Source of the DNA: a candidate division FCPU426 bacterium
GTDB taxonomy: Bacteria > Oederibacteriota > Muellerivitia > Muellerivitales > Muellerivitaceae
NCBI GenBank assembly: GCA_963847625.1
Contig: CAWKAR010000039.1
Coordinates: forward strand, 96,001-160,000
Direction of reading: 5' to 3'
Length of the DNA stretch: 64,000 bases
The translations under genes and the position numbers were made by a program. Shown in pieces: positions 1 through 64,000 of this stretch. The first letter of the stretch is position 1. Each line of letters starts with the position of its first letter. The notes under the pieces are model-generated. The model had not been told where the DNA came from, did not search any database, and saw nothing but the letters and a program-made list of their open reading frames with translations.

Positions 1-1085
1 ATTACGACAGCATGCATGACTGCCTCGTCAAACTGGATATCCTAGGCCATGACAACCCCACCAGCCTCAGGCGGCTCGAGAACATGACAGGCGTTTCACC
101 TGCCAAAATTCCCTTGAACGACGCTAAGACCATGAGCCTTTTTTCCGGCATCCAAGCGCTTGGCTTGAGGGAAAAAATCGATAAGGACCTGGGCACCCTG
201 GGCGTACCCGAATTCGGGACATTTTTCGCCATGGACATGCTTCGGGATACCCGGCCCACGAAATTCGAAGAATTAGTAAGACTTTCTGGCCTAGCTCACG
301 GTACAAACGTTTGGCTGGGTAACGCCCAGAATTTGATCAAGAAAGGCACTGCGGGCCTATCAACGGTCATCTCTACACGCGACGATATGCTGAACGACCT
401 GAGAGCCCGGAAAATGGATGAGGCTTTGGCTTTCAAAATCATGGAGTCGGTGAGAAGAGGGAAAGGATTGACAGCCGATTTTGAAAGTGCCATGGCGGAA
501 GCCAATACGCCCGCTTGGTACGTGGAAAGTTGTAGGAAAATCAAGTATATCTTCCCGAAGGCCCACGCCGTGGCTTATTGCATCATGAGTTTTAAGATTG
601 CTTGGTTCAAGGTTCACCATCCCCTGGCCTTTTATGCGGACTATTTCACCAACAAGAGCTTCGGCTTCGACGCTACCGTCGCCTGTGATGGGATCAGCCG
701 GGTCAAGGACCGAATCAAGCATATCCAGTCCATCGAGAAACCTACGGCAAAAGAATTGGACGAGTCCTCCGTGTTGGAAGTGGCCGAGGAAACTTACGCC
801 CGGGGTTTTCGTTTCCTCCCGGTGGATCTCTACCAGTCCACTAGCCGAACCTTTCAAATCGAGGAGCAATCGGGGGAAAAAATGCTCCGCCCACCGTTGA
901 TTTGCTTGCCCGGCTTGGGAGAGACCGCCGCAGAAGCCATTGTAGAGGAACGCAAAAAGGGTGCCTTTAATTCGGTGGAAGACCTCCAACAGCAATGTAG
1001 CGTGAATAAAAATGTGGTGGAAATCCTCAAAACCCATGGCTGCCTGAAGAATATTCCAGATACCAAACAAGTTTTGCTTTTTTAG
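1..1085 (+). CDS. polC: DNA polymerase III PolC-type, C-terminal part (5' truncated by window)
   Basis: KLDILGHDNPT, GTLGVPEFGT, SGLAHGTNVW and YIFPKAHAVAY are PolC signatures; lies upstream of rimP-nusA. Confidence 0.95.
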   Translation, partial: YDSMHDCLVKLDILGHDNPTSLRRLENMTGVSPAKIPLNDAKTMSLFSGIQALGLREKIDKDLGTLGVPEFGTFFAMDMLRDTRPTKFEELVRLSGLAHGTNVWLGNAQNLIKKGTAGLSTVISTRDDMLNDLRARKMDEALAFKIMESVRRGKGLTADFESAMAEANTPAWYVESCRKIKYIFPKAHAVAYCIMSFKIAWFKVHHPLAFYADYFTNKSFGFDATVACDGISRVKDRIKHIQSIEKPTAKELDESSVLEVAEETYARGFRFLPVDLYQSTSRTFQIEEQSGEKMLRPPLICLPGLGETAAEAIVEERKKGAFNSVEDLQQQCSVNKNVVEILKTHGCLKNIPDTKQVLLF

Positions 1086-1473
1086 AAACGGAAAGCTTGA
1101 AATATTTCCTTGGCCTGTTTGGTTTTCTATTCTTATTTGGGTTATAAGAACTTTATAACCGGTTGCTCAGACCCCGCCTACGGCAACTTGGCTGAATTAC
1201 TTCAGGGAAGTAAAATTGTTCTCCGGATTTGATCTGATAGGGGTGAAGAAGCAAAATGAAGAGTGATTCCTTGATAAAAACGGCTTCTTTTGAATCGCGA
1301 TTTTTATAGGGATATTGATTTTGCCATGTTCATTGGAAGTTTACTATCTTTTTGGACCCTACCATCAAATTTGGAAGATTCCCAATTCTCATTGAGTTAA
1401 TCTCAAGTCCGTTGAATTTTACAAAACCTATGGAGTCTTAAAGGAAAAAACCAGGATAGCGGGGGATGGAGCC

Positions 1474-2118
1474 TTGCTTTTTGATTTGCTTCCCGCCGTT
1501 TCGGATCAAACCCTAGTGATTACTTGTCACCCGTTCGACGCAGCCCATAATCCCCATTTAAAGTTCGAGAACGTCCATTGGACGGCCCTATTAATGAATA
1601 TCAATTGTGAACCATTTCACTGCCAGCGTTTTCCGGAGGGACAGTGGATAAATCTTTCGGAGGAGTTGCCGTCTTTTCTGGAAGGCGGAGTTTTGGAAAT
1701 TATCCCGGTCTTGCCCGGAAATAAAGAAACGTTGGGAGGATTTTTTTACGCAAACCAGGCTAGCCAGAAGATAACCAATTTGATCATGCAACATCGTTGG
1801 AACACTTTCCAGGAAGATATTCTTCAAGACCTTGAAAAAATTTATCCTTTCTTTCGAAACGATCCATTCCTTGAAACCTGTTTTTGGGACAAAGTTTTTT
1901 TCCATTCCCAAAAGGATCATTTAGATCAGCAATCTTTTCATGATATCGAAAGGGCTTTAAAATTCGGATATCCCGCGGCAAACCTTTTTTACAGTCAGGG
2001 AATCTATTTTTATCGGTTTGGATTTATCAAGAAAGCCATCTCATCCCTTGAGGCGGCATCACGCCTTCCGGTGAATAGGACGCCTGCGCAACAATTTTTT
2101 GGATGTATTGAAAAGTAA
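1474..2118 (+). CDS. hypothetical protein with C-terminal TPR-like helix; possibly the remnant of a longer degraded gene
   Basis: 214-aa AT-rich ORF with weak TTG start; TPR-like LFYSQGIYFYRFGFIKKAISSLEAA; upstream 1100-1470 has only short ORFs. Confidence 0.45.
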   Translation: MLFDLLPAVSDQTLVITCHPFDAAHNPHLKFENVHWTALLMNINCEPFHCQRFPEGQWINLSEELPSFLEGGVLEIIPVLPGNKETLGGFFYANQASQKITNLIMQHRWNTFQEDILQDLEKIYPFFRNDPFLETCFWDKVFFHSQKDHLDQQSFHDIERALKFGYPAANLFYSQGIYFYRFGFIKKAISSLEAASRLPVNRTPAQQFFGCIEK

Positions 2119-2288
2119 ATGCCATTAAAACTTTTTATTTTCAGCGGTTGTTGCATAAATCTGTTTTATTGTAGCTTCGATAGAGTTTTGAGTATTAAAA
2201 GTATCGTGTTTTGGCTTGATTTTAGGGCTTTCCCCTTGCCAGAACCCTTTGTTTTTGCTAAAACATAAGAGTTAATTAAGGCTGTCCC

Positions 2289-2441
2289 AAAAAGTGGGTC
2301 CCTTTCATGGCCCGCTTTTTTTTTCATCAAATAGGTGTTTGTTAGGAATGTGACAGGGTATTTCCGGAAGGGGGTTAACTCCATCCGGAAATACGTTATT
2401 AGGTTAGCTTAAAGTTCATTCAGAACGGCCGCAAGGCCGTT
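2289..2441 (+). promoter_or_regulatory. structured rimP-nusA leader with terminator/attenuator-like hairpin
   Basis: AAGTGGGTC...GGCCCGCTT followed by a T-run (2289-2324); hairpins GTATTTCCGGA/TCCGGAAATAC (2358-2394) and AACGGCC-GCAA-GGCCGTT (2424-2441). Confidence 0.6.
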
Positions 2442-2466
2442 TGTCGTTTATAGGGATGGAAATGGC

Positions 2467-2940
2467 ATGAGTTTTTTGGACGAATTTGGGCGTGCTCAAC
2501 TCAAAGCCATTGCGGAGGAGGTTGTTAAGGAAAACTTTTTAGTACTTTTCGATTTTCGGGTCCGTCCCCAGGGATCAAAACTGGTTCTAACCTTGGTGGT
2601 TGACAAGAAAATTGGTGAAATTTCGGTCGGGGATTGCGAGATCGTCAGCAGGGAAATGGAAAAAAGGCTGGACGAAATGGACATCATCCAGACTCCTTAC
2701 CTTCTAGAAGTTTCTTCCCCTGGAATGGACCGTCCCTTGTTGAATTTGAGTGATTGCGAACGTTTCAAGGGCCGCTTGGCCCAATTTATTCTCAAGGAGC
2801 CCTGGGAGGGTTTGTTGACCTTCCAAGGCAGGCTGAATGGGGTTCGGGAGGGGAAAGTAGACCTTTTAGTAGGCAAAGAAAGGATCCTTTGTTTACCGTT
2901 CGATAGGGTTAAAACTGCCCATTTGGTTGTTGAAATATAA
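2467..2940 (+). CDS. rimP: ribosome maturation factor RimP
   Basis: YLLEVSSPGMDRPL motif; upstream of nusA. Confidence 0.96.
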   Translation: MSFLDEFGRAQLKAIAEEVVKENFLVLFDFRVRPQGSKLVLTLVVDKKIGEISVGDCEIVSREMEKRLDEMDIIQTPYLLEVSSPGMDRPLLNLSDCERFKGRLAQFILKEPWEGLLTFQGRLNGVREGKVDLLVGKERILCLPFDRVKTAHLVVEI

Positions 2941-2968
2941 GACTGAATGATTTAGAGGGGTTGGAGCC

Positions 2969-4288
2969 ATGAGCAACGAATTGGCCTTGGTGATGAGCCA
3001 AATCGAGCACACCAAGCGCATTGACAAAAAAAAACTAGTCGAAGCGATACAGGCTGCCTTGTCTTCCGCAGCAAAAAAGATATTTGGCATCGGCCAGGAG
3101 GTTGAAGTCGAATTCGACGAGACTAATTATGAATTCATCGCCTATTACCTCAAGGAAGTTGTCGAAAAAGTTGAGGAACCCGGCATCCAGATCACCCTTG
3201 AGGATGCGCGCAAATATAAAACCGACGCTCAATTGAATGAGGTCGTCAAGATCCGTATCCCATCCGATCAGTTCGGCCGGATCGCGGCCCAAACCGCCAA
3301 GCAGGTCATCGTTCAGCGCGTCCAAGACGCTGAGCGTCAGAGCGTCTACGACCAGTTTAAGGATAAGGAGGGTGAGCTCATCACGGGGAGCGTACTGCGT
3401 TACGAAGGGCGTAACGTCATTATTTCCTTTGGAGACGCGGAAGCCCTGATTCCAGCCAAGGAACAGGTTCCGCGCGAGCGCTATTCCACGGGTGAGCGAA
3501 TGAAATTCCTCGTGCTGGAGGTTCGCAAGACGCTGAAGGGCCCTTCCATCATCGTCAGCCGGGCCCATCCCAATCTGGTGCGAAAATTATTCGAGTTGGA
3601 AGTGCCGGAAATTTACGAAGGAGCGGTTAAGATTGAAAGCGTGGCCCGTGAGGCCGGCGCCCGTACCAAGATTTCGGTCCGGGTAGTGAATGACGATCGC
3701 ATTGATGCAGTCGGGGCTTGCGTTGGCGTCAAGGGCATTCGCGTTCAAAACATCGTTGATGAGATCCGAGGGGAGAAGGTGGATATCGTTCGTTGGGACG
3801 CGGAACCACACGCCTATCTTTCCAACGCCTTATCTCCAGCGAAAATCGCCCGCATCGTTTTTCATCCAGAGATACCCTCGGCGGAGGTCATCGTTCCAAA
3901 TGACCAATTGTCCTTGGCCATCGGCAAAAAGGGCCAAAACGCCCGCCTAGCGGCTCGTCTTACCGGCATCAAAATCGACATTAAAAACGAGGAACAATAC
4001 GCCCAGGAGGAAAGGGCGCGCATGGACGCTCATTTCCAGGAAGTCTCCCAGGAAACGGCCGCTGCTATCTCCGGGGCCAAGGTGGACGCCCCTTCGGCCG
4101 AAGCTGCGGCGGCATTGACCATAGATGAAAAAAAAGATGCGCCGCCCGATGAAATTGATGAGGGATCGGTTAAGGCCGAAGACCCCCCCCTGATTCCATT
4201 GCTCACGCGTGATATGGACGGCATGCCATCGATCCCGCCCTCGCCGGATGTACCCGCGGACACCAGCGTCAAAACTGATCAGGAGTGA
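2969..4288 (+). CDS. nusA: transcription termination/antitermination factor NusA
   Basis: FGRIAAQTAKQVI, AREAGARTKI, LSLAIGKKGQNARLAARLTG. Confidence 0.98.
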   Translation: MSNELALVMSQIEHTKRIDKKKLVEAIQAALSSAAKKIFGIGQEVEVEFDETNYEFIAYYLKEVVEKVEEPGIQITLEDARKYKTDAQLNEVVKIRIPSDQFGRIAAQTAKQVIVQRVQDAERQSVYDQFKDKEGELITGSVLRYEGRNVIISFGDAEALIPAKEQVPRERYSTGERMKFLVLEVRKTLKGPSIIVSRAHPNLVRKLFELEVPEIYEGAVKIESVAREAGARTKISVRVVNDDRIDAVGACVGVKGIRVQNIVDEIRGEKVDIVRWDAEPHAYLSNALSPAKIARIVFHPEIPSAEVIVPNDQLSLAIGKKGQNARLAARLTGIKIDIKNEEQYAQEERARMDAHFQEVSQETAAAISGAKVDAPSAEAAAALTIDEKKDAPPDEIDEGSVKAEDPPLIPLLTRDMDGMPSIPPSPDVPADTSVKTDQE

Positions 4289-4300
4289 ATATAAACCCAT

Positions 4301-6589
4301 ATGGGAAAAAGACTTTTTGAATTTGCCAAAGAATTGGGCCTTTCCAGCCGAGAAGTTTTGGAACGCTGCAAGAAACTGGGTTTTTCCATACCCAGCCAAT
4401 TGACGGTGGTGGATGAGAAAATCCAGTCCGATATTCGACGCGACTTGGGCATGGCTGATTTAAGCACCGCCACCAGCCATTCCCCAGCAACCACCCCGGC
4501 GGCCGTAAAGCCAGCTCACGGAAAAACGCGGACGTTGACCGCGCGCCCGGCGAATGTGGAGACTTCCTCCAAGACCCAATCAAAAACACCATCCACACTC
4601 ACATCGCCAACTGCCACCTATCCCTCCTTGAAAACCGGACAGGGTAAAGCAGGACTTCGTAAATCCTCCTCGGCATCGAGAAAAAGTTCAGGACCAAAAC
4701 CCCTGCCAAAAGGGCATGGACTCGCGGCCGGACGGCCCAAAACTATTACCGCGTCCATTGCTAAAGAGGAAATTCCAGAGGAAAAGGCCAAATCCGAAGG
4801 CCAGGCTGAAAACGTTGAAACAGTGGAACCCAAGGTTCTCACTAAAATCAAGATTACTGAAGGAATAACCGTTTCAGAACTGGCCCAAAAATTGAACGTC
4901 AAAGCCGGGGTACTCATCAAGGAACTCATGGATCTCAAGATCCTGGCAACGATCAACCAACGTTTGGATATTACGGTGGCTGAAACCTTGTCTTCCGCGC
5001 ATGATGCGGTAGTGGAAGTGGTTCCCCTTTACGGCGCGGAAATGTTCCGCGATGAACCTGATGACCCTAAGGATCTCATGCCTCGTTCCCCCGTTGTGAC
5101 GATCATGGGACACGTCGATCATGGGAAGACTCTTCTGCTGGATTCCATCCGCAAGACCAAAGTGGCAGAGGGAGAAGCCGGAGGCATCACACAGCATATC
5201 GGCGCTTACCAGGTGAAACATGAAAAGGGCACTATCACTTTCCTGGATACGCCAGGTCACGAAGCTTTCACCCTGATGAGGGCCCGTGGAGCCAAGGCCA
5301 CAGATATCGTGGTGCTGGTGGTGGCCGCAGACGACGGTGTCATGCCCCAAACCCTCGAGGCTATCGATCATGCCAGGGAAGCGAAAGTGCCCATTTTGGT
5401 GGCGGTCAATAAAATCGACAAGCCTGAAGCCAACCCTGATCGGGTAAAAAACCAACTTGCGGAACGTGGACTCGTACCCGAGGAATGGGGAGGAACAAAC
5501 ATTTTCGTGGAAGTCTCCGCTAAGAAACGCCTGAACCTCGATAAACTCCTAGACATGATTCTCCTGCAAGCCGAAATTCTTGAACTCAAAGCCAATCCCC
5601 ATCGTTCAGGAAAAGGCGTCGTCCTGGAGGCCCGATTGGAAAAGGATAGCGGCCCCGTGGCTACTCTCCTCGTTGAAAAGGGAACTCTTAAGATCGGGGA
5701 TAACCTTTTGGCCGGAAGCACCTACGGCCGTGTAAAAGCCATGCAGGATGATTTGGGAAAATCCATTAAAAGCGCTGGGCCCACTATGCCGGTGGAAGTT
5801 TTGGGCCTTTCCGATGTGCCCCAGGCCGGGGATATGTTCTATGTTATGACCGACCCTAAGGTCGCCAGGGAAATTTCCACCCGACGCGCTGAGGCCTTAA
5901 AGGACAATCGTCTCGTGGGAGCCATGAAACATATCACCCTTGACAACCTTTTCGAGCAGATAAAGGAAGGCCAGATTAAAGAACTCAAAGTCATTGTGAA
6001 AGCCGATGTCCAAGGGTCTGTGGAAGCCCTGACTTCTTCCTTGGAAAAACTGTCTACCGAAAAAGTATCCCTCCGCGTGATCCACAGCGGAACCGGCAAC
6101 ATCGTCAACTCGGATATATTACTGGCTTCCGCTTCCAACGCCATCGTGGTCGGCTTCAACGTCCAAGCGGATCCAACCTCCAAAAGCACCGCTGAAAAAG
6201 AGGACGTGGATGTTCGTATCTATAGGATCATCTATGACGCTGTGGAAGATGTCCGCAAGGCCATGGAGGGGCTCTTGGAACCGACGCTCCGCCAAGTCTC
6301 CATCGGGAAGGCCGAAGTCAGGCAGCTTTTCAAGACTTCCAAAGGTGTCGTAGCCGGTTGCATGGTTATTTCCGGAAAGATCAGCAATAAAGCCAAGATC
6401 AAGATCCTCCGCGGTGAGGAGATGGTCCATGAAGGGTCCGTATCCTCGCTCAAGCGTTTTAAAGACGATGTTAAGGAAGTTGGCACGGGTTTTGAATGCG
6501 GAATCGTTCTGGAGACTTTTGAGGATTTCCAAGTTGGGGATCAAGTGGATGCCTATATCCTGGAATCGGTCGCTCAAAAACTCAACTGA
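4301..6589 (+). CDS. infB: translation initiation factor IF-2
   Basis: [16 protein letters not shown] and NKID GTPase motifs; IF-2 C-terminus [12 protein letters not shown]. Confidence 0.98.
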
Positions 6590-6683
6590 CGGCAAGCTTG
6601 ATGATGAAAACATTGTTTATTTTGCCGTTAAATTGGCGATTTGAAAATTTCCTAAAACTAAAAAATCAAAGAGGGATTTATAT

Positions 6684-6965
6684 TTGGTCATCGGCCTTTT
6701 ACGGGTTGATTTGCATTTTCCCGAAAGCAGTTCGCTTAAATCCAAACGGTTCATCCTTAAAAGCCTGACGGACCGTCTACGCAGGCATTTCAATGTCAGC
6801 GTGTCGGAAGTGGAATACCAGGATCTTTGGCAAAGGTCTGTTATGGGGATTGTCACCATCAACACGGATCGGAGAAATGCCGATTCCACCCTCTCCAAGG
6901 TGTTGGACATCCTGGAAAACGAAAGGGAGTTGCAGGTCTTGGGTGTTCAGACCGAATTCCTTTAA
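6684..6965 (+). CDS. DUF503 (YlxP) family protein
   Basis: SLKSKR...FNVSVSEV..QDLWQRS pattern; typical position between infB and rbfA. Confidence 0.9.
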   Translation: MVIGLLRVDLHFPESSSLKSKRFILKSLTDRLRRHFNVSVSEVEYQDLWQRSVMGIVTINTDRRNADSTLSKVLDILENERELQVLGVQTEFL

Positions 6966-7071
6966 AATCTTAATTCAACCAGATGTTTGACTTGGTGGAG
7001 TTCCCGGAAAACCTCAAGTTGGTGTTAAATTCAGGTAAGAATTGAAAATCGAGAATGAAGCAGGTGTCGTT

Positions 7072-7437
7072 ATGAGTTTTAAGCGGGCGAACCGGGTGTC
7101 GGAAGCTATCAAACGGGAAATCAGTTTGATGCTGACCCGGGAAGTCAAAGATCCGGGAATCCACTTCGTGACAGTGACTGCGGTGGAAGTCTCCGATGAC
7201 CTGCGTAACGCGAAAATTTACGTTTCTGTCCTAGGAGACGAAAATACCAGGAACGAATCCTTGGCGGGCCTGGAAAGGGCCAAGGGTTTCCTAAGGGGCG
7301 AGATCGGTCATCGCCTGCGATTGCGTTATGTTCCCGAAATCCTCTTCTTCCTCGACAAGTCCCTGGACCATGCTTTTAAGATCAAGGGGATATTGGAAAG
7401 TTTGAAGCCAAAGGAAAACCCGGACAATGAATCATAA
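7072..7437 (+). CDS. rbfA: ribosome-binding factor A
   Basis: RANRVSEAIKREIS, VTAVEVSDDLRNAKIYVS, LRLRYVPEILF. Confidence 0.96.
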   Translation: MSFKRANRVSEAIKREISLMLTREVKDPGIHFVTVTAVEVSDDLRNAKIYVSVLGDENTRNESLAGLERAKGFLRGEIGHRLRLRYVPEILFFLDKSLDHAFKIKGILESLKPKENPDNES

Positions 7438-8443
7438 AGATAAAACCAAATTGGCGCCATTGAACCCGAAGGTTCGACATGCTGATTCCTTGGGCCAAGT
7501 GGTCCGACTCATCAAAATACACAAAACCTTTTTAATTACCACACACCTCAATCCCGACGGGGACGGATTGGGTTCCGAGTCGGCTCTCTTTCAGGCATTG
7601 AAGAAAATGAGAAAGAAAGTCATGGTTGTCAACCACGACCCCCTTCCTGGACGGTTTGAGTATCTCGTCTTCCAAAAGCATTATCGGACCGCGGACACCC
7701 TTCCCCCCCTTGAGGTTTGCTTCACCTTGGACGCTAGTGATTTATCGAGAATCCGTAATGGGATCAAGCGGGAAGATTTCGGAATTATCGTCAACATCGA
7801 CCACCATTATTTCAACGGTTATTTCGGGGATTATAACCTGGTTTTTCCCGGAGCTTCGGCTACAGGTGAGATCGTATACCGATTGATCCGAGCTTTGAAT
7901 ATTAAAATCGATCGGGGCATCGCAGAAAGTATCTATACTTCTATCTCCACCGATACGGGAGGGTTCCGATATTCCAACACCAGTCCCCAAATTTTGCGGT
8001 TAGCCGCGGAGTTAGTGGAGGCGGGCGCCAAGCCGCAAAAAATCAATGACAGGATTTTCGCCGATTACAGCCGAGAGGCGCTGGAACTCATCCGTTTGTC
8101 CCTGGGGAATGTTCAAACTCACATGGGCGGGCGGCTCGCTTCCATGACTTTGTCCAAAGAAGAGTTGAAAAAAACGGGCGCGTCCAAGGACGACACGGAA
8201 AACTTGATCAATTTTCTCCGAATTCTCCAAGACGTGAAGGTTGCTTTTTTCCTCCATGAACTCCAGGATGGTCGAATTAAATTATCCCTTCGGTCCGGCG
8301 CGGGCGTGAATGTGGCCGTCATCGCCAAGGCATTCGGCGGGGGTGGCCACAGCTATGCGGCCGGGGCGCTTATATCTGGGCCAATGGAAAAGGCTTTTCG
8401 GCGGGTTTTCGGGGCATGCCGGTCGGCCTTGAAGCCAAGCTGA
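7427..8443 (+). CDS. nrnA: DHH/DHHA1 family bifunctional oligoribonuclease/PAP phosphatase
   Basis: HLNPDGDGLGS, IDHH, DTGGF and GGGGHSYAAG motifs. Confidence 0.92.
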   Translation: MNHKDKTKLAPLNPKVRHADSLGQVVRLIKIHKTFLITTHLNPDGDGLGSESALFQALKKMRKKVMVVNHDPLPGRFEYLVFQKHYRTADTLPPLEVCFTLDASDLSRIRNGIKREDFGIIVNIDHHYFNGYFGDYNLVFPGASATGEIVYRLIRALNIKIDRGIAESIYTSISTDTGGFRYSNTSPQILRLAAELVEAGAKPQKINDRIFADYSREALELIRLSLGNVQTHMGGRLASMTLSKEELKKTGASKDDTENLINFLRILQDVKVAFFLHELQDGRIKLSLRSGAGVNVAVIAKAFGGGGHSYAAGALISGPMEKAFRRVFGACRSALKPS

Positions 8444-8463
8444 TTCGGGACAATCGCCGAAAC

Positions 8464-9345
8464 ATGAACGGTATCTTAAACCTGAACAAGCCTGCCTCAC
8501 ACACTTCGCATGATGTGGTAGCGCTCACACGCGGGATAATAAAAGAACGTCGTATCGGGCATTTGGGGACCTTGGATCCTATGGCAACCGGAGTTCTTCC
8601 CTTGGCCATCGGCATTGCCACCCGGCTCATTGAGTTCACCTCTTTTACCAAGGAATACGTGGCGACGTGCCTTTTGGGCCGAACCACCGACAGCTGCGAC
8701 GTGACTGGGAAAATCCTGCAGGAAAAGCCGACAGAATTCCTTTCGGAAATTAACGTGAGGGAAGAAACGGGCCGCCTGCGATCAGTTACCCAACAAGTTC
8801 CCCCCATGGTATCCGCGGTAAAAAAAGGCGGCCAAAAGTTATACGAATTAGCCCGCAAGGGGATCAAGGTGGAACGGGAAGCCCGGCCGGTTCAAATTAA
8901 TGATGTGGAAGTTCTCCAAATCAAAATTCCACGGGTTACTTTTCGAATTTCTTGTTCTGCGGGAACCTACGTGCGGGTGCTTTGCCTCAGCCTCGGAGAA
9001 ACGTTGGGTGTGGGAGGGTGCTTGGAAAGTCTTGAACGAACCCGGGTCGGGCCTTTGTCCCTCCGGGATGCCCTAAACCTTGACGAGATTAAACAAAAAG
9101 CGAGAAATAATACTTTATCAGATGTATTGTCCCCGCCTAGTTTGTTGGTCCAACACCTGCCGGAATTCATCCTGGAGGGGAAAGACCTTTCCGACTTCTG
9201 CCGCGGAAGGGAGCTTTCTTTTTCATGCCTACCAGGTTTCTATAGGATATTGAACCGGCATGGATTGCTTTGCGCCATCGGAGTGGTCCGGAACGATGAG
9301 CGATTAAAACCAAAAAAAGTTTTCGGCGAGGAAGGAATCCTTTGA
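8464..9345 (+). CDS. truB: tRNA pseudouridine(55) synthase
   Basis: GHLGTLDPMATGVL, PPMVSAVK, CSAGTYVR. Confidence 0.96.
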   Translation: MNGILNLNKPASHTSHDVVALTRGIIKERRIGHLGTLDPMATGVLPLAIGIATRLIEFTSFTKEYVATCLLGRTTDSCDVTGKILQEKPTEFLSEINVREETGRLRSVTQQVPPMVSAVKKGGQKLYELARKGIKVEREARPVQINDVEVLQIKIPRVTFRISCSAGTYVRVLCLSLGETLGVGGCLESLERTRVGPLSLRDALNLDEIKQKARNNTLSDVLSPPSLLVQHLPEFILEGKDLSDFCRGRELSFSCLPGFYRILNRHGLLCAIGVVRNDERLKPKKVFGEEGIL

Positions 9346-10244
9346 AACGACGTCCATCCATCGTAGCTACCATTGGCGTTTTTGACGGAGTACATCTCGG
9401 ACACCAAGCCCTCATCCGCGAGACGGTCAAAATGGCCCGGCGGCTTCATGCGAAGCCCGTGGTCTTTACCTTCAGGGATCATCCCTTACATGCTTTGCGA
9501 GGCGGGCCCCGGATTCCATTCCTGCTTCCCAGGGAGGAAACATTCCGCCTCTTGAAAAAGTCAGGTTTGGGGGAAGTCCATATCCTTTCCTTCACCCTGG
9601 CTTTTTCTCACCAGAACCCGGAACAGTTTATCCAATGGCTTAAAAAAACCTGGTGTTTGAAAGGAATCGTGGTGGGGAAGAACTTCAGGTTTGGGCGCAA
9701 CGCCCGGGGCGACGCAAAACTGCTGAAATGCCTTGGAAAGGAAGTCGGCTTTGAGGTGAAAGTGTTAAAGGCTGTTCGAGTCCGAGGACAGGTCGTTTCC
9801 TCAAGTCGCATTCGACGGCTTTTGGCTGAGGGAAAAACCGGATTAGCCAATCGGATGTTGGGTAGGGCCTATACCGTTTCTGGAGAGGTTGTGCATGGCA
9901 AACACGTAGGTCATAAGATAGGGTTTCCCACGGCCAACTTAAGCTACATTTGTGAATTTCTTCCCAGAGATGGAGTATATGCCTGCAGGGTTGAACTAGG
10001 CGGAAAGTCTTTCAGGGCAGGAATGAACCTTGGAAAGCGGCCGACCTTTAAAGATGATGATCACCATCGTCAGGCTGAGGTTCATATACTTCATTACGGG
10101 GGTAAACTATACGGAAGAAAAATGAAGATTTTTCTTCTGGAGTATCTTCGCCCTGAAATCAAGTTCAAATCATCCGCTCTTTTAGCCCGTCAGATCCAAA
10201 GGGATTTAGTAAGGGTCAAAAAAACCCTTCTCCTCCCGTTGTAA
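9342..10244 (+). CDS. ribF: bifunctional riboflavin kinase/FAD synthetase
   Basis: GVFDGVHLGHQ, VSSSRIR, IGFPTAN. Confidence 0.96.
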   Translation: MKRRPSIVATIGVFDGVHLGHQALIRETVKMARRLHAKPVVFTFRDHPLHALRGGPRIPFLLPREETFRLLKKSGLGEVHILSFTLAFSHQNPEQFIQWLKKTWCLKGIVVGKNFRFGRNARGDAKLLKCLGKEVGFEVKVLKAVRVRGQVVSSSRIRRLLAEGKTGLANRMLGRAYTVSGEVVHGKHVGHKIGFPTANLSYICEFLPRDGVYACRVELGGKSFRAGMNLGKRPTFKDDDHHRQAEVHILHYGGKLYGRKMKIFLLEYLRPEIKFKSSALLARQIQRDLVRVKKTLLLPL

Positions 10245-10472
10245 GTCGTATAAAAGCCCAGGGGAATCAATCTCCCACGTGAGTCATATGCCTTTACACC
10301 CCGGGGCAAAGCCCCTAGAATACTGCCCTTGCGCCTAAGGTTTTGAGCGCGGGTCCGAACTCCAGAAGCCGGGGGTGGGCGGGTTTTGATCCCTTTCTCG
10401 GCGTCCGTTCACTCAAACGGCCGCTTGGATGAGGGGGAACCTAGTAAAAATTATTTTGAGGAGTACCATGCC

Positions 10473-10739
10473 ATGATGACGAAGGAAAAGAAAACACAGC
10501 TTATCCAGGATTTCAAGCTAAAGGAAGGGGACACGGGTTCCCCGGATGTCCAGATCGCGCTCGTCACTGAGCGCATCAAGTATTTAAACGAGCATTTCAA
10601 ATCCCATCCCAAGGATCACGCTTCTCGCCGGGGCCTTTTGAAACTCGTCGGCCAACGGCGCCGTCTTTTAGACTACCTAAAAAAATGCGACGTGAAGCGT
10701 TATGCCGCCCTCTTGGATCGCTTGGGCCTGCGCAAATAA
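10473..10739 (+). CDS. rpsO: 30S ribosomal protein S15
   Basis: [10 protein letters not shown]...[29 protein letters not shown]. Confidence 0.98.
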
Positions 10740-10776
10740 TCCTAAATCAACTATAACTTATAGAGGAGGAATTAAC

Positions 10777-12885
10777 ATGGAACGTGTGAGTTGCACACTC
10801 GCGAATTCGACGTTGTCGTTTGAAACCGGCCGCATGGCTAAACAGGCGGATGGGGCCGTCTTGGCCCAGTTTGGGGAAACGGTAGTATTAGTCGCTGTGG
10901 TAGGAGCCAAAGAGCCCATGCCTGGAAAGGATTTCTTTCCACTCACGGTTGAATACCGGGAAAAAACATCCGCCGCCGGCCGCATTCCCGGAGGCTGGTT
11001 CAAGAGGGAAGGAAGACCCCGCACGAAAGAAACCCTGACTTCCCGATTGATCGATCGCCCGATTCGGCCCCTTTTCCCGGACGGTTATTTCAACGAGATC
11101 CAGTTGATGGCGACCGTTATTTCCTCCGACCAAGAAAATGACTCCGACGTCTTGGCTGTTTCCGCCGCCTCGGCAGCCTTGGCGATTTCCGACATCCCCG
11201 TGGCCAATATGTTCGGGTGTGTGCGTGTGGGCCGGGTGAACGGCGACTTGATCGTCAACCCTACATTCAAACAGATGGAAATCAGCACTCTGGACCTGGT
11301 GGTGGCCGCCAGCCGAAAGGCGGTCATCATGGTTGAGGGTAGCGCTCATGAGGAATCGGAATCCGTGATCTTGGAGGCCGTCAAACAGGCCCACCAGGCG
11401 TGCCAGAAAATCATCGAACTTCAAGAGCAGCTGGTTAAAAAGATCGGCAAGCCAAAGCGTGCCTTGACGCTCGTGAAGCCCGACGAGTCCCTCGTTGCCG
11501 ACGTGAAAGCCTTCGCCCTTCCAAGAATGAAAGTTGCCATGGGTGAAAAAGACAAACTATCCCGCCAGGAAAAAGTCGCCCAGGTGGGAAAAGACGCTTG
11601 TGAGGCCCTGAAGGGAAAATATCCCGAGAAAGACAAGGACATACTGGGTATCTTGCATTCCATCGAATCCGACATGGTGCGAGAGGCCATTTTGGACCAG
11701 CATGAACGGCAGGATGGAAGAAAGTTCGACGAATTTAGGCCCATTACATGTGAAGTGGGAGTGTTACCCAGAACCCACGGCTCGGCGCTTTTTACACGTG
11801 GGCAAACCCAGGCTTTGGTCGTCACAACCCTGGGTACCAAAGACGACCAGCAAATTTTGGAGGAACTGGAAGGAGAGCAGAAGAAGCATTTCATGCTCCA
11901 TTATAATTTCCCTCCTTATTCAGTGGGCGAGATCAAGAGATTATCCGGACCCGGCCGCCGGGAAATAGGCCATGGCGCCTTGGCTGAAAGAGCCTTGGAG
12001 TCCCTTCTGCCCGTCCGCGACCAGTTTCCCTACACTATCCAAGTAAACTCGGACATCCTGGAATCCAACGGCTCCTCCTCCATGGCTTCCGTGTGCGGCG
12101 CTTCCCTGTCCTTGATGGACGCGGGAGTACCCATCAAGAGCGCTTGCGCGGGTGTGGCCCTCGGGTTGATTTCTAGCGAAGACATGTCCAAGTACGCCAT
12201 CCTGACTGATATCCAAGGTCTAGAAGATCATTTTGGGGACATGGATTTTAAAGTGGCGGGAACCCGCAAGGGAATCACGGCCATTCAAATGGACATCAAA
12301 ATTTTGGGTTTGTCTTTTGAAATTATCGAGAAAGGATTAGCTCAGGCCAAGCAAGGGCGCCTGACGATCCTGGACTTGATGGATCAAAGCCTAAAAACAC
12401 CTCGGGAGAAATTATCCCCATACGCCCCACGAATCGTCACTATCAAGGTGCCCGTGGACAGGATCCGTGAGATCATCGGTAAGGGTGGATCAACCATCAA
12501 GAAAATCCAGGATGACTTCCATGTGGAAGTAAGCGTGGAAGACGATGGCTCGGTTCATATCTCCTCGGCGAACGGCAAGGATATCGAGGACGCCCAAAAG
12601 TTCATCGGAAACCTCATGGCAGAGGCTGAGGAAGGGAAGATTTATTTGGGAACCGTAAAAAAAATCATGGATTTCGGCGCTTTTGTTGAAATCATTCCTG
12701 GAACCGACGGACTCGTGCATATTTCCCAACTGGACCGGAAGCGCGTGGAGCGCGTGGAAGATGTTCTCAAGGAGGGCGACGAGTTGCTTGTAAAATGCAT
12801 CGGGATTGATCCTAAAACGAAGAAAATAAAGCTTTCTCGAAAGGACGCCCTCGACTTGAAAATCGAGGATTACAGAAACAAGTAA
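10777..12885 (+). CDS. pnp: polyribonucleotide nucleotidyltransferase
   Basis: RTHGSALFTRGQTQ, ESNGSSSMASVC, GDMDFKVAG, KH and S1 domains. Confidence 0.98.
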   Translation: MERVSCTLANSTLSFETGRMAKQADGAVLAQFGETVVLVAVVGAKEPMPGKDFFPLTVEYREKTSAAGRIPGGWFKREGRPRTKETLTSRLIDRPIRPLFPDGYFNEIQLMATVISSDQENDSDVLAVSAASAALAISDIPVANMFGCVRVGRVNGDLIVNPTFKQMEISTLDLVVAASRKAVIMVEGSAHEESESVILEAVKQAHQACQKIIELQEQLVKKIGKPKRALTLVKPDESLVADVKAFALPRMKVAMGEKDKLSRQEKVAQVGKDACEALKGKYPEKDKDILGILHSIESDMVREAILDQHERQDGRKFDEFRPITCEVGVLPRTHGSALFTRGQTQALVVTTLGTKDDQQILEELEGEQKKHFMLHYNFPPYSVGEIKRLSGPGRREIGHGALAERALESLLPVRDQFPYTIQVNSDILESNGSSSMASVCGASLSLMDAGVPIKSACAGVALGLISSEDMSKYAILTDIQGLEDHFGDMDFKVAGTRKGITAIQMDIKILGLSFEIIEKGLAQAKQGRLTILDLMDQSLKTPREKLSPYAPRIVTIKVPVDRIREIIGKGGSTIKKIQDDFHVEVSVEDDGSVHISSANGKDIEDAQKFIGNLMAEAEEGKIYLGTVKKIMDFGAFVEIIPGTDGLVHISQLDRKRVERVEDVLKEGDELLVKCIGIDPKTKKIKLSRKDALDLKIEDYRNK

Positions 12886-12900
12886 TTTCAACTTTTAACT

Positions 12901-12934
12901 AGGCTCCGGGAGTGGTTCCCGGAGCTTTTTTTTT
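12901..12934 (+). terminator. intrinsic terminator after pnp
   Basis: GCTCCGGGA-gtggt-TCCCGGAGC followed by a T-run. Confidence 0.9.
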
Positions 12935-13017
12935 GCCTTTTTGAAAATAAATCCACTGAATCTTAAGGAGTGAAGCTTTTTTAGACTGTAATTTTTAACT
13001 TTGGGGTTTGACTATGG

Positions 13018-13036
13018 GTGTAAAATAAATTTACAC
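13018..13036. promoter_or_regulatory. palindromic operator GTGTAAA-N5-TTTACAC (candidate binding site of the downstream sigma54 activator)
   Basis: Perfect 7-bp arms; same TGT-N11-ACA geometry as the two sites at 15368-15413. Confidence 0.55.
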
Positions 13037-13093
13037 TTGATCATTAACTTTTTACTATAAGTTAATTTTTTTAGGCACTGATAGGGGTTCAAG

Positions 13094-13474
13094 TTGAAAA
13101 AAACCATGTTAAAAAAAGAAGATTGGGGGGGGTTAACCATCGTGGCCCTCTTGGCGGCTTACGTTTTTCCGCCTTATTTCGTCTATCTCATGACAATGGC
13201 GGCCTTGACCGAATTCGCCCACCTCTGGACCACCCGTCTTTCCCGCGTCGACCAGGAAAAATTCATCGCTTTCGAGAAGGAATTCCGAAAGGGGTATCAA
13301 TTAGAAAAGGCCGGTAAACTGAAAGATGCTATTCAGTGGTACCAGAAACTCGAAACACGGTATGCCGACCTTCCTCAGGCGGGAAAACTAGCCACCCTGC
13401 AAATCCGGAAATTAACCCAGAAAAAAGGTGCAAAGAATTTTTTGCCCCCGCGAAACCCCAAGCCACCGGAGTAA
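13094..13474 (+). CDS. small membrane protein with TPR-like C-terminus
   Basis: Hydrophobic N-terminal segment then GYQLEKAGKLKDAIQWYQKL; 3 nt before the activator gene. Confidence 0.7.
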   Translation: MKKTMLKKEDWGGLTIVALLAAYVFPPYFVYLMTMAALTEFAHLWTTRLSRVDQEKFIAFEKEFRKGYQLEKAGKLKDAIQWYQKLETRYADLPQAGKLATLQIRKLTQKKGAKNFLPPRNPKPPE

Positions 13475-13477
13475 ATC

Positions 13478-15358
13478 ATGGACCCTATCGCCTGCCGGGA
13501 ATGCGGATTTACCATGGAACCTCAAAACAGGTTTTGCGCCATTTGCGGTGTAGCCCATGAGGAAATCGAAACAGGAACACGGGAAGGGATGGAGGCTTTT
13601 GAACAGGGGGAATACGAGAAGGCCCTTCAACTTTTCAAAATCACCGCCAAAAAACAACCGTTCAGCGTATTTGCCCTTCGGGACGTGGGTCACGCGGCCT
13701 TTCATCTCCAGGATTTCAACCTCGCCCTGGAATATTATGAGAAAGCGCTCCAACTCCATAAAAGCCTCTTGGATGTCCATTTCAACCTGGGGCTCATCCA
13801 TTTGCAACGGGGCCACGTTAACGATGCGGCTTTTTGCTTCTTGGAAACGCTCCATCTCATCCATCCCTTGACCCCCGGGGCTTATTACCTGGGATTATTT
13901 CATAGCTCGGAAAGCCTTACTTTCCAATGCCGGTTGAACCTGGGAAATCTTTTCAAGGAAAGGGGTGAATTGGAAAAGGCTCTAGAGCAATACCGCCTCG
14001 TCGTGGCCCTCAACCCCAAAAACGTTCTAGCGCTTGGAAGTTTGGGCGACTGTCTCATCGCGCTGGAACAATATGACCAAGCCATCGGAACGTATAAAAA
14101 AGCGATCCGTGTCCTTCCGGACGGAGAGGAGAAGCTAAAACTTCAAAACGACCTGGGTGTTTCCTATTTCAAGAAGGGCGACCTCGAAAGGGCGATTAAC
14201 GAATTCAAGAACATCCTCAAGAAGGACCCGGGACACGTAAACGCCGTTTATAACCTGGGACAGCTCTATTACCACGAAGGTTTGACGGGAAGGATGAAAG
14301 AGGATTACGCGGATTTCGTCAAGTCCTCCAAAGACGCAGCCTCCATTCTTTTTTCCATTTCCAAGTCCATGGTTTCAGTGGCCGCATCCGAGAAAGGCCC
14401 GCAGATAGAGGAAACCAATCTCATCGGCAATAGTCTTCCCATGCGTAAAATACAAGAACTGATCAAACGCGCGGCAGCCAGCGACGCCACCGTGTTGATT
14501 TTAGGGGAGAATGGGACAGGGAAGGAACTTGTTGCCCGGGCCATCCATCAGCAATCCGGAAGACACGATAAACCGTTTCTCCCCATCGCTTGCGCCGCTT
14601 TAAGTGAATCCCTCCTGGAAAGCGAACTTTTCGGTCATGAGCAGGGCTCTTTCACCGGGGCCATCGGTCAGAAAATGGGAAAATTCGAGGTAGCCGATAA
14701 AGGGACTGTTTTCCTGGATGAGATCGGCGATATCTCCCTTGCCACCCAGGTCAAACTTCTCCGTGTACTCCAGGAACGGGAATTTCAGCGGGTGGGCGGG
14801 AATGAGACGCTCAAAGTCAATATCCGGGTCATCTGCGCCACCAACCGCGATTTGAAAGAAGCGATACAATCCGGCAAGTTTCGAGAGGATCTTTTCTACC
14901 GGCTGAACGTGATCGTGATTGATATGCCTCCGTTACGGGAAAGGGAAGGAGACTTGATTCTGCTCATCCGGTATTTCCTGGAGCGCATGAGGGTCAAGAA
15001 ACCCAACCGGTTTGAGGGAGTATCCGCCAAGGCTTTGGAGATCATGCAGCGTCACCGCTGGCCGGGGAATGTGCGGGAATTGGAAAACGTGATTGAAAGG
15101 ATCGTGACCCTGAATGACGACGTATTGATTCAACCGGAACATTTACCTTCGGAAATTACCAATTTTGATTCCCGTCTTTCCTTTTTCACCCAAACCTTGC
15201 CGAACGTGGGAATTTTGGAATCGGTGGAAAAAGACATCATTTTAAGGATACTGAAGGAATACCGTTTTAACAAGAAACAGGCGGCCAATAAATTGGGGAT
15301 TAGCCGGCCCACTCTTTATCAAAAAATGCGAAAATATGGGATTGTTGTGAAAAAATGA
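13478..15358 (+). CDS. sigma54-dependent enhancer-binding protein with N-terminal zinc ribbon and TPR repeats
   Basis: CxxC...CxxC, TPRs, [44 protein letters not shown], Fis-type HTH. Confidence 0.95.
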
Positions 15359-15367
15359 AGAAGAGAG

Positions 15368-15413
15368 TGTAAGATTTTAATACATATTAACTAAATTGTA
15401 AAAATACTTAACA
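15368..15413. promoter_or_regulatory. two candidate upstream activator sequences (TGT-N11-ACA)
   Basis: TGTAAGATTTTAATACA (15368-15384) and TGTAAAAATACTTAACA (15397-15413), upstream of a sigma54 promoter. Confidence 0.6.
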
Positions 15414-15476
15414 CTTGAAAGCGATTTATTATTTCAATAATCCTTAATTTTAAAGGTTTTTTTCCTTTATTAGATC

Positions 15477-15492
15477 TGGCACAGACCTTGCT
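15477..15492 (+). promoter_or_regulatory. sigma54 (-24/-12) promoter
   Basis: TGGCACAGACCTTGCT fits the TGGCAC-N5-TTGCW consensus with exact spacing. Confidence 0.85.
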
Positions 15493-15502
15493 TTTAAAAG
15501 CA

Positions 15503-15597
15503 ATAGCTGGCTTTAACCGGCTGGCTTTCAAACGAATCAACATTAAAACACTCACCTCCTAAAGAGCCTCGGTTCGACCCAACCGGGGCTTTTTTTT
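15503..15597 (+). ncRNA. candidate sigma54-dependent small RNA (~95 nt)
   Basis: Lies between a sigma54 promoter and an intrinsic terminator, has no convincing ORF, and contains anti-SD-like CTCACCTCCT. Confidence 0.7.
15565..15597 (+). terminator. intrinsic terminator of the candidate sRNA
   Basis: AGCCTCGGTT-cgaccc-AACCGGGGCT followed by a T-run. Confidence 0.88.
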
Positions 15598-15812
15598 GCC
15601 TAAAATCATAAATTTCCCGGTCATCCAAAATCGGGGAGAGCCTTACCTTGTGTTATATTGCCCGGCAACAGTCCTAGCTCTTAACCCAAAGTTGAAAGTT
15701 CCAATCGTCCTATCAAACTTGTGAAAATCGGACGTATGGTTCATTCCCTTTGCGAAAACTTTAAATTTTTAACTTTTTTGCGTTAAATCCCAATATTCCT
15801 AACGTTTGGAGG

Positions 15813-16916
15813 TTGTCCCTGAACGCCTATTGGATCGTCTTTCTTACCGCTTTCGTCTTGGCTATAGGATTGACCCCCCTATTTCGAAAGATCGCCCTGA
15901 GGTCCCAGTTTTTGGATACCCCCTTGGGACAGCTCAAAAAACACACAGCGCCGGTTCCCTATTTAGGGGGGCTGGCAGTTTATTTCTCCTTTTTGCTGGC
16001 CATCCTGGGGGCCCTGGTTCTCGCTCCGCCTCCTGACGGATCCCGCATCCTGGCTCTCCTGGCGGGGGGAACGGTCATGGCCTTGATGGGTTTAGTGGAC
16101 GACCTTTTTTCCCTATCCCCCGCTGTCAAATTCCTTTTTGAATTTCTGGCTGCCAGCCTACTGGTCCTTTTCGGCGTCAAACTGGAATTTCTGCCAAGTC
16201 ATCCCATCTTGGGTTATGCGCTGACCCTTATCTGGATCGTGGCGGTCACCAATGCTGTCAATTTAATCGATATCATGGACGGCTTGGCAGGGGGAATCTC
16301 CTTCATTGCTTGCGCGGGATTCGTTTTCGTGCCGTTCCTTGGCGTGCAAAGCTATGTCCGCCTGACGGCCGCCGCACTGGGCGGAAGCGTCCTAGGTTTC
16401 TTGCCGTATAACTTCCAGCCCGCGCGCATATATATGGGAGACTCGGGAGCCCTATTTCTGGGATTCATGCTCGCTGGGATCGCACTAGGGCACGGGTATA
16501 CCCAAGTGAACGTGGTCGCCCTTTGCGGGCCGCTCCTTGTTCTGGGCATACCCCTTTACGACACCGCCCTGGTCATGGCGCTTCGTTTTTTGAAGGGGCG
16601 TTCGATGTTTAGGGGCTCCAACGACCATTTGGCCCTGCGTTTAAGACGCTTGGGCTTAACCGTCAAGCAAACGGTCCTAAGCCTTTGGACTCTCTCCCTT
16701 TTACTGGCGTGCGGAGCCGCCTTGTTGGTCCGCTTTTCCGAGAAAAGGGCCCTGGCCCTCATGGTTCTATTCTTCTTCCTGACTTTGGTTTTCACTTTTT
16801 TCATTTCCAGCGTGCCTGTGGATGAGGGGTTGAAGAAAATCCGGGAAAACCCTTTCCGAGTGTGGCTGGAACCATCCCTGGTTGGAAAATCCGCCAAACC
16901 CAGGAAAAAGAAGTGA
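15813..16916 (+). CDS. MraY/WecA/TagO family undecaprenyl-phosphate sugar-1-phosphate transferase
   Basis: PYLGGLA, GLVDD, NAVNLIDIMDGLAGG, YMGDSGA; polytopic; GGAGG before TTG. Confidence 0.92.
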   Translation: MSLNAYWIVFLTAFVLAIGLTPLFRKIALRSQFLDTPLGQLKKHTAPVPYLGGLAVYFSFLLAILGALVLAPPPDGSRILALLAGGTVMALMGLVDDLFSLSPAVKFLFEFLAASLLVLFGVKLEFLPSHPILGYALTLIWIVAVTNAVNLIDIMDGLAGGISFIACAGFVFVPFLGVQSYVRLTAAALGGSVLGFLPYNFQPARIYMGDSGALFLGFMLAGIALGHGYTQVNVVALCGPLLVLGIPLYDTALVMALRFLKGRSMFRGSNDHLALRLRRLGLTVKQTVLSLWTLSLLLACGAALLVRFSEKRALALMVLFFFLTLVFTFFISSVPVDEGLKKIRENPFRVWLEPSLVGKSAKPRKKK

Positions 16917-16918
16917 GG

Positions 16919-18223
16919 ATGAAGACCCTCATCATCGGCGGGGGGGTGGCGGGGCTTTCCTGCGCAAGGACCCTGGCCGAGGCATCCAGCCCCTATCTCC
17001 TGGCTGAAAAAGAAAATGAATTAGGCGGCCTTTGCCGCACGGTTTTCACCCGTGGTTTTACATTCGATTACACCGGACACTTTCTTCATTTTCAAAAGCC
17101 CGGGATCGAGAAATGGGTCTTGAGTTTGGTGGACCGTCCCTTGCGAAAAAGATACCGGCACGCTGCCATCTATAGCCAAGGAATCTACAGCGAATATCCC
17201 TACCAGGAAAACAACGCCGGCCTGCCTTCCTCCACGGTTCGAGAGAATGTTTTGGGTGCCCTGGAATCCGTTCTCCACCGGCGCTTCGGGGGATGGGACT
17301 TGGAGCGGACCTGGGATTTCAAGTCCTGGTGTCTTCGGGCTTTCGGAAAGGGTGTTTCTGGGAATTTCATGTTTCCTTACAACGAGAAACTTTGGAAATT
17401 CCCCCTGGGAAAACTTTCCACCCTTTGGATGGGCCGTTTTGTCCCCTTCCCCCGGGTTTCTCGGGTGATTCAGGGGGCGTTGAAGCGCCAGCCTTCCGTC
17501 GCGGGTTACAACGCGACCTTTCTTTATCCCGAAGAAGGCGGTATTTCCTTGCTTCCGCACTCTATCGCGCGCGGGTTGCCCCGCTTGTGGACCCGAATGG
17601 AGTTGAATGGGCTAGATCTCGAAAAACACAAGGCCACTTTCGCTCCGGGATTGGAATTAGATTATGATTACCTGGTTTCCAGCCTACCCTTGCCACTGTT
17701 GGCGGCCTTGACGCGTGGTCTGCCCTTCCAACTTCGAAAGGCCGCATACCGTCTCAAAGCCACTTCCGTCTATAACATCAATTACGGGGTCCGGGGTTCC
17801 CAACCCATTCCCTATAGTTGGGTTTATTTTCCGGAAAAAGAGTTTGGGTTCCACCGGGCCGGCTCCGTGAGCGCCTGCGTGCCCGGTATGGCACCGAAGG
17901 GCCACTTTTCCCTTTATGTGGAGTTTTCCTACCGCGGGGGGAAACCTGACGCGAAGGCTCTGGGCCGGCATGCCGTGGAAAAACTCATCAAACTGAAATG
18001 GATTCGTTCCCAGCGGGAAATAGTTGTACGAGTGGATCTCAACCTGCCTGGAGCCTATGTGATTTATGACCAAGGCCGGAAGGACACGGTGAGTTGCTTG
18101 CTGAAATATTATCGGAAGAAAGGCGTCTTTTCGGTAGGCCGGTACGGGCGCTGGGAATATGGAACCATGGAATCCGCGATGGAACAGGGAATGGAGGCCG
18201 CCCGGACGATCCTGGGGAATTAA
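16919..18223 (+). CDS. FAD-dependent oxidoreductase (protoporphyrinogen oxidase / UDP-galactopyranose mutase-like)
   Basis: GGGVAGL, GGLCRT, FDYTGHFLH, GRYGRWEY. Confidence 0.85.
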   Translation: MKTLIIGGGVAGLSCARTLAEASSPYLLAEKENELGGLCRTVFTRGFTFDYTGHFLHFQKPGIEKWVLSLVDRPLRKRYRHAAIYSQGIYSEYPYQENNAGLPSSTVRENVLGALESVLHRRFGGWDLERTWDFKSWCLRAFGKGVSGNFMFPYNEKLWKFPLGKLSTLWMGRFVPFPRVSRVIQGALKRQPSVAGYNATFLYPEEGGISLLPHSIARGLPRLWTRMELNGLDLEKHKATFAPGLELDYDYLVSSLPLPLLAALTRGLPFQLRKAAYRLKATSVYNINYGVRGSQPIPYSWVYFPEKEFGFHRAGSVSACVPGMAPKGHFSLYVEFSYRGGKPDAKALGRHAVEKLIKLKWIRSQREIVVRVDLNLPGAYVIYDQGRKDTVSCLLKYYRKKGVFSVGRYGRWEYGTMESAMEQGMEAARTILGN

Positions 18224-18382
18224 ACATTGTGCATATCCCGGAGGGGAAGGGCATGGGCTTTCCAATCTCTTTGGGTGTTATAATACGCAACTCATCCGGA
18301 TTAGTTGGAACCGCTGGCACATTGTTTCAATTTTTTCGAGGAAGCAGGAGATGCATTTTGACTTCTTTTTCACGAGGGAATC

Positions 18383-18835
18383 ATGGCGGGAACCATAGAC
18401 GTTGAAACCTTGAAAGACATACCTCTTTTCCAGAGTCTCACCCCCGACCAGAGGGCCAACCTGGCCACATTTTTTTTCGAAAAGAACTACACGAAAAACT
18501 CCACCCTGTTCATCGAGGGAATGCAGGGCGAAATTCTTTATGTGATCAAGAAGGGCGCGGTCCAATTGGTCAAGAAAACCGCGAACAGCCAGGAAGCCGT
18601 CCTGGCGGTCTTGAGGGAAGGGGAGCTTTTGGGGGAAATGTCCTTGATCGACAACCGGCCTCGCAGTGCCTCGGCCAAGGTGGCGGAAGAGTCCATCCTC
18701 CTGGTGATGACGAAAAAGGCCTTCAACACGATGATCGAGAAATACCCCGAGATCGCCCTGAAAGTCGTGATGTTCTTTCTGAGGATAGCCAACGAACGTC
18801 TGCGGAAAGCCAATGAATCCTTTAAACAGGTTTGA
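18383..18835 (+). CDS. stand-alone cyclic nucleotide-binding domain protein
   Basis: LYVIKKGAV...GEMSLIDNRPRSASA; no HTH. Confidence 0.9.
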   Translation: MAGTIDVETLKDIPLFQSLTPDQRANLATFFFEKNYTKNSTLFIEGMQGEILYVIKKGAVQLVKKTANSQEAVLAVLREGELLGEMSLIDNRPRSASAKVAEESILLVMTKKAFNTMIEKYPEIALKVVMFFLRIANERLRKANESFKQV

Positions 18836-18851
18836 ACGGAACAAAACCACC

Positions 18852-20552
18852 ATGAGGAACAATCACTCCCTAGCCGTCCCATTGGCCCTTGGCATGGGCC
18901 TTTGGTTGTCCCACTGCCAGCTTTTGTCGGCCTCGGAAGACAGGTTGGCCAACGATCCCAGGGCCTACTGGCATTACGCCAACGGCATGTTCGCCCAGCA
19001 AACCCACGATCCCGAACGGGCTATCGCCGAGTTTCAAAGGGCCGCCGAACTTGACACGAAATCCATGGCCATCCATAACCGCCTGGCCTTCTTTTATTAC
19101 ATGGAAAGTATGGATTACAAGGCGGAGGAGGAACTCCAGAAATCCATCAAGTTGGATCCTGGCGACATCGACAACCGCCTCCTTTTGGCGAATCTTTTTA
19201 ACAGCCAAAACGAATTTTCCAAGGCGCAAAAAGAATACCAGCAGGTCTTGAAAATCGACCCTAAAAACGCGCAAGCCCGTTATTTCCTGGCGGGTGTTTT
19301 GGCGAACCAGAATAAGACCGAGGAATCCCTGGAAGCCTACCAGAAGATCCTGGAGGAAAACCCGAAATCGGCCGGGGTTTACTACAACATGGGGCTCATC
19401 TACACGCGGGCCAACCAAGCATCGAAGGCTGAGGAATGTTTTCAGAAAGCCATCCTGATTGATCCCAGCTTGGAAGCGGCTTATACCTCCCTGGGGCTAG
19501 TCTACGAATTGGACCAAAAAAACGATAAAGCCATCGAAACCTACAACGACCTGGTCAAGGTCAATCCCGATAACCCGCTGGCTTATTTCGCCTTGGGTGA
19601 GCTCTATTACAACCAGAAACAGGAACGGCAAGCCCTGGAGGCCTTCCAAAATTACTCGAAACTTAAACCAGATGACCCGGCGGTCTCGGATTACATCGGT
19701 CTCTGCCATTTCAGGCTGAAAGAATTTCCCGGGGCCATTGAGGCCTTCCAAAAAGTGCTGGAAAAGCAGCCCCAAAGCGCCCTCACGCGGTTGCGCCTTT
19801 CCGCGGCTTACGAGGAGAACAAGGATTGGGAGAATGCCGAAATCCAGTTAAAGGCCATCCTGGAAAAGGATCCCAAATCCATCGACGCTTGGGAAAGGCT
19901 GGCCATCTTGTACGATAAGCAAAAAAAAGACGACTTGACCGAGAAAACCATCATGGAGGGTTTGAAAGCCATTCCGAACAGCCCCGACCTTGTTCTCATG
20001 AAGGGCATGTTGAGCCAGCAAAGGGGAAACCTGAAGGATGCCGAAACCGATTACCGGAAAGCAATCCAATTGGATTCCAAAAATGTCCAGGCGTATTTCG
20101 AACTGGGAGCCCTTTTGGAAAAAACGGGGAAGTTCGACGAATCCATGGACCAGATCAAGAAAGTCATCCAGATCCAGCCGGATAACGCGGAGGCCTACAA
20201 TTACATAGGTTATTCCTATGCCGACCAGGGGGTCCACCTGGACGAAGCCAAGGCTTACCTGGAAAAGGCCGTAAAATTTGAGCCGGACAACGCTTATTTC
20301 CTGGACAGCCTGGGGTGGGTTCTCTTCCGGCAGAAGGACTTCAAAGGGGCGCGGGAGCAACTGGAAAAAGCCTTGAAGAATCTGAAAGGCGCCCAAAAGG
20401 ACGATGCGGTCATTTATGACCACATGGCCCAGGTCCTGATGCAGTTGGGTGAAAAGGAGGAGGCCGCCGCCCAATGGCAAAAAGCCCTCCAACTGGACCC
20501 CGACAACAAGACCTATCAAGAAAAAAACCGGCAAAAACAGCCTTCCCTTTGA
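18852..20552 (+). CDS. exported TPR repeat protein
   Basis: Signal-peptide-like N-terminus; many TPRs; AYNYIGYSYAD...YFLDSLGWVLF typical of the TPR gene upstream of ispE (ORF open from 18813). Confidence 0.9.
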   Translation: MRNNHSLAVPLALGMGLWLSHCQLLSASEDRLANDPRAYWHYANGMFAQQTHDPERAIAEFQRAAELDTKSMAIHNRLAFFYYMESMDYKAEEELQKSIKLDPGDIDNRLLLANLFNSQNEFSKAQKEYQQVLKIDPKNAQARYFLAGVLANQNKTEESLEAYQKILEENPKSAGVYYNMGLIYTRANQASKAEECFQKAILIDPSLEAAYTSLGLVYELDQKNDKAIETYNDLVKVNPDNPLAYFALGELYYNQKQERQALEAFQNYSKLKPDDPAVSDYIGLCHFRLKEFPGAIEAFQKVLEKQPQSALTRLRLSAAYEENKDWENAEIQLKAILEKDPKSIDAWERLAILYDKQKKDDLTEKTIMEGLKAIPNSPDLVLMKGMLSQQRGNLKDAETDYRKAIQLDSKNVQAYFELGALLEKTGKFDESMDQIKKVIQIQPDNAEAYNYIGYSYADQGVHLDEAKAYLEKAVKFEPDNAYFLDSLGWVLFRQKDFKGAREQLEKALKNLKGAQKDDAVIYDHMAQVLMQLGEKEEAAAQWQKALQLDPDNKTYQEKNRQKQPSL

Positions 20553-21439
20553 CCTTGAACTCCCTCACCGTACAAACGCCCGCCAAGATCAATCCGGTCC
20601 TGGAGGTATTGGGAAAAAGAAGCGACGGTTTCCACGAACTGGTCCTGGTTTTCCAGGCCATTGACCTGTTCGACGACCTTGACCTGGAAAAAACGGGAAA
20701 AGGAGTAGAACTTTCGGTCGCAGAATCCCCATCCCCCCTTCCCGGAGACGGTTCCAACTTGGCGGTCAAGGCGGCCAAATTATTCCTGAGGACGGCGCTC
20801 CAGAACAAAGGAGGAGTCCGAATGCGCCTCCATAAGCGCATCCCCCTGGCGGCGGGCCTCGGAGGAGGTTCTTCCGACGCGGCGGGGGCCTTGGTGGGGC
20901 TGGACCGGCTTTTTGGGACGGGCCTCCCGGAACAGGCTTTAAGGGGGATGGCGTCCCAGCTGGGGTCGGATGTCCCCTTCTTTCTCAAGGGAGGGACGGC
21001 CTTGGGCACGGGCCGGGGCGAAAACATCACTTCTTGGGATTCGAAGGTTTCCTATCCCCTGGTTTTGGTCAAGCCCTCCCAGGGTCTTTCCACCATGGAA
21101 GTTTACCGGTCTGGAAAGGCGTTGGTGACCCCGGGGGACCGGGCTGGGAAATTCAAAACAATCTGGGAAAGGGGTGAAGGCGCCGCCGCGGCGGCTGCAT
21201 TGTTCAACGGGTTGGAACCGGCGTCCTTTTTTTTAATGCCCTCCCTCCGGGATATAAAGGATAAGATCTTGGGGGCCGGCGCCTTAGGCGCCTTGGTGGC
21301 CGGAAGCGGGCCCACCGTTTTTGGGATCGCTAAGACAAGGGAACACGCCCTGGAGATGGCCGGGAAATTGAAAGGTATGGAGCTCACGGTGATGACCGCC
21401 CAAACGGTTTCCACCGGGGTTCAAATCAAGGCAAGGTAA
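20549..21439 (+). CDS. ispE: 4-diphosphocytidyl-2-C-methyl-D-erythritol kinase
   Basis: PAKIN, KRIPLAAGLGGGSSDAA, LGSDVPFF, GSGPTVFG. Confidence 0.95.
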   Translation: MTLNSLTVQTPAKINPVLEVLGKRSDGFHELVLVFQAIDLFDDLDLEKTGKGVELSVAESPSPLPGDGSNLAVKAAKLFLRTALQNKGGVRMRLHKRIPLAAGLGGGSSDAAGALVGLDRLFGTGLPEQALRGMASQLGSDVPFFLKGGTALGTGRGENITSWDSKVSYPLVLVKPSQGLSTMEVYRSGKALVTPGDRAGKFKTIWERGEGAAAAAALFNGLEPASFFLMPSLRDIKDKILGAGALGALVAGSGPTVFGIAKTREHALEMAGKLKGMELTVMTAQTVSTGVQIKAR

Positions 21440-21448
21440 AATACAAAA

Positions 21449-22462
21449 ATGGCATGGGAATCAAAAGGCAATAGAAGAATCGGGTGGCGGGCTTGGCTTC
21501 TCTCCGTCATGTTTCTCCTCCTGGCTGGAAGTCTTGTTTTTGTTTACCTCGTCTTGCCCGGGAAAGTGGCGGCTACCATCGCGGACAAGGCCCGCCTGCA
21601 CCAATCCCTCACGACCGACCCCTCCCAGGACGGTTTTGCCTTCGAGAATGTCTCATATCCCACGGACGATGGGGTCACGCTTTCGGGTTGGTGGATGCCC
21701 GCGAAGGAGCGCATGCCCCGGGGAACCATCCTCCTTTCCCACGGGGTTTTCAAGAACCGGGAACAGGTATTGGCCCGGGCCGAGTTCCTCGTGCGAGGCG
21801 GTTATCAAGTTCTTCTCTTCGACCATCGGGGACACGGTCTCAGTGGGGGAAGCGCCGTCTCAGGCGGTCTCTTGGAATCGGAGGATTTCCCGGCGGGAGT
21901 GCGGTTTTTAAAGTCCAGGCATCTCCTTGAGGAACCCGTGGTTTATTTCGGGTTCTCCCTGGGGGCGATTGCCGCCCTAAGGGCGGGCGCGCGGGGAATG
22001 GACGTTCAAGCGGTCATCGCGGACAGCCCCCTTCCCAACCTGCGCGCGTATGTCTCCCGGCGCACCCCAGCGGGGCCGCTCGTGTGGATGCCGGGATTCC
22101 TCGGACTTTGCCTTTCGGCTTATGACGGGGCCACTGGCTTGAAGCTCACCGCAGGTGACCTGGATTTGGTCCCGGTCGTGAAAAACCTCAAGGGCCTTCC
22201 CGTCCTTTATCTCACAGGGGAGGACGACGACTTGGCCCGGCGGCAGGATGTCCAGAGGTTGTTTAACCAAAGCGCCTCCCTCCACCCTTGGCTTGTCGTG
22301 CTCCCCCAAGCGGGTCACGAACAAACTTCCAGCCAGGATCCCGTGGTTTACGAGAAAGTGGTGTTGGATTTCCTCACCCAATTGAAGGAAGGTTTTCCGG
22401 AAGCGGTAAAGTGGGAGAAAGATTATGGGGGGAAGGAAAAAAGCCATTCACGGGTAAAATAG
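21449..22462 (+). CDS. membrane-anchored alpha/beta hydrolase
   Basis: N-terminal TM; FDHRGHGLS, GFSLG nucleophile elbow, Asp and His of the triad (GEDDDL, AGH). Confidence 0.88.
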   Translation: MAWESKGNRRIGWRAWLLSVMFLLLAGSLVFVYLVLPGKVAATIADKARLHQSLTTDPSQDGFAFENVSYPTDDGVTLSGWWMPAKERMPRGTILLSHGVFKNREQVLARAEFLVRGGYQVLLFDHRGHGLSGGSAVSGGLLESEDFPAGVRFLKSRHLLEEPVVYFGFSLGAIAALRAGARGMDVQAVIADSPLPNLRAYVSRRTPAGPLVWMPGFLGLCLSAYDGATGLKLTAGDLDLVPVVKNLKGLPVLYLTGEDDDLARRQDVQRLFNQSASLHPWLVVLPQAGHEQTSSQDPVVYEKVVLDFLTQLKEGFPEAVKWEKDYGGKEKSHSRVK

Positions 22463-22622
22463 GGTTTGCTGACCCCGATTCACACCCGAGGATAGCCTGG
22501 GCCCGGATTTATTCTCAAGGAGCGGGCCCAATTTGACGCTTGAATAGGGGCAAGACCCGATTTAAATTATCTGCCCCTTGGCCGTTGTTTTATCCAGGGT
22601 TTTCATTTTTCTGTCATCCGAT

Positions 22623-22697
22623 TGGGGCGTCGACAAGTGGTAAGTCACCAGCCTTTGGAGCTGGCATTCGTAGGTTCGAATCCTACCGCCCCAGCCA
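22623..22697 (+). tRNA. tRNA-Gln (anticodon UUG)
   Basis: Cloverleaf with anticodon arm CCAGC-CTTTGGA-GCTGG, T-loop GTTCGAATC and encoded CCA. Confidence 0.97.
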
Positions 22698-23919
22698 TTT
22701 TTTTGCCCGTATTTATTGGGCTTTGCAACCAGATAAACCTTCTATCTACCTTTTCATCTACCTTTTCAACCTGGGTTTTGATTTCGGGATAAGCTTTTTC
22801 CATTTTCTGCAATAAATCTTTTGGCGCATTTACTCCGTATCCTTCCAAGGTGCTCACGTTCTTATGACCCGTTAGGCTCATGATGTCATAAGGCGATAAA
22901 CCAGCCGCCCTCATGTTTGAAACGAATGAATGCCGGAAAGTATGGGGCCGGACCTTTTTGGTTAATCCCGCTTTGGTCGCAAGATTTACGAATAATTGTT
23001 TTCCAGGTTGGTCTATCGGTCTGCCCTCTTCGTCACATAGTAAAAAAACCTTATGCTTTTCTTCCCTGGAATACCAATGGCGATAAGTGGGGCGATGGGT
23101 TTTAAGCTTTTCTAATATTGGGAGTAATGGCCCAACGATGGGCAATATTCGGTAATCGCTCGTTTTTTCCGCCCTTACCGTGATTTCCCGGCGGGCTAGA
23201 TCGGCGTCAGCATAACGCAACCCGGCTAATTCACCTTGGCGTATCCCAAGATACAAAAGCAGGTGGGTTACAACCTGGGCATAGGGGCTTTCCTCTGAAG
23301 CTTTTAAGATGGCCGTTTGTTCCTCTTGGTTAAGGTAATTCTTCGGCTTTTTCTCAACCTTGGGGAAGTAGTCCTTAAGAAGTTGCTGGGGTGTCTTAAA
23401 GGGGTGGCTTTTTAATATCTGATTCTTAACCGCCCAACCGCAAAGGCTTGAAAGTTGGGCAACCTCATTGGAAATGGTCTTTATTCCAACAGGAGTGCCC
23501 CTATAAGTGATTTCTTTGCGCCGGGTGGTAATGTACCCTTCGATTTTAGCGGGTGTCAATTCATGTAGTTTTAGATCACCCAAGAAGCGGCAAGTATGGC
23601 TTAAAGCAATGCGGTAAGGTTTCAGGCCCTTGGATGAATTTAGTTTTATGCCCTCTACTGCACCAAAATATTGGGGGACCGCTTCAGTAAGGGTGGGAAT
23701 AATCTTAATGTCTAAACGTTCTTGGGTAATTTCTCTTACTTTTTCACGGCCTAAATTGTCGGAAACCCGCTTAAATACCTGCTTGGCTTCCCTTGTTGTG
23801 GGAAATGTCCCTAAATATAACCATTGCCGTGAACGTTTGCCCTTATTCATGGTTGAAGTGACGGCGAAAGCCTTAATACCGCCGTTTCTCTTGTCAGGCT
23901 TCGTTTGTAGAGTAGCCAT
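22645..23919 (-). CDS. tyrosine integrase
   Basis: Catalytic R (LGIRQGE), K, HTFRH, GH...Y (GHKNVSTLEGY); adjacent to the att site. Confidence 0.93.
   Translation of the reverse strand: MATLQTKPDKRNGGIKAFAVTSTMNKGKRSRQWLYLGTFPTTREAKQVFKRVSDNLGREKVREITQERLDIKIIPTLTEAVPQYFGAVEGIKLNSSKGLKPYRIALSHTCRFLGDLKLHELTPAKIEGYITTRRKEITYRGTPVGIKTISNEVAQLSSLCGWAVKNQILKSHPFKTPQQLLKDYFPKVEKKPKNYLNQEEQTAILKASEESPYAQVVTHLLLYLGIRQGELAGLRYADADLARREITVRAEKTSDYRILPIVGPLLPILEKLKTHRPTYRHWYSREEKHKVFLLCDEEGRPIDQPGKQLFVNLATKAGLTKKVRPHTFRHSFVSNMRAAGLSPYDIMSLTGHKNVSTLEGYGVNAPKDLLQKMEKAYPEIKTQVEKVDEKVDRRFIWLQSPINTGKKMAGAVGFEPTNASSKGW
22675..22700 (+). repeat. att core (tRNA side), 26-bp direct repeat
   Basis: TTCGAATCCTACCGCCCCAGCCATTT is identical at 32098-32123. 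Confidence 0.95.
22745..22768 (+). repeat. candidate integrase arm-type sites (TCTACCTTTTCA x2)
   Basis: Tandem 12-mers near the left att; related tandem pair at 31937-31959 near the right att. Confidence 0.7.
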
Positions 23920-23991
23920 TAGATTCGACCTTTCAAAACTTATCTCGCTGGGAGCCTATCATTAAAGTGGTTTGCTTCCAAAGAGATTTTT

Positions 23992-24219
23992 TCAAAGCTC
24001 TTTAACATTTTGTGGCCCGGTGTTACGTCGTCCCGCCCAAGCTTCCAATTTTTCAGCAGGGAACCGCAAACATCTTGAAGTGAATTTGGCAAAGGGGATC
24101 GGATCGGCTTCATATTTGGAACGGCAAACCCAATTTCTTAAAGTACCCCCGGCGATACCAAGGAAAGCCGCCGCCTCATTAACGGTTAAATATTTAGTCT
24201 GGTGTTGTAGCGTTTCCAT
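23992..24219 (-). CDS. excisionase-like HTH protein
   Basis: YLTVNEAAAFLGIAGGTLRNWV...LRFPAEKLEAW; upstream of the integrase. Confidence 0.88.
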   Translation of the reverse strand: METLQHQTKYLTVNEAAAFLGIAGGTLRNWVCRSKYEADPIPFAKFTSRCLRFPAEKLEAWAGRRNTGPQNVKEL

Positions 24220-24416
24220 TAACTTTCCTTATTGGTTTCCGATGAAGAACTATTGGCTTTCTCAAGGGCGGTTTTCAATTTTTCGGTAATTACTCTTTTT
24301 AAGCCTTCCATCATGGGTACTTGGTCCCGTTTGGCTCGTAAGCGACCTTCGGCAAGGATGGGAGCGGCTTGGCCGATTGCTATTTCAATGGGTTGTATGG
24401 TCATTATTCGTTTCAT
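24219..24416 (-). CDS. hypothetical protein
   Basis: 65-aa ORF overlapping the helicase and Xis-like genes. Confidence 0.55.
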   Translation of the reverse strand: MKRIMTIQPIEIAIGQAAPILAEGRLRAKRDQVPMMEGLKRVITEKLKTALEKANSSSSETNKES

Positions 24417-26385
24417 CCTCTGGTTTAAGTGGGACTTTGGTTAGGTTGATAAGCCTTTCCCCCTTTTTGCTCCGTTCCATACGAATGCCGATAGTTTCTA
24501 AATTCGTTTTAGCCTTTTCAAGACGACGGGAAAGCGCAGATGAGTCTTTGGGCCAATACTTGCTTTTGGTATCAATGCCCATTTTTTCCGCTTCGTTTTT
24601 TAACTCGTTCAAGCATTCAGTCGGTGAACCTTGCCAAAATGTCTTGTCCTTCATGAACGATATGACCACTTGAGCAAGCGGGTTAGCATCTATAGCTTCA
24701 TCGTTTTGTTGCCGAATAGCGGAGCGGTAACCTCGCTCAAATTCTTTACGCAAGCCTAGCCATTCGGCTATTTTTAAGCCGTAAAGGTGAAAGTCGGCCA
24801 TGCGGGATAGGTCAGCGGGAAGGTCCTTGTTTGTTCGGCCTTCTCTTTCGTTCTTTTCTCGCTCTTCCAAATCATCAAGCACACCTACCAACACGTCGAA
24901 CACACCACAAAGGATATAAGGTTTCATTTTCTCGAAATTTTTCCAAATATCTTTTTCCGTTTGCCGCCTATCTCCCCTAACCCTGTCGAGATTAAAAAGA
25001 ATAGCCCTGTCCAATAGGTCTGCCGCCGCTGTCACCAAGGTGATTCCGTTCAGACCGATAACCCGTTGAAAGGAAAGAATGAACTCGTCCCCATCTGTGT
25101 ATAACTTTCTCTTGGAAATACCATCTCCCGTGCAAGCTCGGCTTAGAAGATCCGACATCTCCCCGGAGATGTGGGAAAGATTGTCTAATGGGATGAACCA
25201 ATGGGAATGGGCTTGAAGGACAAAGTTATCCGGGGTGGTCAAGGAAAGGGTTTGAATAGCGGACGGGTCGAGAAGTTCCTTTATAACCCTGATCATTGTG
25301 GATTTCGCGCTTCCTTGTGGTCCGTGGATAGCAAGAAAGGGGTGGGGAAATCCCGGTATGAAAGCCGCGATAAACCAAACCAGGAAAAGGGCTTCCTGGT
25401 CGCTGTATACTTTTATTTCACCTGAAGGAATTTTTTTCCATGGAAGTCTTGGAAGATTGACAAAATCCAAAAGCTTAAAAACGTCTTCAACCAAATAATC
25501 GGCCCCTTTTCTTCGTTTGGGCTCAACTTGTGGATGTTGGTGGGAGAATCGGCGGAAAAGAATCGGAGGGCGAACCACTATAGACCAATCCTCAGAAGTA
25601 ATCCGAACGGCGCGTCCGTCTCCCAGATCGTAGTAAATTATCCAGGGTTCTGGGTCCATCCCCGTGCTTCCCCAAAACAACCAAGGCGAACGCTCAAACT
25701 CTTCGGATTTCCGAATAATCGCCACTCTGGTGTAAAGGGTATAAACTGGGCTTCCCTCGGAAAAGGCCCGGCCCTTTAAACTCCCTTTGACATTCTTAAG
25801 TTGTTGGTCGGAAAGGGACTTTTCACCGTGTTTTTGTCTAAGCCAAGCCTCAAGATTCTCTGATTCAATCGGCGAATTAATCCCCGGAGGTAGATAGACG
25901 AAAGGGGTATTGTACTGGTCCCGAAAAACCCATCCGCCATGGTCATCGAAGATGTGAATTAATTCCTCTGTTTTTCCCTCAGATTTTGTAATCATTCGGC
26001 GTGGGGTTATCTCTTCCTGTTCTTCGGGCGTGACCAAGGACCACAAGGGGAGAGATGTGGGGGCATCCTCATACATTTTATCTAACGTTTCCTTTTCGTT
26101 TTTCATCTCCTTTTCCACAATTTTTAATTCGGATTCGATACGCGCTATCTCTCGTCGGCTTTTTTCGTCAGGTTTATCTTCATAGTCATACCAACGGTTA
26201 AGTAGCCTTTGATATTTCTGGATGAGTTCGGGGGAATTGTGAAAAGACCCGAATAACTTACAAGAATGGATCAACCAAACCAATTTTTCTTCTTGATACT
26301 GCCCTCTTTTGGATTTTTCTTTTAGCCTAAAAATTTCCTTCAATATTTTGAGTTTTACTTGTTCTAACTTTTCAAATCCTTCCAT
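24385..26385 (-). CDS. replication helicase/ATPase of the mobile element (no recognisable primase domain)
   Basis: Walker A GPQGSAKST, LDNLS, RKLYTDGDE, DLLDRAI, RMADF; C-terminal WPKDSSALSRRL; GGGAGGGG RBS. Confidence 0.8.
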   Translation of the reverse strand: MEGFEKLEQVKLKILKEIFRLKEKSKRGQYQEEKLVWLIHSCKLFGSFHNSPELIQKYQRLLNRWYDYEDKPDEKSRREIARIESELKIVEKEMKNEKETLDKMYEDAPTSLPLWSLVTPEEQEEITPRRMITKSEGKTEELIHIFDDHGGWVFRDQYNTPFVYLPPGINSPIESENLEAWLRQKHGEKSLSDQQLKNVKGSLKGRAFSEGSPVYTLYTRVAIIRKSEEFERSPWLFWGSTGMDPEPWIIYYDLGDGRAVRITSEDWSIVVRPPILFRRFSHQHPQVEPKRRKGADYLVEDVFKLLDFVNLPRLPWKKIPSGEIKVYSDQEALFLVWFIAAFIPGFPHPFLAIHGPQGSAKSTMIRVIKELLDPSAIQTLSLTTPDNFVLQAHSHWFIPLDNLSHISGEMSDLLSRACTGDGISKRKLYTDGDEFILSFQRVIGLNGITLVTAAADLLDRAILFNLDRVRGDRRQTEKDIWKNFEKMKPYILCGVFDVLVGVLDDLEEREKNEREGRTNKDLPADLSRMADFHLYGLKIAEWLGLRKEFERGYRSAIRQQNDEAIDANPLAQVVISFMKDKTFWQGSPTECLNELKNEAEKMGIDTKSKYWPKDSSALSRRLEKAKTNLETIGIRMERSKKGERLINLTKVPLKPEDETNNDHTTH

Positions 26386-26650
26386 GACGAACCCCCTCCC
26401 CAAACTCGCGCCAAGCTACTTGGCAGGTCCGTTGAAGGCGGCCTAAATCTTCATAACTGCTCAATAAATTGTGAAAAAAAGAAAGAGTATTGGGGAGTAC
26501 GAAGAGGGCGTTATTATCAAACGTATGGGAAAAGTCAAAAATCACTTCGCAGTTATTGCCAGTGGGGTAGGGGGAAAGAAGAATATTAGGGGAAACATTA
26601 GCGCATATTGACCACAAAACTGCTGTTTTTAAACTCGTCGTTCGGGACAT
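26372..26650 (-). CDS. hypothetical protein
   Basis: 92-aa ORF with AGGAG RBS, overlapping the helicase start. Confidence 0.55.
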   Translation of the reverse strand: MSRTTSLKTAVLWSICANVSPNILLSPYPTGNNCEVIFDFSHTFDNNALFVLPNTLSFFHNLLSSYEDLGRLQRTCQVAWREFGEGVRHGRI

Positions 26651-26706
26651 GTTGTTAACTCCTGCTGGTTAGTCAATTTCACTACCCGCAATAGTCGTAT
26701 AAAACC

Positions 26707-26745
26707 GCTGGAATTTTTGGGAAGAGATTGGGAAATTATTGGGAA
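26707..26745 (-). promoter_or_regulatory. helically phased direct repeats (TTGGGAA on +, 11-bp period)
   Basis: Copies at 26717, 26728 and 26739 plus a degenerate one at 26707. Confidence 0.65.
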
Positions 26746-26775
26746 CGAAGCTGATTAAAGAGTTATGAGTTTTAT

Positions 26776-27588
26776 TTAGAGATATTCAATTATTTGACGG
26801 GGGTTCCTGAGAAAAGTATCGGATAAGTGAATAGTTTTTGTTTCTTGAAGTAGTTTTTTAAAAAAATCAACATCGGTTTTTAAAGCTTTTTTCCCACCGC
26901 CATAGATACTAGTAGCCAGATATTGGGAATGGCCGTCCACGCCGAATGAGCCTTTCTTCGGATTATAAGACCTACTCCACGATTCATAGGTCTTAGTAAT
27001 ATTTTCACTTAGGGCCATGGTTAAAGCGTCAAAGCAGTTTTTTCTCCAGCGAAAATATAGCCGTTCAAATTTTTCCCTGCGTTTTTTGTTAACAGGGCGA
27101 AGTTCTACGTAATCGCCCGATGGGGGGAGATAGGGTCCAAGGGCTAATCTTTTGTAGTGCGTAACGTCAACATGCCTGTATTTTGTGTTGTTACCTTTCA
27201 AATTGCTCTTCATAAGTTTGCTTCCGTTTGTAATCATCTTTTTCAAATAGCCTTGAAATACGTGAAGCGGTGTTGCGCGACCAAACATTATTCTATTTTT
27301 GAGTAGGGAAGGTTTCTTTTTTAATTTTAGGCTGTATGTTTTTGTTTTAACCTTTTTAATAACGTTATTCCAACCTTTCATGGATTTGAAAATATCCTTT
27401 ACGCGCCCAAAGGATTTACCTGAAATCTCAACAAGGTAATCCTCGTGCAAACCCTTTCCGCCGTCATCGAGGTCTTTTTTAAAAGCTTCCAAGCAGAGCA
27501 TTTGAGGATTGGTTAAATTAAGATAGGTTTTCCCATTGAAAGTCAGGCGCTTATTTTTTTTATCCAGGTTAAAAATATCGTTTATCAA
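26776..27588 (-). CDS. protein with N-terminal winged-helix-like domain and unknown C-terminal domain
   Basis: N-terminal ~90 aa align by eye with the C-terminus of 35310-35909. Confidence 0.7.
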   Translation of the reverse strand: MINDIFNLDKKNKRLTFNGKTYLNLTNPQMLCLEAFKKDLDDGGKGLHEDYLVEISGKSFGRVKDIFKSMKGWNNVIKKVKTKTYSLKLKKKPSLLKNRIMFGRATPLHVFQGYLKKMITNGSKLMKSNLKGNNTKYRHVDVTHYKRLALGPYLPPSGDYVELRPVNKKRREKFERLYFRWRKNCFDALTMALSENITKTYESWSRSYNPKKGSFGVDGHSQYLATSIYGGGKKALKTDVDFFKKLLQETKTIHLSDTFLRNPRQIIEYL

Positions 27589-27631
27589 AAGAACCTCTGG
27601 AAGTTAAAGCCGAATTAAAAGCATTTTTGTC

Positions 27632-27868
27632 TTAAGGCTTCCACGCGCCTAAAAGCTGTAATAGGCGAAGCATGGGGCCACCTGGTTTACGTTGACCGCT
27701 TTCCAAAAGGAAAAGGGCCGTATAGCCAACGCCCAAGACTTTCGCCAACGCCACGGGACCGATTTTATTTTTCTTCCGCCATTCTTTCAATGTTTTAGCG
27801 TCTTGGGGCCGCCATTCGGGAAGCACGGGGGGATTCGTGAGCCATTCTTTTAAGATGTTTGGGTTCAT
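27632..27868 (-). CDS. XRE-family HTH protein
   Basis: LKEWRKK...VALAKVLGVGYTALFLLESGQRKP; 4-nt overlap with the recombinase stop. Confidence 0.85.
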   Translation of the reverse strand: MNPNILKEWLTNPPVLPEWRPQDAKTLKEWRKKNKIGPVALAKVLGVGYTALFLLESGQRKPGGPMLRLLQLLGAWKP

Positions 27869-28848
27869 GCCAAGGCCACCTTTAAGGCTACGGCCTGTGA
27901 TACCTTCGCGGCCACTTCCTTCTTGTCGTCGTCAAAGTAGGTTTGTGTAGTCCTGGGGTCGGCATGACCAGCGAAGACTTGGGTGGCGTACAGGTCCCCG
28001 GTTACTTGCCGGGCCGTGGTGATGGCCGTATGTCTCAAGCCGTGGGGACGAACAACCACCCCACATTGGCCGCCAAGCTGTTTTAGCAGGTAATAAAGGC
28101 CCTGGCCGGTCAAACGGCCCCGGCCCCGGTGATCCAGGTTGGAAAAGAAAGGCCCGTCCACTTGACCACGAACGGAAACCCATTCTTTCAAAGCCACTAA
28201 GGTTTCGGAGGGTATTTGAAGCTCAACCTTTTGACGTTTGCCCTTTCGTTGAACCCTTAAAAGACCTTTCTCTAGGTCCACGTCGCCAAGGTCCAGGGAA
28301 GTCATTTCCGCTCGACGCAAGGCCAAGGAAAGGGCCAAGTGTAAAAGGGCCGTGTCCCTTTCCCGTTTAGGGGAGGGCTCATTATTCGCTACAGTCAAAA
28401 GCATCTTAAACCCTCCCAAGCTCGGTCCTTTGGTATCTCGGACCGCTTCTTTCTTCAAGCCTGGAATTTCTAAAGACCAATTCACTGCACCCAAGGCCCG
28501 CGCCATACGGACTAAAGAACGGATGGCCGAAAGCTTTTGATTGATGGAAGAGCTTGAAAGGCCCTTTGTGGTTAAGTGGGAACGGTAGGAGAGAATCAGA
28601 CGGTTAGCTTCACCTGGGGTTTGGCGGAAAAGATGAAAGAGCGCTTGGGCAGGGGTGGGGATGCCTATAAATCCGGCGAAGTCCTGAAAAGCTTCCCCGT
28701 AGGCTACCCTAGTGCGCGGGCTTAAACTTTCAAGGAATGTATTTAAAACCTCTTTCCATTGTGAACCCTCAACCACCAACAACGGGGAAAAATCTTCTGT
28801 GACATGGTTTTGCTTGGCAAGGTTGGTTTGGTTTATTTCTTCCATCAT
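27865..28848 (-). CDS. second tyrosine recombinase (Xer/resolvase-like)
   Basis: LALRRAE, RKGK, HGLRH, GHADPRTTQTY; no arm-binding N-terminal domain apparent. Confidence 0.92.
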   Translation of the reverse strand: MMEEINQTNLAKQNHVTEDFSPLLVVEGSQWKEVLNTFLESLSPRTRVAYGEAFQDFAGFIGIPTPAQALFHLFRQTPGEANRLILSYRSHLTTKGLSSSSINQKLSAIRSLVRMARALGAVNWSLEIPGLKKEAVRDTKGPSLGGFKMLLTVANNEPSPKRERDTALLHLALSLALRRAEMTSLDLGDVDLEKGLLRVQRKGKRQKVELQIPSETLVALKEWVSVRGQVDGPFFSNLDHRGRGRLTGQGLYYLLKQLGGQCGVVVRPHGLRHTAITTARQVTGDLYATQVFAGHADPRTTQTYFDDDKKEVAAKVSQAVALKVALA

Positions 28849-28863
28849 GGACCCCCTGAAATA

Positions 28864-28909
28864 ATATGATAACTTAGTTAATAGTAACATAGTTATTATA
28901 TACGGTCAA
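28864..28909 (-). promoter_or_regulatory. sigma70-like promoter overlapped by an inverted repeat
   Basis: Minus strand TTGACC-N17-TACTAT; ATATGATAACT...AGTTATTATAT inverted repeat at 28864-28901. Confidence 0.6.
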
Positions 28910-29336
28910 GAGGTTAGGAAAAATATTTTTAAATTATTTTAAAATTCTAAAAGTTTTTTTCTTGATCCGTCTGGGGTTTGCTTGTCTAAACGGGGATTAG
29001 AGAAAGCAAAAATTTAGGGATTAATGACGAAACCGGAAACAGTTCGAATAAAGCAATGACACTCAAAGATGTTATTTTTCGCGGAACCGATAAAGGTCAA
29101 AGGCCGTCCAAAAAAATGCGGTACATTACCGGAGGGACACCCTCCGAAAGTGCGGGTCTTTGTCTTTCAACTTTTGATGATTGGCTCTTTGTGTTTTTGG
29201 TTTGCCAAAATGAAAAGGGGGGTAGGCCACCGGGGGAGGGCCTGAAATTCGGAAGAAAAGGTTTTTTTCCAACCTTACACCAGCGGTATAAAATCCCCAT
29301 TAGGCCGAATAAATCTAATGGCAAATCATCAGACGG

Positions 29337-29625
29337 CTAGGACGATGCTTGGACGGTACCAAAAAAATGGTGTCCAGTCGAAAACCCTTTTAATTTAATC
29401 GTTTGGACACTAGGACGCTAAAGACACTAATTTTGATACTCTCTACCCTCTTTTACCCACCAATACCCCGCCTTATACCCTTACTCTCTCTTTATTTTAT
29501 TTTTTCTCAAGATAAAGAAAATTAGTGTCTTACTGTCCAAGAAGTAGGGAACACCTTTTAAAATCAGGTTTTTAGAGATGGACAGTAACTTAAAATTTAG
29601 TGTCCAGGTAGTGTCTTAGTGCCCC
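29337..29625. repeat. iteron-like cluster (GGACACTA/TAGTGTCC variants), candidate replication origin
   Basis: About a dozen short direct and inverted GGAC/GACAC copies around pyrimidine- and AT-rich tracts; non-coding. Confidence 0.6.
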
Positions 29626-29680
29626 AAAAAGTCGCATAATTGAGGATGAAGATTTAAAGGGTTAAAGGGCCTTTTTGGAA

Positions 29681-29899
29681 TTATTCCAACCCTTTGAACA
29701 GATCGGAGACTTTGCAATTAAGGGCCTTGGCAATTTGAAGAATTTTACCGGCGGTGGCCTGTTGTTCCCCCCGCTCAACGGAACCGATGAAGTTATGATG
29801 GCAATCGGCTATTTCCGCAAGCTTCTCTTGTGAAATGCTCTTTTTGGCCCTTAGTTTTCGCAGGTTTTCTCCAAACTTTTTTGAAACGGTGTCTTTCAT
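29681..29899 (-). CDS. XRE-family HTH regulator (C-protein-like)
   Basis: FGENLRKLRAKKSISQEKLAE...IGSVERGE. Confidence 0.92.
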   Translation of the reverse strand: MKDTVSKKFGENLRKLRAKKSISQEKLAEIADCHHNFIGSVERGEQQATAGKILQIAKALNCKVSDLFKGLE

Positions 29900-29986
29900 A
29901 TTTACGGATTAAATGAAAATCCCTAGACTAAGACCACCCATGATAATGGGTAATTGAATGTTAATTATGATTTCGGGAATGTGAAA

Positions 29987-30439
29987 ATGAAAAAAATGAC
30001 AATTGTTTTTATCGCCTTTTTCGCAGTTGGTTGTGCTGGTAGGCCTTTCGTAAATATGTACTCTCGGATTGACACATCTGATAAGACTGTTTTTGCTCCC
30101 CTGGGGGAAAGGGGCCTGACTGGCCAGTTGAAAAGGGTTTTGCGAGAAAAAGGATGGAATGTTTATGTATCAAACCGAGGGGACAGCGTAACAACAGGGT
30201 TGCCTAATCAAAACTCATATTCAACTTCTTCCACCCCGACGGCTCGTTATCGACTTCTATTGGGTTATAGGCGAGTTGGAACTGAAGCAGATGAAATAAA
30301 TCTCGATTTGTCTTTTGTTGACGTAAAAACTGGCCAAGAAGTTTTTACAATGAATAGTAATTACACTACCACGGAAGCGGTCGTTGAAGATTTTTCAAAA
30401 GCTTTAGATTCTTCCAATCTCGGTCAGTCAAATCAATGA
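29987..30439 (+). CDS. putative lipoprotein
   Basis: MKKMTIVFIAFFAVG-C lipobox-like signal. Confidence 0.75.
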   Translation: MKKMTIVFIAFFAVGCAGRPFVNMYSRIDTSDKTVFAPLGERGLTGQLKRVLREKGWNVYVSNRGDSVTTGLPNQNSYSTSSTPTARYRLLLGYRRVGTEADEINLDLSFVDVKTGQEVFTMNSNYTTTEAVVEDFSKALDSSNLGQSNQ

Positions 30440-30642
30440 GTGACTAAACCATCACAATGATAATGGGTAATTTTCTAAGCGGAAATGTTGAACCCAATAA
30501 AGCGACCAAAATTAGTATTTATAGATAGCTGCAAAAATAAACGAATGCATCGCACGCTAGAAACACTGAAATATCAATGGATTTAAAGCGTGGCGCATTC
30601 TATTACTTATGTGGTTATCTATAAGATTGAATGGAGGGCGAA

Positions 30643-31548
30643 ATGACGATTGAAGAACGCTTGAGTACCTTGGAAAAAGAAGTTAAAAGAACAAAACGCC
30701 TCAACCGTTACTTATTGGGTGCTGCCCTGTTGGTTGCCACAATTGGATTAATTGGTGCAGCGCCATTACATCAGCTAAAAGAAATACGGGCAAACAGTTT
30801 CATTCTTGAGGATGAAACCGGAAATACTCGTGCCAATTTATGTATGAAAGACGGAGAACCAAGGTTGGTTTTTTTGGATGAAAATGCGAAAGAGATCATT
30901 AGGCTATCCGTAGACAGCATGAAACCGTTAGGCGTGGACGTTAATTCTAGCCATCTCTATCTTTGTGAGAACGACAAAAACATGGTTATGTTGTCTTCTT
31001 CTCGTATGCTTATACAAGATCAGGGTGGAGAAATCATTTGGGAGGAGCCTACGACCAAAAAGACTTTTGATGAAATTAGAGCAAAAAAAATCGTTCTTGA
31101 GGATGAGAACGGTACTAATAGGGCTGGCCTATTTATGACCAACGAAGGTCCAAACCTTGTTATGACAGATGATAACGGCAATTTGCGTGTCGTTCTGGCT
31201 GAGTTCAAGAAGGGGCCTGGATTAAGCTTTTTAGATGGGAATGGACAAACTATTGAAAGTCTCACTACATACGATGATCGCCCTAGTCTGAGCCAATATG
31301 AAAAAAATGGAAAAAGAAATGCCATGTTAACTTTAATAAAAGATAAAGGTTCAATGCTTGAACTGTCTGACGGCAATGGTTTAGATCGAGTCCAATTAAA
31401 TGCTTTCAGTGTTGGGCCAGAGTTGGTTTTATTTGATGAAAACCATACGAACCGTGTGGCGTTAGGTACAATCAAAGAGCCCTTTCTTACACTGTTAGAT
31501 GAAAAGGGCAATATTTTTTGGGCAACGCCATCCAAGACCGGGGAGTAA
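30643..31548 (+). CDS. membrane-anchored beta-repeat hypothetical protein
   Basis: Coiled coil plus TM, then repeated L.L.D.NG..R..L units with an internal duplication. Confidence 0.8.
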   Translation: MTIEERLSTLEKEVKRTKRLNRYLLGAALLVATIGLIGAAPLHQLKEIRANSFILEDETGNTRANLCMKDGEPRLVFLDENAKEIIRLSVDSMKPLGVDVNSSHLYLCENDKNMVMLSSSRMLIQDQGGEIIWEEPTTKKTFDEIRAKKIVLEDENGTNRAGLFMTNEGPNLVMTDDNGNLRVVLAEFKKGPGLSFLDGNGQTIESLTTYDDRPSLSQYEKNGKRNAMLTLIKDKGSMLELSDGNGLDRVQLNAFSVGPELVLFDENHTNRVALGTIKEPFLTLLDEKGNIFWATPSKTGE

Positions 31549-31553
31549 AATTC

Positions 31554-31892
31554 ATGGCGGATACTTCTTCTAATAATGTCACTGGTCCCCAGTTTCAAGC
31601 TATGTCCATTATTGGTATTTTGATGTTGGCGTATGCGCTTCGCCCCCGTGATCCCTACGGCTATTACATCTTGTTGAGGTGGGTTTGTTGTCCGACATTG
31701 GGTTACTTGGCTTTTGCCGCAAATGGGAAAATTCAGAAATCCTGGGCATGGTTTTTGGGGATTGGAGCGCTTCTTTACAATCCAATTATTACCCCGCATT
31801 TAGGTCGTGAAATTTGGCGTATCGTAAACGTTGTCACGATTGGGGCCTTGGTCGTTTTTATCTATCGAAACAAATTTTTCCGGTCCTGCTGA
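31554..31892 (+). CDS. small membrane protein (DUF6804-like)
   Basis: PYGYYILLRWV...LLYNPIITPHLGREIW. Confidence 0.7.
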   Translation: MADTSSNNVTGPQFQAMSIIGILMLAYALRPRDPYGYYILLRWVCCPTLGYLAFAANGKIQKSWAWFLGIGALLYNPIITPHLGREIWRIVNVVTIGALVVFIYRNKFFRSC

Positions 31893-32097
31893 ATTAATTT
31901 TTTGTCTTCAACTCGGTAATATCTCTTACGAAATCATCTACCTTTCGTCTACCTTTTCCACATCTCAACGAGTGACAATGAGTTTTAAACCGTTATAAAG
32001 TGATAGTGGACTTGTTCTTGTTTCGTTGATGGATACGGTCTAAAATCCTCATGAATCTAAGTCTTTCAAGAAGAATTTGTCTGAGCGGGTTGGACTC

Positions 32098-32123
32098 TTC
32101 GAATCCTACCGCCCCAGCCATTT
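32098..32123 (+). repeat. att core (displaced tRNA-Gln 3' fragment)
   Basis: Identical to 22675-22700. Confidence 0.95.
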
Positions 32124-33629
32124 CTCGTTTAAGCCGTTGGCACCCACGCTAACGGCTTCTTTATTGGAGTTCTCCGAGTTCGAAACCGCAATCAGCTCAA
32201 AGGGTTGGCGGAAATTAACTGATAATTTCCCCCCTTTCCAGGAACTTTGCGCAAAGAAAGACGAAACCAACCGCCTTTTCTCGATAGGATTTTGCTCCAT
32301 GAAGGTTTTATGGGACTTGGAGGCCATTTCCAAAAGCTTGATTCCTTCGTCCAGGTAGTTATGGTTTGCTTTTTGGTGGGCGTGGATGGTTTCCATGATC
32401 TTTTCCATTTCCGCTTTCCAATCCTTCGATTTACGGTCAAAGAATTCCTGGGTTATCCTTCCATCCAGCTTGTCCTCATACATGGTATCTATACGGCCTT
32501 GAATCTTGGTTAATTCGGCTTGCAGGCGGGTTATTGCCTCGTTATGGAATGTTTTCTCGTCCTTGTGGCTTGATTTCAGGGCATTAACGATTAGTTCCAA
32601 TACCTTATCATCAATCTCCAAGGCTTTAAGGCTGGTTACGAATTCCTTTTCGAGGGTTTCTTCTCGTGTGTAGGGTTCAGGGCATTTACCTTTCCAGCCT
32701 GTGCAATGGTAATAAACATATTTACCTTTCTTGAGTTCTCCCACCATTAAACAACCGCAATGACCGCAAGTAACAAGCCCGGCATAGCAAAAGTTATGCT
32801 TGGATTTCTTGGACTTGCTTTGGTTTCGTTTATCCAAAATGTTTTGAACTTGGTTCCATAAATCCTTCGAAATAATTGGGGTATGGTTTCCTTTGTAGGT
32901 AATCCCTTTCCAATCGAAATCCCCGCAATAGGTTCTAGTTCGAAGCATTCTATGAATGGAGGAAACGGGTAAAGGTTTCTTGCTTCTTCGAAATACCAAT
33001 CCCGAATTCTTGAATTCCTGGGTTATTTCCTTCAAGGAATAATCCCCGGTGGCGTATTCCTGGAATAGCTTGGCGATTATTGGGGCGTATTGGGGGTCTA
33101 TTTCGATGATCTTCTTCCCATTTGCTCCTGTTATGTTTTTAAACCCAATAGGGGCAACGGAAGGCCAAATTCCTTCTTCCGCTTTTTCCTTTAAGCCTTT
33201 CTTGGCTTCCTCCGAAAGGTTGTCTATGTAGTGCTTTGCCATTACCACCTTTATTCCATGAATAAGCTTTTCATTAGACCGGGAATTAGGGGAAATAAGG
33301 GTGTTTTCCTTCACTAGGTAAATTTCCAAGCCTAGTTCATCCAAAGTTACCCAATCTTTCAAATTCCGGTAAAGGCGGTCTGTCTTTTCTACTAAGAGGG
33401 TTTTATAAACGGGGTTTTTCTTGAAGAAGGTTATTAAGCTATCGAAACCTTCCCGGCCTGATACCTTGGCGGTTTCTACGTCTCCGAATTCCTGGATGAT
33501 TTCATAACCGTTATTAAAGGCGAAATCCCTTAATAGCTTGTATTGGGCTTGTATAGAGAAACCTTCCTTTTCCTGTTCCTTGGAAGAAACACGGACATAG
33601 AGGACGGCTTTTTTAACAATTTTATCCAT
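32106..33629 (-). CDS. large serine recombinase
   Basis: YVRVSS, DRLYRN, recombinase domain, zinc ribbon CGHCG...YYHC...C, coiled coil. Confidence 0.95.
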   Translation of the reverse strand: MDKIVKKAVLYVRVSSKEQEKEGFSIQAQYKLLRDFAFNNGYEIIQEFGDVETAKVSGREGFDSLITFFKKNPVYKTLLVEKTDRLYRNLKDWVTLDELGLEIYLVKENTLISPNSRSNEKLIHGIKVVMAKHYIDNLSEEAKKGLKEKAEEGIWPSVAPIGFKNITGANGKKIIEIDPQYAPIIAKLFQEYATGDYSLKEITQEFKNSGLVFRRSKKPLPVSSIHRMLRTRTYCGDFDWKGITYKGNHTPIISKDLWNQVQNILDKRNQSKSKKSKHNFCYAGLVTCGHCGCLMVGELKKGKYVYYHCTGWKGKCPEPYTREETLEKEFVTSLKALEIDDKVLELIVNALKSSHKDEKTFHNEAITRLQAELTKIQGRIDTMYEDKLDGRITQEFFDRKSKDWKAEMEKIMETIHAHQKANHNYLDEGIKLLEMASKSHKTFMEQNPIEKRRLVSSFFAQSSWKGGKLSVNFRQPFELIAVSNSENSNKEAVSVGANGLNEKWLGR

Positions 33630-33633
33630 TACT

Positions 33634-34767
33634 TTAACTTTCCGAATCGGAGTTTAACCAGCCTAATGTTTTGTAAATTTTGTCTGAATAAAATCGGCTT
33701 ACTATTTCTTTTTTGAATTCATGAAATTTTTCGGGAGATGCTTTTAGTTCACGTTCTAAATCCTCTCTCGAATAACTCCTGCCGGATAAATAATCTAGTA
33801 TTGATTCATTAGAAGTAATTAATTGCTCGACACATTCAAGGAATACTAAGTGTGAAATAAAGAGTTGATGTTCGTTTCTGCCGGATGGGGACAAATAATA
33901 AAGTTTGGTTCCATCATAAATTCCTTTATGGACTATTTTGCTCCGGATATCAAAAAAGTCCCAAGCCCAAGCGCCAAGCATCGAGTATAAATATTCTTTG
34001 ACATTGTTGTTATATCCGCTTTTTTTTACCACGGTTTTTAATTTTTTTATGTGACAGACTTTATCGATTTTTTTTGCCAAGCGATATTTGCGCCCGGAAG
34101 ATTTTAATAGCGTTTCAAAAGCGGTGCACATCATTACAATCTGAGCAAAAATTGAAATCTCGGGTATCCTTAGTTGAGCAAATTTGAACCATTCCAAGCT
34201 TTGAAAAATGTGTGCTTTTGCAGGAACATTAAATATTTCATTGAATCTATTGCAGAGCCATGGGCTGGGTTTTATTGTTGTTAAATCTTTCACAGATGGA
34301 GGAATTTTGAAGAAAAATTTTTCTTCTCCGGTTGGAATCCTTTTAAAATATCCAAACCATGATGCGTGGTTTAGCTTCTTTAGATTAAATCTTGACGTAA
34401 GGGCACTAAAAGCTTCAGTGCTAAACGGAGCAAAAGAAGAATTAAAAAAGTAATTTCTTAAGTCTGATGAAACTGATGAAAAAATAAATGCTTCAGCAGC
34501 TTTAAATAGAATATTTTTTTGATCGGGTTCAACAAGAGAAAAATTATTATATCGTTCAAAAGAGCAAATAGTCGGGGATTCAATGGGCTTCATTGAATGA
34601 TTTAAATAACATTCAAATAGTTCCTTAAGTTTTTTATAAACTTCGGAATCGAGCCCTTTAGAATTTACATTGCGATCAAAAGGCCAAAATATTATTGGCC
34701 CGATTCGAACATCTTCTTTGATTGTTATCCACGGCATAAAACTGCATTCATGGGTTGGAATTTCCAT
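33634..34767 (-). CDS. HEPN-domain protein (ApeA-like), candidate defence RNase
   Basis: MCTAFETLL followed by the RxxxxH motif RSKIVH; very AT-rich. Confidence 0.7.
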   Translation of the reverse strand: MEIPTHECSFMPWITIKEDVRIGPIIFWPFDRNVNSKGLDSEVYKKLKELFECYLNHSMKPIESPTICSFERYNNFSLVEPDQKNILFKAAEAFIFSSVSSDLRNYFFNSSFAPFSTEAFSALTSRFNLKKLNHASWFGYFKRIPTGEEKFFFKIPPSVKDLTTIKPSPWLCNRFNEIFNVPAKAHIFQSLEWFKFAQLRIPEISIFAQIVMMCTAFETLLKSSGRKYRLAKKIDKVCHIKKLKTVVKKSGYNNNVKEYLYSMLGAWAWDFFDIRSKIVHKGIYDGTKLYYLSPSGRNEHQLFISHLVFLECVEQLITSNESILDYLSGRSYSREDLERELKASPEKFHEFKKEIVSRFYSDKIYKTLGWLNSDSES

Positions 34768-34957
34768 TTATCACTCTCTTTTTATGATTGATAACATTTA
34801 TTCTCACTCTTAAAGCGTTTCGAATAGTGGAAACCGTCCAGCTTTGAATGGTGGTTTGTAATTCAGCTACCCGGATTTTAAGCCGGGAATGGAGCTTAAG
34901 GGAAAGCCTAATGTGAATAAGCTTTCCTTTTTTTCTCCAAAAATTCACATTTCGCAT
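34748..34957 (-). CDS. small ribbon-helix-helix-like DNA-binding protein
   Basis: KLIHIRLSLKLHSRLKIRVAELQTTIQSW; overlaps the HEPN start. Confidence 0.65.
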   Translation of the reverse strand: MRNVNFWRKKGKLIHIRLSLKLHSRLKIRVAELQTTIQSWTVSTIRNALRVRINVINHKKRVINGNSNP

Positions 34958-35028
34958 ATTTAACCTTTACTAAGGCCAAAAACGGAAAGTCTTGGCTATA
35001 AATGTAGCCATTTCTTTCTTTTTTCGGC

Positions 35029-35208
35029 CTACTTGCAGGGGTTTTGGGGTGTTTTTGATTGTTCCCAATCCTGGAGGATGTGGAAAAAGTTCACGAGGTT
35101 GTCCACGATCTGCCGCCCGTCCTCCCTGGTTAATTTCCGGGAGGTACGGGGCTGGAAAACCCCTAAAGCTTGGTCAATGAGTTGTTCTTTCGTGAAAACT
35201 TTTTCCAT
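35029..35208 (-). CDS. 59-aa hypothetical protein (below ORF-track cutoff)
   Basis: Own translation: MEKVFTKEQLIDQALGVFQPRTSRKLTREDGRQIVDNLVNFFHILQDWEQSKTPQNPCK. Confidence 0.7.
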   Translation of the reverse strand: MEKVFTKEQLIDQALGVFQPRTSRKLTREDGRQIVDNLVNFFHILQDWEQSKTPQNPCK

Positions 35209-35257
35209 GACGCACCAAGAATAAAAATTATTTCTTGGCGTAAGGATACGACAGGCA

Positions 35258-35307
35258 GGGGGGAACTACGGGGGGTAAAAAGGGGAAAGTTAGGGGAAAC
35301 TAGGGAA
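35258..35307 (-). promoter_or_regulatory. phased GGGAA direct repeats (~11-bp period)
   Basis: GGGAA at 35261, 35283, 35294 and 35303, degenerate at ~35272; directly after the stop of 35310-35909. Confidence 0.65.
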
Positions 35308-35309
35308 GC

Positions 35310-35909
35310 TTAGAACAGGTTAAGGCGGTAGAAACCTTTTCCAGCGGGAACAACTATGGTCTTCCATAGAGGGGACTTTTTGAATACATCTTTCATTTTT
35401 TTACTACAAACACCTAAATCCTCAAGAAGGGTATCCTGGTGGACTTGTTTCATTCCTTTTTTGAGGTATTCCCACATACGGTTAATGACACGGCCTTGAG
35501 TAGGGGAAACATGATATTCCAACTGCTTAACTTTAACCGTCCTGAAATCCTCGGTTAGATGGAAATCCGGTTCAGATTTCAATTCTGAGAATGGATTCTG
35601 AGAATCCATTCTCAGATTCGACTCAGAATGGGGAACCATTGCATTTGTAGGGGATATATCGGATTTTAGATTCGAATCTGCACATTCTGAATCTGAGGTT
35701 GATTCTTGGGTTATATCAATAACCGGTTTTTCCGGTTTCGGGTTGGGTTTTGAATTTAATCTTTCTGTAATGTCATCCAAGGTTTCTTGAAGATGGTAAA
35801 TTTTGTAAATTAGATAGGCAAAACTCCCAATAATGGCTAATACCCCAGCTATTATTCCTGCTAGTAACCATCCATTAATGTTTTTGCTTTGTATTGCAAT
35901 TGCTGGCAT
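35310..35909 (-). CDS. membrane-anchored protein with C-terminal winged-helix-like domain
   Basis: TM WLLAGIIAGVLAIIGSFAYLIY, Ser-rich linker, C-terminal domain ending GKGFYRLNLF. Confidence 0.75.
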   Translation of the reverse strand: MPAIAIQSKNINGWLLAGIIAGVLAIIGSFAYLIYKIYHLQETLDDITERLNSKPNPKPEKPVIDITQESTSDSECADSNLKSDISPTNAMVPHSESNLRMDSQNPFSELKSEPDFHLTEDFRTVKVKQLEYHVSPTQGRVINRMWEYLKKGMKQVHQDTLLEDLGVCSKKMKDVFKKSPLWKTIVVPAGKGFYRLNLF

Positions 35910-36030
35910 GGAAAACACCCCCCCAAATGTTATTAATCGTGCAGAGAACAAGCGTATACCTTTGGGCGTTTTGTGTCAAGTTTTAGGGCCTTTAGTTTTT
36001 ATGGGACGGTCTTTAAACGAACTGTTAAAC

Positions 36031-36275
36031 AATAACTCATGGGGGAGTTATTACTGTGTGGGGGATAAATAGCTTAGGGAGTTATTCATAGGTCGGGGAG
36101 AGTTATTTAATAACTCTAGTGGGAGTTATTAATAGGTATAGATGCCCATTTATCTAGGTTTAATAGATGCAAATGATATATCATTTGATGTAAGTTTCAG
36201 TTTTTGACTAACGAGATCAAACAGTAACTACCTTAGAAGCTATTGAATAACTCTCTTAGTTACTCAAAGAGTTAA
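36031..36275. repeat. AATAACTC/GAGTTATT direct and inverted repeat cluster
   Basis: Multiple copies in both orientations in non-coding DNA. Confidence 0.75.
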
Positions 36276-36310
36276 TAGATCGGGGATAAACCTATTTGGG
36301 ATGAGATAAA

Positions 36311-36612
36311 CCCATTCTAAGAATCCATTCTCAGAATCCAACCCATTCTTAGAATCTATTCTCAGAATCCATACCCATTAAACCATTTGATATGCCATAA
36401 AACTCATAACTCATAAAGCCATTCTCAGAATGCCATTCTCAGAATCCAACCCATTCTCAGAATGCCATTCTTAGAATCCCATTCTCAGAACCCATACCCT
36501 TTTATTCATTTGATATGCCATAAAACTCATAATTTTAGGGATATAACCCACCCAACCCATACCCGCAAACCCATTACCCATAAACCCATACCCTCTAAAC
36601 CCATAACCCATA
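36311..36612. repeat. ATTCTnAGAAT palindrome array (9 copies in two blocks) followed by an ACCCAT-like tract
   Basis: Copies at 36314, 36327, 36345, 36358, 36421, 36435, 36453, 36467 and 36481; 26-bp direct repeat at 36384-36409 and 36507-36532. Confidence 0.9.
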
Positions 36613-36706
36613 CTTATTTGAATAGGTTAAAAATTGGTTAGGGAAGATTTGAGACCGGGAAGCCGTAAAGGAATTTTATAAATTAACGGTTGAATGGAGA
36701 AAAAAA

Positions 36707-36735
36707 GGGGAATAACGGGGGAATATTCGGGGAAT
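36707..36735 (-). promoter_or_regulatory. phased GGGGAAT x3 (11-bp period)
   Basis: Copies at 36707, 36718 and 36729. Confidence 0.65.
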
Positions 36736-36820
36736 TTCATCATGATATGGCCGTAATTTAACAATTCACTTTGTTATAATGATTAAAAGCTATCTAGTTA
36801 TCTTTCGATGGGATGAGGAA

Positions 36821-37123
36821 ATGCCTACTCAAATCGCAATTGACAAACAAAGAATCGCTGATTTTTGCCGCCGAAATCATATTCTTAAACTTTCCCTTTT
36901 TGGGTCGGTTTTGACCGGCCAGTTTAAACCGAAAAGCGATGTTGATGTATTGATGGTTTATGACCCCCAATATTCGGTTGGTTTTCGAATTTTCAGGATG
37001 GAAGAGGAACTTTCGAAACTGTTTGATGGTCATAAAGTGGATATTGTGAATGAAAAATACATTAATCCACGGATGAGGGAACAGGTTTTGACGGAGGCTG
37101 AAGTTCTCTATGCCCAAAAATGA
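36821..37123 (+). CDS. minimal nucleotidyltransferase (MntA-type antitoxin)
   Basis: LFGSVL...SDVDVL, KVDIV. Confidence 0.92.
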   Translation: MPTQIAIDKQRIADFCRRNHILKLSLFGSVLTGQFKPKSDVDVLMVYDPQYSVGFRIFRMEEELSKLFDGHKVDIVNEKYINPRMREQVLTEAEVLYAQK

Positions 37124-37442
37124 AAAAATATATTTGGGTCATATGTTGGATATGGCGCAGAAAGCCATCGATGCTTTAAAAGACAAATCACGCTCACAAT
37201 TCGATCAAGACGAAATTTTAAAAACGGCTGTTTCACATTTCATTCAAACGATTGGGGAAGCGGCCTCAAAAGTGTCAAAAGAGTTCAAGGAACGAAACCC
37301 CGGTATTCCTTGGGATGATATTATTGGGATGCGCCAAAAGATTGTTCACGACTATATGGCAGTTGACTTTGATATTGTTTGGGATGCCGTAAAGACAGAA
37401 CTTCCTTCCCTTTTGGAAAAACTCAAGAAAATAGCTGTTTAA
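37110..37442 (+). CDS. HepT-like (DUF86) HEPN ribonuclease toxin
   Basis: IGEAA...IPWDDIIGMRQKIVHDY. Confidence 0.92.
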   Translation: MPKNEKIYLGHMLDMAQKAIDALKDKSRSQFDQDEILKTAVSHFIQTIGEAASKVSKEFKERNPGIPWDDIIGMRQKIVHDYMAVDFDIVWDAVKTELPSLLEKLKKIAV

Positions 37443-37492
37443 TTATCCTGTGTTTTTCCCACCTCTCTTTCTTAAATGTTAGAATGTCGGTC

Positions 37493-40477
37493 ATGTCAGC
37501 CCCAAAAGAAATCCTTGACCTTGTTGAAAGGTTCAACCGCAACCGGGAAGAATATCAATCCGGGAAATACAACGAAACGCAGTTAAGGCAAGAATTCCTT
37601 AACCCGTTTTTTAAGGTTTTAGGGTGGGACGTAACCAACGAGAAGGGCTATTCCGAGGCATACAAGGAAGTTATTCACGAGGACGCTATCAAGATAGGGG
37701 CGGCCACCAAAGCCCCGGATTATTGTTTCCGTATCGGTGGAACCCGAAAGTTTTTTGTTGAAGCCAAGAAACCATCAATAAATATCAAGGATGATTTTAA
37801 CCCCGCTTTTCAACTTCGCCGTTACGCTTGGTCCGCAAAACTCCCCTTAAGCATTTTGACCGACTTTGAAGAATTTGCTGTTTACGATTGCCGTATCAAA
37901 CCCCATAAAACCGATAAGCCAACTACAGGACGTAATCTCTATTTCACCTTCGATCAATATTCCGAAAAATGGGATGAAATCGCCAATATCTTTTCCCAAG
38001 ATGCCGTTCTTAAAGGTTCATTTGATAAGTTTGCCGATTCCGGCAAGGGCAAAAAAGGAACCACGACGGTTGATGAGGCTTTCCTGGAAGAAATTGAAAA
38101 ATGGCGAAAAGAATTAGCTAAAAATATAGCCGTTAGAAATTCAAAGCTTACCGTACAGGAACTTAATTATTCCGTTCAAAAAATCATAGACCGGATTATT
38201 TTCCTTCGTATTTGTGAAGACCGAAGAATTGAACAATATGGAAGGCTTTTATCCCTGATTAACGGGGTAAAGGTTTATGACCGCCTAACTCAAATTTTCC
38301 AAAGAGCGGATGAAAGATATAATTCCGGCCTTTTCCATTTCCAAAAGGAAAAAGACAGGCCGGAACAACCGGATGAACTGACTTTAGACCTTAAGATTAA
38401 TGACAAGGTTTTCCAAGACATGATTGGAGGGCTTTACTATCCCGAAAGCCCATATGAATTTTCAGCCCTTCCCGCTGATATTTTAGGGCAGGTTTACGAG
38501 CAATTTTTAGGGAAGGTTATCCGCCTAACAGAAGGCCACCAAGCCAAGGTCGAAGACAAACCGGAAGTTAAAAAGGCGGGCGGCGTTTTCTATACGCCCA
38601 CCTATATCGTTGAATACATCGTAAAAAATACCGTTGGAAAACTTTGCGAAAATAAAATCCCCAAACAAGTTTCAAAGCTTCGAATTTTAGATCCTGCTTG
38701 CGGTTCAGGTTCTTTTCTTATTGGGGCTTATCAATATCTTTTGGATTGGCATAGGGATTGGTATGTAAATGATAGCCCGCAAAATCACACAAAAGAACTT
38801 TATCAAGGTCCTGGTAGTGATTGGAAATTAACCACCGATACGAGAAAGAGAATCCTTTTAAACAATATTTACGGGGTTGATATTGACCCGCAAGCGGTAG
38901 AAGTAACAAAGCTTTCACTTCTCTTAAAGGTTTTGGAAGGTGAATCAGATCAAACTTTAAAGAAACAGTTGGAAATTTTCCATCAAAGGGCTTTACCGGA
39001 TTTGGGAAGCAATATTAAATGCGGAAATAGTTTAATTGGAGCGGATTATTTTTCCGGACAGCTTTTAGCAGATATGAACGAAATACGAAAAGTAAATCCC
39101 TTTAATTGGGAAAAAGAATTTCCTGTGGTTTTAGAAAATGGTGGTTTCGATGCCGTTATTGGGAATCCGCCATATGTGCGGCAAGAGGAACTGAAAGACA
39201 TCAAAAAATATTTGAGTTCTAATTACATAACTTATCAATCAACTGCGGATTTGTACGTCAACTTTGTGGAAAAAGGTCACAAGCTTTTAAAAACATCTGG
39301 CTTGTTTGGAATGATTATTTCTAATAAATGGCTTCGTGCTGCTTATGGTAAACCGCTTAGGGAATTTTTACAGGCAAAAGTTTCTTTATTGCAAATAGTA
39401 GATTTAGCAGGGCTCCCCGTATTCCAAAACGCTACAGTGCGAACAATTGTTTTGATAAGCGATAAAAAAGAAAAATCGGGTAATTTTTTATACCTTGCTC
39501 CCTTATCCGACGAAGAGTTTAAAAAAGTTCAATCGGGTGATGATTTACAGAAGTTTTTTGATAAAAAAACTATTCAATTATTGACTTCTAATCTCACCCC
39601 TGACAGTTGGTCGTTTTCGGGTAATCAATCGAATAAGTTGATTGAAAATATTAAAGGGAAGTCGGTTACGCTTGATAGATATTTAAATGGTAAAGCTTAT
39701 CGAGGAATTTTAACCGGATTTAATAAAGCTTTTGTCATTGATGTTAAAACGAAAAATAACTTGGTTTCGAAAAATAAAAACTCAAAAGAAATCATAAAAC
39801 CACTTTTAGGCGGGAGGGACATTCGAAGATATTTGGTTGAATATGACAACAAATTTTTGATTCTTACTCCTGTTGGAATCCTAATAGATAATTATCCTGC
39901 TGTGTTTGAGTATCTGAAACAGTTTAAAAATGAATTGGAAAACCGTTGGGACAAGGGAAATCATTGGTGGGAATTGAGACACTGTGATTACTATGAATTG
40001 TTTGAAAAACCCAAAATAATTTATCCCGATATTGCCACTTCGTGTCGATTTGCGCTTGATCTAGAAGGTTTCTTTAGTACAAATACGACTTATTTTATTC
40101 CAGGGAATGATTTATTTCTTTTGGGCTTGTTGAACTCAAAACTTGGTCAATATTATTTTTCAACGGTATGCGCTGGACTAGAAGGCAAAAATGAAACTTA
40201 CTTAAGATTTTTCGGTCAATATCTTGAAGGTTTTCCGGTTTTTAATCTTGAATCGCTGAAAAACGAAGAAAAAGAAATTCCTAAAAGCATTTCTGAATTT
40301 GTCAAAAAAATAAACGAGCTGAAGAAAAAGGGAAGTGTTTTAAAAGATTCGAATGACAAACAAATACTTCAACGTCAAATAAATCAAACCGATAAAGAAA
40401 TAGACGACTTGGTTTATAAGATTTATGGATTGTCCCCTCAAGAAATAAAAATCATCGAGTCTGAAACGAAGAATTGA
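37493..40477 (+). CDS. Type IIG restriction-modification enzyme (fused nuclease, N6-adenine methyltransferase, target recognition domain)
   Basis: PDY...VEAKK nuclease, LDPACGSGSFL, GNPPYV, TaqI-C-like FEKPKIIYPDI...LLGLLNS. Confidence 0.92.
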   Translation: MSAPKEILDLVERFNRNREEYQSGKYNETQLRQEFLNPFFKVLGWDVTNEKGYSEAYKEVIHEDAIKIGAATKAPDYCFRIGGTRKFFVEAKKPSINIKDDFNPAFQLRRYAWSAKLPLSILTDFEEFAVYDCRIKPHKTDKPTTGRNLYFTFDQYSEKWDEIANIFSQDAVLKGSFDKFADSGKGKKGTTTVDEAFLEEIEKWRKELAKNIAVRNSKLTVQELNYSVQKIIDRIIFLRICEDRRIEQYGRLLSLINGVKVYDRLTQIFQRADERYNSGLFHFQKEKDRPEQPDELTLDLKINDKVFQDMIGGLYYPESPYEFSALPADILGQVYEQFLGKVIRLTEGHQAKVEDKPEVKKAGGVFYTPTYIVEYIVKNTVGKLCENKIPKQVSKLRILDPACGSGSFLIGAYQYLLDWHRDWYVNDSPQNHTKELYQGPGSDWKLTTDTRKRILLNNIYGVDIDPQAVEVTKLSLLLKVLEGESDQTLKKQLEIFHQRALPDLGSNIKCGNSLIGADYFSGQLLADMNEIRKVNPFNWEKEFPVVLENGGFDAVIGNPPYVRQEELKDIKKYLSSNYITYQSTADLYVNFVEKGHKLLKTSGLFGMIISNKWLRAAYGKPLREFLQAKVSLLQIVDLAGLPVFQNATVRTIVLISDKKEKSGNFLYLAPLSDEEFKKVQSGDDLQKFFDKKTIQLLTSNLTPDSWSFSGNQSNKLIENIKGKSVTLDRYLNGKAYRGILTGFNKAFVIDVKTKNNLVSKNKNSKEIIKPLLGGRDIRRYLVEYDNKFLILTPVGILIDNYPAVFEYLKQFKNELENRWDKGNHWWELRHCDYYELFEKPKIIYPDIATSCRFALDLEGFFSTNTTYFIPGNDLFLLGLLNSKLGQYYFSTVCAGLEGKNETYLRFFGQYLEGFPVFNLESLKNEEKEIPKSISEFVKKINELKKKGSVLKDSNDKQILQRQINQTDKEIDDLVYKIYGLSPQEIKIIESETKN

Positions 40478-40559
40478 AAATGGGAATTCCACTTGTATAT
40501 TAAAAACTATTTGTGTTACTTGATCTCAAACCAAGACCTGGAAAACAGAGGTTGAAAAA

Positions 40560-41036
40560 ATGATTTTGGATGTTATTGGAAATTGGTATAGCCATCATGA
40601 AGCGTTTTGCCATTTTTCGGAATTTTCGGTAGTGGTTTTGGTGGCTGTTAGTTCTTTTTTCCGTTGGGGTTTGGATTGGACAATAAAAGTATTTAAAAAA
40701 CAGAAATTAGAAATAAATGCGTCGATAGCGACTTTCCATGACAACGGGCTCATGACGGGTTATTTTATGGAATTTGAAATAATAAACATGGATAAAAATC
40801 CAATCCTTTTAAAAAGGATTGACGTTGTTTTTAAAAGTAATCGAAGTAATTTTGAATTAGAAATGAACCATCTCCTATTGAAACATCTAGAAATAGCTAG
40901 ACCTTCTACAATCTCCTTTAATCATCTAGATCGCATTGATAATGTATGGGTTTATACGAATTCTAAAAAGTTTGTTATGAATAAAAAAAATATTAAAAGG
41001 CTAAATAATCAATTAGACAAAAAAACAAAGAAATGA
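40560..41036 (+). CDS. hypothetical protein with N-terminal hydrophobic segment
   Basis: 158-aa AT-rich ORF with GAGG RBS. Confidence 0.65.
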   Translation: MILDVIGNWYSHHEAFCHFSEFSVVVLVAVSSFFRWGLDWTIKVFKKQKLEINASIATFHDNGLMTGYFMEFEIINMDKNPILLKRIDVVFKSNRSNFELEMNHLLLKHLEIARPSTISFNHLDRIDNVWVYTNSKKFVMNKKNIKRLNNQLDKKTKK

Positions 41037-41245
41037 ATTGATTTTTGGAATTGGGTACAGTAGCCCTAGATGGAAAAATTTTACTGTTTCAAGAATAAAT
41101 GTTTTATTTCTAGAAATGGATTGAGTAGTTGATTTCTTAATTTATCCATGAAGGCCGTAAAAATCAATAAAATAGAGATTTAATAGAAAAGAGAAAAATT
41201 TAATAATGGCAAGAGATTAAACAAATATGAATTATTTAATTAAAA

Positions 41246-41518
41246 ATGTTTGAAGAACACCCTCATTTTTCTACCCCTTCCGCAGGAGAATGTATATGGC
41301 GTTTTATGAGTTACACCAAGTTTTTAGCGTGCCTTAATAAAAATTCATTATTTTTTTCAAGATATGACAAGTTGGGTGATCCATTTGAAGGCGCTTATGC
41401 GCAAAAACAAGAAGAATTACGCCAATTTTATGAAGCTCAACGATTATCTGAAGCTCAACGAGGCAATTTAATTGTTACACCTGGAACGACTAAAGAAATT
41501 ATAAAAAAGATGAATTAG
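41246..41518 (+). pseudogene. truncated DUF2971-like protein
   Basis: IWRFMSYTKF...LFFSRYDKLGDPFEG N-terminus; ORF ends exactly at the IS30 boundary. Confidence 0.65.
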
Positions 41519-42571
41519 CCGAATTCACGGAGTAAGTGCAACACTTCGCCGGAAGACTTCCGCCGGAGTTTTAAAGCCCAAACATTTCCTGGGCCTGTTA
41601 TTGAGCCATCTTTCTATGGTCCTGAATTCTTTGAAGGACACTTTAGCAAGATCAGTCTTTTTAGGCAAATGGCGGCGGACAAGACCGATAGTATTTTCCA
41701 CCGTACCTTTTTCCCAACTGTGGAAAGGGGCGCAGAAAAAGGATTTTGTACCAAGCACGTGGTTGGTTTCCAAGTGGTTGGTGTTTTCGGTTCCGTTGTC
41801 ATAGGTCAGACTCAGGCGGGCGTCTTGAGGGAAGCGGCATAAAGCGCGGTTGAGGCTATGACTCATTTGGCGAGCGGTCTTTCGTTTGAGCTTTCCCAAC
41901 TTGGAAAAACGGCTTTGACGCTCGACGAGAGCCCGCATAGCAACTTTACTCTGACGAGAGACCATGGTGTCGGTTTCCCAATGGCCGAATTGCTTGCGTT
42001 GATTGGCGATCTCGGAGCGCTTATCGATGGAAACACGGCCTGGGATATGGTTTTTGGCGTGCTTACGGCTATGGCCAAATGAGAATCGTCGCCGGTGGTG
42101 TCGAACTAGGCAAGGAATCAGCTCAGTGGCTTCAGCATAAACCCACTGATAGATAGCTTCAGGACCAATGGTTTGCTTAGGCCGTAGGTGACCTAATCGA
42201 CCTGAAATGAGTTCTGGAGACCAGCCTCGTTTCAATTGACGACGGACGTAGGCACGAATTCGTTTTGTTTTCAGGCGTAAACGGCGTGCTCGTTGTTGGT
42301 TGCGGTCAACATACCGTTGATGGGCTCGATGAGAAAGATAATAACCAGAACGGATAGGGGGAGCATTGCGCTTGAGTTCCCTGGAGAGGGTGGAAGGAGA
42401 CCTCTTCAAGGCGCGTGAAATTGCTCGAAGGCTAAGACCCTTTCCTTTCAAGACGGATAAATGATCTCTTTCTTCAACGCTTAAATGCTTGTATTTCTTT
42501 TTCATAGCCGCATATCCTATTCATGCGGCCTTCTTCAGACACTAAGTGTTGCACTTACTTATGGAACTCGG
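41519..42571 (-). mobile_element. IS30-family insertion sequence
   Basis: 28-bp imperfect terminal inverted repeats (41519-41546, 42544-42571) sharing AGTAAGTGCAACACTT. Confidence 0.93.
41525..42505 (-). CDS. IS30-family transposase
   Basis: N-terminal HTH, WSPELI, GHWETDT, TYDNGTE, WEKGTVENTIGLVR, NNRPRKCLGFKTP. Confidence 0.96.
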   Translation of the reverse strand: MKKKYKHLSVEERDHLSVLKGKGLSLRAISRALKRSPSTLSRELKRNAPPIRSGYYLSHRAHQRYVDRNQQRARRLRLKTKRIRAYVRRQLKRGWSPELISGRLGHLRPKQTIGPEAIYQWVYAEATELIPCLVRHHRRRFSFGHSRKHAKNHIPGRVSIDKRSEIANQRKQFGHWETDTMVSRQSKVAMRALVERQSRFSKLGKLKRKTARQMSHSLNRALCRFPQDARLSLTYDNGTENTNHLETNHVLGTKSFFCAPFHSWEKGTVENTIGLVRRHLPKKTDLAKVSFKEFRTIERWLNNRPRKCLGFKTPAEVFRRSVALTP

Positions 42572-42634
42572 GGTTCTTATAAAGATAATCGGCACAATGA
42601 CAGTTATTAAATTTGTGCTTAAAGGTGGGGTGAC

Positions 42635-45600
42635 ATGACACGAACGAACAAGGTGTTAAATCTTTGCGTGGGAATTTTACTGGCCTGTTCTGTATTAGGA
42701 ACGGCTTCGGCCCATACCCATGGCGTGGTCACGGCGGTGGAGGTGGCTGAGGCGCCGGTTATTGACGCGAGCCTGACCGGATGGAAGGCCCCCTTCGTCC
42801 ATGTCTCGTCCCAAACGCCCGCATGGTTCATGGGCAAATCCCGGATTTACGGAAAAGCCGCCAAGTCCCCGGAGGACATCGAAGCCTGGTATTCGCTGGC
42901 TTGGAAAGGCGACAAGTTATTCTTTGCGGCCATCGTTTTGGACGATGTCATCGTCAAGAACACCAGTCCGGACCTGGGCCAGGCCTGGAACTCGGACTCC
43001 GTGGAGGTTTATTTTTCCTTCAACCATGACTCCCCCTTCTTCACCGAGAGCCGCACGCCCCCCTACCGGGCGGGCGATTTCCAATTGCGCTTCATCCCTT
43101 TCGAGGGGCAGGACGGCGTTTATGGCGGGGCCTACCTGGGGAACAACGCGTCGGGCATCGATAACGACAAGTTCCAGGCGGGGGTGAAATCCGTTTCCAA
43201 ACCCTACACCTTCGGGAAGCGATCCGGCTACGTGATCGAGGCGTCCATCGACACGGCGGCCCTGGGTTTTTCGAACCTCCTTCAAGCGGGAAAGGTCCTG
43301 GGATTCGAGTTCGCGGTCAATGACGCCGATTCGAAAGAGGGGCGGGACCGGATGCTCACCTGGTCCTCCTTTGAAAACCGCGCGTACAAGGACCCCTCCT
43401 GCTTCGGGGACCTGGTGCTGGCCGGCCCGACCGGGGCCTTTGTCCCGGCCGCGGGCAGTGAATCCACCGACAAGGAAGGCTATTATCTGGTTCCGGGGGA
43501 TGTTGTTTCCCAAACCCCCGAAGAAGCCCTGCAAAACCCGCCTGGGGACGAGTCGCCGGGACGGGTGGTTTACACCAACAATCCCCCCGCGGGAGCCAAG
43601 AATATTTCCGGAATGTTCGACCCAAGCCCCTTCCGGCCGATCAGCGGGCCCGAGATCCGTTACTGCCAGGTGGGTTACCTGCCTAACGGAAAAAAGACGG
43701 CTTACCTGGAGGTGCCTTGCGGGGACAAGCCCCCGGCCTGGACTTTCTCCCTTTCCCAAGGCGGCAAGGAGGTTTACTCGGGACCCCTCCGGAAGTGGGG
43801 AACCCTCTGGCGCAGGGATTATTACCTTTTGTATTTCAACGATTTCACTGGAACGGGCAAGGGTTTCACCCTGAGCGTGGGCGATGTCAAAACGGACTCG
43901 TTCCCCATCACGACCGGCGTTTACGACGCCACGGTGACGATGGCCCTCAATGGCGTGTTCGTGGCGGAAAAGTGCGGGATGGACGCGGCGACTTTCCACG
44001 GACCCTGCCACCTGGACGACGCGGTCCAGGCCGGGCCGGATGATGTCCGGTCGGGCCAGACGATCCTGCAGTTCCCGCCGGTCTTCAAGCCCGGCACCCG
44101 GGTGGACGTCTCGGGCGGCTGGCACGACGCGGGCGATTTCGGGAAATACATGGGTAACGCCCCGCTGGGCCTGGCGGGATTCCTTTTGGTGGAGGACCAG
44201 TTCCATTCGCGGATGGAGCCGGACCTGGACGGGAAGGACGCCATGGTGCACGAGGCCGAGTACACCGCGGATTGGTGCATGAAGATGCAGGACAAGGACG
44301 GGGGCGTCTTCGAGAGGGTCTGGAACGGTTTCGATTACAAGGGCACGGTGGAGTCGGAGAAGGACAGGCTCCTGGACTCGGACAAGTGGGCCAACGTGAC
44401 GGCCCGGTGGGCGGCGGCGGCCGCCCTGGGGGCACAGGTTTTGAAAGGCCCGGACCCGGACTACGCGTCCAAACTCGCGGAGAGCGCCCAGAAGGCCTGG
44501 GAGTACGTCGAGAAATGCCCCGCCCAGCCGGAACAGCCCTGGGCCTTCGGGGTTTATCCCGGCAACGATTCCTGCTTCTTTTGGGCGGCGGTGGAGCTCT
44601 ACCGCCTGACCCTGGTGGACAAGTACCTCCAGGAGGCCCTCAAGCGCCTGCCCGCCATGCTGCAGATGAAGCCCGCTTTTATGGCTTGGAGCGGGAACAA
44701 CACCATCGCCCTGATCCGGTTTTACCCGGTGATGCCCGACGGCCCGGACAAGGACAGCGTCCGGGACTGGCTGGTGAACCGGATGAAACAATTGGACAAG
44801 GGAGAGACGAAAACCCCCTTCGGCGTGGATTACTTCTCGCAGACCGGCTGGGGCGACAGCGGCGACCTGGTATCCAGGGCCATGGAGCGCTACCTCATCA
44901 AGAAGATCCTGCCCGATAGCGGGGGCGCGGACTCGGTGGAGTGCTACCGGCAATGGATCTACGGGGCCAACCCCTCGGGCTATTGTTTCGTGGTGGGGCG
45001 GGGTTCCAAGCAGGTCCAACACCAGGCCACGGGCCTGAAGAAGAACATGCCTGGGGCCATGGTGCCTGGCATCATCGACGACGGCGCGGGACTGCCTTTC
45101 TACATCGACCTGGATTCATCCTATCTCACCAACGAGGCCGGGCCGGACCCCTCGGTGGTTTTCCTTTCCTATATGGACACCCCCTGGAACAAGGCCCTGA
45201 CCCTCCAGGACGCGGCCGAGATGAAAAAAGAAGCCGCCCTGGCCCTGGCCAAGCCGTCCCGTCCCGACACTTCGCTGATAGCTGATTTCAGCAACGTTTC
45301 GGCTGATTCCATCTGGTCCGGCGGCGGCGGCGCCGGAAAGCTGGACAAGTCCATCGTGGAGACCGCCCCCGGCGGGGGCAAGGCTTTCCGCGGGGACTTC
45401 ACCGTCGGGGAATGGTGCACCTCGGTCGTGCCGGCGGGTGGGGACCTGTCCTCCTTCACCGGGATGACTTTCCAGCTCCGGGGCAACGGCTGCCGCCTGC
45501 GGGTGGCCATCGACGACGCCAACGCCGAGGACTGGGGCACGGAAGTGACCGCCACTACCGATTGGAAGCCCGTCACCATCTATTTCACCGACCTGGTCCA

Positions 45601-46183
45601 GCCGCCTTGGACGGTCGCGAAGGATAAATTGCCCCTCGACTTGAAGGGCACCCAGAAATTCAAGGTCCAGCCGCTCAGCCCGAACGAGGGGTGGTTTGAG
45701 GTCTCCAATGTCCGCAAGGTTTCTATGCCCCCCCCGGCGGGAAAGGCCGCGGGGTTGCTGAAATTGTCCGCGGGGGACTCCCTTTGGAGCACCGGGGACG
45801 GCGGGTTCAAGCTGGATAAGTCGATCGACTCGAACCAGCTTCTCCACGTCAATTTCACCCTGGGCAAGTGGTGCATGACGGGAGCCTCGGGGAACTACGC
45901 GTCGGCGCATTTGCAGGGCTTCAAGTTCAAGGCCAAGGGGGCGGGGGTGAACCTGAGGGTCGCGGTGCAAGACTACAAGAGCCACGACTTCGGGAAATCC
46001 ATCACCCTCACGGGCAACCTGGCGGAGTACACGGTGCTTTTCACCGAGTTGCAACGGGCTTCCTGGGAGACCGCGGACAAGGACGCCGCCCTGGATACCA
46101 CGGCCCTGACCCAATTCAAGATCCAGCCCATGGCTCCTGCCGAAGGGGAGTTTTGGATTTCGGACTTCGAGTGGGTGAAGTAA
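42635..46183 (+). CDS. secreted multidomain glycoside hydrolase: CBM9-like, Ig-like/GH9, two CBM11/CIA30-like modules
   Basis: Signal peptide; WNSDSVEVY..GFEFAVNDAD; QVGYLP; DVSGGWHDAGDFGKY; YLTNE; duplicated C-terminal module. Confidence 0.88.
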   Translation: MTRTNKVLNLCVGILLACSVLGTASAHTHGVVTAVEVAEAPVIDASLTGWKAPFVHVSSQTPAWFMGKSRIYGKAAKSPEDIEAWYSLAWKGDKLFFAAIVLDDVIVKNTSPDLGQAWNSDSVEVYFSFNHDSPFFTESRTPPYRAGDFQLRFIPFEGQDGVYGGAYLGNNASGIDNDKFQAGVKSVSKPYTFGKRSGYVIEASIDTAALGFSNLLQAGKVLGFEFAVNDADSKEGRDRMLTWSSFENRAYKDPSCFGDLVLAGPTGAFVPAAGSESTDKEGYYLVPGDVVSQTPEEALQNPPGDESPGRVVYTNNPPAGAKNISGMFDPSPFRPISGPEIRYCQVGYLPNGKKTAYLEVPCGDKPPAWTFSLSQGGKEVYSGPLRKWGTLWRRDYYLLYFNDFTGTGKGFTLSVGDVKTDSFPITTGVYDATVTMALNGVFVAEKCGMDAATFHGPCHLDDAVQAGPDDVRSGQTILQFPPVFKPGTRVDVSGGWHDAGDFGKYMGNAPLGLAGFLLVEDQFHSRMEPDLDGKDAMVHEAEYTADWCMKMQDKDGGVFERVWNGFDYKGTVESEKDRLLDSDKWANVTARWAAAAALGAQVLKGPDPDYASKLAESAQKAWEYVEKCPAQPEQPWAFGVYPGNDSCFFWAAVELYRLTLVDKYLQEALKRLPAMLQMKPAFMAWSGNNTIALIRFYPVMPDGPDKDSVRDWLVNRMKQLDKGETKTPFGVDYFSQTGWGDSGDLVSRAMERYLIKKILPDSGGADSVECYRQWIYGANPSGYCFVVGRGSKQVQHQATGLKKNMPGAMVPGIIDDGAGLPFYIDLDSSYLTNEAGPDPSVVFLSYMDTPWNKALTLQDAAEMKKEAALALAKPSRPDTSLIADFSNVSADSIWSGGGGAGKLDKSIVETAPGGGKAFRGDFTVGEWCTSVVPAGGDLSSFTGMTFQLRGNGCRLRVAIDDANAEDWGTEVTATTDWKPVTIYFTDLVQPPWTVAKDKLPLDLKGTQKFKVQPLSPNEGWFEVSNVRKVSMPPPAGKAAGLLKLSAGDSLWSTGDGGFKLDKSIDSNQLLHVNFTLGKWCMTGASGNYASAHLQGFKFKAKGAGVNLRVAVQDYKSHDFGKSITLTGNLAEYTVLFTELQRASWETADKDAALDTTALTQFKIQPMAPAEGEFWISDFEWVK

Positions 46184-46211
46184 CATCGAATAAAATATTT
46201 TATGTTGTCAT

Positions 46212-46293
46212 TGTGCCGATTGTCTTCATAGACCGTATTTGGAAATCGGTACCATACCGACCTCTTTAAATGCTTTATGGAAGGTCGGCATGC
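46212..46293. repeat. two-hairpin intergenic repeat, copy 1
   Basis: Homologous to 49353-49432 with compensatory stem changes. Confidence 0.75.
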
Positions 46294-46442
46294 GACAAAT
46301 GACCGCCGAATAGGCGGTCGATAATGAGAGGCTTGAAGTAGTTGACCTGAAATTCAGGCCAACCATACTTGGCCCAAAGGGCCAATGTACAACCCAAGTT
46401 TAAATAAGCTTTTTAAGAGATTTAATTCGAACGACGAACTTA

Positions 46443-46492
46443 GGTCGCCACGTCGGCAACCGCCCCGATTGGGGCGCCTCCTCGCGATGACA
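46443..46492. repeat. REP/RPE-like palindromic element half
   Basis: GCCACGTCG...CTCCTCGCGATGACA with internal hairpin CGCCCC-gatt-GGGGCG. Confidence 0.5.
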
Positions 46493-46519
46493 GCTTTATT
46501 TCTGTTCTTGGGAGTTATT

Positions 46520-47689
46520 TTGAAAAAATCCATGGAACTCATTTACGCCCGGGCCTTCCAGGGCGCCCCGGAGGTATTTTCCTGGGCGCCGGGGCGGGTG
46601 AACCTCATCGGGGAACACACCGACTATAACGACGGTTTCGTCCTGCCCATGGCGGTGGATAAGGGGGTCGCCCTCCTGGGAGCGGCGCGGCAGGACCGGA
46701 ACGTCCGCCTGCATTCCGCCGATTACAACCACGTGGTGGAATTTTCACTCGACCATTTGGCAACCGACCCGCAGAACCCCTGGGTCAACTATTTCAAGGG
46801 CGTGGCGGACCAGTTCCAGAAGAAGGGCCTGAAACTCAAGGGCTGCCAGGCGGTCCTGAAGGGAGACCTCCCCCAGGGGGCGGGCTTGAGCTCCTCGGCC
46901 GCCTTGGAAATCGCCTCCGCGGTGTTTTTACAAAAGACCTCCGGTTTCGAACTGCCGGACCTGGACCTGGTCAAGGCCGCCCAGTCGGCGGAAAACCAGT
47001 TCGTCGAGGTCAACTGCGGCATCATGGACCAGTACGCTTCCTACCTGTCCAAGGCGGGACATGCGCTGTTGATCGACTGCAAGAGCCTGAAATGCGGGTG
47101 GGTTCCCATGAAAGGGCCGGTGAAGGTGGTGGTTTGCGACACTCGGGTCAAGCGCACCCTGGCCAACTCGGCCTATAACGACCGGAGGAAGGAATGCGAA
47201 AGGGGATTGCGCGCGCTGAACGCCAGGCTCCCGGCGGTGCAATCCCTGAGGCACCTTACCCTGGAGGACCTGAAGAAACACCAGGGCCTCCTGGACCCGG
47301 TGGCCCTCAAGCGCGTCCGGCACGTGGTGACGGAGAACCAAAGGGTCCTGGACGCGGTGGCCGCACTGGAGAAAGGGGATTACCAGGCCATGGGCCGGCT
47401 GATGGTCGAGTCGCACGAATCCCTCAAGAACGATTACGAGGTGAGCTGCCGGGAACTGGATGTGATGGTGCGGATCGCCAGGAACAACCCGCAGGTGTAC
47501 GGGGGCCGCATGACCGGGGCCGGGTTCGGGGGCTGCACCGTGAACCTGGTGCGGGAGGAAGCCGTGGCGGGGTTCCGCCGCGAGATCCTGGACGGCTACA
47601 AGCGGGAAACGGGCCGGGACGCGGAAGTCTACGTGTTCACTCCCGCCGACGGGGCGAAAAACGCGGTGGAAGAACGCAAGGAAGTTTGA
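46520..47689 (+). CDS. galK: galactokinase
   Basis: APGRVNLIGEHTDYNDG, PQGAGLSSSAA, CGIMDQ, GGRMTGAGFGG. Confidence 0.96.
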   Translation: MKKSMELIYARAFQGAPEVFSWAPGRVNLIGEHTDYNDGFVLPMAVDKGVALLGAARQDRNVRLHSADYNHVVEFSLDHLATDPQNPWVNYFKGVADQFQKKGLKLKGCQAVLKGDLPQGAGLSSSAALEIASAVFLQKTSGFELPDLDLVKAAQSAENQFVEVNCGIMDQYASYLSKAGHALLIDCKSLKCGWVPMKGPVKVVVCDTRVKRTLANSAYNDRRKECERGLRALNARLPAVQSLRHLTLEDLKKHQGLLDPVALKRVRHVVTENQRVLDAVAALEKGDYQAMGRLMVESHESLKNDYEVSCRELDVMVRIARNNPQVYGGRMTGAGFGGCTVNLVREEAVAGFRREILDGYKRETGRDAEVYVFTPADGAKNAVEERKEV

Positions 47690-47755
47690 GGGAATGTTAG
47701 GTAGGTGTTCTAAACATAGTCTACTTGGCTATAATGGGACAAAATATGACCAGTT

Positions 47756-48058
47756 ATGGAGTTTCAAGTGGGAACGGATGAAATCCTTAAATCAAAGCGA
47801 AACGAGATTTTAAGCTTGGCCGCCCGTTACGGGGTCAAGAACCTGCGGGTATTCGGTTCAGTGGCTCGTGGGGAGGCTGGGCCGGACAGTGACGTGGACT
47901 TCCTTGTGGATATGGAATCGGGCCGAAGCTACTTGGATATTGGCGGATTTTTAATGGATATGCAATCACTGTTAGGCCGTAAAGTGGATATTGTCACGGA
48001 ACGGGGTTTGCACCCTTATTTGCGCGAGAGGGTTTTGAAAGAATGCCAAACGGTATGA
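47756..48058 (+). CDS. minimal nucleotidyltransferase (MntA-type antitoxin)
   Basis: VFGSVARGEAGPDSDVDFLV, LLGRKVDIV. Confidence 0.93.
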   Translation: MEFQVGTDEILKSKRNEILSLAARYGVKNLRVFGSVARGEAGPDSDVDFLVDMESGRSYLDIGGFLMDMQSLLGRKVDIVTERGLHPYLRERVLKECQTV

Positions 48059-48363
48059 AAGATGACACGATTTATTTAATCCATATCCGGGAATGCATCG
48101 CGAAGATTGAGGGATATATTAAGGGCGGCCATCAAGAGTTCCTATCAAACCAAATGGTTCAAGACGCGGTTCTTCGCAATCTTCAAGTCATGGCTGAATC
48201 CTGCCAACATTTATCCGAGAAATTAAAATCCGATCATCCTAAAATTGACTGGAATGGGTTGTCGGGTTTTAGGAACGTATTAGTCCATGACTATTTGGGA
48301 GTTGACCTTGAACGCGTATGGCTTCTCCTGGAAAAACACCTTTCGGGATTAAAAAAAATATGA
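48055..48363 (+). CDS. HepT-like (DUF86) HEPN ribonuclease toxin
   Basis: QDAVLRNLQVMAES...GFRNVLVHDY. Confidence 0.92.
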   Translation: MKDDTIYLIHIRECIAKIEGYIKGGHQEFLSNQMVQDAVLRNLQVMAESCQHLSEKLKSDHPKIDWNGLSGFRNVLVHDYLGVDLERVWLLLEKHLSGLKKI

Positions 48364-49265
48364 AACCCAGCTTGTTGGTCATGGCCGCGGGTATGGGAAG
48401 CCGCTACGGCGGCTTGAAGCAACTGGAGTCCGTGGGCCCCAACGGGGCCACGCTCCTGGATTACTCCATCCATGACGCGCTCAAGGCCGGCTTCGGCCGG
48501 GTGGTTTACATCATCCGCAAGGACCTGGAGAAGGACTTCCGCAAGATCGTGGGTTCCAAGTGGGAAAAAACCGTCCCGGTGGACTACGTATTCCAGGAAC
48601 TCTCCCTCCTTCCACCGGGCTTCAAGGTCCCTCCCGGGCGTTCCAAGCCCTGGGGCACGGGCCACGCCATCTGGACCGCCAAGGACGCCCTGAAGGAGCC
48701 CTTCGCCGCACTGAACGCCGACGATTATTACGGCCCCAAATCCTTAAAGATGCTAGCGGATTTCCTATCCACCCTATCCGATTCCCGCGAAAATCAATTT
48801 GCCATGGTAGGTTTCCGGCTGAACCAGACCCTCTCGGAATTCGGACCGGTGGCGAGGGGGGTCTGCGAAGTGAGTCCCGACGGCTATTTGAAACGGGTGG
48901 TGGAGCGCCTCAAGATCCAAAGGGAAGGGCAGGGCATCCGATACCTGGAGGAAAACGGGACACCGGGCCCGCTTCAGGGAACGGAAACCGTCTCGATGAA
49001 CCTCTGGGGATTCACCCCGGCTTTGTTCCTCTCCCTGGAAAAAGGCCTGACCGCCTTTCTATTGGTAAGGGGCGGGGAGGAAAAATCCGAGTACCTCATC
49101 CCCCGGGAGGTGGACTCCCTCCTGCAATCGGGCCAGGCCCGAGTGAAGGTGCTTCCCACGGAGGATCCCTGGTTCGGCATGACTTATCCCGAGGACCTTT
49201 CCGCAGTCAAGAACAGGATCAAGAACATGGTGGCCCAAGGGGTCTATCCGGAAAAACTTTGGTAA
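48360..49265 (+). CDS. sugar-phosphate nucleotidyltransferase family protein
   Basis: MAAGMGSRYGGLKQ, KPWGTGHA, NADDYYG, WFGMTY. Confidence 0.9.
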   Translation: MKPSLLVMAAGMGSRYGGLKQLESVGPNGATLLDYSIHDALKAGFGRVVYIIRKDLEKDFRKIVGSKWEKTVPVDYVFQELSLLPPGFKVPPGRSKPWGTGHAIWTAKDALKEPFAALNADDYYGPKSLKMLADFLSTLSDSRENQFAMVGFRLNQTLSEFGPVARGVCEVSPDGYLKRVVERLKIQREGQGIRYLEENGTPGPLQGTETVSMNLWGFTPALFLSLEKGLTAFLLVRGGEEKSEYLIPREVDSLLQSGQARVKVLPTEDPWFGMTYPEDLSAVKNRIKNMVAQGVYPEKLW

Positions 49266-49342
49266 AGCGCGGCCCCATCCCTCAAAATTTCCTGGCCGCT
49301 TTCAAAACTTCTATCTAGACACATCCCTACAAAAATAATACC

Positions 49343-49514
49343 TAGCCACGGATGTGCCGATCATCTAAAAAAATATAAGAGAGATCGGTACGATACCAGC
49401 CTCCATATCAGCTTTATGGAAGGCTGGCATGCATGGGATATATGGGATGTAAAAACACAAGTTTAAGGTTTTTTTCTATAGTCTATCCAAGTGCATCCCC
49501 TGAATCCGTGGCTA
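49343..49514. repeat. inverted-repeat-bounded intergenic element containing two-hairpin repeat copy 2 (49353-49432)
   Basis: TAGCCACGGAT (49343-49353) and ATCCGTGGCTA (49504-49514) are perfect inverted repeats. Confidence 0.7.
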
Positions 49515-49799
49515 AGAACTTGGTTTTGCTTAACGTCTAATAGACTTAGGATTTTCTGATTTTATTTATCTTTGTTTCTTGGTTTTGTTTTATTTGGACA
49601 ACTATGATCTAAGCATGAAAGCCCTACCAATCCCGAGAATGGTCGGAAAAGCGGTTTCAGTTTTTTGAAACAAACTGGAAACTTTCTTGGAGGTTTCAAA
49701 AATTCATCACGTAAAATAAAAATTTCATGTGCTTGGAATTGCGCGAGGCTGTAAAGTATGGGGCAGTTTCGCCATTTAAACACTTTGGAAAAGGTCATC

Positions 49800-51254
49800 A
49801 TGCCCCGCTGGACTACGATAAAATCCCCCGCCTTCAAGGTCTCCCTCGGACCCGCCTCCTGCTCCTTGGACTTGGGGGACGGAAGCGAGCGCGGCGAGTA
49901 CGTGGACCAGGACCATATCCTCACCGTCCTGGGCCGTCCCCACCGCTGCGTCAACCTCATGTACTGTTATTACCCCTACGACAAAGGCTGGCCCAAGCGC
50001 GCTTCGGAGGCCCATCCGCGGAAAACGGACCATGCCTGGTCTTTCCCTTACGACGATTATTTTCCCTTCACAGGCGGGCCGAAGGGGGACACTCACGGGA
50101 AAGTCTTCAGCCAAATGCGGGATATCCGGCGGCACGGCCAGGACGTGACCCTGACCCTCACCATGGATTGCGCCGTGACCGACGACCATATCCGCGTCAT
50201 CGCCAGGCAGTTAAGGCCCTTCGGCCGCCTGCGTCTTCGCCTCAACCACGAGTGCGACGGATTCTGGTTTTCCTTCAACCGCCGCTATTCCTACGAGGAA
50301 GTGGGGAAGTTTTTCGTTCGCTTCGCGAAGGCCTTCAAGAAGGAGGCTCCCGAGACCCTTCTCATGTGCTGTTGGGGACACGTGGAGGACCTTAAAAAGG
50401 GCCTGTTAAAGTGCGAGAAGGAACTCTCGCCGCTCCTTTACGCCGCCGACGTCTGGAGCGCGGACCAGTACGCCACCCTGGATTACGGTTACCCCTGCAA
50501 GCCCTGCGACCCGGAGAATATGGACAAGACCTACCGGCTCAACGGGGTGGATAACGTTTGGCGGCAGATCACGGGCATCCACCGGCGTTTTGTCGAATTG
50601 ACGGGCCTGGACAAGGGATTGGAGATCGGGGAATTCAACGCCGATGGAAACGTGGGGGGAGAGGCCCTCCAAGTGAGGCTCACCGAGGCTTTTTACCGGC
50701 GCGTGCTCAGGGAAAAACCCGACTTCCTCAAGGCCATCACTTATTACCAGTTCCGGGACCGGGCCCGGTTGGGCCTGGAACGGCAGGACCCGAACAATCC
50801 AGCCAATGCCTTACCGGCCATGTTCCTGCCTGTTTACCAGAAACTGCTCCGGGAACCCTATTTCCAACCGGGAGAAACTTGGACCCGGGTGCGGGGACCG
50901 CTCAAGATGGAATGGCGCGCCTCGGACGACTCGGACGGATTGGGTTGGAAAATCCCCCTGAAGGCCAAGCCCATCTTCCTGGAATTGTTGTTGGATCAGG
51001 AAGCCAACCTCATGGTGCGGGCCGGGAACAGGTGGGTTTACAAGAAGCCCGGCGTGGAAAGCGTAGACTTGACGGCCGCCGCGGCTGAGTGGGGAAGATT
51101 GAAACCCTTCCCGGTGGTCGTCTTCGCGCCGCCCGCCGACGGCACAAACCCCGGCGGGGCTTCTTCTGTCAAGGCCAAACTCAAAAAGCCCCCCCAACTG
51201 AGACTTCTATACCAGTGGAAATTACCGGGCGGAAAGAAATCATCGCCGACGTAA
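49800..51254 (+). CDS. GH26-like glycoside hydrolase, no signal peptide
   Basis: LRLNHECDGFWF acid/base-like motif, SADQY, IGEFN nucleophile-like motif. Confidence 0.6.
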   Translation: MPRWTTIKSPAFKVSLGPASCSLDLGDGSERGEYVDQDHILTVLGRPHRCVNLMYCYYPYDKGWPKRASEAHPRKTDHAWSFPYDDYFPFTGGPKGDTHGKVFSQMRDIRRHGQDVTLTLTMDCAVTDDHIRVIARQLRPFGRLRLRLNHECDGFWFSFNRRYSYEEVGKFFVRFAKAFKKEAPETLLMCCWGHVEDLKKGLLKCEKELSPLLYAADVWSADQYATLDYGYPCKPCDPENMDKTYRLNGVDNVWRQITGIHRRFVELTGLDKGLEIGEFNADGNVGGEALQVRLTEAFYRRVLREKPDFLKAITYYQFRDRARLGLERQDPNNPANALPAMFLPVYQKLLREPYFQPGETWTRVRGPLKMEWRASDDSDGLGWKIPLKAKPIFLELLLDQEANLMVRAGNRWVYKKPGVESVDLTAAAAEWGRLKPFPVVVFAPPADGTNPGGASSVKAKLKKPPQLRLLYQWKLPGGKKSSPT

Positions 51255-51260
51255 CACTTT

Positions 51261-52598
51261 TTAACCCCACCTTGCGCCATCGGAACTGCCGAGCGCGAGG
51301 AAGCCACCACCCTGGACTACGCTGGCCGCGATGCGGCGCGCGGCATCCAACCCTTTCTTTCCCTCCGCCAGCAGGCATACGGTCCCGCCCGATCCGCCGC
51401 CGGTGATCTTGGCCCCGTAAATTCCCTGGCCGGGCCCGGCTTTCCGGGCCGCCTCCACGATGGCGTCAGTGACGGGTTCCCCCAATCCGCAAGTCCCATA
51501 GCTGGAATGGGACCGGTACATGAGTTCCCCCATCCGGGTCAAAATATTCCGCCGTTTGCCCCTGTCCTTGGTCCGGGAAAGGGATAAAAGAAGTTCTTTG
51601 AATTGTTCAACCCGGAAATTCTCATGGACCGGGTGCCTGGAACAGGCCAGGACCCGGTAATCCGTTCCCGCCTTCACCTGGGTGGACTGGTCGATCGAGA
51701 CGGCTTTGCCCAGGAAATTCCGGCCCCTCATCTTTTCCGGAAGAATTCGGGCGAAGCGGCTTTCGAATTGGGAGGGCGTCACCGCGGCCAGGTAGCCGTT
51801 AAAAGGCAGGCGCGAAGCGTCACCCGTCTCTTGGGCCCGCCTCAAGCTGGACAGCGTTGCCCCTTCCCGCAGGGCGATGAGGCTGTAGCCCATGAAAGCC
51901 GCCGCTCTCACGTCCGAGTAGGACGCCCCTCCCACCCAATGGCGTATGCCCGAATCCACACCGACGAAATGGATTCCCTTCGGGACAGGCACGGGCCTTA
52001 AAACCTGGTCCGGGCGGCAGAGGATGGGAAGAAGCCCGCCTTTTTTTCCCAGATAGCAGGTCAACTGGTCCATGAGCCCGCAAGGCGCGCCCACCACTTC
52101 GTTCTCCACCCTCTGGCAGAGGCGGGGAAGCTCGGTGTCACCCAGCTTCAAGCTGAAAAGTTTTCCCAGGACGGCCATGACGGCTACTTCCACCGCGGCG
52201 GATGAGGAAAGCCCCTTGGCCCAGGGTACGCCGGATTGGAGGAAGAGGTTCGCCCCGCAAGGGGGTATTTTCTTTTCCGATAAGAGCAGGGTGACGCAGC
52301 CCAGGACATAAGCGGCCCAGGAAGCCTTGGGGTTTTGGGGGAAAAAGCGGCGGGCCCGGGAGATGTCCGAGAGATCCGGGGTCTGGACCTCCACGAGGGG
52401 TTGCAAGAGGGTCCTTTCGGCCTCCTGGCTGTAGGCGCGCCAAAGGCCGTCCTGGCGGGCGGTAGCCCGAACCACGGCCCTTTCCCGGATAGGCATTTCC
52501 AACACGAGGGAACCGGAATAATCGGCGATGCCTCCCATCACGTCCAATCGTCCAGGGGCGGAGGCCCGTACGATCCGGGTATCCTGCTTTTTTTTCAT
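51261..52598 (-). CDS. GHMP sugar kinase, L-arabinokinase-like
   Basis: APGRLDVMGGIADYSGSLVL, KGLSSSAAVEVA, GAKITGGGSGGTVC. Confidence 0.85.
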   Translation of the reverse strand: MKKKQDTRIVRASAPGRLDVMGGIADYSGSLVLEMPIRERAVVRATARQDGLWRAYSQEAERTLLQPLVEVQTPDLSDISRARRFFPQNPKASWAAYVLGCVTLLLSEKKIPPCGANLFLQSGVPWAKGLSSSAAVEVAVMAVLGKLFSLKLGDTELPRLCQRVENEVVGAPCGLMDQLTCYLGKKGGLLPILCRPDQVLRPVPVPKGIHFVGVDSGIRHWVGGASYSDVRAAAFMGYSLIALREGATLSSLRRAQETGDASRLPFNGYLAAVTPSQFESRFARILPEKMRGRNFLGKAVSIDQSTQVKAGTDYRVLACSRHPVHENFRVEQFKELLLSLSRTKDRGKRRNILTRMGELMYRSHSSYGTCGLGEPVTDAIVEAARKAGPGQGIYGAKITGGGSGGTVCLLAEGKKGLDAARRIAASVVQGGGFLALGSSDGARWG

Positions 52599-53641
52599 GG
52601 GATTTCCCGGAAGGCGGAAAGATCCAACGCCCTCAGTTGCGCGGCTTTTTCCTCCGGCAGGGTATCCACCATGAAGTTTCCCCCGCCGATTTCAGGCCCC
52701 GCCGGGAACTTCTGGATTCCCGGCTGGCGCAGGGGCGGCAGGAGCACGAGGTGGAGGTGGTAATCGGGGACAGGCTCCCGCAGGGGCGCCTGGTACAGGC
52801 TCATCACGTAGGGGAAGGGCATATTGTAAAGAAGGTCGAAACGGCGGGTGACCTGCTGGAAAACGCCGCACAAGTCCCCCAGTTCCCGGTCGGAAAGTGA
52901 GGAAAGGACGGCGTGGCGTTTCTTGGGAAAAATCCAGGTCTCGAAGGGCCAGCGCGCGAAAAAGGGGATGAAGGCCACAGCGCCGCCGTTCTCGGCCACA
53001 ACGCGGCTGCCGCCGGAGCTTTCGGCTTCCAGCACCCGCTCGAAAAGGTTTTGGCCCTTCTCCTTTTTAAACTCCGAAAGGGCCTCCAATTCCTGCTCGA
53101 CGTGCTTGAAGGTGAAGGAAGTGGCGTAAAGCTGGCAGTGGGGATGGGGGTTGGAGGTGCCAACGATGGCGCCCTTGTTCTCGAAGAATAGCGCGAACCA
53201 AATCCGGGGATTTTGGGCCAGTCCCTTGGTTTGTTCCCTCCAGGCCTGGAAGACTTTCACGGCCTTTTGGGGCGGGATGTCGGTCAAGCTCACGTTGTGG
53301 CGGGGATCGTAGCAAATCACCCGGGCCAGGCCTTCCGCCCTGGATTTTTTATAAAGGCCCTGGATGAGTTCCCGGGGAACCTCCGGGGCGTCCGGCCCCA
53401 CCACCGGAAGGTCGTTGTCGAAAATGAAAATGTCTTTGTAGCCGGGGTTGGTATCGCCGTGGACGCGCTTATTGCCGGGACAAAGGTAGCATTGGGGGTC
53501 ATAGGCGGGAGAGGGAGCCGTGTGAGGTTCCCGCTTGCCGTCCCAGGGCCGGTCGCTTCGGTGGGCGGAGTAAACCACCCATTCCCGGCGGAAGGGGTGC
53601 CAGCGTTGTTCCCATTTTCCTTGAAAGCCGGGTCCGGCCAT
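52595..53641 (-). CDS. galT: galactose-1-phosphate uridylyltransferase
   Basis: CYLCPGNKR, FENKG..VGTSNPHPHCQ. Confidence 0.93.
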   Translation of the reverse strand: MAGPGFQGKWEQRWHPFRREWVVYSAHRSDRPWDGKREPHTAPSPAYDPQCYLCPGNKRVHGDTNPGYKDIFIFDNDLPVVGPDAPEVPRELIQGLYKKSRAEGLARVICYDPRHNVSLTDIPPQKAVKVFQAWREQTKGLAQNPRIWFALFFENKGAIVGTSNPHPHCQLYATSFTFKHVEQELEALSEFKKEKGQNLFERVLEAESSGGSRVVAENGGAVAFIPFFARWPFETWIFPKKRHAVLSSLSDRELGDLCGVFQQVTRRFDLLYNMPFPYVMSLYQAPLREPVPDYHLHLVLLPPLRQPGIQKFPAGPEIGGGNFMVDTLPEEKAAQLRALDLSAFREIP

Positions 53642-53650
53642 GGTCTCCCT

Positions 53651-55969
53651 TTAAGTTCCTTTAATCGTCCATTTCACCTTGGGCAGGCGGGAGGGGTCCA
53701 GGATTTTCCAGGAGGAACCCACCTTCTCCAGGACCAGTTCCCTCAGGACCTTGTCCTTGGGGAGGCACAACAGGCCCGCGGCGCGGGGGGTGTTTCCATA
53801 CACGCCCAGCTCGATGCGGGACCAGTCCATCTTCGCGGTGGTCTGGGCCAGTTTCAAGCGGGGCAGGACCGAGCCCTCTCTCACCAGGATGACGCAGGGG
53901 ATGGGGGATGGCTTGATGCGGTGCCATTGCCCGCCACGGTAGGATTTCCGGGTCTGGTAATCCACCCAGTTTCCAGGCGGCAGGTACACTTCGCGCTCGG
54001 AAACTTCCTCGAAAAGCGGCGCCACCAGGATTTGGGAACCAAACAAGTACTCGTCTTCGATGAGCCAGGACGCGGGGTCCGCCGGGAATTCGAAAAAGAG
54101 GGGCCGCAGCATGGGGAAACCCTTCCGGGAGCAGTCGTGCGCCTGGGCGTAAACGTAGGGCATGAGGCGGTATTTCATCTCCACGGAAAGCCGGAACTCA
54201 TCCTCGAAATTCTTGCCGTAAACCCAGGGCTCCCGGGGCGGAACGCCGTGGCACCGGCTGTGGGAAGTCAAGAGGCCGAAAGGAGTCCAGCGCCGGTAAA
54301 GCTCCCTGGGCGCCTTATGCACGAACCCGCCGATGTCGTGGCTCCAGAAGGAAAAACCGCATAGGCCAAAGGACAGCCCGCCCCTCAGGGTCGCGGCCAT
54401 GCCGCCGTAGGAATCCTCCGCGTCGCCGCCCCAGTGAAGGGGGTAGCGCTGGCTCCCGGCCCAGGCGCTCCGCGCCCAGATGATGTTCCCGCCCGTCACG
54501 TCCTTCGTGATATCGGCTGCGGCCTTGTTGTACCGCAGGGGATAGAGATTGTGCTCCATGAAGCCGGTCTTGCCCGAGTGGTACACCCCCTTGAGGGGGG
54601 CCGCCTCGCCGAAGTCCACCTTGATGGCGCCCACGCCCATGCGCAGGAGCACGGCCAGGTTTTTTTGGTACCACTTCACGGCCCGGGGATTGCTGAAATC
54701 CAGCGTGGCGTCGTCGGTGGGCAGGCCGCTCCGGCCGTCGGTGACGGCCAGGCGGTTTTGGATGATCTCGTTGAACAGCCGGTTGTTGGGGGTGAAGTAG
54801 GGAAGCTGCCAAAGGCTGACCTTGAATCCCTGCTTTTCCAGGTCCTTGAGCATCCTGAGCGGGTCCTTGAAGCGGCTGGTGGAAAAGCGGTAGTCGCATC
54901 GCCAGTCCTCCTCGAACCAGCCCGTGTCCAGGTGGATGACGTCGGAGGGGATCCTGTGCTTCCGGAGGTTCTTCGCCACCTCGCGGGTTTCCCGCTCGGA
55001 CTTGTAGGTGCAGCGGCTCATCCACAACCCGAAGCTCCAGAGGGGCGGCACGGGACTGCGGCCGGTCAAGGCGGTGTATTCGGACAGGACCTCCTTGGGG
55101 CCGCCCAGGAAAAAGAAGAGGTCCAACTCCTCGTCCCCGGTGAAGAGCGTGGTGGCCTCGCCGTAGGAATGGCCGAAATCGAAGGTGGAGGGCGCGGTGG
55201 TGTGCAGGAACATGCCGTAGCCCCGGTCGCTCAGGAAGAAAGGCACCGGTTTGTACATGCCGTCGTGCTGGACACCATGGCAGTCGTAGGCCCAGAGTAC
55301 CACCTTCTGGCCGCGCTTGTTGAGGCGCGTGAAGGATTCCCCGCAGCCGTAGATTTTCTCGCCGTTCGCCAGGGAAAAGGAGGCCGCGAACTGGCGGGAA
55401 TATTCCGGCGTGGGCCGCATGAAGCAAAAGGGTAGGGGATCGGTGTTGCGCAGGCTGCGGCAATCTTTCAAGTGAAGGGTCTTGGTGAGCAGTTTCCCGG
55501 AAGCGTCGCGGAATTCCAGGGCCCAGGGGTCCTGAACCACGGTGACGGACCCGGCGGGGCCGATGTAGGTCACGCGACCCTGGGACTTTTCCACCTTCCA
55601 GGGTTTCAGGGCCCGGGGCTCCTGGGCCAGCATCAGGGAGGTTTCCTTGCGGCGGGGGTATTTGCGGGGCCTGAATCTCAGGCGGAGGGTTCTGTCCCCG
55701 TAAAAGGAGATGGAGAAGGGATAGGGTTCCTGTTCGTCCCCGTACTCGGCGGGAAACTCCCAGGGCGGGTTGGAAATCAAATTGAGGCCTTCCTGGTTGA
55801 AGGCCACCCGGACCTTGTAGGCGTAACGCCCCCAGAGGATGTCGCCTTTCGCCTTGGCCGCGTCGAAGGAACCCAGCTTCACCGGCAGGAACATGGTGTT
55901 TTCCAGGTTCGAGAAGGAACGGCTCACATCCACGGGGTGGTTCAAAAGGGTGTAAGGATGCTCTTTCAT
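53651..55969 (-). CDS. GH31 alpha-xylosidase (YicI-like)
   Basis: YKPVPFF, IHLDTGWF, KVDFGE nucleophile, HWGGD, WSHDIGGF, SHSRCHG. Confidence 0.92.
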   Translation of the reverse strand: MKEHPYTLLNHPVDVSRSFSNLENTMFLPVKLGSFDAAKAKGDILWGRYAYKVRVAFNQEGLNLISNPPWEFPAEYGDEQEPYPFSISFYGDRTLRLRFRPRKYPRRKETSLMLAQEPRALKPWKVEKSQGRVTYIGPAGSVTVVQDPWALEFRDASGKLLTKTLHLKDCRSLRNTDPLPFCFMRPTPEYSRQFAASFSLANGEKIYGCGESFTRLNKRGQKVVLWAYDCHGVQHDGMYKPVPFFLSDRGYGMFLHTTAPSTFDFGHSYGEATTLFTGDEELDLFFFLGGPKEVLSEYTALTGRSPVPPLWSFGLWMSRCTYKSERETREVAKNLRKHRIPSDVIHLDTGWFEEDWRCDYRFSTSRFKDPLRMLKDLEKQGFKVSLWQLPYFTPNNRLFNEIIQNRLAVTDGRSGLPTDDATLDFSNPRAVKWYQKNLAVLLRMGVGAIKVDFGEAAPLKGVYHSGKTGFMEHNLYPLRYNKAAADITKDVTGGNIIWARSAWAGSQRYPLHWGGDAEDSYGGMAATLRGGLSFGLCGFSFWSHDIGGFVHKAPRELYRRWTPFGLLTSHSRCHGVPPREPWVYGKNFEDEFRLSVEMKYRLMPYVYAQAHDCSRKGFPMLRPLFFEFPADPASWLIEDEYLFGSQILVAPLFEEVSEREVYLPPGNWVDYQTRKSYRGGQWHRIKPSPIPCVILVREGSVLPRLKLAQTTAKMDWSRIELGVYGNTPRAAGLLCLPKDKVLRELVLEKVGSSWKILDPSRLPKVKWTIKGT

Positions 55970-56104
55970 TCCGAGACCTCCAGGGGGTAAATGAATTAGG
56001 TAAAGAATCTACAACCTGGGGGCCGGACCTGCCAGGGAAAATTAGCGCCTTTTTGGGAATCAGGGGACGGAAACAAGGAAATTAAGCGACAACCAATCAG
56101 GACC

Positions 56105-56533
56105 TTATGGAAAAGTTTGGGAGACGGTGAAGACATAGGGAGGACTCAGGTTGGTCAGGGCAGCGCTGGTGACGGCTCTCGCCCCGATCGTGTAGTTGAA
56201 GGTGAGCGGTCCGCCGGCGGGATCGAATGTGGCTGACATACTTCCGATGGAACCGGGATAAACGGACATTCCGGTGGAGGTCACGCTGGCCACGCTCGCG
56301 CCCGAGAAAGTAACGGACATCGTGGCGCCGTTGTAGGTATTGGTGGCTACGCCGGTGACCGAGCCGGCGCCAGGGAGGGTGAAGGTGATAATGACCTGTT
56401 CAGCACGCTGCTGAATGGGGGACCCGGGCCCGTTGCCGCAACCGTTCAGGAAAAGGAAGGGGATCAGGCCGATGGAGGCCCCCAGCACGACGACGAATGT
56501 AGACACCAACAAACGGCCGAACCGGTTCCCCAT
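56105..56533 (-). CDS. putative lipoprotein
   Basis: AGGAGG RBS; hydrophobic N-terminus ending LNG-C. Confidence 0.7.
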   Translation of the reverse strand: MGNRFGRLLVSTFVVVLGASIGLIPFLFLNGCGNGPGSPIQQRAEQVIITFTLPGAGSVTGVATNTYNGATMSVTFSGASVASVTSTGMSVYPGSIGSMSATFDPAGGPLTFNYTIGARAVTSAALTNLSPPYVFTVSQTFP

Positions 56534-56711
56534 GATATTCCTCCTGAAATTCGCCGGCCCCAGGAAGGAGAGGGTCTCACCGATCCGCGGGTTCCTGGAG
56601 GGGCCGAAACGATTCATGTATTTTACCCGAAGCCTTACCCTAATTCCACCCCGGGAAAACCAGCAGGTTGTGACCCCCAACCACCGTCAGGAATTGCCGG
56701 AATAAAGGAAA

Positions 56712-59483
56712 TTACCGGCTGGCGGCGGTTGAGGAATGGAGGGTGACGGCGGCCCCTTTCAGGTCCTTGGACTCGGCCGTCAAGACCACGTCCCCAGGCT
56801 CATCACCCGCCTTGACTATCGCCATGCAAAGGCCGTTGAAAGCCCGCCTTTGATCCGCCTTGTCCGGCTCGTGGCTGGAGGGGTCCCCGTTGGCCACACC
56901 CGCGATGGAGCCAGGTCCCGTGACGTGGAAGACCACCTCATTGTCGGCCGTGGGAACCACCCGGCCTTTCACGTCCAGGATCGAGACTTTGACCGGAATC
57001 TCATCCTCGCCGTCGGAGAGCATTTCAGTACCGAAAGGCTCCAGCTTGACCGAGGCGGGCGCGTCCGTGGTTTCCACACGGTCCTCCGCGGCCTTTTTCC
57101 CCGCGTTGGAACCCACCGCGCTCAAAACGCCCGCGTGGTAGGGGACTTTCCATTCCAGGTGGCCCCACTGGGGCATGTCCTTCTCCCCCAGGCTTTTCCC
57201 ATTCAGGAACAGCTCCACCTTCTCGCAATTGCCGTAGCACCACACGTCGACCGGCTCCCCTTCCTTGTCCGGCCAGTTCCAATGGGGTAGAAGATGAACC
57301 AGGGGGTTGCCGCCCCACCAGGCCTGGTAATAAAAGAAGTTGTCCTTGGGGAAACCGCACATGTCCATGACGCCGAAGTGGGAGTTCACGCAGGGCCACC
57401 AGTAGGGCGTGGGCTCGCCCCGGTAGTCGAATCCCGTCCAGACGAACCCTCCTGCCATGAAGGGATTCTTCGCCAGGGGCGTCCAGGCGTCCTCGGCGGT
57501 CTGGGCCCAATCCGGAAAATTCTCGTCATAGGCGCTCACGTAGCCCTGGTCCTTGTTGTTCTGGTAGATGCCCCGGTCGGAAACCGTGCTGGCGGTCTCG
57601 CTCCCGAAAAGTGGGATGCCGGGATGGCTTTTATGGTAGCTGCCGTATTCGGAGGGGTGGTAGTTGAATCCCTGGAGGTCCACCACGTCCGAAAGGCCGG
57701 AACCCCAGCCGTAGTTCATGGCGCAGGTGATGAGCCGGGTCTTGTCGAGCCTCAGGATGTCCTTCTTCATGGCCTCGCCCCGGTGTTTCCCGGTTTCGGT
57801 GCCCTGGAGGGATTCCTCGTTGCAAAGAGACCAAAGGATGACGCTGGGGTGGTTGCGGTCGCGGAGCACCATGCTTTCCAGCTGGGAAAGGATTTCGGGG
57901 TCGTCGCCCAGGCGGCGGTTCTCGTCCATGACCAGCATGCCCTGCCGGTCGCATTCGTCGAGCAGTTCGGAGGCCGGGGGGTTGTGGGAGCAGCGGTAGG
58001 CGTTGGAACCCATGTCCTTGAGCCTTTGGATCCGGTAGGTGAAAACCCGGTCCGGGATGGCGATGCCGATGCCGGCGAAATCCTGGTGGTTGCAGGTACC
58101 CTTCAATTTAAGCGGTTTGCCGTTGAGGAAAAACCCGAGGTCCTTGTCGAAGCGGGCGGTGCGCACCCCGAACCGGGTCGTGGCCTGGTCCACCACTTTC
58201 CCATCCTTTTCCAAGCTTGTGACGAGGGTGTAAAGGGAAGGGCTGTCCGGGGACCAAAGGGCAGGGTGGGGGATTTCTCCCTTTTGGGTGACGGCCCCGG
58301 TCTCGCCCGGGGGAACCGTGACGCCTTCAGTGAGGCTAAGAACGGTTTTCCCATCCTTATCCAGGACTTCTGATACCACTTGGCAGGATTTTAGAGATTT
58401 CGAGCGGTTGTCCACGCTGGTCTGGATTTCAAGGGAGGCCTGGTTAGGGTCCACCTCTTGGTCGGGGTTGGAAACCACATAAACTCCCCAGGGTTCCACG
58501 TGGAGGGGATCGGCCTTGTTGAGCCAGATGTGGCGGTAGATTCCCCCGCCCTCATACCACCAGCCCTCGGTATCGCGGGCATCCACGTAAACGGCCAGCG
58601 TGTTCACGCCGCCGTACTTGATCGCCCCAGTGATGTCGTAACGGAAACTCGTGTAACCGCTGGGGTGTTTTCCCAGGAGCTTGCCATTGAGCCAAACCCG
58701 GCTGTCCCGGTAGACGCCGTCGAAGTCAATCCAAAGGCTCCGGCCCTTGTCGGAAAGGGGGACCTTGAAAGATTTCCGGTACCAGCCGGGGTCCTTGGGC
58801 AGGAAGCCGTGGTTCCCGTCGGCGGAGGGGCTGAAGGGGCCCTCCACCACGAAATCGTGGGGAAGGTGGACCTCTTTCCAATCCTGGTCGTCGAAAGCTT
58901 CCAGGGCCGCGGGGGGAACCGGCTCCTCCGGGCCCAGGGACATCAGGCCGGCTTCCTTAATGTTACCCTCGCCATAGGTATTTTCCACCAGCACCGTCAC
59001 CTCGTTGGGGCCTCCTTCCTTCCATACGGCATCCAGGTTGATGTCGAAGGGGTCGTTCCAACCCTCGTGGTAGGTCATTTTCGTCCCGTTTACCCAGACC
59101 GTGGCGTTGTCGTCCACGCCCGCGAAGTGAAGCACGCGGTGGGGGCCGGGCGCGTCCGGCAGGGGGGCCTTTACCCAGGCGAAACCGGGCTGGTGATTGA
59201 AGAGGTCCTGGCCGTTTTGGGCGTCCTGCCAGTCCGCTCCGCCGGTGGAAACCCCGAGGGAGGCGGGTTTCTCGTCTGTGGGTTTGGCTTTGCCGGCGGG
59301 TTTATAGCGCCAGGAGGGAATCTTCACGCCGGTGTAAATATCCGAGCCTGCCACGGCGCCCAGGTGGAATTTCCACCCCGCGTCGAGCCGGATGCGTTCC
59401 CGGCCCCGGGGTTCCGCCGCCCAACAGGCGAAGGGGAGCATCCAGGCGAGTAAAAGGCAATAAAGGGATTTATGGGGGGACAT
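56712..59483 (-). CDS. secreted GH2 beta-galactosidase
   Basis: Signal peptide; EGWWYEGGGIYR, NAYRCSHNP, RDRNHPSVILWSLCNEE, FGSE, GGFVWTGFDYRGEP. Confidence 0.93.
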   Translation of the reverse strand: MSPHKSLYCLLLAWMLPFACWAAEPRGRERIRLDAGWKFHLGAVAGSDIYTGVKIPSWRYKPAGKAKPTDEKPASLGVSTGGADWQDAQNGQDLFNHQPGFAWVKAPLPDAPGPHRVLHFAGVDDNATVWVNGTKMTYHEGWNDPFDINLDAVWKEGGPNEVTVLVENTYGEGNIKEAGLMSLGPEEPVPPAALEAFDDQDWKEVHLPHDFVVEGPFSPSADGNHGFLPKDPGWYRKSFKVPLSDKGRSLWIDFDGVYRDSRVWLNGKLLGKHPSGYTSFRYDITGAIKYGGVNTLAVYVDARDTEGWWYEGGGIYRHIWLNKADPLHVEPWGVYVVSNPDQEVDPNQASLEIQTSVDNRSKSLKSCQVVSEVLDKDGKTVLSLTEGVTVPPGETGAVTQKGEIPHPALWSPDSPSLYTLVTSLEKDGKVVDQATTRFGVRTARFDKDLGFFLNGKPLKLKGTCNHQDFAGIGIAIPDRVFTYRIQRLKDMGSNAYRCSHNPPASELLDECDRQGMLVMDENRRLGDDPEILSQLESMVLRDRNHPSVILWSLCNEESLQGTETGKHRGEAMKKDILRLDKTRLITCAMNYGWGSGLSDVVDLQGFNYHPSEYGSYHKSHPGIPLFGSETASTVSDRGIYQNNKDQGYVSAYDENFPDWAQTAEDAWTPLAKNPFMAGGFVWTGFDYRGEPTPYWWPCVNSHFGVMDMCGFPKDNFFYYQAWWGGNPLVHLLPHWNWPDKEGEPVDVWCYGNCEKVELFLNGKSLGEKDMPQWGHLEWKVPYHAGVLSAVGSNAGKKAAEDRVETTDAPASVKLEPFGTEMLSDGEDEIPVKVSILDVKGRVVPTADNEVVFHVTGPGSIAGVANGDPSSHEPDKADQRRAFNGLCMAIVKAGDEPGDVVLTAESKDLKGAAVTLHSSTAASR

Positions 59484-59666
59484 AGGGGGCCTTTCGCGGC
59501 TTTTTAAAGCCGTACAGGGGAAAAATATCACGCCGGTCTGGAATTTAATTTGACAGGGAATGATAACAGGAAGGTCCTTATCCGGAAACATCGGAGAATG
59601 GGAAATACCCGCGGCTTAAGCGATCTGTTCTATTAGGTTAATCGACACCTGGTCTAAAAGGCGGGG

Positions 59667-59707
59667 TTTGGCACTATGGCGCGTCATTTTGGCGCCATGG
59701 CGCGTCA
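59667..59707 (+). promoter_or_regulatory. tandem 20-bp direct repeat (21-bp period), candidate operator
   Basis: TTTGGCACTATGGCGCGTCA and TTTGGCGCCATGGCGCGTCA between divergent genes. Confidence 0.65.
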
Positions 59708-59838
59708 AAAGAAAGGGTTTTCCTTTGACTCCCTTTGGGCTATGGGCGCCAGAATGTGAAAGTTGTATTTTTGTGGTATCATTTTTTTCTGGCTTTAAAA
59801 TAAACCATCATTCATCCAAATCCAGAGGTGATCATTTT

Positions 59839-62800
59839 ATGAAAAATCTTCAAAGGTGGATCGGTTGGACACTCTTGGCCGCGGGTTCGGCCGGAACCTT
59901 GTTCTTGGGTTGCACCAGAAGCATGAACGTCACCCCTTCCTTCCCCCTGATCTACGCGACTGAAACTTCCACCTTTGCTTTGTCATCCACAAATACTCCG
60001 ACCCCGACTAATACGCCCACCCCCACAGCCACTCCAACCATTACCGGCGGTACGATGACATCCACTAACACTCCGACCCCCCCATTCACTGTTACACCCA
60101 CGGCCACTCCCACCACAACGGATACACCCTCGAACACCACTACGGGAACTCAGTCTCCGACGAATACCGCGACTGTAACCTCTACTGCGACTAATACCCC
60201 TACCGCCACCTTGACCTCGACAAACACGCTTGCCATAACCCCAACGATGACGTCCACCCCTTGCGCCAACCCTCTTCTTCTTTCGTCCTTTAATTTCGAT
60301 ACGAATATCCAATGCTGGTCGGATTGGACAGGCGGCAACCCGATCCCAGGCGCGACAATCCAGGTGGACAATACGAACTTCCACAGCGGCGGCGGATCGT
60401 TGGAAATCATTCTTCCGTCAACGGCATCCGGGGGCATGATCGGTTTAAACTTCTCATCGGGTGTGACGATTGAACCCGGAAGCACCATGGTACTCTGGTA
60501 CATGTCTTCTTCCAGCTCTCCCACCGGCCAACTTTTCGACGCCAGCGGGACTGGTTATAATTGGGGCGGCACTCAATGGATCAGCAACCTGGCCACAACC
60601 TGGACCCCTGTTACCCTGACCTTCAATCCGATATACCCAAATGATGTTTTGCAATTAGGAATCCAGATCGGGGGTACTTTCCCCTCCTCGCCTGTAACCG
60701 TTTGGATCGACGACGTCACGATCACCCTTGCCACGACGTCCACCAACACCCCGACCCAGACCAACACCCCCACCCCCACGATTACTTTCACGCTTACGCC
60801 GACCCCTACCGTTACGCCCACTCCTACCATCACCTTAACTCCAACCATCACCGAAACGCCCACTCCAAGTCTGACCCCTATTCCCGGAATCACGGACATA
60901 ACCTCCAATATCAATGGATCCTGTGTGTCCGGTGACACGACCGGACTTACTGACAACTATAATGAAGTTGTCACCCAAGGCGGTCCTGCGCCGTACAGCC
61001 CGGTTACTTACGGATTGGGGGCGCCCGATATCGCCTACTCGTTCACGCTGTCTAATCCCACCAACCTCTTCATCAGCGTCTGCGGTGCCAGCTTTAATTC
61101 GGTGCTTTACTTGAGGACCAATCCGGCCGATCCAAGCACCACCCTGGCCCTGGACGACAATTCGGACTATTGCAATACTAATTTTTCCTCGCCTTCATCC
61201 TCTTCCTTGGTGACGGGAGTCCTCCAGCCCGGCGTCTATTTCGTTATCGTGGATGGGGTAGGCGCGACGGATTACGGGACCTACAGTCTGTGCGTATCCA
61301 TCTTCAGCCCTACCTGCTCCCTGACGCCCGTGGCAACGCCGGTGGCGCTCGTTCTCCCGACCACCACCCCCACCGATTTGGGGACTGTGTCCGTGGACGC
61401 GGTGGGTACCGGCCATATCGATTGGAATTTCGAGTACACCAACAGCTGGACCTTCACGGCTGGGGTGGCAGGTACCTACACGATCTCGCTGGATTGTTTC
61501 GACGATGGGACGGGCAAGGCCCGGGTGGCGTACGACCTTTACGATTCTGGCAACAATCTGCTTGCGAGTTCGAACGGGAACACGCCCCTGGATCAACTGA
61601 TGGGGCCCTTGTCGGTCCAACAATACACGGTAGTGGTCTACGCCTACTCGGAAGGGGCGCCAAGCGCGGATTACCGACTGGTCATCCAGGGGCCTCCGCC
61701 CACCTACACCCCCACTTTCACGATTACGCCTTGCGGGTATCCGGGAGACACCTGTACCCCTACATCCACCAATACCCCCACTGACACTATTACGCCCTGC
61801 GGGTATCCGGGAGACACCTGTACCCCAACTCCCAACAAACCCCCGATTCTCACGGTGACACCCCCCGTGCCCTTTACGCCGACGGTTCCGGCAGGCGCAT
61901 GCACTCAACTGGCAAACAGCTTCGAAACTTTCACAGGTACGAATCCTTATACCACTGAAAATGGGAGCTTAGCCCCGGATTCAAACAATCCAACCCTCTC
62001 TCAAACCACTACTGGTGCTACCGACGGCAGTAATGCCCTTGATATTGATATCACTAATAATGGTGGTTGGAACCAATTAGTGGACTGGAGTGGATTTGCC
62101 CAGAGCGATTTCACCAACGTGACCCAAATATTGATGGACGTGACGGTGGATTCGAGTTTGATTCAAACGGGTGCAGGGGCCTATAACCAACTCGCACTTG
62201 TCGCGAATCCCAGCACGTGGACGCCAATCACGGGAAATATAGATATCACAACGGGTTTACAAACCGTGGTCTTTACGGTAAGCGGTGCCCCGGCCCAGGT
62301 CAACGATCTCCTTTTGATTTTCAACACCGGTGGTTCCGGAACAGGGAACATCTACGTTGATAACGTGAGGTTTGTTTATAGCGTCTGCCCCCCGACTCCC
62401 ACCCCGACGCCCAATATCCCCGCCAATGGGCTATGGACATTCGGCCAGTTCGGCCAAGACGGAATCAACGGGGATTTCTTTGGCGCCAATGGGATTGCCG
62501 TGGATAACAGCGGAAAAATTTATGTTTCCGACATGTATATGGGAAACATCCAGGTTTTCAATTCCAACGGGAACTACCTTTACAACATCCAACCGCCCAA
62601 TCCCGATCCCTGGGGAAACGCCCCCTCTCCCTGGGGCTTGGCCGTGGACAACAACGGCAACCTTTTCGCGGCTTGTTACGACAACGGCAATGGATTGGTG
62701 GAGGAATTCAACACGTCCACCGGTGCCTTGGAAAATATGTTCTGGGGTTCCAACGATAATTCCGTCACTTATATCTATGCGCCCATGGACGTCAAACTGG

Positions 62801-63303
62801 ATAGTTCCGGGAACTTGTGGGTCGCGGACTTTCAGGGAGGTTATGTCGCCGAAATCGACCCGGCCACCGATACCGTCTTAAAAACTTCCACGAACTCTAT
62901 TACGCCCGTGGGCTTGGCGATCGACACGAGCAATACCTATGTCTACGCGACTAATCCCAATACCGGTTATGTGACCCAATACGATACCGCCACCTTGACG
63001 GCCCAAAACACCTTCAATGGGTCGGGTTGGACCACGCCATTAAGCGCCCCGGTCGGAATTGTCGTGACGCCTCTGGGCAATCTCATCATCGCTGATATTA
63101 ATAAAGGAGTTGTTGTCAATACGGATACATCCGGGAACTTGCTTGCGACGTTGCCGGTTGCCGGCAACATTCCATATAGGTTCCCCGCTTTTGACTCCGC
63201 GGGTAATTTGTATGTCACGACTAGCTATGTCAACTTCCAGTACTATTATTATATTGGCGATTATGTACAGGTGATCGACACCGGTTTCGGGTATTATCAG
63301 TAA
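59839..63303 (+). CDS. large surface lipoprotein: Thr/Pro-rich linkers, CBM-like and PPC-like modules, C-terminal NHL beta-propeller
   Basis: FLG-C lipobox; TPTNTPT tracts; GIAVDNSGKIYVSD and GLAVDNNGNLFAA NHL repeats. Confidence 0.85.
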   Translation: MKNLQRWIGWTLLAAGSAGTLFLGCTRSMNVTPSFPLIYATETSTFALSSTNTPTPTNTPTPTATPTITGGTMTSTNTPTPPFTVTPTATPTTTDTPSNTTTGTQSPTNTATVTSTATNTPTATLTSTNTLAITPTMTSTPCANPLLLSSFNFDTNIQCWSDWTGGNPIPGATIQVDNTNFHSGGGSLEIILPSTASGGMIGLNFSSGVTIEPGSTMVLWYMSSSSSPTGQLFDASGTGYNWGGTQWISNLATTWTPVTLTFNPIYPNDVLQLGIQIGGTFPSSPVTVWIDDVTITLATTSTNTPTQTNTPTPTITFTLTPTPTVTPTPTITLTPTITETPTPSLTPIPGITDITSNINGSCVSGDTTGLTDNYNEVVTQGGPAPYSPVTYGLGAPDIAYSFTLSNPTNLFISVCGASFNSVLYLRTNPADPSTTLALDDNSDYCNTNFSSPSSSSLVTGVLQPGVYFVIVDGVGATDYGTYSLCVSIFSPTCSLTPVATPVALVLPTTTPTDLGTVSVDAVGTGHIDWNFEYTNSWTFTAGVAGTYTISLDCFDDGTGKARVAYDLYDSGNNLLASSNGNTPLDQLMGPLSVQQYTVVVYAYSEGAPSADYRLVIQGPPPTYTPTFTITPCGYPGDTCTPTSTNTPTDTITPCGYPGDTCTPTPNKPPILTVTPPVPFTPTVPAGACTQLANSFETFTGTNPYTTENGSLAPDSNNPTLSQTTTGATDGSNALDIDITNNGGWNQLVDWSGFAQSDFTNVTQILMDVTVDSSLIQTGAGAYNQLALVANPSTWTPITGNIDITTGLQTVVFTVSGAPAQVNDLLLIFNTGGSGTGNIYVDNVRFVYSVCPPTPTPTPNIPANGLWTFGQFGQDGINGDFFGANGIAVDNSGKIYVSDMYMGNIQVFNSNGNYLYNIQPPNPDPWGNAPSPWGLAVDNNGNLFAACYDNGNGLVEEFNTSTGALENMFWGSNDNSVTYIYAPMDVKLDSSGNLWVADFQGGYVAEIDPATDTVLKTSTNSITPVGLAIDTSNTYVYATNPNTGYVTQYDTATLTAQNTFNGSGWTTPLSAPVGIVVTPLGNLIIADINKGVVVNTDTSGNLLATLPVAGNIPYRFPAFDSAGNLYVTTSYVNFQYYYYIGDYVQVIDTGFGYYQ

Positions 63304-63390
63304 TCCAGCTAAACCCACCGGCCAGAGGAGTAACAGCCGGGTAGGAAATAAAATTTGAAAAAATCAATTAATGTTTTGAGGGAGGTTTCA

Positions 63391-63606
63391 ATGAAAAAAT
63401 CCATGGTTTTGATCTCGCTTTGTTTTTTCTTAGCCGCTTCTTCCACCCTGGCTTTCCCCGAACCCAAGGGAACGAAGTTCACCGAGGCAAAGCGCCAGGG
63501 AAAACTGGTCCGGCCCCATCCCAAATTCATGAGCCAAGGCAAACCGGCCACGGTAAAAGCCAAATTTATAAAGAAAAAGAAATTGCCTATCACTGAAAAT
63601 AAATAG
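63391..63606 (+). CDS. small basic secreted protein
   Basis: GGAGG RBS, signal peptide, Lys-rich mature part. Confidence 0.7.
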   Translation: MKKSMVLISLCFFLAASSTLAFPEPKGTKFTEAKRQGKLVRPHPKFMSQGKPATVKAKFIKKKKLPITENK

Positions 63607-63657
63607 CACTAAAGACTTAGATTCGCGCATTTGGGGTTTGAATTTATGGTTTTCGAG

Positions 63658-63687
63658 GGCCCGGTTTCACGCCGGGCCGTTTTTTTT
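63658..63687 (+). terminator. intrinsic terminator
   Basis: GGCCCGGT-ttcac-GCCGGGCC followed by a T-run. Confidence 0.8.
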
Positions 63688-64000
63688 ATTCCAAATCCTT
63701 ATGTATTTAACCTCTGTAAAATCAAAAAAGACTGATTTTATCGATTCCTCGTGGCCCCTTTTAAAAAAAGGACAATTGCGAGAGGGTTTAATTACACATT
63801 TTTTAATGGAATAAAATGCCACTTCCTCCATCTATAGATAGAAGTGAAAAGAAACTGAATGGGGGGGATTAAACAATTTCACAGGTCCTTATTTACCGGT
63901 AGGAAATGGAAATTCGGGACTATTTCACTTTATAAAAAGGCTTATGAAGGGCGAAACACCGCCCGGCTGGGATCGAGCTGATGTTTTTATTCGAATTTAC

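Follow-up and report, generated by a model that had tools for sequence, protein, structure and literature searches.

The pairing of a gene for a predicted winged-helix domain with phased direct repeats, found twice in the 64,000-nucleotide stretch analyzed here (the window), is also seen on numerous other mobile elements of bacteria and likely serves to turn on the genes for excision and replication that these elements carry. The winged-helix protein likely binds the repeats head to tail and is the likely activator of the promoter that drives the next operon downstream, for excision and replication, a reading that we favor with reasonable, rather than full, confidence. With a protein domain, an operator and a -10 box in less than 400 bp, this module is a candidate for the on-switch of integrative elements and satellites in uncultured phyla.

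Two tandem elements, each with its own module

The window carries two independent elements, inserted in tandem at one tRNA gene and each with a module of its own (Table 1), given that each of them is found alone in sister genomes. Island 1 occurs in sister genome G001 with 99.5% identity over 9.6 kb; it lies at tRNA-Gln(TTG) there too, and its right flank differs. The island 2 recombinase (95.7% identical) occurs in G001 and G031 at tRNA-Gln(CTG), without island 1. Two further island 2-type copies lie at contig ends of the source genome (C24 and C63), and the far end of island 2 was not found within the window. The 26-nt 3' end of the tRNA gene is duplicated (starting at 22675 and 32098), and the last codons of the island 2 serine recombinase come from the second copy. 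As the first-pass annotation had proposed, the module is followed in both islands by a leftward mobility operon, all on the minus strand, which closes with a tyrosine integrase in island 1 and with a large serine recombinase in island 2. Judging from its position and a Walker A motif, the island 1 P-loop protein is likely a replication helicase/primase partner. The 59-aa ORF of island 2 also precedes SpoVG-like and primase genes in another locus (L208).

Table 1. Coordinates of the features of the two islands within the window
Feature	Position	Strand	Details
tRNA-Gln(TTG)	22623..22697	+	insertion target of both elements; 26-nt 3' end repeated at 32098-32123
Island 1 tyrosine integrase	22645..23919	-	closes leftward gene run; PF00589 + PF13102
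Island 1 excisionase-like HTH_17 protein	23992..24219	-	PF12728 E 4e-8; TIGR01764 under its cut-off
Island 1 P-loop protein	24385..26403	-	666-672 aa; P-loop matches weak
92-aa ORF	26372..26650	-	first gene after array 1; AGGAG ribosome site; no family
Degenerate -10 candidate GACTAT	26691..26696	-	12 nt after last box of array 1; weak
Box array 1, TTCCC x3 + TTCCA	26709..26745	-	first bases 26745, 26734, 26723, 26713; period 11, 11, 10
Gene 1	26776..27588	-	N-terminal family domain (about 27322-27588) + 180-aa C-terminal part
XRE-type HTH gene	27632..27868	-	directly upstream of gene 1; PF01381 E 2.5e-4, below its cut-off
Second tyrosine recombinase of island 1	27865..28890	-	upstream of module; two split ORFs in G001
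Fourth array, TACCC x4	29444..29480	+	period 10, 10, 12; TATTTT 12 nt later
Duplicated tRNA 3' end	32098..32123	+	island 1 right end and island 2 left end
Island 2 large serine recombinase	32106..33629	-	PF00239, PF07508, PF13408
Island 2 cargo gene	33634..34767	-	377 aa; missing from element copies in G001 and G031
Conserved 69-aa ORF	34748..34957	-	weakly ribbon-helix-helix-like; PF23807 E 0.019; kept in C24, C63, G001, G031
Conserved 59-aa ORF	35029..35208	-	first gene after array 2; no family
Predicted -10 hexamer TATCCT	35243..35248	-	12 nt after last box of array 2
Box array 2, five T(T/A)CCC boxes	35261..35307	-	TTCCC 35307, 35298, 35287, TACCC 35277, TTCCC 35265 (first bases); periods 9, 11, 10, 12; mean 10.5
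Gene 2	35310..35909	-	199 aa; C-terminal family domain (35313-35570)
ATTCTCAGAAT + AACCCAT repeat field	36302..36608	.	also upstream of gene-2 relatives in C24, C63, G001
Third array	36697..36734	-	TTCCC 36734, 36723, 36712, TTCTC 36701; period 11, 11, 11; kept in G001

The N-terminus of gene 1 and the C-terminus of gene 2 had been aligned by eye, and BLASTP recovers this match (32% over 50 aa, E 2e-5). Against an HMM built from 154 family domains, residues 13 to 89 of gene 1 reach 33.4 bits and the best of 200 shuffles reaches 2.6; gene 1 is not part of this HMM, although it was 1 of the 10 rows of the profile used to find the 154 domains. Both proteins also retrieve the same three unnamed Atlas clusters. 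The claim of a winged helix is backed by the predicted structure, in which an OmpR/PhoB-type effector fold, with an N-terminal beta-sheet and a C-terminal hairpin, spans the whole domain. The partner parts differ, as first described: gene 1 has its domain at the N-terminus, hence about 545 nt away from array 1, and an orphan tail for which a homologue search returned none, and gene 2 has an N-terminal hydrophobic helix (residues 16 to 34) and an acidic Ser/Pro/Thr/Asn-rich linker before its domain.

The three phased TTCCC sets of the first-pass annotation are all present. The region from 22601 to 42600 holds three such arrays, where the mean over 500 Markov resamples is 0.006. Across the whole genome, eight exact 11-bp TTCCC triplets were counted (0.13 expected); at other periods, there were two at 9 and none at 7, 8, 10 or 12 to 16. 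The sequence of array 1 is identical in G001. From the last box to the next ATG the distance is 59 nt in island 1 and 53 nt in island 2, close to the 50 bp first estimated. That the repeats follow each gene at once is true of island 2, where 2 nt separate the stop codon from the first box, but not of island 1, where 31 nt do. The third array exists as described but without a preceding winged-helix gene, and it likelier belongs to a dispersed repeat family: it resembles the TTCCCC-GAAAG arrays flanked by GGCCTTCATGGA, which have no family gene and are located on C19, C21, C27 and C63 as well as where the G001 cargo ends. It is probably a separate element outside the module, although it might be bound by the same winged-helix proteins. 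A fourth array sits in a repeat-rich noncoding stretch of island 1 and is directed towards an XRE gene (29681-29899) from that gene's 3' side; its membership of the module is uncertain.

Recurrence of the gene-box pair across the family

The domain was present in 31 of 73 pattern-scan loci. Of 58 distinct matches, 53 were kept after four internal ones, in giant proteins, and a low-scoring one were dropped; these form 35 clusters at 60% identity, of which the window genes make up two. A 10- to 12-bp repeat score of at least 14/22 was reached after the gene in 17 of the 35 clusters, but at only 3 of 60 ends of other ORFs and in 2.6% of shuffled sequences, and the period after family genes is 11 to 12. 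The expectation that phased TTCCC repeats follow the homologues therefore held for the phasing in these 17 clusters and not always for the core, which differs among members (TTCCC, ACCCAC, TCCCC, TCCGC, GCAC, CACAG, AAACAC and TTCCT). In a hold-out of 21 new Planctomycetota clusters, repeats were at first found in 3 (0.5 expected); in a rerun, with the searched region extended into the coding tail and a threshold of 13, both changed after the fact, 8 of the 14 short-ORF clusters had repeats (1.5 expected), with a peak at lags 11 to 12. The other seven clusters are tandem internal domain copies in proteins of 1,100 to 1,580 aa, and none of them has an array even under these wider settings. In the reverse direction, 80 of 120 returned loci with viral TTCCC triplets were examined, and in no case was the domain found within 1.5 kb; the motif alone is therefore uninformative on the family.

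The family comprises at least 3,774 sequence clusters and is described in none of the libraries searched; no family of Pfam, NCBIfam or PHROG matched more than two of 36 members, and literature searches found no paper on it. An N-terminal hydrophobic stretch was seen in 30 of 154 family proteins. Phased CCC accompanies an [RK]-D pair in the predicted recognition helix in 19 of 25 clusters, compared with 3 of 9 others. Arginine reads guanine and aspartate reads cytosine, which would fit such a helix on CCC boxes. Nevertheless, we keep this putative covariation of helix and box as a lead, because the kin are not independent and the crude helix-box measure was not reproduced in the Planctomycetota hold-out.

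By our own tally, which covered 60 downstream ORFs and missed truncated ones, excisionase-like, primase, replication or recombinase families lie downstream in 21 of the 35 clusters; no terminase was found among the 60. By eye, tyrosine-integrase-like ORFs were seen upstream of the module in several clusters.

Promoter geometry and the proposed switch

No consensus -35/-10 pair follows array 1 or array 2. In island 2, the predicted -10 hexamer, which has no consensus -35, is retained as TATCCT or TATCTT in its relatives in C63, G001 and G031. No TAnnnT stands at this spacing after array 1; GACTAT does not fit the pattern and may be a weaker or decayed promoter. Across the family, TAnnnT follows two phased boxes at gaps of 9, 10, 11 and 12 nt in 12, 7, 13 and 10 of the 35 clusters, respectively, against about 2 in shuffles and 0 to 1 of 59 controls; in the hold-out it was found in 5 of 21 (2.1 expected). 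This spacing between box and -10 in the family is an added reason for reading the protein as an activator. A small peak at gap 11 is seen in the viral TTCCC arrays too, which suggests that the geometry is a general activator design. A looser xAnnnT lies 4 to 9 nt before the start of 12 of 17 excisionase-like genes (3.0 expected). This is the spacing that leaderless transcripts would need.

The boxes would be the cognate site of the winged-helix protein. With TATCCT taken as -12 to -7, the last two boxes would lie at -29 to -25 and -41 to -37 and straddle the -35 position, suggesting that the protein would take the place of the absent -35 contact in recruiting sigma70 RNA polymerase, by analogy with PhoP/PhoB on PHO boxes. 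PhoP dimers displace the sigma region 4 contact in the same box arrangement (PMC11825685). Instead of a phosphorylated receiver, the variable partner domain would set when the protein is active, through a membrane anchor and linker in gene 2 and the orphan 180-aa tail in gene 1. As the recognition helices of both proteins read [RK]-x-K-D and both arrays have TTCCC cores, cross-activation between the islands may be possible; this would be a side effect, as each island is also found without the other.

We consider it unlikely that the protein instead binds the boxes as a repressor, blocking RNA polymerase or read-through out of its own gene into the excision operon until it is removed on induction. 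The last box does lie inside the polymerase footprint, the regulator gene is co-directional with the excision operon, meaning that read-through must be controlled, and the variable partner domains are reminiscent of inducer-sensing satellite repressors. PhoP represses too (PMC11825685). However, with no consensus -35/-10 pair the promoter should be silent unaided, and the fixed gap of 9 to 12 nt fits contact with polymerase better than occlusion.

A slightly less probable alternative is that the boxes are operators of a small downstream protein (an excisionase/AlpA/RdfS-like HTH protein, or the 59-aa or ribbon-helix-helix-like ORF) and the winged-helix gene is a mere neighbor. HTH_17 genes lie downstream in 11 of the 35 clusters, again by our tally, and such proteins oligomerize on DNA (PMC11963761). 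Yet an HTH_17 gene directly follows neither window array, the boxes remain in front of a methylase gene (L018) or the 59-aa ORF, and the island 1 att arms have TCTACCTTTTC repeats and no TTCCC array. Across the family the gene-box unit stays the same and the first operon gene changes, an argument for assigning the boxes to the domain rather than to the downstream protein. In the least probable alternative, the arrays do not serve a promoter but are replication iterons, arm sites for a recombinase or a site for a host factor, and the protein has its role in replication, partition or recombination. This accords poorly with the placement of the arrays, which are far from the att ends and have the family gene on one side and, on the other, a positioned -10 and the first gene of the operon; it also accords poorly with an island 2 run that has no replication gene, and with giant domain-bearing proteins that have no arrays.

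Extending the activator reading, we put forward, tentatively and with more doubt than belief, that receiver-less activators of the PhoB fold, as a very large family without a name, could serve integrative elements and satellites of little-studied phyla as a portable master switch, an activator counterpart of satellite repressors. Its operator-promoter would lie at the gene tail, recognition helix and box core would change together as a private lock, the swapped partner domain (membrane tether, orphan or enzyme-like) would be the sensor for waking, and elements that share boxes could switch each other on. If box and helix do covary, they would amount to a protein-DNA code made by nature, from which orthogonal pairs of activator and promoter could be drawn. 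Expression of the activator could wake silent islands.

Comparison with known systems

The closest likeness in fold is to OmpR/PhoB effectors (Trans_reg_C; PmrA, GlnR, PhoP and PhoB), over the whole predicted domain, and the likeness extends to pho/PHO boxes, which are also direct repeats about one turn apart over the -35 position. The nearest named Atlas cluster is Trans_reg_C at 0.78, which is a lead only. The family differs in having no Pfam match, with PF00486 (Trans_reg_C) matching neither domain nor any of 10 aligned members, and no receiver, a phosphoreceiver domain being absent from the window genes and from the 60 of 154 family proteins scanned. Its recognition-helix region is shorter in the profile alignment, HHalign of the family domain to two host domains gave 10 to 14%, and the family sits on mobile elements beside its putative operator, with highly varied partner domains (91 clusters among 131 N-termini).

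Ltr late activators of Gram-positive phages (RinA, LtrC and ArpU) have repeats immediately after their gene, these cognate direct repeats drive the next operon, and C-terminal residues set specificity (PMC3753634). Direct repeats immediately after the putative activator gene are found in the window modules too. No shared PHROG family and no sequence link to Ltr proteins were found, the target is an excision/replication operon rather than terminase and morphogenesis genes, and the hosts differ. In 4 of the 80 viral TTCCC arrays, a 162-aa gene, which we take to be ArpU-like, stops 4 nt before the boxes.

ToxR and CadC have an N-terminal DNA-binding domain, then a membrane helix, then an outer domain. 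Gene 2 likewise combines an OmpR-type domain with one membrane helix, and ToxR/CadC structures ranked 14 and 17 among the fold matches, but its order is reversed (anchor, acidic linker of about 75 aa, DNA-binding domain last) and it has no outer sensor domain; we found no known regulator family to which this reversed, membrane-tethered layout could be assigned.

The nearest element-level analogue is FseA (DUF2285) of ICEMlSym, an element-encoded activator that binds beside the -35 of the excisionase promoter (PMC10359603). FseA binds an inverted repeat with an extended-turn HTH, requires a frameshift and has an antiactivator (PMC10359603), whereas the window modules have direct repeats and a predicted winged helix; DUF2285 matched neither the domains nor the family proteins scanned. 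Overall, by the tests run, the family belongs to none of OmpR/PhoB, Ltr, FseA or ToxR/CadC; by analogy, the module would operate like PhoB on a pho box and be arranged like the Ltr activators.

Repeat families in the islands and elsewhere

Gene 2, the carrier of the predicted winged-helix family domain in island 2, and its relatives have a repeat field, composed of the near-palindromic word ATTCTCAGAAT and AACCCAT, both upstream of and within the gene. A 21-nt word of this field recurs as an inverted copy directly past the stop codon of gene 1, the island 1 carrier. A second, intergenic family is dispersed and consists of phased TTCCCC-GAAAG arrays with words of the types GGCCTTCATGGA and TGGACAG-TAGAAC at their flanks; many of its members adjoin cargo genes or IS copies. 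In island 2, similar GGCC..TCATG words lie on both sides of the restriction and toxin-antitoxin genes and might be cassette boundaries. In island 1, the fourth phased array lies in a non-coding stretch that also has GGACAC/GTGTCC-like repeats and is a candidate replication origin.

Positions of repeats and island features (C, contigs of the window's own genome; L, loci from elsewhere)
Feature	Window	Other occurrences
ATTCTCAGAAT/AACCCAT field	36302-36608; 35577-35620	C24, C26, C57, C63; L254, L256
Inverted 21-nt word	26755-26775	
TTCCCC-GAAAG family	36697-36760; about 41150	C19:110378, C21:61813, C27:122417, C27:262781, C63:7301; L254:17451
Island 1 non-coding stretch	28890-29680	
tRNA-Gln 3' end in recombinase gene	32098-32123	L254:7507; L255:7825
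59-aa ORF	35029-35208	L208:4182-4370
Island 2 cargo	36779-42505	

Recombinase end, small ORF and cargo of island 2

The final codons of the serine recombinase are supplied by the 3' end of tRNA-Gln, and its C-terminal residues vary by isoacceptor, being KWLGR at TTG and KWLGD at CTG; the island 2-type element moves between two tRNA-Gln genes. The 59-aa ORF, which belongs to no family, lies ahead of either a serine recombinase or SpoVG-like and primase genes and may be a directionality factor or a second regulator. The cargo includes a nucleotidyltransferase-HEPN toxin-antitoxin pair and a restriction-modification gene of type IIG, as well as a PDC-S31-like fragment of 90 aa adjoining an IS30-type transposase.

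Other architectures and viral TTCCC triplets

Planctomycetota proteins of 1,100 to 1,580 aa (L291, L294-L305) contain two internal tandem copies of the family domain. Boxes are absent 3' of these genes, several of which have a conserved gene for a protein of about 135 aa next downstream, and a Pfam scan of two partial ORFs of the set gave no match. In P0131, P0076, and P0008, the domain is fused to a QueC-like domain, fused to a metallo-beta-lactamase domain, or present in five copies in one protein.

Viral TTCCC triplets lie immediately 3' of a 162-aa gene, presumably ArpU-like, in L055, L096, L103, and L110. A second viral group (L048, L059, L076, L078, L085, L086, L097, and L108) occurs in a conserved setting resembling phage attachment arms.
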